From Octopus bimaculoides (Eukaryota), in assembly GCF_001194135.2 (NCBI RefSeq), contig NC_068997.1, positions 50,381,346 to 50,445,345 of the forward strand: a stretch of 64,000 nt of DNA, given 5' to 3'. A program made the translations under genes and the position numbers. The notes under the pieces are model-generated. The model saw only the letters and a list, made by a program, of their open reading frames with translations, was not told the origin of the DNA and made no database searches. Of this stretch, positions 1 to 64,000 are shown one piece after another. The stretch's first letter is position 1; every line of letters begins with the position of its first letter.

Positions 1-1660
1 AACTCTTAGAAACTGTTCTGTCCAGTGACTTTTTAGCAAGTAAAACTGTTATTTGTTGGAATATGTGGAGGCATTGTTATGTGGAAGTTTTTTGACAAGA
101 GCTTCTCACAGTTAATTCTTTCCAGGGAGTGCCGTGGGTGAGACTCAGGTTCATTTTGGATCACAATAAACAGCTATGGACGGTAGTAACTGGTCATAGC
201 TTGGATGTATTATTGATACCTGTCTACTTTGATTTCTCTCACTGAGACTCACATGTTTTTTTAATCTTTTATTGAGACTTACTGTTTGTTTGTTTTTTTT
301 TCTTGCTTGTATTCTCCCTACCTCAAGGTAATCCTACAAATATCCAGTGTGACACCTGACTCAGTTACTTGGGTAAAAAAAAATTTCCTATTACATATAT
401 TCCTGTTTTTATATCCATCAATCTTGGTTGGTTTTTGAGTGAATTATTCATTATCATGCACACATGTATATCATGACTCATATACTGTTCACTTTCCTGA
501 ATTTTGTACATAATTCTATGTACTGTACATGCACCTTTGATGAGATGTAGTGCACCTGAGTATAATACACCATAATTTCATTATCGTTATTTATCATCAT
601 CCTCATTTTAACCTTTTAACATTCCGATTACTCTCTCAAATGTAATGCTTCTTTATTCAGTTTTAAATTAATCATGCATTATCTTGTAGGTTCGAGATTT
701 CAATGATGTGATTGTTTATTTTTAGAATGACATTGTAGGGTAGGTGTACGAGACCAGATAAGGCTGATTTCAATCCAGAAGTGTTAAGGTCCAGTTCTTT
801 CTCTCATGGGTCAGGCAGAATTTGCAGACCACCCTGTCAGGTGATGAGCCGGTTCTCAGGTAGACTTGATTGTGTACTTCACAAGTTTGCTCTCATAACC
901 AAGTGGTTTCTTTTACTGTAACATTGAATTACCCAATGCCGGGTAAGGAAAACTGGATTGCTGGGAACTTTAAGGAAGCCTGTTAGGTACATACATACAT
1001 ACAAAAATGGGTCTGGTAAGAAGCTTGCTTCCCAATCTCATTCTGGGTTCAATCACTGCATGGCACCTTGGGATGACTGATGTCTTGTAAGTAGATTTAA
1101 TAGACAGAAACTAAGAGAAACCCATTGCAAATGCGTGTTTATTCCCACCACGTCTACTTGACAACTGGTGTGGATGTCTTAATGTCCCCATAACTTAGCA
1201 GTTCAGCAAACGACACTGATAGAATAAGTAGCAGACTTGTACGAAAACTACAGAATCTCGTGGCTACAGGAGGTGACGAATGTGGAAGAGTTGAAGATGA
1301 AGGAACCCTTAAACACATGGTCATGTTTGCAACAATCATAAAAGTCCACCATGGGGACACTGTCAACTGGTGTCTTCTACTACCATTATAGGTGGGTCGA
1401 TATTTTGTGAGAGAAATTTGATTGGTGGAAACTGGAAGAAGCCCTGTGTGTGTTTGTGTTTCCTCTTGTTGCTAATTGGTATCAAGTGTCAGTGTGATGC
1501 AAATGGCCAGGCATGTGGAACCATGTTCAGCCCTTCAGTTTGTGGTTAGAAAGAAATTGTTTGACAAATTTCGTCTGACCCATGCAAACCTGGAAGAGTC
1601 GAAAAATGATGATGTGTGTGTATTTATCTTTAATGACCTGTAACTTAGTTTCTTGAATAG

Positions 1661-1821
1661 AGGTGGATAAAGTAACTTTCTTTTCTAAGCACCAGTATGA
1701 TCAACTTAAACCCTTAAATGTGGTGCCCCAGCATGTCCATGGTCCAATGGCTGAGACCTGTTCAAAAATTGTTAAAACTATAATGAAGATTGGGAAAGAT
1801 TTCACAAATGATGTACTTGAG
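1661..1821 (+). CDS. Internal coding exon of an unidentified gene (upstream exons lie before the window)
   Basis: tcttgaatag|AG acceptor, GAG|gtatgt donor; open frame VDKVTFFSKHQYDQLKPLNVVPQHVHGPMAETCSKIVKTIMKIGKDFTNDVLE in unique non-repeat sequence; family not recognised. Confidence 0.65.
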
Positions 1822-2703
1822 GTATGTGTTTTTACGATTTTATATTTCACAAGCTGTCCAACTGACAACACCTTTTTACTCATAAATTAAAATAACTACA
1901 ATTTAAACTATCGTTACTATTGTGTTAACCTGTTTTCCATGCTTATTGAGGCAGATTTTCTTGGACTGGATGCCCTTCCTAGTGCCAATCCTCACTTTTT
2001 TAAGTTAGTATTTCCCTATAACCAAACATGCTTTTGCAGAATACTGGAAATGAATGACACTGCTTGTGTCATTCATTTCACACAGTGTGAAGATGAGGAG
2101 ACAAGCATGCATACATACACAAATATTGCAGGCTTCATTCAGTTTCCAGCTGGTTGTCCTGGATCAGATCGGTTTTCATTTATCATAAACAAATTTCATA
2201 CTCGAGATCTTTGGCAATATACAGCAAGATATATAAGCAAGACTGTAGTCATGGCCGATGTTGCTGTCAGGTCAATGACAGCCATGCCAGTGGCACATAA
2301 AAATCGCCCACAACACTTCTGGAGTGGTTGGCGTTAGGAAGGGCATCCAGCCGTAGAAACCTTGCCAAATCAGATTATGGAACCTGGAACAGCTTAACAG
2401 TTTTCATTCAAACCGTCCAACCCATGCCAGCATGGAAAACGTGTTAAATGATGATGATACTAAAATATCTAATTTGAGACAAGAAAATTTTTTATTTATT
2501 TAACTCTATAGCATTCAAACTGGCCAGATCTGGCCCCTTACACCAGACCTGCATTATCATTGAAATAATTCACCTCATACAATCTGTCAGAGTTAAAATA
2601 ATGCATGATTAATTTAAGACTGAATAAATAAGTCTTACTTTTGACAAAATAAGGTGAATGCTAAAGGGTTAAAACATTTTATTCAAACTTACAATATTTG
2701 CAG

Positions 2704-2763
2704 ATTCAATGGAGATTTTCTAAAGCAGTTTTATATCCTAAGTTCAGGGTGTGCATCAGGCAG
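2704..2763 (+). CDS. Next coding exon (60 nt, phase 0-0) of the same unidentified gene
   Basis: cttac branch-like motif, atttgcag| acceptor, CAG|gtttgt donor; continues the frame of 1661-1821 as IQWRFSKAVLYPKFRVCIRQ. Confidence 0.55.
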
Positions 2764-2918
2764 GTTTGTACTAAGAGGGTTGGTAATGCTTTTTATCTAC
2801 TAGGTGGAGTGGTGTGGGTTTGTTATTTCATAACCAATTAATAACTGTGTGATTAAATATTATAAAATCAATTTTAAGTCTTCACAGTAAGAAAACTGAC
2901 AGAATATATGGAGTGTAG

Positions 2919-3059
2919 GTATATGTGTATTGCAGATGCTCAGCACGTCTCCAGTTGATTGATGTTGAATCAATTAAAAGAGTAAAGACTATTGCAAAGT
3001 ATAAGAATAGCAGCAATTTAACGAAATCTGCCCCAAAGCATAAAAATTCACAAAAATGA
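2919..3059 (+). CDS. Probable terminal coding exon of the unidentified gene (acceptor uncertain)
   Basis: From tag| at 2918 the frame reads VYVYCRCSARLQLIDVESIKRVKTIAKYKNSSNLTKSAPKHKNSQK-stop. The alternative acceptor tgcag| at 2935 gives MLSTSPVD-stop (2936-2962). Both polypyrimidine tracts are weak. Confidence 0.35.
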   Translation, partial: VYVYCRCSARLQLIDVESIKRVKTIAKYKNSSNLTKSAPKHKNSQK

Positions 3060-3689
3060 CGACGACATGGGTTAGCTCCCAGGCTCTGCTCATTATTTCG
3101 TCAACTTGGTCCTACCCATTAATATAGATTTTAAATTTTTGAAAATGTCGAAATTTCACGAAAAATGTTTCATGGCTATAAACAGACATCTTATTAATGG
3201 TAATTTATTACCAGGTACCTCGGCTAGTTCTACATATAAGAGATTTGGGTATGTCTGGGGTGAGATGGGGGCTTAGTGAAGGAGTGTTAATGAATCATAG
3301 CGAACGGTAAAAACAAGGTGATTGAGGGTGGAGCTGGGAGGTGGTGGGGTGCTTAAGGAGTGTTTTATGAAGGGCTTGCGAAAAGTGTCCTGTTGGCTCC
3401 ATTTGAATAGTGGACCTATGGTGGAAAATAGAATGGTCAGATGTTTTTCAAATTCACTTATGACTGAATTAATCTTGATTTTATAATGAGAAGCTTCAGT
3501 AATTTTCTATGTTAAAGCTGAGTTTAGGTGTGTTAATGGGGTGTAAGATACATGTCTTTTGATAAAAAGGGGATGATAGCAGAGGAGATAGAAAAAAACA
3601 AGGTTAAACTGGGAATGTTTGTTGATTATTTTTTTATATTTATATCTTGGTTTGGATGGAAAGAGGTCATGCTAGCTCACATATTTACT

Positions 3690-3920
3690 TCCCAACATAT
3701 AAACAAACAAAAACTATACATACAAGCTTATATACTAACATCCCACACAACTTAAGAATAGAAGCCATTGACTTCTGGATTACAAAAACACCCAGACTCC
3801 ATTTCAGAGAGATTCCTGAAAGAGTTTATTTTGGAAGGGCTCAAATTAATATTGAAGAGCAACTACTTCCTCTTTGATAACGAACTATACTTACAAATAC
3901 CAGAGTAGCCCCAACATATG
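3690..3920 (+). mobile_element. Penelope-like element reverse transcriptase fragment (degenerate)
   Basis: SLYTNIPH motif, then FILEGLKLILKSNYFLFDNELYLQI and VAPTY; frameshifted, with an internal deletion. Confidence 0.7.
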
Positions 3921-4429
3921 TAAGACAATTGCTTCATCTTCTGGGATAGAAAGAAACCAAGAAGACCTGCAAAGATTCCATTCCATTATAAACAGGCTTC
4001 ATAAAGCAATATAATTTACCATGGAGTGTAATAGAAAGGAACTACCATTTCTGGATATCCTTATTAAAGAAGGGGAAAATATCGAAACAGACCTATTTTA
4101 CAAACTGACGGAAACACACCAATACTTAAATTTCTGACGTTGGTTTGTTTACTTCCCCATTTTATAGCCGTTCGAGCGAACTTTTCAAGCCGCTGCTCCA
4201 GTATGGCTGCAGTCCAATGACCGAAACAAGTAACAGTTAATATACTGTACCTCCCGAGCCACAGGAGTGTGGTATGTGAGTCGGGATGAAATGTGCCACT
4301 GATTGCTCTCTGGCATATAACAGCAGCAATGAAGTTCAAACGCCATGTTGGTAAGGATGGGAGCTGTCGTTGGGACGGAGGAAGATGGGAATAGGTTTAT
4401 CAGATCAAATAAGTTGAATCAGATTGGTA

Positions 4430-4720
4430 GGCTGTGTGGTAAGTAGCTTGCTTACCAACCACATGGTTCCGGGTTCAGTCCCACTGCGTGGCACCTTGGG
4501 CAAGTGTCTTCTACTATAGCCTCCGTGTTTGTCTCCCCCCACCATCGCTTGACAACCGATGCTGGTGTGTTTACGTCCCCGTAACTTAGCGGTTCGGCAA
4601 AAAGAGACCGATAGAATAAGTACTAGGCTTACAAAAGAATAAGTCCTGGGGTCGATTTGCTCGACTAAAAGGCAGTGCTCCAGCATGGCCACAGTCAAAT
4701 GACTGAAACAAGTAAAAGAG
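4430..4720 (+). mobile_element. SINE family B with internal deletion
   Basis: Colinear with 33162-33557 except for the missing middle segment. Confidence 0.88.
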
Positions 4721-6209
4721 TAACTGTCCGAGTAAGGAGACCTAATGACGACGTGGTGTTTGCATAAACTTGTCTTTAAAGGAACAAAGTGTAAATAGAC
4801 GTAATATAGATTAAAATGTCTTCCGTTGTCCTAAGGTCAACAGTAATTTGTAAACAACTTCGCTTTTTCTACTGAGTGCTTTACAGCTTCTTAAACTAAC
4901 AGCATAAATAGCTTTATCATAAAGGGAGATTACCCGAAACTATTGGACTTATCTCCCTTGAATCTCTCAAAACTGTAAATTGCTATTTCAGTTTTATATT
5001 TGTCAATTGATCAGTCGCCTTTTGTGACCTTATCAATGATATGCCCTCTCTACCTCAGGTGACAGACGAACCTAGTTGATTAGGAGATTAATAATAATAA
5101 AAGAAATGAAATAGAACGAGTTTGTGTATCTATTATAATCATTCTTCCAAGATACTACCAAACAGATATCATCTTCATCGTTTTTAACATCCATTTTCTA
5201 TGGCTAGATGCCCTTCCTGTCGCTAAACCTCACCCGTTTCCAAACGAGATAATATTTCCCCATAGCCAGACATACTGGAAATGAATGACGTTCATTTAAA
5301 ACAAGGTCAAGACAAAGACTTGCCCAATGTGCCACACACGGGCACTGAACTTGAAACCATATGGTGAGGAGCAAACTTCTTAACCACACAGAACCACATA
5401 ATAAATAATAATAATAATAATAATAAATGAAGCAGATTTATATATATCATCATCTTTTATCTGTTTTCCATGCTGGCAGGTGCAGCCCACCCCAACCTTG
5501 GGGCTGGCTGGTGCCCATTCTCCTTTGCTATCATGAGGATTTTTTGGAGCTGGATTTTCTATGGGGAGCATGATTTTTGCTTACCCCCAACCTCAGTTTC
5601 TAGACATGAGTGGTCCCAAGACCAGGATCTCTACCACGGTTTTTAAGAAATGTGGTGGAAAACTTAGCTCAGGAAGGCAGGGATGCTATTCTCTGAGACC
5701 CCTTTCAGGGAACCCCTACCATTGTTTTTAATTAATCAGGTATAATTTCATAGCTTAGAGATTCTGATGACGTGCTTATATATTTTTAGAATGACATTGT
5801 AGGATCTGTGTGAAAGGCAGGATCTGACTGGTTCAATATCTAGGCTGGATATGATCAGTTTAAATGCTAAAGGGTTAAAGAACCAGTTTTCTTCTGCCCT
5901 CCAGACGCCTCTAAATTGTTGTTTGTTCAAGCCTAGAACGTTGTTTATCATCATCATCATCATCGTTTAACGTCCGCTTTCCATGCTAGCATGGGTTGGA
6001 CGATTTGACTGAGGACTGGTGAAACCAGATGGCTAACCATGGCCCATATTAGAATTGATTACAGGTCAGTTCACTGTGAGGAAAGTTTACTGAGAAAATA
6101 TATCCAAAGTATCTCACCATTAATAGTTAAAAATTATTTTATTGATAAAAAATTGTTAACTTTCCCTGTGGTGAATCGATGACGGTGAACTTATCTGAGA
6201 TATATGTGC

Positions 6210-6273
<64 letters not shown>

Positions 6274-6281
6274 ATATATCA

Positions 6282-6625
6282 TGGCACTCTGTCAGTTACG
6301 ACAATGAGGGTTCCAGTTGATCCAATCAACGGAATAGCCTGCTCATGAAATTAACGTGCAAGTGGCTGAGCACTCCACAGACACGTGTAGCCTTAATGTA
6401 GTTCTTGGGGAGATTCAGTGTGACAAGGCTGGCCCTTTGAATTACCGGTACAACAGAATCAGGATGAAAGTTGTGGTGAAAAAGTACAGCAGGGGTCACC
6501 ACCCCCCCCTGCTGGAGCCTCGTGGAGCTTTAGGTGTTTTTGCTGAGTAAACACTCACAACACCCAGTCTGAGAATCGAAATCACAATCCTACGACCATG
6601 AGTCTACTGCCCTAACTGCCAGGCC
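6282..6625 (-). mobile_element. SINE family A, internally deleted
   Basis: Reverse-complement similarity to family A. Confidence 0.8.
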
Positions 6626-7503
6626 TTTTCACCTCCTAGATATATATATATATATATATATATATCAAAATAAGCAACAAGGATATCCAAAGTTAATGCA
6701 GTACGATCGTTTCATGCAACTCCATTTATTTAAGCAATGTGAGCATTACATTAAATGTAAAATGCAGAGCAATCCTCAGCTGCAGAAAGATATAGAAATT
6801 TACTGAAATTATATTTAAACAGAAGGACATTTTTATAACTACATTTAAACTCTCCAAGTAGAAAGGAAGAATACAAAAGACCATTTTGACTTAACTAGAC
6901 CATACAGGCTAGTAATTAATTCTAAGCAGATTTTTTACTGTCACTGATTTTCTTTTTTTTTTTTGTTTTTGATTTATGGATCATCTTATCAGACCTAGGG
7001 ATTCAAAGCTTAAGAGGGCACCAGCATTTTATTTATAGGAAAAGGGAAAGGGGTAAACAATACACATGGATGATACGGTTATAAAATTTTTGGGGATTTG
7101 GTGACAAACTACTATAGGTGGGGGGGTTTCTCTACTAGTAGACCAGTTTATAATGGAGCAGGGGAAGTTTTAACATAAGGCACCTAGGTCGAAAGTATAT
7201 AAAATAAAGTTGCTATATTGTGTACAGATATAGTAAATGTTTATTCATAGGTTTCATTAATCAGTATTGTTTTACATATGCTAAATTTGAAATACTTGAG
7301 ATACCAATATTTGCTTAGCGCCTCTAATGATAATGTGAATTATGGGTCTAGTTCATACATGGAAATAGAAAATATTAGTATGCCTGATGCTGTGGGAATG
7401 ATTCTATCTGATAGCACGATGGAAATGGAGTTGGATAGCAACCGAAGCGATCATAAGCAGCCTGATAGTAGAATTAATAATAGCGGAAATAATATCAATG
7501 TGC

Positions 7504-8173
7504 AAAGTTCACCTACTTCGACAGAATCTCATTATTGATGCATCTCAACTGGATTTAAAACAGGGCAACGCGAAAAACAGCAATAATAATAATGATGATA
7601 ATAGCAAAAATGAACAAAAGAAACCCCAAAGCAAAACAAAACCACGCCTGCAGAACAAGAATGCACTTTAGAGACCTTATTCACATCGTGATTAGAAAGG
7701 TGTGTGGAAGCATAGGTTGGAATGCTGCTCTCAACTGGATTTCGTAGTCTCTATTCACACAGCAAAAAAAGAAGGCTAACTTGTTTCTGCTTTCCTTTCT
7801 GTCTTCTACCCAACTCCTTGTAAGGTAAAAGCAGGATCAGCGTTCTGTCAGGAGAACAATTTTCATTCAAACTCTGACCACCAACAACATCAAGAGACTC
7901 TGGCAGATGCCATCAACCATGGTTGTCCTCTTGACTTTCTTTCTTCTCATTCTGGCTTCAGCAGGTAAGACAAAGCTTCTTCTTCTTCTTTATTTAATAA
8001 GTGGTCTTTTGTTGCCCTACTTTCTTTTCCACTAGAAGTTGATTGTTACTTACCAGGTGATTATATAACTTTTCTGCNNNNNNNNNNTTCTGCCAAGCGA
8101 CCAATCGAAAGTGTCCTCATAAGTGGTAAACAAGTCATAAAAATTTGATAACAATTTACTTTGCAAGGGGTCC
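7504..8173 (+). repeat. Local duplication, copy A (paralogous to 10708-11427)
   Basis: Colinear alignment by eye over about 670-720 nt, including the leader exon and the adjacent Dong RT fragment. Confidence 0.9.
7919..7964 (+). CDS. Duplicate signal-peptide (leader) exon A of the Ly6/uPAR gene
   Basis: caaccATGG context; MVVLLTFFLLILASA+G; CAG|gtaaga phase-1 donor; upstream CTAAC (7776-7780), pyrimidine tract and AG at 7823-7824; two substitutions versus 11168-11213. Confidence 0.6.
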
Positions 8174-8745
8174 ATTTCTTATATTCTTCCTGTACCAACT
8201 TGGGGCATTCTGTCACAATGTGTGTGCTACTGTCTCATTCCATCATTCCAAGTTCCACAAGCTCTACATTTTTTCTGGCATATTCTCTCCATATATATTT
8301 TTTCTCAAATTGTTTGTTTTTATCGCTTGGTCTTGGGCTGCTTCAATCAGACTCTGTTTCTTTTTATAATTGTCCCTTTTTTTAACCAAGCCCAGGATTT
8401 TGTTCCACATACGTCTTCAGTGGCTCTCCAAAACTGACCATGCAGAGATTTCTCTTCGTTCTGTCTGACGTGCTCACTTTGTATTCCTTCTTCTCCTTTT
8501 CTCCTATTAGGCTCTTCATCACCTGTTCTTTAACAACCTACACACATTCTTCTACTGCTATTAAGCCTCTTCCACCCTGGTCTCTCCTCAAGTACAACCT
8601 GTTGGTATCAGCTTTCGGATAGTAGGCTCAATGCATCATCAACAACTTGCTAGTTTTTCTGTCAAGTTTCTGGTCGTCTATAATTCCAACTCCATATCTG
8701 ATTAAGGGTACTGCTCTTGAATTTATTACTTCAATGAGATTTTTG
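7985..8745 (-). mobile_element. R4/Dong-clade non-LTR retrotransposon fragments (post-RT/CCHC region joined to RT start)
   Basis: Degenerate NSRAVPLIRYGVGII, KADTNRLYLRRDQGGRGLIAVEEC and a CRACG-type knuckle, joined at gacccc to TCLPLMRTL...TKDHLLNK. Confidence 0.75.
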
Positions 8746-9971
8746 GAATATCATTTTTATTGAGTGAGAGAGCAGTGCATGCCATCAATATGACACCGGA
8801 GTAAAATATACAAAGCCCAGTACACCCATCATCACTACCATATGTGAGTGACATGGTGATCTCATATCAAGATAAGCAGTGCATGACCTTGCAGGTGGGG
8901 CCCTATTGTTATTGTTATTATTATTATTAGCAATATTTTGACTGTCTTTACATTCTGAGTTCAAATTCCACTGAGGTTGACTTTGCCTTTTATCCTTTCA
9001 GGGTCGATTAAATAAGTACCAGTTACACACTAGGGTCAATGTAATCCGTTTAATCCCTTTGCCTGTCCTCTATTTTAGCCCCCTGTGGGCAATAAAGAAA
9101 TAAATTATTATTGTTATTATCATCATTATTATTATTAGAAACAAAAAAAAAAAGAGGAGTGACATTCTTATCAAGTGAAAGATATTTCAACAGGTTCAAA
9201 AAATAAACCTGTCAATCAACTTCATTTTGGTATTATTTATAGAATTGAGGTCACTCCTCCAGAAAGTATAGAAGCAACGGCACTCTTCTTTTTTTTTTTT
9301 TCCCCTTCTATATTTCCTGGAAGAGTAAGCTCAATCCTATAACTATTAACCAAAATTAAGTAGGTTGACAGGTTCATTGTTTTGAACCTGTGGAAGACAC
9401 ACGAAATGTCGAAATATTGTTCACTTGATAACAATGGCACTCTTTTTTTTTTTTTCTTTTTTTGCTTCTATACTTTCTGGAGGAGTAACCTCAATCCTAT
9501 AAATATTATTATTATTATTATTATTGAGGTGTTAGCAATAGAATGGTAGCATTATAGCAGATAATGGTATAAATGGTAGATTACCATAAATTGTACTCCT
9601 GGAAGAGTACTAGACTGTACTCACTAGATAGAATACATGTACTTGACCATCTTCATGCACTTGATAATTCTACTCAGTTTTACAGTGCGTACATATTTCT
9701 CTAATGGTCAGAGGCAGCAATTATTGTGTTAGGCAGTCCGGATCAAACTGACCTGTGACCGGCTACCTCCTAGACACAAACAATGCAGGAAATTCTACCA
9801 AGTTGCTTGATTTATAAGAAATGACAGCCAAATTTACTCTAATTACACCCTACCATTGTTTAACAGTCATCACATAACTAAATGACTGTTGTTTAATCCA
9901 GATCATGTACAGTCTAGCAGAACTATAAAACATTTGAAAAGACCATCCTGTCTTTGATTTTTTCCTCAGCA

Positions 9972-10345
9972 TAGGCGCAGGAGTGGCTGTGTGGCAAGTA
10001 GCTTGCTTACCAACCACATGGTTCTGGGTCCAGTCCCACTGTGTGGTACCTTGGGCAAGTGTCTTCTATAGCCTCGGGCCAACCAAAGCCCTGTGAGTGG
10101 ATTTGGTAGATGGAAACTGAAAGAAGCCCGTTCTATATGTGTGTGTGTGTCTGTGTTTGTCCCCCCAACATCGCTTGATAACCAATGCTGGTGTGTTTAC
10201 ATCCCCGTCACTTAGCGGTTCGGCTAGAGGAACTGATAGAATAAATACCGGGCTTACAAAGAATAAGTCCTGGGGTTGATTTGATTGACTAAAGATGGTG
10301 CTCCAGCATGGCTGCAGTCAAATGACTGAAACAAATAAAAGAATA
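9972..10345 (+). mobile_element. SINE family B
   Basis: Colinear with 33162-33557. Confidence 0.88.
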
Positions 10346-10564
10346 ATGTATCTAGCACTACATTAACCCATCTGTCCTTCCTTTCTTAAAGCAGGAAAGT
10401 GTGGTTTGAGGGATGCTTGACTGCTATTTCAAGCAGAGTCAGCAACCACATAGAAATAGCTTTGTTGGCTCTCTAATTTAATCGTAGTCTTTGTTGTTGT
10501 GGTCAGTTTATTTTGTAGTCTGAGCTGGTGCTTCCAAATCATACAAATGACAAATTGGTCAGAT

Positions 10565-10664
10565 NNNNNNNNNNNNNNNNNNNNNNNNNNNNNNNNNNNN
10601 NNNNNNNNNNNNNNNNNNNNNNNNNNNNNNNNNNNNNNNNNNNNNNNNNNNNNNNNNNNNNNNN
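10565..10664. other. Assembly gap of exactly 100 N (usually means unknown size) inside the Ly6 locus
   Basis: Direct count; other gaps include 25839-26155, 40249-41073, 43986-44279, 52644-53083 and 62202-62461. Confidence 0.95.
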
Positions 10665-10707
10665 TATTTCATTTATTTTATTCGTTTTATGTGAATCATT
10701 TTTCTGA

Positions 10708-11427
10708 AAAGTTCACCTACTTCAACAGAATCTCTTTATTGATTCATCTGAACTGGATTTAAAACAAGGCAACAGGGAAAACAATAATAATAATAATAAT
10801 AGTAATGATAATAGCAAAAATAAATAAAGAAAAACAAAAGAAACCTGAAAGCAAAACAAATCCACGCCTGCAGAACAAGAATGCACTTCAGAGACCTTAT
10901 TCACATGGTGGTCAGACAGGTGTGTGGAAGCACAGGTTGGAATACTGCTCTCAACTGGATTTCTTAGTCTCTATTGACACAGTACTTGTCTGAAATGTAA
11001 ATAAATTTTTTTTAAAAAAGAAGGCTAACTTGTTTCTGCTTTCCTTTCTGTCTTCTTCCCAACTCCTTGTAAGGTAAAAGCAGGATCAGCATTCTGTCAG
11101 GAGAACAATTTTCATTCAAACTCTGACCACCAACAACATCAAGAGACTCTGGCAGGTACCATCAACCATGGTTGTCGTCTTGACTTTCCTTCTTCTCATT
11201 CTGGCTTCAGCAGGTAAGACAAAGCTTCTTCTTCTTCTTCTTCTTTATTTAATAAGTGGTCTTTTGTTGCCCTACTTTGCTTTCTGCATCCTTTCTTTTC
11301 CACTAGAAGTTGATTGTTACTTACCAGGTGGTTATATAACTTTTCTGCCAAGCGACCAATCGAAAGTGTCCTCATAAGTGGTAAACAAGTCACAAAAATT
11401 GATACCAATTTACTTTGTTAGGGGTCC
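10708..11427 (+). repeat. Local duplication, copy B (paralogous to 7504-8173)
   Basis: As for copy A; the shared block ends at ggggtcc in both copies. Confidence 0.9.
11168..11213 (+). CDS. Ly6/uPAR three-finger protein, coding exon 1 (signal peptide, leader B)
   Basis: caaccATGG; MVVVLTFLLLILASA+G; CAG|gtaaga phase-1 donor, in frame with 13668; upstream CTAAC 11025-11029 and AG 11072-11073. Confidence 0.8.
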
Positions 11428-12640
11428 CTGAGACATAACATTGTCCACTTGTCATGAAAGCAGCGACATGACCCTTCTGCAGGCATTCATCCATACGTGT
11501 AGTGATCCTTTTATGCAACTGTGTAAAATTCTTCAGCCAATAACCCTATACTCCACTTGGGCTGGGTTCTTTCCAATTTGCTATATTTTTTTAAACTCCA
11601 GTCTCACTAATTACATAAATTATGACGTCCTTTTTGTCTTGCTACAATTGCAAGTTGTCTCTTCACCTGTCTTGGCCAATTTGCACTTTATGTCTCACTG
11701 GCCTGTTCCAAAAGTTCTCCCTAAAACACTTTACTTTCTTGGGCATCAGGAATCAGTTCCTGACGTTTTCTCCCTTTCTATATCCTCAAAAAAACATCTA
11801 TTTTACAGAAACAATCCATTCCGTTCAAGACCTTTGTATCTAGCATCATATCTTTTCAGTTTGGCCTTTAATGCTGACACCCTTTGTGACAATTCTTCAT
11901 GTACTGTTTGTTTCCCCCTTTCTTCTAACCTGTACTGCCTATTCAATTTTCTGATTATTATCTCATTCTTGAGCTCTCCTCTCATTATCCTATTCAATTG
12001 TCCCAGTTCTTTCTGTGTCTTTTCCAACTTCATTCATATTCTCTTCCTCCAGTTTGGTTCGTTCTTTTCATTCCCCTCCTTTTCTTCAACAGTCTTCCAC
12101 TTGTATTCTATTATTTCAGCTACAATATTAACCACGGTTCCTCTCACTAATATCCACTATTTTAACCAAACTCAAAATGTCATTTATTTTGCTATGGCTC
12201 TCTTTACTTTTCCTCTGTCCTTATATTTGACATTTCATGGTACTTCATTGCTCTCATCACATATTTTACCTTGCAGTATTTCTAGAAACTCCTCTTCACC
12301 ATTTAAGTAATGTGCAACGTTTACTGCCTCTTGTCCAACTAGATCATCTTCTCTCTTCTCTATCTTCATCAACATTCTCAGGCATATAATGATTTCCTTG
12401 TTTTTCATTGTCTTTATCTCTTACCCCTTCATTACTATTTTCTGCCGCTGTTGTTTCACACTCTTCTTGTTCATTTTAATTCTTCTCCGAATTTCACCAA
12501 CCTCTAATCCTGTAATCAAAGCACTTATATGAATTTCCCTTGTTTGGTCAATCAATTGCTGGGAAGAAGCTTCAAAGACGCCCTTTTGATCTCAATATTT
12601 CTTTTCATTCATTACATGAAACCGTTTTTCAATCTTAAAT
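11235..12640 (-). mobile_element. R4/Dong-clade retrotransposon fragment (N-terminal region to start of RT)
   Basis: KLNRQYRLEERGKQTVHEELSQRVSALKAKLKRYDARYKGLERNGLF and TCLPLMRTLSIGRLAEKLYNHL...KGCRKQSRATKDHLLNK; many stops. Confidence 0.8.
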
Positions 12641-12975
12641 CTTGTTTACTTCTCTCCCCTGCTATATTTTTGCTCTTTCTGCACTTTTGACTTGGATTCT
12701 GGTCCTGATCAATGGCTAATGATTAAATCAAGTGGTACACTTGTCATAACTCAATTGAAGTGGTCATTGTATGCCACAGTAAGGAAACACCAAATGGATT
12801 CTTCAAGCCAAGCCAATCAGGAGAACTGACTAGAGGTACATCAAAACTAAGATGTGTGTGTGGAGGGGTAGGCACCATTGCAGCATGTTGTTGGATTTAC
12901 CATTTGTAGGTATATTACCAGGTCCACTTGGGTGACCCATCAAACAGAGTCCTAGTTAGTCCCCCCTCCACGAGA

Positions 12976-13140
12976 TACAAGGGAGTGCTGAAAAGTTTCT
13001 GGATTTGGGTAAAAGAAAATACAGGAGGATCAGTTAATTATGATTTTATTCAACATATCCCACCACCCCCCTCTCAGATTCACACACTTACTGCAGCAGT
13101 CCTTCAGTTTTTCTCAGCCCAGAACTTGGAAGGTTGGGCC
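12976..13140 (+). mobile_element. Mariner-like terminal remnant
   Basis: tacaagggagtgctgaaaagtttctgg resembles mariner TIR starts; no ORF. Confidence 0.5.
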
Positions 13141-13179
13141 TCCAGCTAGGCCTTTCACAATACCCTTAAGGCCAAGAAC

Positions 13180-13520
13180 TTTTCAGCTGCCCCTCATACC
13201 TTCTCCTCCTCCTCTGCCATGACCTTGTGGCATGAGGTCAACCAGCACAAGCCGTCGGCCCAGCTGGAGCCTCAGTGAAGAGAACAAGGTACAGAGGATC
13301 TAACTAAGAAAACCAATCAACATGGCCAAGTAGTCTGAGCTGGTGCTTCCAAATCATACAAATGACAAATTGGTCAGATAATATCCATTAGTCTCGGTTG
13401 GTCATGTTGGGGAATTCGAACAAACTGTAATGACAATTGTTTCTGGTAGGACCCTATGATGAAGGTGCCTGAGGACTTTGTCCCCAGACCCTCCCAGGAA
13501 AAGCAAGCAGAGTAGATGGA
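13180..13520 (-). mobile_element. Degenerate LINE ORF 3' fragment (RTE-like)
   Basis: IWKHQLRLLGHVDW-like motif in a frameshifted reading. Confidence 0.55.
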
Positions 13521-13667
13521 TGGATGGATTACAATCAGATTTTTAATTGTGGACAATCCTTTCGTTAATTCCTTAGCAGTAGTAATAGTAGTAGCGGTTC
13601 CTCAAATCTACTGCTAGTATTTGTGTGTGTGTGCACATTGATTTGTCTATGTCTACCTACTTTACAG

Positions 13668-13808
13668 AATGCCGTCAAATGTGTTATAGCTGCCAATACA
13701 CCATCACCTCAACCAAACAAGGTATAGAGTGTAGCGAGCATTTCAACGAAACATCAAAAATGTACAGATGTTCATTTTCTTGTCTCATAAGAACTTTGAG
13801 AAACACAG
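13668..13808 (+). CDS. Ly6/uPAR three-finger protein, coding exon 2
   Basis: tactttacag| acceptor, CAG|gtaagt donor, phase 1-1; (E)CRQMCYSCQYTITSTKQGIECSEHFNETSKMYRCSFSCLIRTLRNT with the CYSC start typical of LU domains. Confidence 0.88.
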
Positions 13809-15096
13809 GTAAGTAAAAGTGCTTCTCATTCATTTCATCTAATATAATAAATGCGAATGTCAGTGTGTCACACTTTTTCAACTTTACTCCTAGAGGCTGC
13901 AGCTCAACATATCATACCATTTTGGAATCAGGCCAGATTTCCACCTTTTAATGGTATGGAAACTAAGAAGAGAGAAGGAGAGGGAGAAAGCAAGAAAGGA
14001 ATAGATATACTATGGGGAGGAGAGAAAGCTGTAGAGGGAGAAAGAAAAAAAGAGACGGAATGAAATAGAGAGGGTCAGTGTGAGGGGGAGGAAAGAGGGG
14101 AAAATACAAGGTACAGAATAGGAGGAGGATAAGAAGATGACTGAGTGTGGTTGTATGTGTGTATGTCTGTGCGCATGCACGCGTGTGTGTGTGTGTGTGT
14201 GTGCGTGTTAGTTTATGCTTGCATATGTATGTGTCTGTGTTTATATCTGTGTATATGTTTGCATATGTTTGTATGTGTTTCTGTGTGTGTGTGTATATGT
14301 GTGCAATACTTAAGTCTGTCTCCCCCAACAGAGAAAGTGTTTACACTGCACGGTTTGACTCACGATGGCGACCTCCTTATTGATTGAAATCCCATTTCTT
14401 TCTATGGACACAGTTTGGCTAAACATCACCAACTTAGATCATTGTTTAATGACAACAGCCACATTAGGGAAACTCCTTGAGAAGATCAAAGACTTTGATG
14501 TTGAGGATTAGCTTATCCAGGACAATCTGCAAACTGATTTGTCTGTCTATCAGTTATCACCAGGTGTTGACTTAGGAAATTGCTGGAATATGTTGGTGCA
14601 TAGTGTCATAGGAAGGAGAGCTGTCTTTGGTAGCAAATTCCTTTTCTTATGGATTCTATGACAAAGGTGGAAGGGAGGGAGAGGAATACTGGGATTAGGG
14701 GGCAATGAAGGGAGAGGAAGAGGGGGTTGGGGAGAGAAGACAGTGGAAGAGAGGGAAGTGTTCCAGGGAGTGAGTAGTATTGGGAAGAGTGATAGAGAGG
14801 TGGGGGATGGAGGGACACAGGTATTTTGGTGTGAGAGAGTTGCTTTGAGGAGGAGGTGATGGTAAAAGGAGGGTGGAGAGGGGCAGCGTTGGCAAGCAGA
14901 TGGGTGGGGGTGGGGGTGGGAGTAAAGTAAAGAATGTTTGAACTGAACAGTGTTTGATCTGGAGCTTCTATCAGAGCCTAACCCCTCCCACCTCTCCATA
15001 TGTCTTTATTCTCAAGATACCATTGTTTGGTAGCCGAATGTATGCCAGGGTCTATCCCAACTTTCATGATGCTAACCTGTATACATATCAGCATGC

Positions 15097-15217
15097 ATAC
15101 ACAAGACCTCCCACCAGCAACAGCATGTATACAAAAGAGCTCTCATCAGCAACAGTGCATATACACAAGAGCTCCCACCAGTGACAACACATATACACAA
15201 GTGCTCTCACCAACAAA
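15097..15217 (+). repeat. 32-bp minisatellite, about 3.7 units, in Ly6 intron 2
   Basis: Units start at 15101, 15133, 15165 and 15197 (acaagagctcccaccagcaacagcatatatac-like). Confidence 0.8.
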
Positions 15218-15547
15218 AGAGTTATCAGTATATCTATATAGTGTAAATATGTAATGCAAACATGTTTGCAAACCCTGCACTATTTCACATGGGACTTCAG
15301 ATCCTCCAAAGTTATTTTGGTGTACAAGTTGCTCCAGGTTGTTTGAATTTTAATCTCACAAGAGGCACATCTGAACATGCCATTTGTTCTGACGTGTACA
15401 ACCCCCTTAGTCCCTCCACCCTATTTTCTGCTGCTTAATCCCCATCCTCCCTTTTCTTTTTTTTATTCCTTGGCAAAGTAATTAGTGGGACGATTTGATC
15501 TTTTATACTTTCAATGTTTTTTCTTTCTTCCTGTAAAAATATCCTAA

Positions 15548-15814
15548 TACTAGCTGTTGGACCCGGCGTTGCTTGCGTTTTCCATGTTGAAGTTAAGCCC
15601 ACCTCTGATCTTGTACTGAAATCATCTATGTTCCCCGTGCGAAGTGTTACCCATCAATTTTGTTGAAATTTTACATGTGAAAAAATAACATCGTTATGAG
15701 AATTTCCATTCAAACACCCGATTAAGCTCACAAAAATCGATGCCAACTGAGCATTGAATTTTCGAACGATTCACACACACAGACAGACACCATTACACAT
15801 TTATGTATATAGAT
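15548..15814 (+). mobile_element. Helitron-like non-autonomous element in Ly6 intron 2
   Basis: 5' tactagctgttggacccggcgttgc, internal (CA)/(CAGA) tract and 3' tatgtatatagat, the layout of invertebrate Lep1/DINE-type elements. Confidence 0.5.
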
Positions 15815-16077
15815 ATACCTTCACAAGGCTAAGAAAGTATCAATTTGTATGCCAAAAAACATGGCAAACACACAAAACTTATTGCAAACAAGAGTTATAC
15901 ACATTAGCTTTCTCTCTTAATCTTAGACTCTAGCACAAGACTCTTGCACAAGATGCCACACAGTGGCAGCTAAATCTAATAACTACATGGCACTAAAATA
16001 AACTTAACCATGCAGTTATACCTTAATCTTTTGCATAGCCATACCTACACCTAAATATTTTCTTTTCTTTTCTCTAG

Positions 16078-16325
16078 CGACTCAAGAAATAACGTCAGCC
16101 TTCCGTGGCTGCGCTGCACCTGAATCGAGTGGATGTCTTGATATCAACGGTGTGACACGATGTTCTTACACATGCAATAAAGATTTATGCAACACCATGA
16201 GTATTGACAAACTTGAAGAGAAATATGGTTTGAAGAATGGAACAAATGTAATATATGGCAATAATTTCATAATAGTTATTACTTTTCTTATACTGAACTG
16301 TATCAGCCTTCTAAAACTATCTTAG
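16078..16325 (+). CDS. Ly6/uPAR three-finger protein, coding exon 3 (LU C-terminus plus GPI-type signal)
   Basis: ttttcttttctctag| acceptor; (A)TQEITSAFRGCAAPESSGCLDINGVTRCSYTCNKDLCNTMSIDKLEEKYGLKNGTNVIYGNNFIIVITFLILNCISLLKLS-TAG; terminal CN motif and hydrophobic tail; spliced CDS 46+141+248=435 nt, 144 aa. Confidence 0.88.
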
Positions 16326-16328
16326 TTC

Positions 16329-16670
16329 TTAACTCTCGGGTTACCATATTTCTCTTGAATACATTATTATTTTCTAAAAGAATTGAAATAAAGGTAAAGA
16401 TTTAAGTGAAATAACTTTGTTGTTATTAGTCTGGTGTTTGGGACATAACATGAAATTTTCATGGAATCTTTTGAATTTAGGTCCCTCTAACCCATTAGCA
16501 CTTAAACTGGTCCAAATATTCTACTTATGTTCAAACCATCCAGATCTGGCCTCTCACACCTACCCTACAATGTCCTTGTAAGAAATAAACAATCACAACA
16601 TTGAAATCTCAAAACTCCAAGATTACTTAAAAATAATCTGAATGCTAGTGTTAAAAGAAGTTAGTAACCT
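16329..16670 (+). mobile_element. MITE family 2 with nested MITE family 1, starting 3 nt after the Ly6 stop codon
   Basis: TTAA at 16329-16332; similarity to 46619-46742; family 1 inserted at 16487-16654. Confidence 0.7.
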
Positions 16671-16852
16671 AGCAGCAGGACAGTTTCAAGCATGCTGTGG
16701 TCAGAAGGCTTAATAACATGCAAGGACGCTGCTAAATTCACTTTAAATTTATCTCATGAAGTGTCAAAATTTCCATTACACAACTGTGACTTGGTCAGTT
16801 TAGTGACACAGTTTTCGCAGTTCATTATCATTTCATTAATATTTAGCAGAGT

Positions 16853-17232
16853 GGAGGCGCAATGGCCCAGTGGTTAGGGCAGCGGACTCGTGGTCATAGG
16901 ATCGCGGTTTCGATTCCTAGACTGGGCGTTGTGAGTGTTTATTGAGCGAAAACACCTAAAGCTCCACGAGGCTCCGGCAGGAGATGGTGGCGAACCCTGC
17001 TGTACTCTTTCACCACAACTTTCTCTCACTCTTACTTCCTGTTTCTGTTGTGCCTGTAATTCAAAGGGTCAGCCTTGTCACTCTGTGTCACGCTGAATAT
17101 CCCCGAGAACTACGTTAAGGGTACACGTGTCTGTGGAGTGCTCAGCCACTTGCACGTTAATTTCACGAGCAGGCTGTTCTGTTGATCGGATCAACTGGAA
17201 CCCTCAACGTCGTAAGCAACGGAGTGCCAAAA
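16853..17232 (+). mobile_element. tRNA-headed SINE family A, full length with 11-bp TSD
   Basis: A box TGGCCCAGTGG and B-box-like GGTTTCGATTCC; aatatttagca duplicated at 16838-16848 and 17243-17253. Confidence 0.9.
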
Positions 17233-18255
17233 GGAAAAGAAAAATATTTAGCATCTGTTTTCCATGCTGACATAGGTTGGTAGGTTTGACAGGAGCTGGT
17301 AAGCCAGAGAGTTGCACCAGTGTATGACTCATGCACACTGATGTAGCACATACCAGTGCAGTTGTCTCTTGCACACCACATCTGATGCCTCTTCTGTCCC
17401 ACTTTCCTCCCAAGATGCTTACACTCTGTCATACATGCACACTGACATTGCACATCCAGCAAAGCATTGTATGACAAAAATCTTAGCACTTCATCGAATA
17501 AGTTTAACCCTTTTGTTGCCATGTTTCTATCAAAATATACTCCCTTTCATTTAATTAATTTTAGTAAAACAACTTTGTCGTTATCAACCTGGTGTTTGGA
17601 TCATAAATTTACAAGAAATTTTGACAGAAGGTTTTAATTTAGCTTTCTTTAAAGCAGAAAGTTTGTATCATAGAACCATTGGCTGTTTCATGCAGGTTGG
17701 CATCAAAAGAATCAAACCATTTGATTCAATAGAATCAGGAGGCAAGGAAAAACTTTGTATATTTGGAAATATTGAAGTGTAACCTAATAAGACAATATAA
17801 GAGAAAATTTTTTGAAATACAGGGGGAAAAGAATATACTATATCTGATGTAGAATATACTATACCTGGTGAAGTATTTAATCAAATAATTTTGTCAATAT
17901 CAAACTGATGTTGGAGGCATAAATTAGCACAAAATTTTGATGGAAGGTTTTAATTTAGATCAAAGGTTCTAAACCCATTTGGCTAAACGCCCCTTTTTTA
18001 CCCTTGGAGTCACAAATGGCCCCCTTACAAAACATTTTTATATTTCAATATACTATTTATTTTGATATCAGCAAATAATGATTAAAAAATAAAGGATGTC
18101 ATTTTACATATGTGCTTGTATGCAGTTGGGAGCACTTACAGATACTCATATCGATTGTATGCCTACAAATGCACTAACTGAAATGCAAAAAAAACAAAAA
18201 CCCAAATAATAAAAAGTCTTATGAATGAAAGTTTGGCAACTGTGTTTATTTCCAC

Positions 18256-18793
18256 GGTAATCTTCAAGTTTAGGGTGGTAAACAAAGTAAATAAAAATAT
18301 ACAAGGGAAATAACTTAACGTCTTACTAGTATTATCCATACTACTCTGAAATGTGTTTTTTTTTTTTAGCTGTTTATATATAAATCACACATGTCATTGA
18401 ATATCATAGTACCAGGCTGAGAGATCAAAAATGCCTCGTGGAAGACCGGTTGCACAACAACTTATTATTCCTCAAAATGAAATCGTCACTCGTCAATTAA
18501 TTTTAGAAGAATATTGGAATATTAGTGAGATATGCAGCAGTTCAAAACACAAAATGTTGGAATGGTGTGCGCGCCGTCGGCTTATTAGGAATGAGTTTAC
18601 CTGCGAGGATTGCTTAGTACCATGCGGACTTGTTAAAAATAAAAAAACAAAAAAAAACACGTGTTATTTATTTATAAACAGCTAAAAAAAAAAACACATT
18701 TCAGAGTAGTATGGATAATACTAATAAGACGTTAAGTTATTTCCCTTGTATATTTTTATTTACTTTTTTACCACCCTAAACTTGAAGATTACG
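18256..18793 (+). mobile_element. Non-autonomous Merlin/ISXO2-like DNA transposon with about 140-bp TIRs
   Basis: Near-perfect inverted repeats 18257-18396 and 18657-18793 enclose MPRGRP...MLEWCARRRLIRNEFTCEDCLVPCGL, resembling an N-terminal transposase zinc ribbon; no TSD seen. Confidence 0.6.
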
Positions 18794-19090
18794 CAGATGA
18801 GTAACAAGTTGTAGAGGACGGTATTTGACGAAAAAATTACAGATATTTAAAAACTCTTTTTAACCATAAATTAGAAAATTACTATTTTTAAATCTCACAA
18901 CATGAGATTTTAATCAATAATAAACTTTCGTTGTGGCGAACGGTATCAACTTTAAGGTTGTACCCCGAGATTCCTCTCCATCATTACAATTAAAATTATT
19001 TAGTGTTTTTAGCTGAGGTTCAATTTGCTATAAATAACAGCCAAATCTCCCTCATACTAAGCTCTTGGTAGAATTAAGGAAAGGGAAAAT

Positions 19091-19501
19091 GCTTCGTTTG
19101 TGTCCGTAGAATTTATCAAATTAGAATACGCAAATTTAATATAAAAATATATTTTCTGAAATTGCAAATTATTTAAAATAGAGAGAATTTAGCAAAATAG
19201 AAAACAAATGAAGTTTGAAGTTAAGTTTAAAAATAAACGTGATACTTATTTATGCTCCGTAGACACTTATACTCTGTAAGGTTTCAAACGCATGGATATA
19301 GGTGTCGAATTTGTTCCAATTACTTTCCGACGATTTCTAGGAGTGAATTTTTTTTAGTATAAATTCAGTGATGTTTATAGCAGAGAGAGAGAGTAGAAGG
19401 ATTTCTTGGGGGGTTTTAACTGCTGTTTCTAGGACGATTTCTAGGAGTGAATTATTATTAGTATAAATTCATTTGTTTAAATTCTACGGAAACAACCGAA
19501 G
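19091..19501. mobile_element. MITE with about 28-bp TIR and internal direct repeat
   Basis: cttcgtttgtgtccgtagaattta / taaattctacggaaacaaccgaag; gacgatttctaggagtgaatt occurs twice inside. Confidence 0.6.
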
Positions 19502-19747
19502 GTGGACGAGTGATCGATAGATAGATACATAGAGAGAGAGAGATAGACAGACAGACAGACAGCTCCGGCCAGTCGGCAGCCAAAGAATCAACTCAAACCA
19601 GCAGTAACGTTCCTTGTTAGATTTTTCTACTTTCACTTCTGACAGCTAATACCATGACAGTGCCCTTGCGGCACCATGACAGTGCCGCCCTTGCTCCTCT
19701 TCATGATTATGATTAAAATTAATTTTGGCAAAACTACAGATTTCTAC

Positions 19748-20858
19748 CCCCGACTTAGGATTATCATAACTTTCAGAAAAATGGATATTTTTTAATGAAA
19801 TTTTCTATGGACATGTTATATTATGCAGATTCCGAATATACAAAGTTTTTTGGGGAAAGTATTTTTGGAGGGGTGTGATGGGGACTTTCGGAAAATTCAT
19901 CGGAACCCACTTGTATTGGTCTTAACTTTCAAGAAAATGGTTAGTTTTTTAACGAAATTCTCTACAAATATACCTCGAACTATATAGATTCCGAAGAGAT
20001 AGGAATTGGTGGGGGGACAATGGGGGTTATTTTTGAGAACCGTTTCCCACTCGGGGGTGTTTTGGAAACAAGTCGTCCATAATTGTTTCATTTTCTCTGT
20101 TTTGTACGTTTGTGCATCCGTAGATTTCTACTGAAGCAACAAACAGGCAATGAAAGCAAATGAAGCCCTCACCTGAAAACTCGCTCTGCTAAAAATAACA
20201 GCTAAAGATCTGGTACACAGAAATATACTATTAAGATGACTTACCTGTTGCATACGATTTTTTTCACTTGAAGTAAATTCCCAGGTAAACGTTTCTAACA
20301 GAAAGGCAGCAGACCCCAGAAGCAAAAAGATGGAATATATACGCACAGTTAAATATAGAAGTATAACATATATAAAGTATAATTTGTTACATAATCTCTA
20401 TAGTAAACATGATATTGAGTGAAATAATTCCCCGTTTGAACTTTTTTAAAATTACATGTGTGTTTGTGTGGAAATCTACGGATGCACAAAGTCACAAAAC
20501 AGAGAAAATGAAACAAATATGGACTTGTTCTAAAACAACCCCGAGTGGGACACGGTTCTCAAAAATGACCCCCAATTATTCCCCCCCCCCCAATTCCTAT
20601 GTCCTTGGAATCTACATAGTCAAAGGTGTTTTTATACAGAATGCCATTAAAAAATATCCATTTTCTTGAAAGTTAAGAGGAATTGAAGTGGACTCCGATG
20701 AATTTTCGGAAATTCCTCACCACACCCCCTCCTAAAACACTTCTCCTCAAAAACTTTGTATATTCGGAATCTACATGATATAACACATATTCGTAGAAAA
20801 TTTCCTTTAAAAAATATTCAATTTTTCTGAAAGTTATGATCATCCAAAGTCAGTGGGG
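19748..20858. mobile_element. Foldback-type element with about 380-bp inverted arms
   Basis: 19748-20128 is an imperfect reverse complement of 20471-20858; each arm contains an internal tandem subrepeat. Confidence 0.8.
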
Positions 20859-21246
20859 CACGACTATTTTTAGATTTTGCTTTTGGGGTTTCACTTTAGC
20901 GACACCAGTTACACCTGATACCAGAACATGCTTGATGTCTTGATTGATGTCGCTAAAGTAGAAAAAGTTTTGAAAACATTTGAAACACGTTTTACCTTCA
21001 AATTAAATTCACCGAGGTTGAGGGGGGGGGGTCTTCCAGCGCCCCTCTAGAGCCCCATTAATCTCTTAACGCCCCCACCCGTGCCCCTTTAGCTAAGGTA
21101 AATAGTGTCAGGGCAAGCATTACAACTGCACCCCCGCCACCCAACTTTTTTTTCAATGGCTTAATTAGAAAATGATCTTGGCCGAAATTGTGCCCCCTGC
21201 TTAAAGTAGTGTCCAGGGCATGTACCCTGCTTGTTGTACCCCAGCT

Positions 21247-21410
21247 GATAGTGTTATCCTTCTTAGTGGTAATGATGCTGTTGTATCACTGCTGATTGTT
21301 AACCCATTAATAAGCAAAGACAGCCATATTTTTGCTAGTGTTAACCCTTTGAATGACAATAATGACGCTGTTATCCTATTACTAGTGTTAACCCTTTCAT
21401 AACAGTGACA
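21247..21410 (+). repeat. Degenerate minisatellite with roughly 40-bp units
   Basis: Recurring gtgttaacccttt...aatgacgctgttatcc units. Confidence 0.6.
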
Positions 21411-21649
21411 AGCCTTGTGAGTGGATTTGGTAAAAGAAACCTATCATATTTGTGTGTGAGGAAGATGCGAAGGGGAAAATATTACCTTGCTTGGAAATAG
21501 GTGAAGATTGGTGACAGGAAGAGCATCCGACCATCGGAAATCTGTTTCGATGAATTGTGTTTGATCCATGCAATCATGGAAAAGCAAATGTTAAAAATGA
21601 TAATTGCTCCATCCTCATTGTCGAAACTGTCAAAGATCTATATACTTTG

Positions 21650-22260
21650 TGTAGAGTTCTTTGGGCGGCATCTGTCCGTCTTGTAGAGAGAGAAGTAGAG
21701 GAGGATGTGGAGAAGGAAACTGAAGAGAAACTCCTGAAATGACTGTGAAGTCCATTGTTCAGTCAATTCTATTACACAAAAAGTGGTGCTTCTTCCGTAG
21801 ATGCTACAAGTGTTCTATAAAAAGACATAACTTCCCCGCCTTGTAAACCTCATTCATCTAGGTCTTACAAAGGTTTTTGTCCTCGGCTTAATGCTCATGA
21901 CATTTGTTGTTCCTATAAAGTCCTGTTGTCTGTGATTGCTTCACAAAGAACAGGGGTCAATGTCAATCGCTTTCAAGTCACATTCACACACAACTTCATA
22001 TCACAAGTGCAGGGGCTTTTTGATCTCTCACCACAGATCCCAAGTGATCAACACAGCAGATCTTTTCTGTGAATGACATCTCTTAGCCATGGAGTTTCAT
22101 GCTTGTCCTGTTAAACAAGCTACTGTTTCAGACGTTTTCAAAACAGACAACTCCTATGAAACATACAAAAGCTTATGTTTCCTGCAAAGAACAGGTTTCC
22201 CATCACTTGCTGCCATATTCAAGTGGAAAACCAGGTGTTAAACAACTCGACCGTGCCAGG
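21650..22260 (-). mobile_element. Degenerate RTE-like LINE 3' ORF fragment
   Basis: Remnant PWLRDVI...GLHSHFR resembles the RTE C-terminus; many stops. Confidence 0.5.
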
Positions 22261-22351
22261 TATTCAGCATTGTTTATTCTCCTCTACTAAAGAAGTTTAC
22301 TACATAGCTATAGGCATGGCTCAATAACTGATTAACTATACAATGTATCGT

Positions 22352-22982
22352 GGAGGTACAATGGCCCAGTGGTTAGGGCAGCGGACTTGCAGTCATAGGA
22401 TCGCAGTTTCGATTCCCAGACTGGGCATTGTGAGTGTTTATTGAGCGAAAACACCTAAAGCTCCACAAGGCTCCGGCAGGGGATGGTGGCGAACCCTTCT
22501 GTACTCTTTCATCACAACTTTCTCTCACTCTTACTTCCTGTTTCTGTTGTGCCTGTAATTCAAAGGGTCAGCCTTGTCGCACTGTGTCACGCTGAATATC
22601 CCCGAGAACTACGTTAAGGGTACATGTGTCTGTGGAGTGCTCAGCCACTTGCATGTTAATTTCANNNNNNNNNNGTGAGTGTTTATTGAGCGAAAACACC
22701 TAAAGCTCCACAAGGCTCCGGCAGGGGATGGTGGCGAACCCTTCTGTACTCTTTCATCACAACTTTCTCTCACTCTTACTTCCTGTTTCTGTTGTGCCTG
22801 TAATTCAAAGGGTCAGCCTTGTCGCACTGTGTCACGCTGAATATCCCCGAGAACTACGTTAAGGGTACATGTGTCTGTGGAGTGCTCAGCCACTTGCATG
22901 TTAATTTCACGAGCAGGCTGTTCCGTTGATCGGATCAACTGGAACCCTTGACATCGTAAGCAACGGAGTGCCAACAACAACA
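22352..22982 (+). mobile_element. SINE family A (internal part repeated across a 10-N gap)
   Basis: Same family; about 22431-22664 recurs identically from 22675. Confidence 0.85.
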
Positions 22983-23725
22983 ATTGCTAACAGTGAGTTG
23001 TACAAAAACAACTTATTGAAATGCATTTTAAGTCCAATATAGAGAAAAAGTGTGTAACTTACAATGCCAATAAATTATTTTGTTCTCTACATTAACCACT
23101 TGTTGCTTAAAACTTACAAACTTCATACACTCAGATCCTGGATTGCATTGATACATGCACGCACAGGCATGCATGGTTAGAAAGGAAACTTGTGAAGCAC
23201 ACAGCCATGCCTACAGTGTAATGAAAGTGTTACAATCATATTGAATTTGTGATGGCCAAGAAATTGTAGCAGAACAGTTGAAGCAAAATATAAAAGAGCA
23301 GCTGCAGGCAGACAGACAGCAAAATAGAATAATTCTTAGAGATTTGTCTTAGATTTAGAAAAATATTTATACCAAAAGTTTAAAAAAAAGAAACCACAAA
23401 TAGCATTTTATATTTGACCATCGATGGAAATATTAAGAAAATATTAAAAAAAAAATTTAAAAAAAGATAAAGACAAAATTAATTAAGATATGTTTAATGA
23501 ATGAATAGACAGACAATTAAAGATTGTTTGTATTCCAAACAAAGACATTTTTTTTTAAATATCTTTTTTTTTATTTGAGTTGTTCTTTATTATGAATTGT
23601 ATTTATTACAATATATTTATTTTCAAATTTTTTTTTTTTTTTAATATATATATTTGTTCCAACACTGCCTCAAAGATGGTGTGTAGAGACAGCAGAAACA
23701 CCACACAACTGATTTTATATATTTA

Positions 23726-23791
<66 letters not shown>

Positions 23792-25702
23792 GAGGCAGGG
23801 GAAGGGGGTCACTTCAGAGCCCCCTTTCTCTCATATACACACACACTATTTTATATGTATATATATTTTGTATATGTATATATATAAAACAAGCCGGTAG
23901 AAATAACCACTACTTCAGTTGTGTAGCAAACATTATTAGGAGTTCATTTGCGTCAATGCAAATATTTAGAGTTATCACAGATTTATGACAATGCAGAACT
24001 GAAGTTAATGATTGTGAGAAGAGAAAGAAAAGAGAATAAAAAGAGAGAGAGAGAGTTGGGAAGAAGAGAGGGAGAGAGAAAAAAGAGAAGGAAAGACAAC
24101 ATAATGATTTGGAGCCACTGATTTGGAATTCATCTTTTAGAGAAACCAGAGGAGAGAGAAAAAAACACACACACAAAATAATAATAATAGTATTGGATCT
24201 TGGCACAAGGCCAGTAATTTCAGAAAAAGGGGTTAAATCAATTACATCAACCCCAGTACTCAACTGGTACATATTTTATCGACCCTGAAAGGTTGAAAGG
24301 CAAAGTTGGCCTTGTTGGAATTTGAACTCAGAATGTAAAGACAGACGAAATGCAACTAAGCATTTTGCCCAGCGTGCTAACGATTCTGCCAGCTCGCTGC
24401 CTTAATAATAATAATAATAATAATAATACCAGACAAGATTGGAGGCTTGCATTAAATTCCTTATATTAAATTCCTTACATTAAATATCACAAAGTTTGAA
24501 AATCTTAGAACATAGTAATAATGATTTCAAATTTTTGCCACAAGGGCAGCTTGGCGGAGGGGATTAAGTCAATAACATTGACCCCAGTGTTTCACTGGTA
24601 CTTAATTTATTGACCCTGAAAGGATGAAAGGCAAAGTCGACCTTGGCAGAATTTGAACTCAGAATGTAGCGACGAGCGAAATACTGCAAAGCATTCTGTC
24701 CAGAGTGCTACCGATTCTGCCAGCCTGCCATTTTCAAATGATAATAATTACATTGAGTTGTCATAAATTTGTAACTTTATTCTTCTACAACTTTTGTTTA
24801 TCAGTTTTGAAGTTTGAATAAATTCAATGTCTTTCCAGACATATGACGATAGAATGCCAAGCAGGAAATGAAAGGAACAAATTTATCCAACAGCCCAATT
24901 GTAGTAACTAGCGGTTAAAAAAAAAAAAACTAAGATACAATACAAACAGTAATTAAACAGCACCTCAACTACCCTCTTCTCTTCTCTCCCGACTCCTACA
25001 TTAAATTTGTGAAATGTGATAGATTTTTGCGTTGGTCCCTCTTTGCGGCCTAACTGAGGCAACGTTTTACTAAGTATTATTAGTAGTAAAATTTAGCTTC
25101 AAGATTAAACTTTAGAAATAATAAACTTTCCACAGAGGAGTGGGGTGAGGTGACAATTAGTAATTTATTGGAAAAACAGAATATAACAAAAACTCAACAA
25201 AAACAAAACAAATATTGCTCCCTCACCACCACCACCGCCGCCGCCCTCACTTTATTCCTAAATGCAAGACTATGTTTTATCAGAGAAGTATACAGGATGA
25301 TATCCTATCCCCGTGACATATTACAGCTAATTTTGAATGATCCTAGGATGAACAGCTAATTCAATACTGATTTTGAAATTGGTGTATAATAAAGCAGAGG
25401 GACAACGATGCTAAATATAGTAAATATTGGTGTTTAAACCCAGTGCCCTACAAATCAATATATAAAGTAGAAGGATAATGGGTTAAATATAGATGTTTAA
25501 CCCTTTTAGTCTGTTATATCGCCTGCTATCCTTCTTTATTAGGGAATTAGTTCACAAGAATATATAACCGAGGGAGGAGAGAGAGAGAAAATATATATCC
25601 AGTAGCAGGAGCATTTCCACTATGATGACATCAGCTAGCCAATTACTGTGGACGAGCTTTGCATAACATTTTACAAACTTTTTACCCAAATCTTATTTAA
25701 CT

Positions 25703-25754
<52 letters not shown>

Positions 25755-27131
25755 ATATAATATATGTGTGTTTATACGTATGAGGGGGATGAAACAGCTA
25801 TTGTCTTCTAGAAGACAAAAGATTATGTTTTCTACACANNNNNNNNNNNNNNNNNNNNNNNNNNNNNNNNNNNNNNNNNNNNNNNNNNNNNNNNNNNNNN
25901 NNNNNNNNNNNNNNNNNNNNNNNNNNNNNNNNNNNNNNNNNNNNNNNNNNNNNNNNNNNNNNNNNNNNNNNNNNNNNNNNNNNNNNNNNNNNNNNNNNNN
26001 NNNNNNNNNNNNNNNNNNNNNNNNNNNNNNNNNNNNNNNNNNNNNNNNNNNNNNNNNNNNNNNNNNNNNNNNNNNNNNNNNNNNNNNNNNNNNNNNNNNN
26101 NNNNNNNNNNNNNNNNNNNNNNNNNNNNNNNNNNNNNNNNNNNNNNNNNNNNNNNCTCATGGGGTGGGTGGGGAATAAGTAAACCAATAATTTTAGTTTC
26201 CAAACTTTGAAGTTACTGAGTCAGCACAGGATCAAGAGAGACAGAGATAGTGAGAAGCAGGGGGGGGGGGAGAAAGGAAAGGCTAATATATAATAAAAGA
26301 GGGCGGGGAGAACTTCACCAATGTTGAAGTATATATATATATATATATAAAGCATGTACCATTAATAGAGTGAGCCGGAACAGAGACTAAGTCAAACTAG
26401 TCTGTAGGTGGGAGTACAAGAAACAACGACAAACAGCCAAGTTATTAGGCAAGTTCTTCTCAGTGGAATGAATGAATGACTAAGTCCACCTGAACTTTGA
26501 AGTATTGGTTTTGTGCCTCTTTAACAGATTATTCTAGGTCTAGGTTGGTGTCAGATGAAGACGAGAAGACCAGTAGCAACGAAGAATGTATATACTGGGA
26601 GACAGAGGTAAAGAAAGAGATAGAGACAGACAGACAGACAGACAGAGTGACTACCTTTTGTGTAAATGGGAAAGGAAAACACCTACTCCACCACACCTGT
26701 CCCAGACTCCTAAATCACTGAAAGATGGTAAAGATTCTGAAACAAGCCGACAGCTACATAACGTTTAATGTGGTCCTTGGCTGATGTCTGGCTCAGCAAC
26801 TGAAAAGAAATGTCCTTTTTAGTATCCAAATCATGTTAACAAAAAGAAAGAAAGAAAAAAAAAAGATGAACCATTCCTTCTTATTGTTGTTGGTTTTTTT
26901 TTTTTCGCCGTCAGCAATAATTTTATCATCAAACTGAAAGCTCAATTATTTTGTTTTTTCTTCGACTTCTTTGAAAGTTGGTTTTTTTTTTTTGTTGTTG
27001 TTAAACATACATACATATATATATGTATGTATAGATATTTTATATCATATATTTGTTGCTGTGCAAACAAGTTAAATGATAGCAGACACATCTGAGAGTG
27101 GCAGAGCTGAAGAACTGTTGACTGTTGGTTC

Positions 27132-27217
27132 CTACACAGGACGTCGGATATGGCTAACTTTCATGGTACCTAAACACAAAGCTCGCAGCAAGAAAAGAGC
27201 CGTCAAGATAAACGCCA
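27132..27217 (-). CDS. TMEM55: TMEM55 coding exon 8 (second TM helix and stop)
   Basis: poly-T/cag| acceptor; (V)AFILTALFLLRALCLGTMKVSHIRRPV-TAG with the conserved MKVSH; total CDS 792 nt, 263 aa. Confidence 0.93.
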
Positions 27218-27276
27218 CTGAAAAAAAAAAAAAAAAAAAAATTAAAACAATGTTTGTATTTGTATGTGTGTGTGCA

Positions 27277-27720
27277 TCATCATTGTTTAATGTCTGTTTT
27301 CCATGCTGGCAGGGGTTAGACGGCTTAACATGGAGCTGGCTAGCAGGGAACTGTTTAGATTCCAACTGTCTGTTGTGACATGGTTTCTACGGCTGGATAC
27401 CTTTCCTGATGCCAACCATTTTACAGAGTGTGCTTAGGTGAACAGAGTGTCAGGTACTTTTCATGTGCCACTGGCAAGGGTGCGTTTATGCAGCACTGGC
27501 CCGGGTGCATTAACGCAGCACTGACACCCGAAAGGACAAGCCTGTCTTTGTGGAAGACAGCAATTTTACTTGGCCTGACACGTCTCATCAAGTACAGCAA
27601 ATCGCCACATCTCCCAGTCCCTTGTCGTTTTCTCAGTGAGGCCCAACATCCAAAGATCCTTTCTCACCACTTCATCCCATGCCTTCCTGGGTCAACCCCT
27701 CCCACAGGTACCTTCCACAA
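27277..27720 (-). mobile_element. 5'-truncated RTE-clade LINE (last codons plus 3' UTR with (GAT)n tail) in the last TMEM55 intron
   Basis: VEGTCGRGxPRKAWDEVVRKDLWMLGLTEKTTRDWEMWRFAVLDETCQAK-stop followed by the 3' end shared with many shorter copies (e.g. 2290-2458 +, 5948-6040 -, 38300-38433 -, 48255-48549 +, 48990-49190 +). Confidence 0.8.
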
Positions 27721-27810
27721 TTAGAGCTTGGCATTTCTTTATACAGCTGTCCTCATCCAGACACATGTATATATGTACATATGTGTATGCATACATGTAT
27801 NNNNNNNNNN

Positions 27811-27849
<39 letters not shown>

Positions 27850-28314
27850 TGTGTGTGTGTGTATTATTAGTTTGTCATTGACAGTGACTGAGGGATATCA
27901 CACGGGAGAAGACAACAGGTCATTGTGTGTCCAGCTCTGCCAATCAGTTCGATACGTGCTTGGATGGCTCTGCTGCAGGTCAGGCGGCACTGGTGATCTG
28001 CTGGGAGTGAAGGGAAGGCGTTAGCTCTGGACTTGCGTAATTCATGTTTTCTTCTGCTTTGTAAACAGAACAGGATTGCAAGTACACAAAGAAAAATGTC
28101 TGTTTGTATATATACACACATACATAGGTGCAAGCATGGCTGTGTGGTTAAGAAGTTTACCTCCCAATAACATGGTTTCAGGTTGAGTCCCATTGCATAG
28201 CTACCTTGGGTAAATGACTCCCACTGTAACCCTGGGCCAAGCAAAGCCCCAAGTGAATTTGGTAGATAGAAACTGAAGGAAGCCCATTGTATATTAGTGT
28301 TTGTAGGTCGTTTT

Positions 28315-28450
28315 CACAGCAACCACCCTGTCAAAGGCTTTCTTCAGATCAATGAATACTATGTAGTGGTTTACTTTTTGCTAAGTACTTCTCCTGAAGT
28401 TGCCAAACTATAAAGAAACTATCAGTAGAGCTTCTTGATTTTAGCCATTG
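28315..28450 (-). mobile_element. RTE-like RT fragment
   Basis: SRSSTDSFFIVWQLQEKYLAKSKPL resembles the RT-domain consensus STTDAIFIVRQLQEKY. Confidence 0.7.
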
Positions 28451-29079
28451 AAAAATTTCCAGTCCTCCAGAGGTGAATAAAAAGAGAAAAAAAAGATTCC
28501 TTTGCACTCACTTCTGACTCAAGCAGATCATTGTCATTTGCCTCAAGTTCCCTTTTCTTTGCTGCCATAGGTTGAGACAAAGTTGTTGCAATCAAAGTCA
28601 GTTTTTATTTGGAGTTATGGCCCTCTAAGACTGGTTGTGGACCTTGACTTGCTGTTACCAGCAACTCTATATAGCATAATGGATGTGTGGTTAAGAAGCT
28701 GGATTTTTAACCATATAATCTCAGCTTCAGTCCCACTGCACAGCATCAAGTGTCTTCCATTATAGCCTCGGGCCAACCAAAATCTTGTGAGAGGATTTGG
28801 CAGACAGAATCTGGAAGAAGCCTATCATAAATACATATGTGTGTGTGTCCCTTTATTGTGACCTCACATGGTGGCTGTAAACAAGCATCATAATCATACA
28901 TGTAAGTTTGTTTATTTCCAGCCTTCTGTGGGAAAAATATCTGGCCATGGGAAAATATCACCTTGTTTGGAGACAGGCAAGGGTTGGTGACAGGAGAGGC
29001 ATCTGGCCATTGAAAGTCTGCATCAATTCCATCTAACCTATTCAAGCATGGAAATGAGCACATTAAAGGAAGATAACGT

Positions 29080-29134
<55 letters not shown>

Positions 29135-29787
29135 GGGTAAGAGGAATGAAGGGAGACTGATGTGTTTGCTGAGGAAAATGGGATAGTTCTGGAGTGCCTC
29201 ATTTGCAGGCAACAGAAGGGATGGTGGCTTTGTTGGCTTGAAATGACCCAAGACACTTTCACACTTGGCACATATGTTTGCAATGGAGTGAACCTGGCAG
29301 AGCGGAAGGGGATAGTTTTGGGAAGAGATTTGTCCAGTGTGTGTGTGCGCGTGTGACTGTATGTGTGCGACTGTGTGTGTGTGTGTGCATGCATGTGTAA
29401 CTGTGCATGTGTGCGCGTGACTGTGTGTTTGTGTGTGAGTGAGTGACAGTGATGTGTGTGACTGTGTGCAACTGTGCATGCATGTTAGGCAGTGTGTGTG
29501 CGTGTGACTGTGTGACTGTGTGTGTGTGTGTGTGTGTGTGTGCATGCACATGGTGTGTGGAGTTAGATGCAGCAAATGTGGAGTTTTATGTGTTTTATAT
29601 AGTATTATATATAATGGGAGTATTAGCCTGAAGAACTGTCATGTTTGAGAACTGAATCTAAGGAGACGGTGTATATATGGCTAATCTGTGAGTTGTTCTT
29701 AATATCTTTGTTCTCAAATTTACATCATTAAAACCAAATGGGTTTTAGTTAGCAACTGAAACTAGCAGGAAATTCTCTTTTACTCAC

Positions 29788-29842
29788 CTGCCCAGGCAGC
29801 ATATATTCCTTTGTTTTTCATAGCAAGCTGGTAAGTCATCAC
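29788..29842 (-). CDS. TMEM55: TMEM55 coding exon 7
   Basis: tctcttgcag| ... CAG|gtgagt; VMTYQLAMKNKGIYAAWA+G with the conserved GIYAAWA. Confidence 0.93.
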
Positions 29843-30924
29843 CTGCAAGAGAAGAGTATCAAAGAATACAGGCATCTCGACATTTACAATCACACAAAAA
29901 CAGACACACCATTAACAGTCCTAGATAGACAAACTAAAGAAGGCCTTTTATACACACACAAGGATAGAGACAACTGACTCTTTTACAAACACACACTAAA
30001 GACAATCTTTCATTTCAATTAACCTCACCATTAGAAATGAAAGAAGATTTAATATTTGTATTGACACCTAGACAGGTGTTTTCTTTTGTGGATGTGCATA
30101 AAGTAACAGACAGGACTCTAACTAGGAATTTCAGTTCCTTAACCATGTTCAAGTCCAGTCTAGAATTATGTATTCATCCAGGAATGAAACAAACCCAGGA
30201 ATAATCAAGGAATGAATGAGATGAAACAGTGTAAGTATCAATATTAAAAGAAAAATTCTTGTTTCTAAAAACGAAGTAAATAAGTAGATAAATTTTAATT
30301 TGGAATATTTTGTTTCTGTATTTGGTTTGCAAGATGATTGATGTGAATGTGTCTGTTGAAACAGAATTAGTTGTATCTTGGGAGGGTCATTATGCCAATA
30401 ACACACACACATACACTAGTTCTAATTCACTGCTTTGTTATTTGTCAATTGGTTAGTTATTTAACCAATCAACTAATTGATTGTTCAATTAGTCATTCAG
30501 TTAATCAAGTGTTTTTACCAAAGTCCTTTTGTCATCATTTGTGGCCCCTTCAATGACATGCCCTTCCCTGCTCCAGGTCAGTTTCAGGAATGGCTTTCAA
30601 AATCAAATTATAATTTGATTTAGTTGCAAATTGAAAGGTTCATTATGCTGACAAGCACATACATGTTATTGGCATAATGAATCTCTCCTGGACACAACAA
30701 AAAACACAATAAAATACTTTTCGACACACCAGTTTGAATGTGGATCAAGAATCTTGAAAAACAAATCCAAAAACGAAATACAATTTAATTAACAAGGACT
30801 TGTCTCAGACATTTTCCCAAATTAAGTTTTGAACAGTGAAATAGAAATCTGTAAAAGTGAAAACAACAAACATTGTTTGGAACGGTAAAGGATTCTAATA
30901 CAGGAGAAAATAAAGATTCCTTAC

Positions 30925-31015
30925 TGTCAGTACTATGGCAGTTCCCAAGAGAATTACACCTAACGCTGTATAAACAATTGCTTTTTTCCGCACATATGAA
31001 GGTCCAACTGCTGAA
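30925..31015 (-). CDS. TMEM55: TMEM55 coding exon 6 (first transmembrane helix)
   Basis: ctttcag| ... ACA|gtaagg; SAVGPSYVRKKAIVYTALGVILLGTAIVLT, 91 nt. Confidence 0.93.
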
Positions 31016-31376
31016 CTGAAAGATTACAGAAACACATGGAAAAATTAGAAACTATTAAAAATGAGAGAAAATTCAGTAGAACAAGAACTGTACTGCAATA
31101 GTGTATGTATTATTCCTAGGGCTATACTGACCCAGAATAGCAGCACTTGTCAGGACCCTGCTATGGGTTAATTAGCATGATGACAAATTGCCTCTGTAAA
31201 AAAAAAAAGGTCTCTCATAAACGCCCCAGTGGACTCAGGAGAGATGAGACCCTTCAGCTGCTCATCTAAGAGAAGGTAATTCCATTCAGATCCCACATCC
31301 TGTGACTACTGGGCTCAAAACACTTGTAGCAATAGATCTATACAAGTCTGACAGGCAAGCAAGTGGGACAGGTTCT

Positions 31377-31458
31377 GCACAAGCCCATACCTGCTACAAT
31401 AATCCTTTCTACTATAGGCACAAGCCCATACCTGCTACAATAATCCTTTCTACTATAG
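31377..31458 (+). repeat. Perfect 41-bp tandem duplication at a SINE C tail
   Basis: gcacaagcccatacctgctacaataatcctttctactatag occurs twice. Confidence 0.9.
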
Positions 31459-32076
31459 GCACAAGGCCTGAAATTTGGAGAGATAATCGATTGCATCAAC
31501 CCCAGCCTGTACTCAACTGGCACTTATTTTATCTATGCCGAAGGTAGAGTCAGCCTCAGTAGCAGCATTTGAACCGAAGAAGACAGACAAAATGCCACTA
31601 GGCATCTTGTCCAGTCGGCTAACAATTCTGCCAGCTGGCTCATTTTAATATTGGTCATCACACAGCTTGTTCAGTAAAACGAAATGCCGGCACCAAAGAC
31701 TGTGCAGCTGTGACTTGCAGAAGCCTCATTCGTCAAAGTGACAACACAGAGTCCACCATACATTGTAGCATGCTGTTTTATGATGTTGGTAGGGTACTGT
31801 AGTATATTGCAGTATAGCACTACATTGTGGTACAGCACTACATTGTGGTACAGTGTTGTATAGTGTAGAATACTGTGTTATGATGTAGGTAGTGTATTGT
31901 GTATGAACTTAAATGACAATAAATAAGATGATTCTCTATCATTCAACAACAAGGGTTCAGTTGATGGATCAATTAAAATACCTGCTCGTCAAATTAGCAT
32001 ATAAGTGGCTGAGTATCCCATACACTTGTGTACAAATATTAATAAACTCTGGTACTCTGGTATTGATAATTTAGAG

Positions 32077-32118
<42 letters not shown>

Positions 32119-32145
32119 AGATAGATAGATAAACTGAGTACTTAC

Positions 32146-32195
32146 ACTCGCCGACAATGTGGACATCGTACCAATGATGTTGATCGAACATTAAA
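32146..32195 (-). CDS. TMEM55: TMEM55 coding exon 5
   Basis: ttgttgcag| ... GT|gtaagt; FNVRSTSLVRCPHCRR(V), 50 nt. Confidence 0.93.
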
Positions 32196-32217
32196 CTGCA
32201 ACAAATTAATATTTCAA

Positions 32218-32250
<33 letters not shown>

Positions 32251-32852
32251 AGCTGGTACAGTGGATGTTCCACTGGTTTAATCAGAAACAACCACCAAGT
32301 TTTTTTGGTGTTCAAAAATGTAAGAAGTGCGCATGTAGAACTAACAATCTTATAAAACTGTAAAACCTTTTAAACTTTAGTTTCCTGAAAACTCATTTTG
32401 GTTGAAATTTTAATTAAAACCTGAACTTTTTAATATGGGTATTTAGGTTCTGGCAGGTACAGTATGTAATGTGGAAACTGGGGTGGTATTTTTAGGTAAG
32501 AAAGGGGCAGTTTGTAACATGAAAACTGCAGTAGTCCCAGGTAGGCTGTAACTGGAAATGGTGGAGAGTTTAACCTGCTAGCATTTAAACTGGCTGAATC
32601 AAGCCCAAATATTCTATCTACTGTATGTTCAAATTGGCCTGACCTGACCTTTCGCACCTACCCTACTATGTCCTCCTAAAAATAAACAATCATCAAAATC
32701 TCAAAACTACAAGACAATGCAGGATTCATTCAAAAACAATGTCAATAAATAAGCATTACAGTTAACAGATTAATCCGAATGTTAAAGGGTTAAATTCATT
32801 AAAAAAAAAAAAAATTTTTTAAATAAAACAATAAAAAAAGCTAAATAATTAC

Positions 32853-32949
32853 CAAAAATGTTTTGGCACAATGTGCACACTCAATGTGACTGGTTCCGGG
32901 TGAATGCATCATAACTGTTGGAGCAGGACTGAGATTGATAATTCTTTTG
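32853..32949 (-). CDS. TMEM55: TMEM55 coding exon 4
   Basis: ttgcag| ... TTG|gtaatt; (C)KRIINLSPAPTVMMHSPGTSHIECAHCAKTFL. Confidence 0.94.
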
Positions 32950-33161
32950 CTGCAATTGAAACAGAAACAGAACAGGTTACAGGTGTAAATGGCTGAAATG
33001 TCAAACACAGAATTGGTTTAACTGGACAGGCATCGATCGAGGTGGCTGTGAAGTCATGAGAAAGAGATTTGTTTATTATTAATGTTGTTGTTGTTGTTGT
33101 TGTTTAGCCCTAGGTTCAACCCTAATCCAGGAGACTTTTCTGATCAAAGTATTCTACTTTA

Positions 33162-33557
33162 GGCGCAGGAGTGACTGTGTGGTAAGTAGCTTGCTTACCA
33201 ACCACATGGTTCCGGGTTCAGTCCCACTGCGTGGCACCTTTGGCAAGTGTCTTCTACTATAGCCTCGGGCCGACCAAAGCCTTGCGAGTGGATTTGGTAG
33301 ACGGAAACTGAAAGAAGCCCGTCGTACATATGTATATATATACATATATATATATGTATGTGTGTTTCTGTGTCTGTGTTTGTCCCCCCACCATCGCTTG
33401 ACAACCGATGCTGGTGTGTTTACGTCCACGTAACTTAGCGGTTCGGCAAAAAGAGACCAATAGAATAAGTACTAGGCTTACAAAGAATAAGTCCTGGGGT
33501 CGATTTTCTCGACAGCATGGCCGTAGTCAAATGACTGAAACAAGTAAACAAGTAAAA
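33162..33557 (+). mobile_element. tRNA-headed SINE family B, full length
   Basis: GTGGCTGTGTGG and GGTTCAGTCC boxes, internal (TA/TG)n, tail gaaacaagtaaaagag; other copies at 4430-4720, 9972-10345, 36380-36712 (-) and many 5' halves. Confidence 0.9.
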
Positions 33558-34100
33558 GAGTACCTATTACCGTTCAACTTTTTTTTGTAAGATATATCTA
33601 GGACTACACTATTTAATGTAGCCTCACCATTTATAAGACAATAAGGTGTATTTGAAAGAGATTTGATTGCTATTTCTAGCAGACTGAGTGACTATGTAGA
33701 AACTCCCTGATTAATTTATTCTGACCAGTTTGGTGATGGGGAAAGCAAATGCCAGGACTGAGCCAGAAGGGGGAAGTCAAGTGTAAAGTAATATATTAAG
33801 AGTTTCAAATTCTGGCACAAGGCCAGCAATTTGGGGGAGGGGTAAGTCAAATCAACCTCAGTATGCAAAGCCAGCAAGTTCAGGGGAGGGGTAAGGCCTG
33901 AAATTTAGGGGAAGGAGATAGTCAATTACATCAACTCCAGTATTCAACTGGTACTTAATTTATTGACCCTGAAAGGATGGAAGGTAAAGTCGACCTTGGT
34001 GGAATTTGAACTCAAAACATAGCAATGGGCAAAATGCTTAGCTGCATTTTGCTCAGCATGCTAACCACTCTGCCAGCTTGCTGCCTTAATAATAATAATA

Positions 34101-34159
<59 letters not shown>

Positions 34160-34403
34160 TTTAGCAGAAGGGGATGATTGATTACATTGACCCCTGCCCT
34201 TGAGTGGTACTTTATTTTATTAACCCCAAAAGGATGAAAGGCAAAGTTGACATCAGCATGGTTTTGGATGAAGAACTAATCACATGTTGAGTTTAAAAGA
34301 AGAAGAGACGGAGAATAGAATGAAGAAAGGGGAAGGAGGAAAGAGGGTAAAGACAACAGGGAAAAGATTGAAGGAAGAGAAGGTAAAAAGGAAACTTTCT
34401 TAC

Positions 34404-34510
34404 CAGTCTGGCCGAGGGCAAGCAATTCTTTGAGAAGCTCCCTTGCAGATGAGGAGACAATGACATGGGCACCGGACATATTTCTTCCCAGGAGGAGCTG
34501 CTTTGATTGG
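34404..34510 (-). CDS. TMEM55: TMEM55 coding exon 3 (contains CX5R motif CKGASQR)
   Basis: tttgtag| ... CTG|gtaaga; [35 protein letters not shown]+TG, 107 nt. Confidence 0.96.
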
Positions 34511-35504
34511 CTACAAATAGTGTTAATTTGGATACATCTTAGACATTAAGAATCATTCTAAATCTCCAAAAACACACACATTTTTAACATAACTTTCACA
34601 AACAATGAACTCCATATATTCTGGTTGACTGAAAATATATATATATGTATCTAAGACGTTGTATCAATTCACCGTTAGACGATGGTGAGAGGGACAAACG
34701 CACACACACACACACACACACATGTGTTTGTGTGTGTTTACATATGTGTATATGCATATGTATATGTGTGCGTATATACAACCTTCAAAGTAACAGTCAT
34801 GTATACAACTTGAACTGACGCACATATCAGTACATAAACATATGTTCACATGTACATACATATGTACACACACACAAACACGTCTACACACTTACCCTAT
34901 TACTCACGTACATCCATAAGTACATACGAGCATACGCACATACATACATATCTACATATATACATACATGTGTATAGGCATGCACACATGCATACGCATG
35001 TACACAGATGCATACGTGCACATGTGCATGCACATACATACATACATACATACACACGTACATATATATCATGAACTAACTTAGTTTCTCAGAGGCAGCA
35101 CAGAATTTTGTCAGTGAACAGGTCGCAGTCTCAAAGCGACGAAAATATTTTGACAAATTAAATTTAAATGTTGAAGTGAATCTAACGGATTTTGTGTGTT
35201 ATTTTAAATGGCTTATAAACACCTTCCACGCTGCAATTGTTTTCGTTCCAGCACACAATCTCAGATCAGGTCACTTGCTATGCAAGTACATCTCCCTATA
35301 TATATATATATATACATACATACATCATAGCCAGACACAATGAGAGTAAAGTGTAGAATATGCTATGGTCTGGAGGAAATGGCATAGCTCAGGCAAATGG
35401 TACAATCCAATGAAGACAATGAAACACTCACGACAAAACATGACAGTAAAAGGTGAAGAACCCCTTTCAGTTTCGAATGACCATGAGATTGCACCTAGGA
35501 AGTC

Positions 35505-35767
35505 CCCCTCTGGGCAAGGTTGTTTATGGAAGACCAGAAGTCGCCCATGCATACCAGCCTCCCCTTCTCCATGCCACCGATGTTATCCAAGGGAAAGGCA
35601 AAGGGACCGATACAGCTTGGCATCAGTGACATCACAACTCATTTCTACAGCTGAATGAACTGGAAATAAAGTGTCTTGCTCAAGAACTCAAGACACAGCC
35701 TGGTCTGAGAATCGAACTCACTACCTCATGATTGTGAGCCCAATGCTTTAACCACTGAGCCATGTGC
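35505..35767 (-). mobile_element. tRNA-headed SINE, fourth family
   Basis: Minus strand reads ggctcagtggttaaagcattgggc...gagttcgattctc (A/B boxes) followed by a non-tRNA body. Confidence 0.7.
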
Positions 35768-35869
35768 ATAGAACTGGTACAGTCCAGTTCAATGAAGATG
35801 GTGAAAGTGTCACAGCAAGACAAAACACAATGATGATAAAAAGTGGGAAAGTGAGAACTTTGTACTTAC

Positions 35870-36072
35870 CGTGGCTTCGTGACAAACACTACATTTGACA
35901 ACATGTTGGTGAAGTTTGCCTTCTATATTAATCATTGCCTGGCAAACCTTGCAGTTGATCATCGGTATACCACCCTGGGGTGTTGGGGTGTAAGGAAGAG
36001 GAAGTTCATTAGAAGAAAGAGGAGGAACCAGTTGAGAAGATGAAGATGATGATGATGTTGTTTCTGACCTCC
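35870..36072 (-). CDS. TMEM55: TMEM55 coding exon 2
   Basis: ttcctcgacag| acceptor, ACG|gtaagt donor; ...ELPLPYTPTPQGGIPMINCKVCQAMINIEGKLHQHVVKCSVCHEAT matches the TMEM55 Cys-rich region. Confidence 0.95.
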
Positions 36073-36561
36073 CTGTCGAGGAAAAAAAATACATATTTAA
36101 AAACAGGTTTGGTTATTTGAAATGGAACAGGAAGACAAGTTTCCACCATGAACAAAAGGTGCATATAATGGCAGTAGGAGCAGATAAGCCTATCAAGATG
36201 TGTAGGTTGAGAACACAGAGGAGACATAAATTTTATAAATCTGTAATAATATAGCTGGAAGATGATAGTTTATCTCTACATAATATTGGTTTCAAACTTT
36301 GATGTCAGGTTAGTAATTTTGTGGGAAGAGCAAGTTGATTACATCAACCCCAAGGCTCCACTTCCATCTTTTTTTTTCACTTGTTTCAGTCCTTTGACTG
36401 CAGCCAGGACTTATTCTTTGTAGGCCTAGTACTTATTCTATCAGTTTCTTTTGCCAAACTGCTAAGTTACAGGGACGTAAACACACCAACGATGGTTGTC
36501 AAGCGATGGTGGGGAGACAAACACAGACACAAACATATCTCTCTCTCTCTCNNNNNNNNNN

Positions 36562-36616
<55 letters not shown>

Positions 36617-36879
36617 TGACGGGCTTCTTTCAGCTTCTTTCTACCAAATCTGCTCATAAGGCTTTGGTCTTCTACTATAGCCTGAGGCTATAGTAGAAGA
36701 CACTTGCCCAATTTGATGGAGAGACTGAACTAACGTACACCACAAATATTCGATCACTATAAACAAATCAACTTTGCAGGCTGTTCAACATTGTCCGTCA
36801 TATACAACAGGAGAGCCTCACCACACACACACACATATATGCATATATACATACATACATATATGTAGATACATACATA

Positions 36880-37150
36880 TATATGTATATAGGTACACAT
36901 ATATGGGTACAGGATGTCATAAAATGTAAACAACCTGAAACACGAAAATAAAGTTGGGTACGCAAAGAATGAGAGAAACAAATGGAAAACAAGACAAGTA
37001 ACATAAAAAACGACCCTTCATCAGTTGTCAGGTGCCCTTCTACTCCTTATTTCAAGCAATGGTCTTTGCATATCCAAATTTATTTGCGTATTTCATGTTG
37101 TTTATGTTTTATGACGTCCTGTACCCATGTATGCATACCTATATACATTT
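36880..37150. repeat. Inverted-repeat-flanked element (arms about 70 bp) in TMEM55 intron 1
   Basis: tatgggtacaggatgtcataaaatgtaaacaacctgaaacacg versus the reverse complement of 37078-37150. Confidence 0.75.
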
Positions 37151-37231
37151 AAATGTATGTATTTATGTACATATATGCATGTATATAATTTGTATTATTA
37201 TTTGATTGAACGACATGCATCCCTTTCCAAG

Positions 37232-37281
<50 letters not shown>

Positions 37282-38689
37282 ATATATAGGGGATAGCTGT
37301 AAAACAACATTCAGATGAACTACAAAAAAATATAGTGGACAGGTATGAGAATGGTTGCTCTAAACTAACGAGAAGATAAAAAGAATTCCCCTGGATAAGC
37401 TGCTAGTTCATTATACATGACACTTCCTCACAGTTAGGTAAACTAAACTAATGGGGAATTAATGTGTTGTGAACTGAAACAACATAGCAGACCCTTGCTC
37501 TCATACACACACACACACACACATGAACTCATAAAACATCATTTATTAATAACATTCCTAAAGTGCAAATTTTATTAATTAAAATACTTTATTAACAATA
37601 GTGCTTTGATTTTATTTTCATTTCATTAACAATAAGTAGTAATTCATTTAGTAGATTAATGACTATTTTAAAAATTTTATTAACAAATGAATTTCATTAA
37701 GAAGAGTAATTTATAAATTTCATCAACGACAATAATTCACTAATTTCATTAATGACAGTAATTAATATAATTAATGACAGTAATTTATTAATATAATTAA
37801 CAACAGTACTATTGTTTTCATTTCATTTAATATTATTCTAATTAATGGTATGAGATACCCTTTTCTCATACCCAAAAAGCCTCAAAGACCTTGGGTCCTT
37901 TTTGGAAAGTCCCCCCCCCCTCACTGCCATAAGCTTTAACCCTTTAGCCTTTAGATTACTCTGTCGTATCTAATGCTTATTTATTCACATCATTTTGAAT
38001 TAATCATGCATTATCTCATAGCTTCAAGACTTCCATGACGTGATTGTTTATTTTTAGAGTGAGATTGTAAGATAGGTGTGAGAAGTCAGATCTGGCTGGT
38101 CTGAACACAGTAAAAGAAGGATATTTAGGCTGGACATGGCCAGTTTAAATGCTAAGAAGTTAAGGCACTAAAAAATTTCCCCCACTCCTTGAATACACAT
38201 GACTGATTTTAGGGCTTCTTTAATATACCCGTGCATCTTTTACACCATCAGATATGGCAATAATATTTTTCATTTCATTACCAACAGCAGTTTTATATCA
38301 TCATTGTTTAACGTCCACTTTTCATGTTAGCATGGGTTGGACGATTTGACTGAGGACTGGTGAAACCCGATGGCTACACCAGGCTCCAATCTGATTTGGC
38401 AGAGTTTCTACAACTGGATGCCCTTCCTAACGCACAGACATCAATAGTTTTCTGAGCTTGTTAGGCAAAGCAGGCAGGACCAGAGCTCGTGATCCTACTA
38501 GACAGATGTGGCTGAGGTTCAGTTTGAACATCATCATCATTTTAATGTCTACCTTTTCCTTGTTTGCAATAGAGTGGGTGGGATGTGTTTACTTCATTGC
38601 AGTTGTGCTGAGCAGGACGTGTTTACAGGATGGAGAGCAACAGGCTCCCCAAAGGCAGTTTTCTATTCTGAACTGTGTCAGAGCAGAAG

Positions 38690-38925
38690 TTGTGATACAG
38701 GGATGTACAAGAGATATCAGAACACCAGCATCTCCCCAGACACCTGGGAGGAGAAGGCCTTGTCGCACAATAAAGGGCACCGATTGTTGAATCTCATCAT
38801 TCTAGCCATTGAAAAGAAACAACAGAGAAAATGCAAAAGAGCACATGAGAGATGTCACCCCTCCGCTGCATCACGATCAAGCCTCATAGTCCACATGCGA
38901 GTTTGCCAAAGACAATTATTGAACA
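38690..38925 (+). mobile_element. RTE-like LINE C-terminal fragment
   Basis: ISPDTWEEKAL...SRSSLIVHMRVC resembles the RTE ORF end. Confidence 0.55.
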
Positions 38926-39649
38926 AGAACAGTCAACATCGACCTATGATGGACAGCCAAAGAATTTACTGCCAACACACAGACATCACTAGTTTCCTGA
39001 GCTTCAAGTATTTTCTCCTGCCATTTATTTGATTGAGTTGTCATCTGTTTGATCACTCTGTATTTTGAAATTAAATGTGAAGCAAAGAAGGTGGGACAGA
39101 GCCCACAGATGTGAGCAGAACTCTGCTGTGAACATCACTTAAGATTTGTTGAAGATTTAGCATCTGATCAGAACCAAAGTAATTCCTGGTTATAAACAAG
39201 AAATAACAGGCATGGCTGTGTGGTTAAGAAGTTTGCTTCCCAACTACATGGTTCCAGGTTCAGTCCCACTGGATGGCACATTGGCCAAGTCTCTTCTACT
39301 AAAGCCCTGAGCCAACTCAATTGTTGAGTGGATTTGATAGAAGGAAACTGAAAGAAGATAATCATGCACGTGTGTGTGTGTGTGTGTATGTATTGTTAAG
39401 GTCATAAGCATTTAGAAACTTCGAGACACGGTAATAAGCTGAACTCAAAACAGATAAAGCGACAAATAACCATTATCTGTAGCTTTATCTACTCTGAGTC
39501 TCATTGTTAAAAATAATTTTTAAATATATATCTTTTACTTGTTTCAGTTGACTGTGGCCATGCTGGGGCACCACCTTGAAAAACTTTTAGTCAAACAAAT
39601 CGACCCTAGTTGCCAAGCCGGGGGTAACAAACACATGTGATGTGTGTGT

Positions 39650-40032
39650 GGAGGCGCAATGGGCCAGTGCTTAGGGCAGCAGACTCACAGTCATAGGATC
39701 GTGGTTTCAATTCCCAGACCGGGCATTGTGAATGTTTATTGAGCAAAAACACCTAAAGCTCCACAAGGCTCCGGCAGGGGGTAGTGGCGAACCCCGCTGT
39801 ACTCTTTCGCCACAACTTTCTCTCACTCTTTCTTCCTGCTTCTGTTGCACCTGTATTTCAAAGGGGGCCAGCCTTATCACACTCTGTGTCAAGCTGAATC
39901 TCCCTGAGAACTATGTTAAAGGTACATGTGTCTGTGGAGTGCTCAGCCACTTACACATTAATTTCACAAGCAGTCTATTCCGTTGACCGGATCAACTGGA
40001 ACCCTCGTTATCGTAACTGACGGAGTGCCACA
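39650..40032 (+). mobile_element. SINE family A
   Basis: Colinear with 16853-17232. Confidence 0.9.
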
Positions 40033-40206
40033 ATGTGTGCGTGTGTATGTGTGTTGTGTATAGACTGTTGACTTCTATCAGTTTCTGTCTACCAAACCCA
40101 CTCACAAAGTTTTGGTCAGCCCAAAGCTATAAAAGACTTACAAGGTGCCATGCAATGGGGCTGAACCTAGAACCATGTGGTTGGAAAGCAAGCTTCTTAC
40201 AACACA

Positions 40207-40248
<42 letters not shown>

Positions 40249-41081
40249 NNNNNNNNNNNNNNNNNNNNNNNNNNNNNNNNNNNNNNNNNNNNNNNNNNNN
40301 NNNNNNNNNNNNNNNNNNNNNNNNNNNNNNNNNNNNNNNNNNNNNNNNNNNNNNNNNNNNNNNNNNNNNNNNNNNNNNNNNNNNNNNNNNNNNNNNNNNN
40401 NNNNNNNNNNNNNNNNNNNNNNNNNNNNNNNNNNNNNNNNNNNNNNNNNNNNNNNNNNNNNNNNNNNNNNNNNNNNNNNNNNNNNNNNNNNNNNNNNNNN
40501 NNNNNNNNNNNNNNNNNNNNNNNNNNNNNNNNNNNNNNNNNNNNNNNNNNNNNNNNNNNNNNNNNNNNNNNNNNNNNNNNNNNNNNNNNNNNNNNNNNNN
40601 NNNNNNNNNNNNNNNNNNNNNNNNNNNNNNNNNNNNNNNNNNNNNNNNNNNNNNNNNNNNNNNNNNNNNNNNNNNNNNNNNNNNNNNNNNNNNNNNNNNN
40701 NNNNNNNNNNNNNNNNNNNNNNNNNNNNNNNNNNNNNNNNNNNNNNNNNNNNNNNNNNNNNNNNNNNNNNNNNNNNNNNNNNNNNNNNNNNNNNNNNNNN
40801 NNNNNNNNNNNNNNNNNNNNNNNNNNNNNNNNNNNNNNNNNNNNNNNNNNNNNNNNNNNNNNNNNNNNNNNNNNNNNNNNNNNNNNNNNNNNNNNNNNNN
40901 NNNNNNNNNNNNNNNNNNNNNNNNNNNNNNNNNNNNNNNNNNNNNNNNNNNNNNNNNNNNNNNNNNNNNNNNNNNNNNNNNNNNNNNNNNNNNNNNNNNN
41001 NNNNNNNNNNNNNNNNNNNNNNNNNNNNNNNNNNNNNNNNNNNNNNNNNNNNNNNNNNNNNNNNNNNNNNNNNATATATAT

Positions 41082-41124
<43 letters not shown>

Positions 41125-41643
41125 AAGAAAGAGAAAGAGAGAGAAAGAGAGAGAAAGAGAGTGTGTGTGTGTGTGTATTTATGACTGCTTGTCTTGACAT
41201 CACATGATAGTCGTAAATGATTATCACTGTCAGACAAGCAGTGTCATTTATTTCCAACATTTTGCAAAAACCATTTTCCAGCCATGAGGTGATATTAACT
41301 TGCTTTGCAAACAGGTGAAGGTTTGCAACAGAGAGAGCATCCATCTGCTTCAATAAACGCTGTCCAACCCATGCCAGCATAGAAAAGTGGACGTTAAAAC
41401 AACAATGATGATGATGGTTTTTAAGATTTTGTGACGCCCGTTTTGATTGTGAAACTACGCTTCATATATTTGGCCAGATATTACATTTAGTACAACAAAA
41501 GGCTAAACACAGATTAGTGCATATTAGTAAGCTATTCTACTTCACACGAGATATGAAATGATAAGTAAACTTTGCCATTTTACTGTTGTCAACTGCATCA
41601 TCAGTTCTAACTTTTCTATTATTATTATTATTATTACTGTTGT

Positions 41644-41674
<31 letters not shown>

Positions 41675-43417
41675 GCAGTTAACAATCTGTTAGCGTTTAT
41701 AATAGTTTTCTCACTCTGAAAAATAGATTTAGCAAGTAAACAATGAGCTACTATATAGTCTGCTAGAAATAACAGCCAAATCTTCCACAAACTACACCTT
41801 ACTATCTTGAAGAAGGACACAGTGGATAATGTCTTCTATATATACAAAACAGCTACAGCTTCCCTGCCCTCTACATGTAGCAGCTACAGTTCCCCTACCC
41901 CATGACATGTAGCAGTTATGGACCCATCCCATGTCTACATGTTATACTGAACAGAGAAAGGGGGAGAAGAATGGCTTAACTTTTTCAAAAGATGTTATTT
42001 CATGGCATACATATGATAAGTGCAATGGTCAGCTTCTTGTGGCACGAGCCCTTGCATCTACACTGGACAACTTAACGTGATGTTAGCAGCCCTCGGTTAT
42101 ACCAGGATAGTTTCATATAGTGTTAGGCCCTCATAGCTACACCAGAACAGTTTAATGTGGTGTTAGGGCTTCATGTAGTTTCAGGACTTCATGTGGTGTT
42201 AGAACTAACCACTAGGAGGTGTTCCTGTGTAGCTGCAAGGGCTAACAGCCACACAAGAACATCCTCAATTACTGTTGATCCTGGTAGCAAGAACAGCCCA
42301 ATATTAATTTCAAGGGTTACTGGATCATGACATGTAGGTGTCAAGTGATTAAGATATTGCCGTATTCTTACAACTAATGAAAATTTAATTAATCAACCAA
42401 TCAATCAGTTAAGTTGTATGATAGAGCGAATTGATTGCATAGATCTACATTATCAACAGTGTACCTTCTTATATTTAGAAGGACTGAGCACAGTGTTTAT
42501 CTCTACCAGCTAGATGTACTGAGCATAGCAATAAACTAATACCTAATACCTAATTACCCCTAGGTAACCTAGCCAACAAGAGTTATATTTGCTTGTGTAT
42601 AAGTCACACTATTTTTTATTTGATTTTTACTGAAAAAACTGGGGTGTGACTTACATGGGGCACAGCTAAAACTATTAAAGGAAAAAAAATTGTACCAAAA
42701 TTTAATACTAAATTAGGGTTGCAATTTGTATGAATAAATGCGGTAAGTTCCAAAGGAAAGTGTTGGGTGCAGTACCAGTGAAAAACTCAACCCATTTAAG
42801 CCAGTAGACCAACGCTGTTATTAACAAGGCCTGTAAAGACTTCTTAAAATAACCACAACCTCTCCCACTCAATCATATCATTTGCGAATTCATGTAATTT
42901 AACGAGCTAGAAATTTGTTTAATTGCTTGCATAGTTGTGTGTGCGGTTTAAAATATATGTAAATATGAATTGCTCCCTAAACAAACATCTGTGAATTTTT
43001 TTGCTAATGAATTACTGGATAATTTTTTGTTTGGCTAAAGAATCAACTGGTTAGAGCAACATCATTGCAGTTATTTAGTTTAGCACATACACCCATGCAC
43101 ACATTATATGTTAGCTTTTCCATGCTGATGTGAGTTGAGTAGGCTATCACAAACTATGCCAATTGTTACATGGCAGCATAAAACTGAACTGTAGTACCGT
43201 GTATCATCACTGTTTTAATGTCAGATTTTTGGTGAAATTTGTTGAGGCAGATTTTCTATGACAGGATGATCTTCCAGCTGCCAACTTTCATCTGTTTCCA
43301 AGCGAGGTAAGATTTCCCCATGGCCAAACATGATTTTCACAGAAGGCTGGGCACAAATGATACTGCTTGTATGACAGGGATGCTTGTTTATGACTCTCAC
43401 ATGATGTCAGCACTAGG

Positions 43418-43465
<48 letters not shown>

Positions 43466-43830
43466 GCTTCTTTCAGTTTCCCATAGCTATAAAAGGCACT
43501 TGCCCAAGATGCCATGTAATGGGATTGAACCAGAGATCACATGATAGGGAAGCAAACTTCTTAACCACATATCCATGCCTGTGCTTTACAGTATTGACAG
43601 AATGTGAATCATTGTGCCAGTGGCACAAGAGAAGCTGCCCTGTGCAAAGGGAACTGAAGGGTCCCTTTGAAACCCTCATTCAAAATTATTGCTGGAGGCC
43701 CTTCGTGTCACCAACTACATAACAGAATCTACCGCAATCTTTACATAATAAACACTGAAAATGTGGAGAGAACAGCTTCTGTCACATTCCAGGGAGTTGT
43801 ACCTGTGTATTATACATATTGTGTGTGTGT

Positions 43831-43884
<54 letters not shown>

Positions 43885-44924
43885 CAGAGAGCGAGACAGA
43901 CAGACAGAGAGGAAGGGAAGGGAGAGACAAATAACTGCACTCCGAAGTTTTATTCTTACAAATGTCATTGTTTTGTGGCCTTACCNNNNNNNNNNNNNNN
44001 NNNNNNNNNNNNNNNNNNNNNNNNNNNNNNNNNNNNNNNNNNNNNNNNNNNNNNNNNNNNNNNNNNNNNNNNNNNNNNNNNNNNNNNNNNNNNNNNNNNN
44101 NNNNNNNNNNNNNNNNNNNNNNNNNNNNNNNNNNNNNNNNNNNNNNNNNNNNNNNNNNNNNNNNNNNNNNNNNNNNNNNNNNNNNNNNNNNNNNNNNNNN
44201 NNNNNNNNNNNNNNNNNNNNNNNNNNNNNNNNNNNNNNNNNNNNNNNNNNNNNNNNNNNNNNNNNNNNNNNNNNNNNNNGGGGGGGGGGGGGAACATCCC
44301 TACAAAAAAATGGCCCTTCTCTCTTTGTAAAATGTCAATGTACTCCCAGCAACATTCCAAGGTTGTCTTGAAACTTAAGAGTGATAGTTAAAGTAAACAA
44401 ATGATAAAGCAGAAATCAGTGATTTGTTCACAGCTACGACATTGATTTCTGTCTTGTGATCAATAACTGATAGATTGATGTCTTATTCACTCAACAGTTT
44501 CACCTTTACAACTTGGGTTTCGGTTATTTTTGCAGTCCCAGGTCAACTCTGATTGAGCAAACTTTTTTGTCACGCAAATAATCGACCAACCGATTAGGTG
44601 TGACCCACATAATTGTTGTTCTAGATATACCATGCCACCTGTTTATGAGCTGACAACCATACCACAGATACTGGCATGCAATAGTAAACCAAAAGAGGTG
44701 CAGTGGGAGTCAGGAGATATTTTGCTCTCTTCAGGGTCCAGTTTAGCTGGACAGTTAAGATTGTTGCTTAGCCCCACATCAATCCTGATGGAACAGATAA
44801 ACTAATGATTAAAATCCATTCCAGCCATGCCGTCTTTTGTCCTAGAATAATGTATGTTAGTCCAACACTGTGTTTATTTATAACTTGCTTCCTTGATAAC
44901 TTCAGCAATTATATACTAAATAGG

Positions 44925-44972
<48 letters not shown>

Positions 44973-46333
44973 CACCATCATCATTTACCATCCATCTTCC
45001 ATGCTGGCATCAATTAGATGCTTTGACAGGAGCTGGTAAGCCAGAGGACTGTGCCAAACTTCATTGTCTGCTTTGGCATGGCTTTTACAGCTGTATGTTC
45101 TTCCTAATACTTACCACTTCACACAGTGGAGCCAACCAATGTTTTGTGAGAAAATTTAGTGGATGGAAACTGAAAGAAGCTTGTGTGTGTATGTGTGTGC
45201 ATGAATGTTTATAACCTAGCTAAGTTACAGCTACGAACAATGACAGTTCTTGACATTTCCTATCAACATGTCAACTGCAAGTTCTGCACTTTTAAATTAC
45301 TCTGGAATTAGAAAAAAAATCCCTCGTTTGAAAAACTTATAATGGGTGGTTTGGCAACAGGAAGAGCATCCAGCTATAAAAATCCTACTGCAATTACTTC
45401 CCATCTCAACCATAAGAAAAGCATGTAGAACAAAACAGACGCTATCATTTCACTTGTTCTGTTTACATTAGCTTTTCTATGAAGTAATCATGCTGGCTTC
45501 TCAAACATGCCTTCATACAATCTTCATTAGTGTTCATATTGTTTCTAGTTAAATAATATCTGAAAGGTATATGTTGTTTTAGATGTCAGACAAACACAGC
45601 TAAATAAATTACTGTCTCTAATTAATTTATTCACCACCACCATCACTCCCCATATCCAAAGTTCCTGGTCCATTCATTAATCAACATCTTCAAAGCCTTA
45701 CATTCTGCTAACCCATTTGGTACCAAACTGCCAGAAACTATCTCTGATTCTAGATTACAAAAAAAAACCCTAACCATTTTGATACCAACCCACCTGAGAA
45801 TGCCCTTGGTTTTGTGATATAAAACTACAGATGAGATGACACTAACACTTGGTTGGTATTCATTTATTGGAGTATATTGGAGAAACATGAAATGAGGTGC
45901 CTTGCTCAAGGACACAGTGAGACTCCCTGGTCCAGGAATTGAACTGATGACCTTATGATCTCGAGATAGATGGATGGAGGGAGAAATTTTTCCAAACCTC
46001 TACTCGGTCATATACAATCGTTGTAAAGCTTCAGACCATCACTGGAAATATTTCATAGACACGCAGACACATTACACTTAAAACTAAGCATCAAACCATC
46101 GCCACCATTGTAATATCTATATTTCTCTGAAAGAATGAGTCAGAAACTGTTACAGCATAACTTAAGTGGTTATTCAACCCGGTTGGTTTCACTTTCACTA
46201 AACCACTTCAACTAAAGTCTTTTGTTTTAGACTACTACTCACCAAATTACAATCACTTTTAACTGACTCACAAGCTAACAAGAGAACCTCTACTTGGTCA
46301 CTCAACCTGCTAGAAATAGCAGCCAACTCTTCC

Positions 46334-46568
46334 TTAACCCCTTAGTGTTTAAACCAGCTGTATCTAACCCAAATATGCTACATGTTTTTAAGTTCTAACC
46401 AGATCCAGCCAGATCCGGCCTATTACATCTACACTTCAATGTCATTCTAAAAATAAACAATCACATTATCATAATCTTGAAGCTACAAGATAATGAGTGA
46501 TTAATTAAAAACAATGTGAACGAAAAAGCATTACATTTGACAGAGTAATCTGAATGTTGAAAGGTTAA
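46334..46568 (+). mobile_element. piggyBac-like MITE family 1 (TTAA ends, short TIR ccctttagcatt)
   Basis: TTAA at both ends; other copies at 608-787 (-), 2500-2672, 5740-5879 (-), 16487-16654, 32570-32793, 37936-38163 (-), 47983-48206. Confidence 0.8.
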
Positions 46569-46618
46569 ACTACAGCCTTCCATCTCTAAAAAAGGACAGA
46601 TTGGTTAAATTATTGTAT

Positions 46619-47025
46619 TTAATTCTCTTGTTACCATATTTCTGTTGAAATACAGTGCTTTTGTTTCAATTCCGTCATCATTAAGCTGGTGTTTGAAACA
46701 TTAACATGAAATTTTAATGGAAGATTTCAATTTAGATTCCTTTAACCCTTTTGTTACTGTATTTATTTTGAGATACTGTGTTTCTTTCAATTACTTTAAA
46801 TATAACAAAGAATTTAGTAAAATAACTTAGTTATCATTCAGCGAGTGTTAGGAACATAAGTTGCGACTAAGGTTTGGTGGAAGATTTTAACTCAAAACTT
46901 ATGAAAACAAGACCTTTGTACTACAGAGCCAGTTTCAGCCGGATTGGAAACGAAAGGGTTAAAGTAGGAAACGTGTATCACAGAACTCAGACCAGCCTCA
47001 AATGGGTTAGCATTAAAAGGGTTAA
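46619..47025 (+). mobile_element. piggyBac-like MITE family 2 interrupted by another TTAA MITE (46742-46962)
   Basis: Inner element ttaa-cccttttgttac...ggaaacgaaaggg-ttaa with duplicated TTAA; the outer halves rejoin to match the uninterrupted copy at about 17505-17715. Confidence 0.8.
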
Positions 47026-48254
47026 GAAAAGAAAAAGCCAAGATTTGAATGTCTTTGGTCACAGGTCTTCCATGTCACATTGCTGATCATGAACTACACA
47101 ACTTTTAACACAGCATATATCAGCCATTTCTCTTCCACATCAACACAAATCTAGTTGTCTTTCCTAACATATATATGAACCAATAACTTCTATTCAGGAG
47201 ATGAATAAAGAATGTATTCTTTAACTGCTACACCATGAATAGATCTTGTACAAACATTCAGCTGAGACTTAAATAGCCATGTTATATACAGCATAGCATC
47301 TGCAATAACTTATTTAAGCTAACATTTCTTCAGCCAACATAACATTAAGGTGGTGGTGGGGCAGTCTGTTAATAAAAGATTTTATTCTATGTAATTAAAT
47401 TTCAACAGAGGTACAGGTGTGGCTGTGTGGTTAGCTTGTTCTCCAAACATATGGTCTTGGGGTTCAATCCTACTGGGTGGCAACTTGGGCAAGTGTTTTC
47501 TACTATAGCACGAGGCTGACCAAAGGCTTGTGAGTGGATTTGGTTGAAAGAATCTGTGTGTGTGTGTGCATGTCCCTGTCTTGACATCATGCAATAATTG
47601 GAAATGAACATCACCATCATACGAGCGATGTTGTTTGTTTCCTGCCTTCCATGGTGAAATATTTTCCTTGATTGGAAACAGGTGAGGGTTGGCAACAAGA
47701 AGGACATCCAAATCTTCCTCAACAAATTTCATCTGACCCATGCAAGCATGGAAAAGAGGACATTAAAATGAAGGTGATGATGAAAAAGGGAAGAGTGACA
47801 CTAGTTTTAGTGATTTAATGATTAATCTAAAAATTCAGATCTCAGAAATAGGTTTTCTGCCAGGCTCTATGCAGGGCACCAAAAGCCATACCTGCCCTAT
47901 TTACATAGCAGCAGCAGACATTATATTGACTGTCTCCCACTAATTTCCCAAATATGGAAGCACAACAAAACCAATCCTTATGCCCTTTAGCAATCAAACC
48001 AGCTATATCCAACCACAATATCCGACATGTTTTATGTTCAAACCATCCAGAGCTGGCCGGTCACACTTACTCTACAATGTCATTCTAAAAATAAGCAATT
48101 ACATCTTGGAAATCTCAAAGCTGTGAGATAATGTATGATTAATTTAAAACAATGTGAATAAATAAGAATTACATTTGACAGACTAATCTGAATGCTAAAG
48201 GGTTAAACCAGCCATGTCCGGCAAATATTCTGTTTTATGTTCAAAACATTAGAA

Positions 48255-48549
48255 AATCATTCAAGCGAGGTCGTTGCCAGTGCCGCTGGATTGGCTCCCG
48301 TACAGGTGGCACGTAAAAAATACCTTTTTTGAGCATGGCCGTTGCCAGTACCGTGTGACGGGCCCTCGTGCCGGTGGCACGTAAAAGCACCCACTACACT
48401 CTCGAAGTGATTGGCGTTAGGAAGGGCATCCAGCTGTAGAAACTCTGCCAAATCAGACTGGAGCCTGGTGCAGCCTTCTGGCTTGCCAGTCCTCAAATCG
48501 TCCAACCCATGCTAGCATGGAAAGCAGACATTAAACAATGATGATGATG
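48255..48549 (+). mobile_element. RTE-type 3'-end repeat (high-copy family, representative copy)
   Basis: ggcgttaggaagggcatccagctgtagaaac...ccatgctagcatggaaagcagacattaaacaatgatgatgat; more than 10 partial copies in the window. Confidence 0.8.
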
Positions 48550-49197
48550 ATATATATATATATATATAGGAATAAATAAAATCATCATCATTTAAACATC
48601 TGCTTTTTCATGCAGATGAGAATTGGGGCAAATGGCTGGATGCCTTCCTTGTGTGAGTGCATGAGTATGTATTTCCTTCATTTCCACATGTGTTTCCTGG
48701 TTATAAACAATGGTCTCATTGACAATTTGATTCTTTTTGCAATCCTCCTCGAAAGCATGTCTGGAATTCTCGGCATACCTTGACATTGTACAATCTTTGT
48801 AAACAGAAAGTTCATTCATAGTGTTGCTCATATCTAGTCCTCCATGTAAACATGTCCAGGCTGTTTGCTGTTCAATAGACTTGAAGATTATTATCTTGCT
48901 TGGAAACCGGGGTGGGCACAAAGGGAAGGGCATTTGTGGAAAACCCAGTCCCAAAATACCATTTAATGATCCAAGAATTTTTGGTGTCACAAAAAAGCGC
49001 TGGTGATAGTGCCACATAAAAAGCACCAAGTACACTCTGTAAAGTGGTCAGTGCTAGGAAGGGCATCCAACTGTAGAAACCATGCCAAAACAGATTATGG
49101 AACCCAGTGTGGAGCCTGGCCTTGCGAGTTCATCAAACTGTCCAACTCATGCCAGCATGGAAAATGGATGCTGATAATGATCATCATCATGAACAAT

Positions 49198-49568
49198 TGT
49201 TGTTGGCACTCCGTCGCTTACGACGTCGAGGGTTCCAGTCGATCCTATCAACGGAACAGCCTGCTCGTGAAATTGACGAGCAAGTGGCTGAACACTCCAC
49301 AGACATGTGTACCCTTAATGTAGTTCTCGGGGATATTCAGCATGACACAGAATGTGACAAGGCTGACCCTTTGAATTACAGGCACAACAGAAACAGGAAG
49401 TAAGAGTGAGAGAAAGTTGTGGTGAAAGAATACAGCAGGGTTTACCACCATCCCCTGCCGGAGCCTCGTGGAGCTTTAGGTGTTTTCGCTCAATAAACAC
49501 TCACAACACCCGGTCTGAGAATCGAAACCGCGAGTCCGCTGCCCTAACCACTGGGCCATTGCGCCTCC
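49198..49568 (-). mobile_element. SINE family A, full length with 12-bp TSD
   Basis: Reverse complement of the 16853 copy; atcatgaacaat at 49186-49197 and 49572-49583. Confidence 0.9.
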
Positions 49569-50046
49569 ACTATCATGAACAATAACCCATCGATTTCTGA
49601 TGCTTTACAATGAAATAGACAAATCTAATGTCATCGAAGAATTAGTCACTAGAAAAATATCATGGCAACCAATTTCCAAACAATAATACCAAACTTAGTT
49701 ATTAAACTAAAATTAATAAGAAAAAAAAATACTTGCTAATATGAAATATGCGCAGTAACATCAGAGTCTGTGTTATGCAAGAATAGAGACAATTATAACA
49801 AGCAATGTTTTAATTAACACAACACAGCTTGTTAGACATCACAAATTATAACAGCAGTGACTGTGACAAAAATTAATGAATAGTCACAATTTCTGTTTGG
49901 AATGTTCATATACAAAACATTAACAGTTTTAATGCCCATTTTTAATTAGTCGTGAAGCTCCTCTACAATAAGAAATCTTTTCTGCTCTAGCTTGGCCCCT
50001 TCCATCATACTTTAACCCCTCAGCTCTTCGTATAAAGCTGCCTGCC

Positions 50047-50077
<31 letters not shown>

Positions 50078-52593
50078 AACTTCAGGGTTCAGTCATTTCA
50101 AGTTGAATGGCGACCTCACTAGTGCTGGTGGGAAAAAAAAAACCTACCCTGTACACTCTGAAAAGTAGTTGGCATTAGGAAGGCATTCATCCATAGAAAT
50201 CAAGCCAAAGCAGACATCAGAGAATGGTGCAGTTTCTGGACCTACTGGATCCTGTCAAACCATCCAACCGATGCTAGCATGGAACATGGACAGTAAAAGA
50301 TGATTTTTCCATGTGTGCATGGGTCAGGTGAAATTTGTTGAAGATTTTCAGTAACAGGATGTCATTCCTGTCTCAGACCAGACACCTAACCCAATTCTCC
50401 TAAAGACACTTGTTGGTTAAAATGGTAGAGGATTAAATCAATTGCAAACAACAAAAACACAATGGCAGGCTCTACAACGAATTTCCCTAATTTCTGCTTA
50501 TCTAATTTCACTCAGAAGACTCTGGGCAACATGAGGATGCAGTAGAAGACAAAAGCAAAAAAAATTACTGTACAAAGCAAAGATCTTAACTATAATTCAC
50601 AGTCATGAGTGAGTCCATAAACTGAGAAAGAATTGAGCGCTATTTTAGCAGGTCGAACAACCACATAGAAACGCAACATTTTCGTGGGTATTGTTTGAAG
50701 GAAGAGAAAATTCAAATGCATCTGCAGACAATGAACAATATGAGGGTAACACCAGTGACATTTCTAACCATTTCGGGTTAGGGAACTCTCACCTAAGAGG
50801 CTTAAAGTTAAAGGAAGATATGAGCTTGCTTTACTTGACACCTCTCACAATATCGTGTGTGTGTGTGTATTGTATATATGTATAGTGTGTGTGTGTGTGT
50901 GTGTGTAATCCGCTAAATTAAAAACAGACAACAAAAACCCGTAACTTAACTCCAATTTGAAAGGAAAAGGAAAATTTGGCGGGGAGAAGGATTGCAACAA
51001 GCCTTAACTGTAAAAAAAGGGCCATTGAGTGACCTGAAAGCGTTTAACAAATAATGAAGGACAGGGGAGGAGACAGACAGGAAGGTAGGTGTGTATTACA
51101 ATGTCACAGGCTGAATTGAAAAGACTTCTTTAGTTAAATAAAACAGGACAAAGACTTATTCATAAATTAATTACTAAACAAACAGCAACAACAATAATAG
51201 TTCTTTCAAATTTCGGCACAACTGGTACTTATCAATCATATCGACCCAGTAAGGATAAAAGGTAAAGTAGACACCGGCGGAATTTGAGCTCAAAACGTAA
51301 CGAGTTGAAAGAAATGTCGCTAAATATTTTGTCCGACTCACTAATAATTCTGCCAACTCGCGACCATAATACAAAATTCTGTTTTTAATATAGACAAAAG
51401 GGTTGAAATTTGGGTGAAGAAAGCTTGTCGATTACATCGACCCCACAAAACTTTATTTTATCGACTCTCGAGGGATGAAAGGCAAAGTTGACCTCAGCAG
51501 GATTTTAATTCAGAACGCAAAAAAGAGCCGGGAGAAATGCTAAACATTTTTGTTCGACGCTCTACGAATTCTATCAAATAATTTCTTTTATTGACCAGAA
51601 GGACCCCAGACATTGGAGACCAATATAAAAGAACGAAATACAACACGCGCGCGCAGAAAGGGGTTTACATCGACAGGTATACGAATATAACAAAAGATAA
51701 CTAAACTTAAACTACACAATCAGCATTCATAATTTTAATAATCCCGTGTGTGATTAAGTTGTTTGTGGATGAGGTAGAAGTGGGTGGGTAGATAGAGGGG
51801 TTCGAGAAAACAGCAGGCCTCTTTCGCACGTCTTATTTTTGGTGGTTTACACTATTGTAATGATAATGATGATGATGATGATGGAGATGATTGAAAATCA
51901 TGTGAGCGATAAGACGATATCCTAATCCCAAATGGAATAGAAATGAGACAGAGAGAGGAGGAGGAGATAAATACACACACCGACACAGACAGAGGCGGGG
52001 GTGATGTGTGAATGAAAGGAGGGGGAGTGAGAGAGATAGGAGACAGGTGCTTGTTGTGGAATAGCATTATTATAGTGAAATAAAAAAAATAATAATAATA
52101 ATAAAACAGTAGCAGTAACAACAAGACATTCCGTTAGACCTCTTGAACAATAAATTGAATAATTGTGTCTGAGGCGATAATACAAAGAATGTGACAATAG
52201 AAACACAAAAAATATGCCCCTCCTTTATATATATATATATATTTACAGGGGTAATGCAGGATATTTCAATATGGTAAAATAAAAGTAAACACACACACAC
52301 ACACAGAAATGAGATATTACACAAAATATAAACATAGTATATTGCTTACACATACACACGTTTACGTTATATATATATTTGAAAGGCCCCTTGTTTTCTA
52401 AACTGGATCAAGATACCCGCCTAAACCTCGATCAACCCTGTGTCCCGAGAAAATGCAATCTCCTAGCTCCAGCCGAAAATGATGATTATGACAATAATGT
52501 CACATAAATGTGAGAACTGAATAAAATCGCCCCAGCTGACCTGAGTGAGACCGAATATAGAGAACTTACGGAGCAGTCTTAGCCATTTCTATA

Positions 52594-52643
<50 letters not shown>

Positions 52644-53083
52644 NNNNNNNNNNNNNNNNNNNNNNNNNNNNNNNNNNNNNNNNNNNNNNNNNNNNNNNNN
52701 NNNNNNNNNNNNNNNNNNNNNNNNNNNNNNNNNNNNNNNNNNNNNNNNNNNNNNNNNNNNNNNNNNNNNNNNNNNNNNNNNNNNNNNNNNNNNNNNNNNN
52801 NNNNNNNNNNNNNNNNNNNNNNNNNNNNNNNNNNNNNNNNNNNNNNNNNNNNNNNNNNNNNNNNNNNNNNNNNNNNNNNNNNNNNNNNNNNNNNNNNNNN
52901 NNNNNNNNNNNNNNNNNNNNNNNNNNNNNNNNNNNNNNNNNNNNNNNNNNNNNNNNNNNNNNNNNNNNNNNNNNNNNNNNNNNNNNNNNNNNNNNNNNNN
53001 NNNNNNNNNNNNNNNNNNNNNNNNNNNNNNNNNNNNNNNNNNNNNNNNNNNNNNNNNNNNNNNNNNNNNNNNNNNNNNNNNNN

Positions 53084-53350
53084 AGTTCAAACTTCGCCAA
53101 GGTCAACTTTACGTTTAATCCCTACAGGATCGATGGTGTCTGTCGGCCAGCCTCCTTTCCTAAATGCTTAGCAGTATTTCGTCTGCCGCTACGTTCCGAG
53201 TTCAAATTCCGCCAAGGTTGACTTTGCCTTTCATCCCTTCGGGGTCGATGAAATAAGTACCAGTTGAGTACTGGCGTCGATGTAATTGACTATCCCGCCC
53301 CCCACCAAATTTCAGGCCTTGTGCCTATAATAGAAAGGATTATTATTATT
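53084..53350 (+). mobile_element. tRNA-headed SINE family C
   Basis: GAGTTCAAATTCC B box, gactttgcctttcatcc core, (ATT)n tail; other copies at 8930-9110, 24185-24410 (-), 24520-24740 (-), 31420-31640 (-), 33810-34095 (-), 51180-51580 (-). Confidence 0.85.
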
Positions 53351-56300
53351 ATTATTATTAGTAGTAGTAGTAGCGGTGGTGGTGGTGGTGGTGGTGTGCC
53401 AAATGCATACCCTTTGGTCGAATGGTTATGGTCACCTCACTATCGCAAGGTCCCGCGTTCGATCCCAATTCGTAGAAACTTGGGCAAATGTCATTTCCTA
53501 TAACTTGCGGGTGAAATCAAGTGGACTTGATTGAGCTGTACAGAATCCTGTCGATTATTCCAAAGATACAGCCATATAACACCGTCACGCTGATTCTACC
53601 TGAGAGTTACGTTAAAAGGTAGATACACACGTGTCTGCAGAATGCTTGTCCACACTTACACGTTAATTCAAGGGGAAGTAATTCGAATAAACTGAATCCT
53701 CCTAGTCAAACGACGGAGATCCACCATCATCATTAGCTAGAAACAGGACAGAGACTATCGAAGAATAAATTTAGTCCAATGAAAACTAAACTGTCATCGT
53801 TTAGCCCTAGGTCAGACCTATATCAGCACTGACGATTCTGTCCTTGTTCAGGCCTAGTATATTGCATACCTCTTGTTATGCTATTTTTAGGTCAAGTGAC
53901 CACGGTTATTATTAAGTCCTAGGTTAGAGCTGATTCAGCAGATCTATGATCGAAGGTATTTCAGCGGTGATCATCCCGTCTTAATACCTATCATGGATAA
54001 CTAGTATCCAATATGCCCTTTGTTAAGACGTTAGGGTATGATTTGAGAGAGATTAAGCTGCTATTTCTAGCCATCCTTTTGGCTAAGTAGATGGAGCCTC
54101 CTCTCCTAGGAGAAAATAAATAGTCTGTGTGTCACGAGGAGATTTCTGATACGTGACACCCGAGCAGGTCAGCATGATGTAAGTATAACATTACGAAATG
54201 AAATAACATCCGGATATCGACAACAAACTTTCATCTATCGACACATTAAAATAAACAAGCAGACCCTGCTGTTTAGCCATGTGTCAAACCTGCTTTAATA
54301 GACTTATGATTAAAAAGCATTCTAGTCGCGGCCATCTCGTCTTATCTAATGTGCCAGTGCCGTCTTAAGGAATGAGCATACTGGACAGTTGCCCGGAAGC
54401 CTCAGGGGGTCTACGAGCTCAATTTCGATCTATGAATGCTGTGGTTTACTGTCAATAAAACACTATAGGGCCTAATCCACTGATCTGTCCAGGGACCTCT
54501 CGAGTCTACGTATGCTGTGACCCTTACTATAGAGTCCAGTGCATTGGTCTGTCCGGGTACCCATACTGCTACGGCAGCCCTGCAATGTGTCTTCTTTCTT
54601 TAATTTGAGGGAGATGTGGCTATTTTCTAGCAGGGTGACAACTACACAATATTTTCTTGTGCTAGAGCAGTATTGAGGTCGATGTAGTCAGCTCTTTCCT
54701 CCAACACATAAATGCGTAGTTAAGAAACCATTGAGAATATTTAATTAAAACAAAGTTCCTGGCAAGCATAATCATGTGATGGAGTTTCAAATCCTGGCTG
54801 AAAACAACTCGCATCACTTATGCTAATAAAATAAAAATAAAAAGCCATGCGAACAACGAAGAGCTTCTACGTCGTCATTTGACCTGCTAAATACTAGAAA
54901 TGATAGCTAAATCTCCCTTGAATTGCACGCTCCCGACTTACTGAAAGAAGGGCACATACGGTAAAAGTCGTGAGAGCCACGCCTGGAATAAATTCGATAA
55001 TAGGATTGATCTAAAAGCTAAACAACAACAATGGCAAACAAAATGGTAATTCCTATAACACAACTTCTCTGTTCTTTGTTTCCGTAACGGAATTTTCTTT
55101 GGGGCAAACCCCGATAAACCAAACATTAGGGAATAATTAACAAATCGGGAGAGGGTAAATTGGGACAAAGTAAAGAAATATATGGTTTGCTGAAACCGTT
55201 TTATTGCTCTTGGCTCTTGTTATGTTTTAAAAAGATGCGTCCCAGGATATTTCGACTTTTTCAAGAATGAGTCATTCCATCGGTAATGCTAAGTGGATTG
55301 AGTGTGTACGTGAATGGAATAAACCACAGACATACAAATACATCACCGAGTGTGGTCGAAGGGATAAATAAATACATGACCGATCGTTTAAGGGAGCTGC
55401 CTAGAGAGAGTCTTTTATTTGCTAGAAATAGCAGCCAAATAGTCACATACAGACTGGGTCTGGAGCTTGGCTGAGGTGCTGGACGAGGAGCCCTCTCCCT
55501 TAAAGGTTGCCTACTTGCCTGCTGCTGCATAGAAGGATTTTAATTGCTGTCATGAAGGGGAGAAATTCATCAGGTGTCATTTCCTTGCTCTCCTGTCATA
55601 ATATGAAATATTAAACGAAAAAGTAATAACTACATAAAAAACACGGGCGTCAGTGTGCGAAATTTTGGGGTCAATTGCGAAAAGAACTGCTTGCTTAATG
55701 ACAAAGCAAAAAAACAAACGTTTGATAATACTCCATTCCAATTGAAAAGGAGCTTCGGTAGGATCATGACAAAACAATGTTTCGTAGATTAATTGGTATC
55801 TCTAATTTAGGACCTGATTAATCCATTATCGGGTTTAAATCACATTGATAGAGAATACGAGGTAACAACGGAACAGCTCCCATATAGCAGAAATAACAGT
55901 CAAATCTCTCCTAAACACAATACTGTCTAAGAAAGTAATGACACAATGCATAATGATGTAGTCCTTAGATATGATAGCTTGAGGAGAAGCGGTCACATCT
56001 GGAAAATCTTTGATCAAGGATGACCTGGAACTAAACAACAACATCCTTGAGTGACGAAGTTAAGGTGGAAGGACTACACTATCCAACATGTCCTTATGTA
56101 AAATAGTATGGTGTTAATTGAGGGAGATTTGGTTGCTATTTCTAGCACAGAGACCACAGGATTCTGGGAAGCGTAAAAGTAACAAGTGTCTTTTTAACAA
56201 AGGGACAATATGAAATTTAAATGAAGGTTTACAACAGAGATGGCGGGGAGATGAAGGGTTGGTGTTTATCCCAAATTAAGGAATTCGGAATCGACAGTGG

Positions 56301-57461
56301 ATGATGGTCCTATAGACAACACATTTATCTTCATTGTTTACAGACACGAGTTCAACCTCAATACAGATTTTATATTTTATCTCTCAATACAAATAAGTAG
56401 CAATAATACGTAGGGATTCGATCCAATCGATTATGCTTGTCATACAGATACGAGCCATCAAAAAAGCTCCTTCGTGGTCACTCGACCTGTTAGAAATAGC
56501 TGCTAAATGCCTCATTTCAAATATCCTACTCTTATAATAATAAAAAGGACACAGACACGTTGCGTATTATAGTCCTAAATACATTATCTCTGAGGGAAAA
56601 ACAGGATGGTCATAGTTAGAACGCTTTTTATCATAAGTTTGTGAGGACTGGCTTGGGGGTTAAACGACTACAACGTCTGTGTTTCTATTTAGTAAATCGA
56701 TCGATACACCAAGTTCTGATTACAAATGCTATCTAGGGACGGGAGTGGGTGGAAATTATTATTTATTTATTGCCTTTCATCGTTTCGTTAGGAGGTGGGT
56801 GGATTACTGGGATGGCATCATCACTAAAACAGCCCTTCCCTACAATTTTGGATCGTTCTGCCCTATATTTTTTAAAAGACATCAAAAAAAATCGATATCC
56901 AGGAATTTGGTGTGGAGACGCGAGTTCTCTATCTAAAGTGAACATCGTTGGATGATAATGAAAGAGTGAGAGAGAGAGAGGAGCAGCGACTGATGCAAAG
57001 ATCCCAGCCGTTTCTGCAGAAAACACTAGAAAATGAAAGTGGTCTGTGATATTAAAACAAAAATACAAGAAAATTCAAACACTTGGAATCTGCGACTCGT
57101 AGACAGAGAAAGCAACAGCATGTGCCATTCTTCCGCATCACCTTTCATTTTTAAAAAATGTATTTTAAAAGCAAATTAGGGTTTCGTTTCATTTTTTTTT
57201 TACGTGAATTTTTAATAAACTAATGGTGTGAAAATATAATATTAACATTCCTGGAGCAATGTTTCAGAGACAGACTACACAGTAAATAGTTTCAGACATT
57301 CAAACTTACATGTCCGTCCGTATTATTTATAAAATAATGCTATATTTGAGAAAATAGATATTGGCGATTGTGAAAGATGAGAGGAGACTGTCATTTAAAC
57401 ATAATTTGAACAATTATACAATTATATTTCTGCACGAGTGTGTTGTAGAGACATAGGTGTG

Positions 57462-57530
<69 letters not shown>

Positions 57531-58444
57531 GAAAGTGAAAGAAAGAGGCCATGTTTTGTTGTTATAAGGGTAAAAAACGAAACAATGGTTGAATTTCGTT
57601 GACTCTATAAAACTACTGTATGGTTTGTGTTGTTAATTAGTTAACAAGGAGCAGTCTGACCCAAAAGGGCCACTCACTCGATTCTCCTTGTCATTACTCT
57701 CTTTCTTTCTTTCTCTCTGAATGAGTCCACTCCAGAGACAAGGCATGACTATCTCTTTCATTCCATGTTTAGTATTTAAATCAATATGCGTGTATGTGCG
57801 ATTTATTTCAAAATATAATACAATTCTGTTGAAATGTTAGATGGGACATCATTTAATCCCTATGTATAGTTATTTTCTTATTTCTATAACCTTTCTTCCT
57901 ACTAACTAAACTATACACATAGCAGACACGACACACATTACCTATCCATATTACGTGTGTGTGTGTATATATATATTATATATATATATGCACAATCTCA
58001 CACACATACATTACGTGTGTGTGTGTGTGTAGATATACGGAATGTGTATATATGTAATCTATATTCACATCAACTGAACAGATAATGATAACAGCAATGA
58101 AATTAAATATTTTTCAGACGAAAATAGTGATGTTTGAACGTAAATAAAATGGTTTAGCTTGATGTATATTTCAATTGTGATGACTGAAATTTGATAATAA
58201 AAAAAAAAAACCGAAAGTCTGCGAATGTATAATGTATGTACACCAAATAGATATGAATTCTTCATCACATTCGTGTTATTGATTATTAATGTTTAAAATA
58301 TTAGAAAATTTAAAAAGCAGTAATAATATTATAGCAGAGCTGTCATTCCCATTTATATAGTAAATATATTCAAACACATACACGCAATATATAACAGACA
58401 TTCATATATGAATTATACATATATATGTAGCGTACCCGTCCATA

Positions 58445-58451
58445 TACTCAC

Positions 58452-58489
<38 letters not shown>

Positions 58490-58599
58490 CACACGCGTAT
58501 ATATTTATATATATACATACATACACACACACACGCGCGTATATATCTATATATACACATACACACACGCGTATATATCTATATATACACATACACACA

Positions 58600-58643
<44 letters not shown>

Positions 58644-58765
58644 ATATACATATACACACGCGTATATATATCTATATACACATACACACACGCGTATATA
58701 TACCTATATATATACACATACATACACACAGACGCACATATATATACATACACGCATACATGCAT
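58445..58765. repeat. Compound (TA)/(CA)/(CG) microsatellite (one of dozens of TA, CA, GA and AAT tracts in the window)
   Basis: Direct inspection; other long tracts include 6219-6263, 23720-23787, 29340-29560, 34088-34158 and 34700-35068. Confidence 0.95.
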
Positions 58766-59476
58766 CCCCTTAACATCATCAATTACAAACCAAAATTTCC
58801 CGATAGTAATTGATGGTACACGCAGACGAATATAAAGATATAGATGGACCTAGACCTGTATTGAGTGCTACTTTCGTTTGCTCACCCAGTGCCTATATAT
58901 TACTTGTCGGTGACGAAGTTTTCGGAGCTCCGTCGTGCAAAGAACGAAACGAAAATGTAAATAACAACAAAATAATACTAATAATAACTAATAACTAAAA
59001 ATCGTTTACAATTAACCGAAAAGCGGCAAAGATAAATGAAATTAATTAGAACCATTCATTTCAGTCGTGTTCCAAATAAATAATCCAACGGCTAAAACAA
59101 TTATACATTCGTTTCAATATGACAATCTGTAATATTTAATTAGAAACAATTCACACAGTAAGGATAACTATGATATATATATATACATATATAATGTATG
59201 TGTATATATGAATGAATGCGTATATATGGTTAGTTGATAAACATGCTAATAATATAAAAAGGGTTAGATGAAGATGTACTACTATTAATCTAATAATCCA
59301 AATATATTAATCTAATATATTTTATCTTATTTATTTCTCAATCTATTAAGAATTATTTTGTAGAGATTTGAGGGCAAGGCAATTAAAGATAAATAATATA
59401 ACGCAGACACACAGAGTAAGAAATAAATAAATGGAAGATACAAAAAATAAACCAAACGAAAGGTTTTAGGACTAAC

Positions 59477-59579
59477 CTGGGACATTATCTTGGTAAGGCG
59501 AAGGTGTTTGTGGCGATGGGTCGTTTGCTCTGCTATTAAGGAGCAAAGGTGCCCGTTCACTCTGTTGCCCGTCCGCCAT
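59477..59579 (-). CDS. TMEM55: TMEM55/PIP4P1-2 (lysosomal PI(4,5)P2 4-phosphatase family), coding exon 1
   Basis: MADGQQSERAPLLLNSRANDPSPQTPSPYQDNVP+G resembles the family N-terminus with an ExxxLL lysosomal dileucine motif; CAG|gttagt phase-1 donor matches the acceptor phase at 36072. Confidence 0.88.
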
Positions 59580-59632
59580 AATCAAACCCTCTCATATGGC
59601 GCTACACCAACAGAATTATCTCCTCCTGCCAT
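59557..59632 (-). other. Two small upstream ORFs at the TMEM55 start
   Basis: uORF1 59632-59582 (MAGGDNSVGVAPYERV-stop) ends 2 nt before the main ATG; uORF2 59595-59557 (MRGFDYGGRATE-stop) overlaps the main ATG out of frame; the TSS is unknown. Confidence 0.45.
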
Positions 59633-59641
59633 GAAAATTAC

Positions 59642-59649
59642 TCACGTGA
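59642..59649. promoter_or_regulatory. TCACGTGA palindrome (CLEAR/MiT-TFE-type E-box) about 60 bp upstream of the TMEM55 ATG
   Basis: Exact 8-bp palindrome in unique sequence next to the first coding exon. Confidence 0.55.
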
Positions 59650-59719
59650 TTTAACACCGCTCACTCTTCTGTATCTGTGTGCGTGCATATATGTATGTAT
59701 ATTTATGTGCGTGCGTGCG

Positions 59720-59783
<64 letters not shown>

Positions 59784-60630
59784 ATTTATGTTTGTACATG
59801 TAGTCTGCAGCGATTATGTTTAAGCTATCGTACAACTTGTGTTTATACTCTCTCTCTCTCTCCCTCTCTCTCCCTCTCTTCTTGATTTCCTTCAGTCTAA
59901 CGTTTCCACCAGACTTATTCCCCAGGGTCGGCAATATAAAGCACCAGTTAAGTCCCATCTTCTATTCTGAGCTTGTGAATGAAAGATACAGTCTTGCTTT
60001 GGTACACCATATCAAATATTCAAAGGTGCACTGAAAGCAACCTTAAATGACTGTAAGATCATCCCAAATTCAAGGGAGGATCTTGCTTGAGACAGGTCTG
60101 CATAGAGATGGCTCCAAGGTGATTAAATCGTTACAAATATCTATAACAGAAACGAGAAGGGAGACCCACAAACCACAACCCTGGTAAAAATAAACATTAA
60201 TGCGTGGTCTCTGACAAATACTTCTCTATCAGAACAAAACTTCTCAGCTACACTGAACTCAGAAATGAACAATTAACAGCAATCCTCTTCTGTTTTACCC
60301 CCAATTCTTTGTTATTCATTTATCTTTTAACATCCATCTTCCATGATGGTTTGGATCGGATGGTTGATAGGATCCGACAGGTCCAGGGATGGCATCATTC
60401 TCCAACGTCTGTTTTGGCATGGTTTCTCTGGCTGGATGCTTTTCCTAACTCCAACCACTTTAAAGAATGTACTGGCACTAGTGAGATTGCCATGTAATTC
60501 ACAAGAGGAAGATCCTCTTCAACTGAGAAGGGTTACAGTAGAGAGGAAGATTGCTTTATACGAGAAGATGAAAGAAGGGGTTAGAACAGGTTCCTTGCTG
60601 TAGAGGAACTACAGGGCTTTTTATTTATAC

Positions 60631-60664
<34 letters not shown>

Positions 60665-60665
<1 letters not shown>

Positions 60666-61900
60666 GGATCTTTCTGAGGGTCGGTTGTATTCTGGGTAGA
60701 CCTTATTTGGGTTGCAGGTTACTCGCTCTATCCTTCGATATCCACATGATTTCAATAAGCCATCAAGTGCTCAAAACCTCTCTGATAATATTTTCTGTTC
60801 CTAAAAAGCAAACTTTCAGTTGAGGCTCTACAGGATATTCCATTCCAATCTCCTTTATCCCATTTATCTATTCCATCATTCATAGTCCCTAATGCATCAA
60901 TTACCACATGTACAATCTTTACACATTTCATGTTCCCAAATTGTTGCAATCTCAAATTTTAGGGGGTTGTTCTTTTTCAACTTTTCATCTGCTTTCTTCA
61001 CAATCCTAGTATCAAATGGACATAATGGATCAATTAGTAAGCAAATTCTATTTCCCTTGTCTGTTATTGTTGTATCTTGCTTTTCATGCACCATCTTCTT
61101 ATCCATTTGAATGGGAAAATCCCACAAAATCTTGCATGTTTCCAACTCAAGTACTCTTTCTATTTAGTGATTGTATCATACTTCCTGCTTCAAACTCATA
61201 ATTTTCACAAAGTTTCCATTGCGAAACATTTACCACTTGATCATACCTCCAATTTTTACATTCTCCTTGAGCTTAATTGGAACATTCTGTAACAACAACA
61301 TGTGTCATTGTTTCATCTCAAATTCCACATAGCCTACATTTTACCAACACATTCTCTCCATACACATATTTTCACAAATTTTTTGTTTGCAGTGCAAGAT
61401 CTTGAGCAGCTATAATAAGGCTCTCTGTTTCTTTTTTCAATTGCCTTTCTTTGAGCCAAACACAGGATTTTGTTCCTCATTCATCCTCAACGGCTTTCCA
61501 AAACTGACCAGACAAAGATTTCTCTTCAATCTGTTTAAAATGCTCTCTTTGAATTTCATTTTTATCATTTCTCCTTTCCCAGTCTTAATCACATGTTCTT
61601 TATTCACTGTCTTTAGCAAGTTTTCTGTAAATAATCAAATAAGCTATTTCATTCCATCCACTCACACTGTTCCACATTAGTTTAGCCTCTTCCATCCTGG
61701 TCTCTCTTCAAGTGCAACCAGTTGATATCAGCTTTTGAATGCTAAGCTCCAAACATAGTCAGCAGCTTTCTAGTTTTTCTGTCACATCTGCATTTTCATC
61801 TTTTGTCCAGTTCACAATTCCAACTCCATGTCTGATTACCAGTACTACTCTTGCATTTATTGTTTCAATAACATTTCTTGAATTCAACCTTGACTATGAT
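60665..61900 (-). mobile_element. R4/Dong-clade retrotransposon 3' part (thumb, CCHC, restriction-like endonuclease)
   Basis: KILWDFPIQMDKK...ICLLIDPLCPFDTRIVKK...VVIDALGT resembles the RLE domain; the 3' end abuts a (TAA)n tract at about 60630-60665. Confidence 0.85.
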
Positions 61901-61901
61901 A

Positions 61902-62201
61902 TTAGGTCGTCAAATATGAAATTTGTAGAAAAGAAAAAAAGTTTGCTAATGTTTTATAAATACAAGGAATAGTTTTATTCATCAAAATATGCACCCATAT
62001 TGTCAATACACTTTTGCTATTTCAGTGGTAGTTTGTCCAGCCCGGAACTGTAAAAGCCTGGCATTCTAGGGTCAATAAAATCTTGGAGGCCTATTTTACA
62101 GCATCATCGGAATTAAATTTTTTTCCTATCAAAAAGTTATCCAAATTCTGGAAGAAGTGGTGGTCACTGGGGGCAAGATCAGGTGAGTATGGTGGATGAT
62201 G
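61902..62201 (-). mobile_element. Mariner transposase C-terminal remnant with TIR-like end
   Basis: HPPYSPDLAPSDHHFFQNLDNFLIGKKFNSDDAVK...QKCIDNMGAYFDE; tattaggtcgtc terminus; truncated by the gap at 62202. Confidence 0.85.
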
Positions 62202-62814
62202 NNNNNNNNNNNNNNNNNNNNNNNNNNNNNNNNNNNNNNNNNNNNNNNNNNNNNNNNNNNNNNNNNNNNNNNNNNNNNNNNNNNNNNNNNNNNNNNNNNN
62301 NNNNNNNNNNNNNNNNNNNNNNNNNNNNNNNNNNNNNNNNNNNNNNNNNNNNNNNNNNNNNNNNNNNNNNNNNNNNNNNNNNNNNNNNNNNNNNNNNNNN
62401 NNNNNNNNNNNNNNNNNNNNNNNNNNNNNNNNNNNNNNNNNNNNNNNNNNNNNNNNNNNNNTAAACTGTTTACATAAATTTACTGTTATTTTCCTTTCTA
62501 TATTTATGTGGTATGACGTCAGTGTCTGGGGAGGCTGACCGGAAGAGGAAAAAGGGCAGAGGGAGCCTCGATCGGCATTCGTGCCCTTTTCGAACGGGGT
62601 CGCGGACAGGACAAGACGTGTCTAGTGACGGTCTAGGTTTGGGAGAAGCAGCTGCTATTCCTGGTGTTCTTTGGGTCGGGGCAAGCTTCAAGGATTGGAT
62701 ACCACAAGACAGACTCGCAGTCGACGAAAGGAAAACCGAGGTAAGGCGATTACATCTACTCGTACGCACACACCACAATTTATATAGAAGCCAACAGTAA
62801 TTATCCTGTAACTA

Positions 62815-63135
62815 GTGGTGGTGAAGATGATGATGATGATGATGATGACAGTGGTGGCAATGGCGGGGTGTTGGTGTTGGTGATGGTAATGATAATGATG
62901 ATGATAGTGGTGAGAATAATGATCTGATGGTGCCGATCACAATGATGATGATGATAATGATGAAGACAGTGGTGGTAGTGATTGCGATGGTGATGGTGAA
63001 GGTGGTTGCGTTGACAATAATGATAAATTGCGGTGATTACATCAATGCTGCTATTGCTGCTGCTGCTGCTGTTGCTACTGTTGATGATGATAGTGATGGT
63101 GATGGTGGTGATGGTGGTAGCGATGATGACGATGA
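62815..63135. repeat. Compound (GAT/GGT/GCT)n low-complexity tract
   Basis: Direct inspection; the overlapping ORFs are low-complexity artefacts. Confidence 0.9.
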
Positions 63136-63556
63136 AGATTGCAAGAAGCAACTCCCCCCTCCCCTCATACATACCCACGATTATTTCATTTCACTGAACA
63201 CCATAAACCAAACAGCCAGTTTACATAAAACTCAGCTGACCGAAATAACATATGTGCCGCCAGTCTGATAATCCAATAATCTGGTGATTGCAAACGGTGA
63301 CACCATTATATCTAACAATGACGCTCTGTCCTTCTGCTGACTTGATGCTAAACCATATTGTTTTGTGAAAGAGTAAAGTCCAACAGACTCTGAGGAATCA
63401 AAGATCTGCTTTGGTAATAAACAACTGAAGTTATGTGAAGTTCTGGCATGGCTGGGTGGTTAACTACTTTGCTTTGTAATTCTATGGATTTGGGTTCCAT
63501 TCCTCTGTGTGGCACATTGGGCGTGTGTTTTCTATTACAACTACTATTACTACTGT

Positions 63557-63913
63557 GAAGGCGCAATGGCCCAGTGGTTAGGGCAGTGGACTCATAGTCG
63601 TAGGATCGCAGTTTCGATTCCCAGACTGGGTGTTGTGAGTGTTTATTGAGTGAAAACACCTAAAGCTCTACGAGGCTCCAGCAGCGGGGTGGTGGTGAAC
63701 TCTGCTGTACTCTTCCACCGCAACTTTCTCTCACTCTTACTTCCTGTTTCTGTTGTAGCTGTATTTCAAAGGGCCAGCCTTGTAACGCTCTGTGTCACGC
63801 TGAATCTCCCCAAGAACTATGTTAAAGGTACACGTGTCTGTGGAGTGCTCAGCCACTTACATGTTAATTTCACGAGCAGGCTGTTCCGTTGATCGGATCA
63901 ACAGGAACCCTCG
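63557..63913 (+). mobile_element. SINE family A
   Basis: Colinear with 16853-17232. Confidence 0.9.
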
Positions 63914-64000
63914 TAGTGGCAGTTAGGGTAATAGCATTAATTAATAATAGAAGATGAATTTCTCCTACTATTAATTAATACTATATATATATATATATAT

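What the first reader, a model, noticed from the sequence alone, without database searches (positions are those of the whole stretch)
11168..16325. Complete GPI-type Ly6/uPAR three-finger protein gene invisible to the ORF track
Seen: three exons splice in phase (1,1) into a 144-aa protein with a signal peptide and 10 Cys (C21-C100) from CYSC to CSYTCNKDLCN. The usual adjacent CC is replaced by TC. It has two N-glycosylation sequons (N42, N116), a candidate omega site near N116/G117 and a hydrophobic tail. Established: GPI-anchored LU proteins such as vertebrate Lynx1 and Drosophila Sleepless/Quiver modulate nicotinic receptors and Shaker channels, and octopus chemotactile receptors derive from nicotinic receptors. 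Inference (untested): this may be a cephalopod prototoxin-like modulator of nAChR-family or K+ channels. It is the best candidate for an undescribed system here.
Basis: partly seen in the sequence, partly recalled or inferred. Interest (0 to 1): 0.75.

Follow-up and report, generated by a model that had tools for sequence, protein, structure and literature searches.

The report
Octopus GPI-anchored Ly6/uPAR protein gene
This is a real three-exon octopus gene for a small, lipid-anchored, cysteine-rich "three-finger" surface protein; public databases already list it as an uncharacterised UPAR/Ly6-domain protein, and nothing here shows what it binds.

Summary
Exons 11168-11213, 13668-13808 and 16078-16325 (+ strand, GT/AG introns, phases 1 and 1) splice into the 144-aa protein described.

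It is not undescribed. The product is 100% identical to RefSeq XP_014778141.1 (Octopus bimaculoides LOC106874799 isoform X2). UniProt A0A0L8GT88 names it "UPAR/Ly6 domain-containing protein".

- **Conservation:** O. sinensis and O. vulgaris have orthologues (83% identity); the O. sinensis locus, the one examined, has the same exon boundaries. Argonauta has one at 48%. Distant relatives (E 1e-11 to 1e-3) occur in gastropods, bivalves, a chiton, a brachiopod and an annelid. All keep the 10 Cys and the final Asn.
- **Fold:** no Pfam model reaches threshold (best is CD59, 16.5 bits against a cut-off of 33.9). An AlphaFold2 model of the domain (pLDDT 86) matches only three-finger/LU structures in the PDB.
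- **Processing signals:** an N-terminal signal peptide, a conserved N/D-G-T/A omega-like site at residue 116 and a terminal hydrophobic tail fit a GPI anchor.
- **Extra cysteines:** C17 and C137 probably lie in the removed signal peptide and GPI propeptide.
- **Second first exon:** a duplicated upstream exon (7907-7964) encodes isoform X1.

The nAChR/K+-channel "prototoxin" idea is untested and cannot be inferred from the fold. Verdict: an ordinary new member of a known superfamily, of low to moderate interest.

The parts
11168..11213 (+). Coding exon 1b (isoform X2): M1-A15 plus the first base of codon 16. Encodes the signal-peptide h-region MVVVLTFLLLILASA. Donor GTAAGA.
   Evidence: identical to XP_014778141.1
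7907..7964 (+). Alternative, duplicated coding exon 1a (isoform X1, 148 aa): MPSTMVVLLTFFLLILASA plus the first base of the next codon. Donor GTAAGA.
   Evidence: the gene span 7907-16325 is 8419 nt, the same as the called gene in L002
7501..8173 (+). Upstream copy of a tandemly duplicated block holding the promoter-proximal region, exon 1 and the start of intron 1. It is crossed by a 10-N gap at 8078-8087.
   Evidence: 93% identical to the copy at 10705-11427, but 82-83% to the single O. sinensis copy
10705..11427 (+). It lies just after a 100-N gap at 10565-10664.
11214..13667 (+). Intron 1 (phase 1, GT..AG).
   Evidence: collinear with O. sinensis intron 1 at 86-89% identity
13668..13808 (+). 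Coding exon 2: the end of the signal peptide (E16, C17) and the first half of the LU domain, R18-T62. Holds C21, C24, C37, C50, C54 and sequon N42 (13745-13747).
   Evidence: same boundary in O. sinensis
13809..16077 (+). Intron 2 (phase 1, GT..AG). Contains a (TG)n-rich microsatellite at 14138-14305 and a 32-bp tandem repeat at 15097-15216.
16078..16325 (+). Coding exon 3: the second half of the LU domain (C74, C82, C91, C95, C100, N101 at 16191-16193); the stalk; the candidate omega site N116 (16236-16238); the GPI-signal propeptide G117-S144 (16239-16322); stop TAG (16323-16325).
16387..16392 (+). First AATAAA poly(A) signal, starting 62 nt after the last base of the stop codon. A second one starts at 16584.
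   Evidence: pattern match only; usage not shown

Best explanation
This is Octopus bimaculoides gene LOC106874799, a three-coding-exon gene for a small GPI-anchored glycoprotein made of one Ly6/uPAR (LU, three-finger) domain.

**Shown**
- The gene model.
- Its identity to the RefSeq protein.
- Its conservation in octopods and across Lophotrochozoa.
- The 10-Cys plus Asn framework.
- The predicted three-finger fold.

**Inferred mode of action**
1. Exon 1 and the first codons of exon 2 encode a signal peptide. It is most likely cut after C17, because the residue before [R/S]Q[M/K]C is C, G, S or A in the 9 of 15 relatives that carry that motif. ASA|E after A15 is the alternative site.
2. R18-N101 folds into a three-finger domain held by five disulfides. 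By analogy with CD59 these would be C21-C54, C24-C37, C50-C74, C82-C91 and C95-C100.
3. N42 is glycosylated.
4. GPI transamidase cuts at N116 and replaces G117-S144 with a GPI anchor.
5. The mature protein, about 99 residues, sits on the outer leaflet. There it acts as an extracellular protein-binding module, an accessory subunit or ligand for another membrane protein, as all characterised GPI-anchored LU proteins do.

The partner is unknown. My ranking is a neuronal channel or receptor (QVR/Lynx-like) first, an epithelial septate-junction role about equal to it, and other roles well behind.
For: **Gene model and database identity**
- The model splices cleanly.
- It is 100% identical over full length to XP_014778141.1 / UniProt A0A0L8GT88, 'UPAR/Ly6 domain-containing protein'.

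**Conservation**
- O. sinensis and O. vulgaris orthologues are 83% identical. In the O. sinensis locus (the one examined) exon boundaries and splice sites are the same, there are no frameshifts, and dN/dS is 0.44.
- The Argonauta hians orthologue (48% identity) keeps all 10 Cys, the N-x-T sequon, an N-G-A omega-like site and a hydrophobic tail.
- An exhaustive HMMER search found 20 relatives at E<=1e-3. They come from gastropods, bivalves, a chiton, Lingula and Capitella.
- C21, C24, C37, C50, C54, C74, C82, C91, C95, C100 and N101 are invariant in a 25-domain alignment.

**Fold**
- AF2 model of the domain: pLDDT 86.2, pTM 0.72, six beta strands.
- All top-50 Foldseek PDB hits, for both the domain and the full-length model, are three-finger proteins. 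They include ALK5, uPAR, C4.4A, GPIHBP1, TbRII, alpha-neurotoxins, SLURP-2, Lynx1 and TEX101. For the domain model TMq runs from about 0.41 to 0.65.

**Weak sequence hits, all in one fold group**
- CD59 (E 0.007), QVR, UPAR_LY6, Toxin_TOLIP and Toxin_cobra-type.

**Termini and gene structure**
- All 15 full-length relatives examined have an N-terminal hydrophobic region. All have a hydrophobic stretch at or near the extreme C-terminus, and none has a long cytoplasmic tail.
- The three-exon layout is the typical LY6/3FTX gene structure (PMC10421932).
Against: - No Pfam LU-clan model reaches its gathering score: CD59 scores 16.5 bits against 33.9, and PF00021 does not hit the octopus protein at all.
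- Sequence and profile searches of the PDB find nothing.
- hhalign against human CD59 aligns only the C-terminal C..DLCN motif.
- Foldseek E-values are modest; the best are 1.4e-3 and 5.5e-3.
- The vertebrate 'CC' doublet is absent: the spacing is C-x3-C-x4-C-N.
- The signal peptide, the omega site and the disulfide pairing are heuristic. SignalP and GPI predictors were not available, and model coordinates could not be read.
- No transcript or protein evidence was available here.
- Octopus-Octopus intron identity (86-89%) is nearly as high as CDS identity (89.9%), so that comparison alone shows little constraint.
Confidence: 0.85

Rival explanations
1. The protein is a prototoxin-like, cis-acting modulator of Cys-loop receptors (nAChRs or the nAChR-derived octopus chemotactile receptors) and/or Shaker-type K+ channels, like vertebrate Lynx1 or Drosophila QVR/Sleepless. 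This is a special case of the best explanation, not an alternative to it.
For: - It has the same architecture as Lynx1 and QVR: a single LU domain with a GPI signal.
- Lynx1, SLURP-2 and alpha-neurotoxins bound to nAChR are among the structural matches.
- One relative (Batillaria) is auto-named 'Protein quiver' and two relatives give weak QVR Pfam hits, best E 0.055.
- QVR acts on Shaker and nAChR, and chemotactile receptors derive from nAChRs.
- Loop I (QYTITSTKQGIEC) is identical in Octopus, Argonauta and the unidentified sequence P0007, which suggests a conserved binding surface.
Against: - There is no expression or interaction evidence.
- TGF-beta receptor ectodomains, uPAR, C4.4A and GPIHBP1 match the model as well as or better than the toxins and Lynx1, so the fold does not discriminate.
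- The octopus protein itself gives no QVR hit.
- The family is old and spread across Lophotrochozoa, while chemotactile receptors are cephalopod-specific. A dedicated role with those receptors is therefore unlikely to be its ancestral function.
- Ly6 function is not predictable from sequence (PMC3058042).
Confidence: 0.17
2. An epithelial or glial barrier factor. Like Drosophila Boudin, Coiled, Crooked and Crimpled, the protein would be needed to assemble septate junctions, rather than to tune channels.
For: - Four of the few functionally studied invertebrate Ly6 proteins have this role, with the same 10-Cys plus Asn, GPI-type architecture (PMC3058042).
- Septate junctions are the protostome barrier junction, which would fit a family conserved across molluscs, brachiopods and annelids.
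Against: - No detectable sequence relationship to Bou, Cold, Crok or Crim was tested or found here.
- No expression data.
- The argument rests only on how often this role has been found in one other phylum.
Confidence: 0.15
3. A CD59-like protector. The protein would be a GPI-anchored inhibitor of pore-forming (MACPF/complement-like) proteins on the animal's own cells.
For: - The best Pfam hit is CD59 (PF25152): E 0.007, covering profile positions 11-120 of 127. Three of the 19 sequences in alignment A1 hit it.
- The shared C-terminal motif is CxKDLCN.
Against: - The score is about half the gathering threshold.
- hhalign probability against CD59 is 5% and covers only 10 columns.
- CD59 is not among the top 50 structural matches of either model.
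- From general knowledge, a terminal complement pathway with C8/C9 is not established in molluscs.
Confidence: 0.04
4. A secreted three-finger toxin or other soluble factor, for example in posterior salivary gland venom.
For: - The three-finger fold is shared with snake toxins.
- A bivalve relative is auto-named 'U-scoloptoxin(05)-Cw1a-like'.
Against: - The 18-residue hydrophobic C-terminal tail and the omega-like N/D-G-T/A site are conserved in Octopus and Argonauta. The more distant relatives also end in a hydrophobic stretch. Secreted LU proteins lack such a tail.
- This window holds a single copy and no tandem expansion of the gene.
- dN/dS of 0.44 is not the diversifying pattern typical of toxins.
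Confidence: 0.02
5. Not a functional gene: a chance concatenation of ORFs, or a pseudogene.
For: - No transcript evidence could be examined here.
- Intron and exon identity to O. sinensis are similar.
- The assembly around exon 1 is gapped and duplicated.
Against: - The reading frame is intact in four octopod species. Canonical splice sites were confirmed in the two loci examined, O. bimaculoides and O. sinensis.
- All 10 Cys and N101 are kept at 48% identity in Argonauta and across the phylum.
- The start codon context is favourable (A at -3, G at +4) and a poly(A) signal follows the stop.
- NCBI and UniProt models match it exactly.
Confidence: 0.02

Closest known systems
Ly6/uPAR (LU) three-finger domain superfamily (Pfam clan of UPAR_LY6 PF00021, QVR PF17064, CD59 PF25152, Toxin_TOLIP PF00087)
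   Same: - A domain of about 85 residues with 10 Cys in stereotyped order and Asn right after the last Cys.
- A predicted six-stranded three-finger fold that matches uPAR, C4.4A, GPIHBP1, Lynx1, SLURP-2 and alpha-neurotoxins.
- A signal peptide plus a GPI-type tail.
- The typical three-coding-exon gene layout.
   Different: - No Pfam model of the clan reaches threshold.
- The Cys8-Cys9 spacing is C-x3-C instead of the adjacent CC.
- There is a family-specific N-terminus, RQMC[YWL]xCQ[YF], and a near-invariant RGC before Cys6.
Drosophila QVR/Sleepless and the insect Ly6 family (45 genes; Boudin, Coiled, Crooked, Crimpled, Bero)
   Same: - Protostome, single-LU-domain, mostly GPI-anchored proteins defined by 10 Cys plus a C-terminal Asn.
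- Some relatives of the octopus protein carry automatic names pointing this way: 'Protein quiver' and 'U-scoloptoxin(05)-like'.
   Different: - No significant sequence similarity could be shown. QVR Pfam hits occur in only two relatives, at E>=0.055.
- Orthology to any insect Ly6 gene is unestablished.
- Functions in insects range from Shaker/nAChR modulation to septate junction assembly, so resemblance does not transfer a function.
Vertebrate Lynx1/SLURP prototoxins
   Same: The fold and, for Lynx1, the GPI anchoring. Lynx1 (2l03) and SLURP-2 (2n99) appear among the structural matches.
   Different: - No detectable sequence similarity.
- Lynx1 ranks only 50th for the full-length model (TM-score 0.52 on the Lynx1 length) and is absent from the top 50 of the domain model. 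It ranks below uPAR, C4.4A, GPIHBP1 and the TGF-beta receptor ectodomains.
- nAChR binding has not been tested.
Squid Sgp-2 (Williams, Tse & Gagnon 1988, Immunogenetics 27:265, PMID 2894353)
   Same: The title of that paper describes squid glycoproteins with structural similarity to Thy-1 and Ly-6 (citation seen). From my own memory, Sgp-2 is the Ly-6-like one and is an abundant GPI-anchored glycoprotein of squid brain membranes. If so, a cephalopod Ly-6-like surface protein has been known since 1988.
   Different: Whether LOC106874799 is its octopus orthologue or a paralogue is untested.
TGF-beta superfamily receptor ectodomains (ALK5, TbRII, ActRII, BMPR-I)
   Same: ALK5 is the best Foldseek match for both models (6mac_K, E 1.4e-3 and 5.5e-3). 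These ectodomains have the same three-finger fold and a C-terminal Cys-box ending in CN.
   Different: Those receptors have a transmembrane helix and a cytoplasmic kinase. This protein ends one residue after its hydrophobic tail, which runs to L143 of 144.

Membership tests
Ly6/uPAR (LU) three-finger superfamily | 4-6 disulfide pairs in stereotyped positions, with an Asn immediately after the last Cys (definition as in PMC3058042) | tested here: met
   10 Cys (21, 24, 37, 50, 54, 74, 82, 91, 95, 100) plus N101, invariant in 25 aligned domains
Ly6/uPAR (LU) three-finger superfamily | Three-finger beta fold | tested here: met
   AF2 domain model: pLDDT 86.2, pTM 0.72. All top-50 Foldseek PDB matches of two models are three-finger proteins; TMq for the domain model is about 0.41-0.65. 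This is a prediction, not an experimental structure.
Ly6/uPAR (LU) three-finger superfamily | Match to a curated LU-clan HMM above its gathering score | tested here: not met
   Best hit is CD59 PF25152 at 16.5 bits against 33.9. PF00021 does not hit the octopus protein. No member of alignment A1 does better than E 0.0071. Control: human CD59 itself finds no LU protein other than CD59 in the PDB by sequence.
Ly6/uPAR (LU) three-finger superfamily | C-terminal consensus CCxxxxCN with adjacent Cys8-Cys9 (vertebrate hallmark) | tested here: not met
   The sequence is C91-SYT-C95-NKDL-C100-N101. C-x3-C is conserved throughout the family. From memory only: non-adjacent Cys8/Cys9 also occurs in insect Ly6 proteins, so I do not treat this as disqualifying.
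GPI-anchored protein | Cleavable N-terminal signal peptide | tested here: inconclusive
   Hydrophobic h-region V2-A13 (mean Kyte-Doolittle 3.4). An A-S-A site and a small residue before R18 are present, and that small residue is conserved in the 9 of 15 relatives with the [R/S]Q[M/K]C motif. No SignalP run was possible.
GPI-anchored protein | Small omega residue, short polar spacer, then a C-terminal hydrophobic stretch with no cytoplasmic tail | tested here: inconclusive
   N116-G-T (D-G-T in O. sinensis and O. vulgaris, N-G-A in Argonauta), an 8-residue spacer, hydrophobic F126-L143, and the protein ends at S144. All 15 relatives have a hydrophobic stretch at or near the C-terminus. This is heuristic only: no big-PI, NetGPI or PI-PLC test.
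LY6/3FTX gene structure | Three coding exons: signal peptide, then the first half of the domain, then the second half plus the anchor signal | tested here: met
   'Typical 3-exon structure' is stated in PMC10421932.
QVR/Sleepless family (PF17064) | Match to the QVR HMM, or orthology to Drosophila qvr | tested here: not met
   The octopus protein gives no QVR hit at E<=10. Two of the 19 sequences in alignment A1 hit at E>=0.055.
QVR/Sleepless and Lynx1 prototoxins | Physical and functional interaction with Shaker-type K+ channels or nAChR-family receptors | not testable with these tools
   Needs co-expression electrophysiology or co-immunoprecipitation.
CD59 | Match to the CD59 HMM above threshold; inhibition of MAC/pore assembly | tested here: not met
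   16.5 bits against 33.9. hhalign probability is 5% over 10 columns. Function was not testable.
Secreted three-finger toxins | No membrane-anchoring C-terminal domain | tested here: not met
   An 18-residue hydrophobic tail is present and conserved in the octopods; the more distant relatives also end in a hydrophobic stretch.
Squid Sgp-2 orthologue | Sequence orthology to Sgp-2 | not tested

The most novel reading that the evidence does not exclude
The 'RQMC-type' LU proteins form a Lophotrochozoa-wide family that no Pfam model captures. On this reading, the family is the lophotrochozoan counterpart of QVR/Lynx: neuronal or sensory GPI-anchored accessory subunits of Cys-loop receptors. In octopods this gene would additionally tune nAChR-derived chemotactile receptors in the suckers, which would make it the first auxiliary subunit of that sensory system.
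Probability: 0.05. Interest if true: 0.7.

Novelty: new member of a known kind. Interest (0 to 1): 0.2.

Why it matters
As it stands, this is routine annotation. It confirms a public gene model and puts its automatic 'UPAR/Ly6' label on firmer ground through fold prediction, conserved processing signals and a family alignment.

Three modest points of value:
- It defines a conserved lophotrochozoan LU subfamily that current Pfam models miss. The subfamily has an N-terminal RQMCYxCQY, an RGC motif, and C-x3-C-x4-C-N in place of CCxxxxCN.
- It explains the two 'extra' cysteines as parts of the removed signal peptide and GPI propeptide.
- It flags a lineage-specific duplicated first exon and promoter that may give alternative regulation.

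LU proteins are versatile regulators of channels, junctions and receptors. A cephalopod member expressed in brain or suckers would be a reasonable candidate to test with nAChRs or chemotactile receptors, but nothing here raises it above other octopus LU genes.

Tried and rejected
- **Pfam scans.** I scanned the protein and the 19 sequences of alignment A1. Only sub-threshold hits came back, all to models of the LU/three-finger group, so HMM membership cannot be claimed.
- **Sequence and profile searches of the PDB.** Three searches, using the protein, alignment A1 and alignment A2, found nothing. This silence is therefore normal for LU proteins.
- **hhalign of the family profile against CD59.** Only the C..DLCN motif aligned.
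- **Paralogues in the window.** tblastn with relaxed settings found none. The only extra hit was the duplicated exon 1.
- **Word-indexed profile searches.** These were meant to reach named LU proteins and place the family in a subfamily. They returned almost only family members, so subfamily placement stays unresolved.
- **Literature on this gene.** Searches by LOC, XP and UniProt identifiers gave zero papers. I found nothing on Ly6 proteins in cephalopods beyond the 1988 Sgp-2 citation.
- **P0001 contig lookup.** It failed because only the longest isoform is indexed. P0004 worked.
- **Exon-1 duplication as uncollapsed haplotypes.** I considered this. The copies are 93% identical overall and 86% at the 5' end, which seems too divergent for haplotypes. 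However, a 100-N gap lies between them, and a 50-bp exact repeat abuts that gap, so an assembly artefact is not excluded.
- **Disulfide pairing from the model.** This could not be checked because the coordinates are not exposed.
- **tRNA scan of the window.** Negative.

Full report
**1. What is in the sequence**

I read 10800-16700 directly and spliced the proposed exons by script.

| Exon | Coordinates (+) | Splice signals |
|---|---|---|
| 1 | 11168-11213 | donor GTAAGA |
| 2 | 13668-13808 | acceptor TTACAG, donor GTAAGT |
| 3 | 16078-16325 | acceptor CTCTAG, stop TAG |

- The exons total 435 nt, with intron phases 1 and 1.
- The product is 144 aa: MVVVLTFLLLILASAECRQMCYSCQYTITSTKQGIECSEHFNETSKMYRCSFSCLIRTLRNTATQEITSAFRGCAAPESSGCLDINGVTRCSYTCNKDLCNTMSIDKLEEKYGLKNGTNVIYGNNFIIVITFLILNCISLLKLS.
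- The start codon has A at -3 and G at +4.
- AATAAA signals start at 16387 and 16584.
- One correction: the protein has 12 cysteines, not 10. The extra ones are C17 and C137.

**2. It is a known gene model**

- The product is 100% identical over its whole length to XP_014778141.1, 'uncharacterized protein LOC106874799 isoform X2 [Octopus bimaculoides]'. UniProt A0A0L8GT88 names it 'UPAR/Ly6 domain-containing protein'.
- The window lies on CM046617.1 of assembly GCA_001194135.2.
- A 148-aa isoform X1 (XP_052829944.1) begins MPSTMVVLLTFF.... Its first exon is at 7907-7964.
- That exon sits in a block, 7501-8173, that is a tandem duplicate of 10705-11427.
- The two copies are 93% identical to each other. 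Each is only 82-83% identical to the single copy in O. sinensis.
- The duplication is therefore specific to the O. bimaculoides lineage, or it is an assembly artefact. A 100-N gap (10565-10664) lies between the copies, and the 50 bp before that gap are identical to 13330-13379.
- No paper mentions this gene.

**3. Conservation**

- O. sinensis XP_036366174.1 and O. vulgaris CAI9735542.1 are 83% identical to the octopus protein. UniRef names the O. vulgaris protein 'Prostate stem cell antigen-like'.
- The O. sinensis locus has the same three exons, the same boundaries and canonical splice sites. Its introns are 8.8 and 15 kb. dN/dS is 0.44.
- A caveat: introns are 86-89% identical between the two species, against 89.9% for the CDS. 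That comparison alone shows little constraint.
- Stronger evidence comes from Argonauta hians, whose orthologue is 48% identical.
- An exhaustive HMMER search of 1.84 billion representative proteins found 20 relatives at E<=1e-3. They include:
  - gastropods: Babylonia, Biomphalaria, Physella, Candidula, Pomacea, Patella, Nucella, Batillaria, Haliotis;
  - bivalves: Sinanodonta, Mya;
  - a chiton: Liolophura;
  - the brachiopod Lingula;
  - the annelid Capitella, with two domains;
  - a second Argonauta gene, which is a paralogue.
- In a 25-domain alignment the ten cysteines and N101 are invariant. R72 (of the RGC motif) is nearly invariant, and many members start RQMC[YWL]xCQ[YF].
- The window holds no paralogue.

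**4. Is it an LU or three-finger protein?**

- By curated HMMs it is not demonstrably so. The best Pfam hit is CD59 at 16.5 bits, against a cut-off of 33.9. Relatives give only weak hits to QVR, UPAR_LY6, Toxin_TOLIP and Toxin_cobra-type. Models of this LU/three-finger group account for five of the eleven weakly matched families and include the two matched by more than one sequence (CD59, QVR); the other six are single-sequence hits to unrelated models at E 0.018-0.26, which I take to be chance.
- PDB sequence and profile searches find nothing.
- hhalign against human CD59 aligns only the C..DLCN motif.
- A control shows this is expected. CD59 itself retrieves only CD59 from the PDB, so sequence silence between LU families is normal.
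- By fold the answer is clear.
  - AF2 of the full protein gives pLDDT 73.8.
  - AF2 of R18-M103 with the 25-sequence alignment gives pLDDT 86.2 and pTM 0.72, with six strands.
  - For both models, every one of the top 50 Foldseek PDB matches is a three-finger protein. They include ALK5, TbRII, ActRII/BMPR ectodomains, uPAR, C4.4A, GPIHBP1, TEX101, CD177, SLURP-2, Lynx1 and short- and long-chain alpha-neurotoxins.
  - TMq for the domain model runs from about 0.41 to 0.65. E-values are modest, as is usual for small disulfide-rich domains.
- The three-exon layout is the typical LY6/3FTX gene structure (PMC10421932).
- The definition used for insect Ly6 proteins, stereotyped Cys pairs plus a C-terminal Asn, is met (PMC3058042).
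- The vertebrate 'CC' doublet is replaced by C-x3-C throughout the family.

**5. Processing signals (inferred)**

- All 15 full-length relatives examined have an N-terminal hydrophobic region. All have a hydrophobic stretch at or near the extreme C-terminus, and none has a long cytoplasmic tail.
- In the nine relatives that carry the [R/S]Q[M/K]C motif, the residue before it is always small:
  - C in Octopus, Biomphalaria, Liolophura and Batillaria;
  - G in Babylonia, Physella and Patella;
  - S in Argonauta;
  - A in Lingula.
- This fits the -1 position of a signal-peptidase site, so C17 most likely leaves with the signal peptide. The alternative site is ASA|E.
- C137 lies in the C-terminal propeptide and is F in O. 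sinensis and O. vulgaris.
- The mature ectodomain would then have exactly ten Cys. By analogy with CD59 (1-5, 2-3, 4-6, 7-8, 9-10) the pairs would be C21-C54, C24-C37, C50-C74, C82-C91 and C95-C100.
- Residue 116 is N (O. bimaculoides), D (O. sinensis and O. vulgaris) or N (Argonauta), followed by G and then T or A. All are acceptable omega, omega+1 and omega+2 residues. An 8-residue spacer and an 18-residue hydrophobic tail follow.
- The N116 sequon itself is not conserved. The N42 sequon is kept in most relatives at the aligned position, as NWT, NVT, NAS or NGT.
- SignalP and GPI predictors were not available.

**6. How it most likely works**

- It is a GPI-anchored, N-glycosylated, single-LU-domain protein on the outer leaflet. 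It acts by binding another extracellular or membrane protein through its loops.
- Loop I (QYTITSTKQGIEC) is identical in Octopus, Argonauta and the unidentified sequence P0007. This hints at a conserved interaction surface.
- The partner cannot be deduced. The structural neighbours include growth-factor receptors, lipase chaperones, protease receptors and nAChR ligands alike.
The link to this gene is speculation.
- I give about 0.17 to a channel or receptor-modulator role, 0.15 to a septate-junction role, and small probabilities to CD59-like, secreted-toxin and non-gene readings.

**7. Comparison and novelty**

- The gene is a new, unstudied member of a very well known superfamily. Databases already label it as such.
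- From memory, the squid Sgp-2 of Williams et al. 1988 is a cephalopod Ly-6-like GPI-anchored glycoprotein. Only the citation and title were retrieved here. Orthology to it could not be tested.
- What is mildly new is the delineation of a lophotrochozoan LU subfamily that Pfam does not capture, and the lineage-specific duplicated first exon.
- Interest is 0.2.

Noticed in passing
window 7501-8173 and 10705-11427: There is a tandem duplication, about 3.25 kb apart, of the promoter-proximal region, exon 1 and the start of intron 1. The upstream copy has gained an ATG 12 nt further 5' and two substitutions, and it encodes RefSeq isoform X1. O. sinensis has a single copy. The two copies are 93% identical to each other and 82-83% to O. 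sinensis.
   Followed up: yes
window 10515-10664 and 13330-13379; also 8078-8087: The 50 bp just before the 100-N gap (10565-10664) are 100% identical to 13330-13379. Both match the same O. sinensis site just upstream of exon 2. Proximal and distal parts of the O. sinensis intron 1 are split between the two O. bimaculoides copies. This may be a scaffolding artefact rather than a real duplication.
   Followed up: partly
window 15097-15216; L001 about 21900-32900: A 32-bp tandem repeat (3.8 copies, consensus ATACACAAGAGCTCCCACCAGCAACAGCACAT) lies in intron 2. In the orthologous O. sinensis intron it has expanded into a satellite-like array of about 11 kb. This accounts for most of the size difference in that intron.
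   Followed up: partly
window 35810-36094 (- strand): An ORF containing ...[30 protein letters not shown]... matches Pfam Tmemb_55A (PF09788) at E 2.4e-21. It is an exon of a neighbouring TMEM55/PIP4P-type phosphoinositide phosphatase gene on the opposite strand.
   Followed up: partly
window 6282-6616 and 16873-17229: An inverted repeat pair of about 350 bp (83% identity) flanks the whole LU gene. It is probably two copies of an interspersed repeat in opposite orientation. Related copies also occur in the O. sinensis locus.
   Followed up: no
window 4405-4698(-), 33154-33429(-), 40035-40250(+), 47382-47741(-), 63348-63659(-): There are many copies of an interspersed repeat whose translation reads ...SRRHLPKVPRSGTEPGTMWLVSKLLTTQ... 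It looks like a SINE. ARAGORN finds no intact tRNA anywhere in the window.
   Followed up: no
window 14138-14305: A degenerate (TG)n/(TGTA)n microsatellite lies in intron 2. Similar (CA/TG)n and (TA)n tracts abut several assembly gaps, for example at 25839, 27801, 40249 and 52644.
   Followed up: no
L002 1-454 (about 9.5 kb upstream of the gene, outside the window): The upstream neighbour on the chromosome is a gene for a Peptidase_M24 (PF00557) protein of 434 aa.
   Followed up: no
L003-L006 (Logan contigs from runs ERR12921336-41 and SRR9969973): Protein P0007 carries an exon-2-like stretch, GRQMCYNCQYTITSTKQGIECASEYNDT..., with loop I identical to Octopus. After it the reading frame runs on, apparently into an intron. 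It is probably an orthologue from another cephalopod, but the organism could not be identified here.
   Followed up: partly
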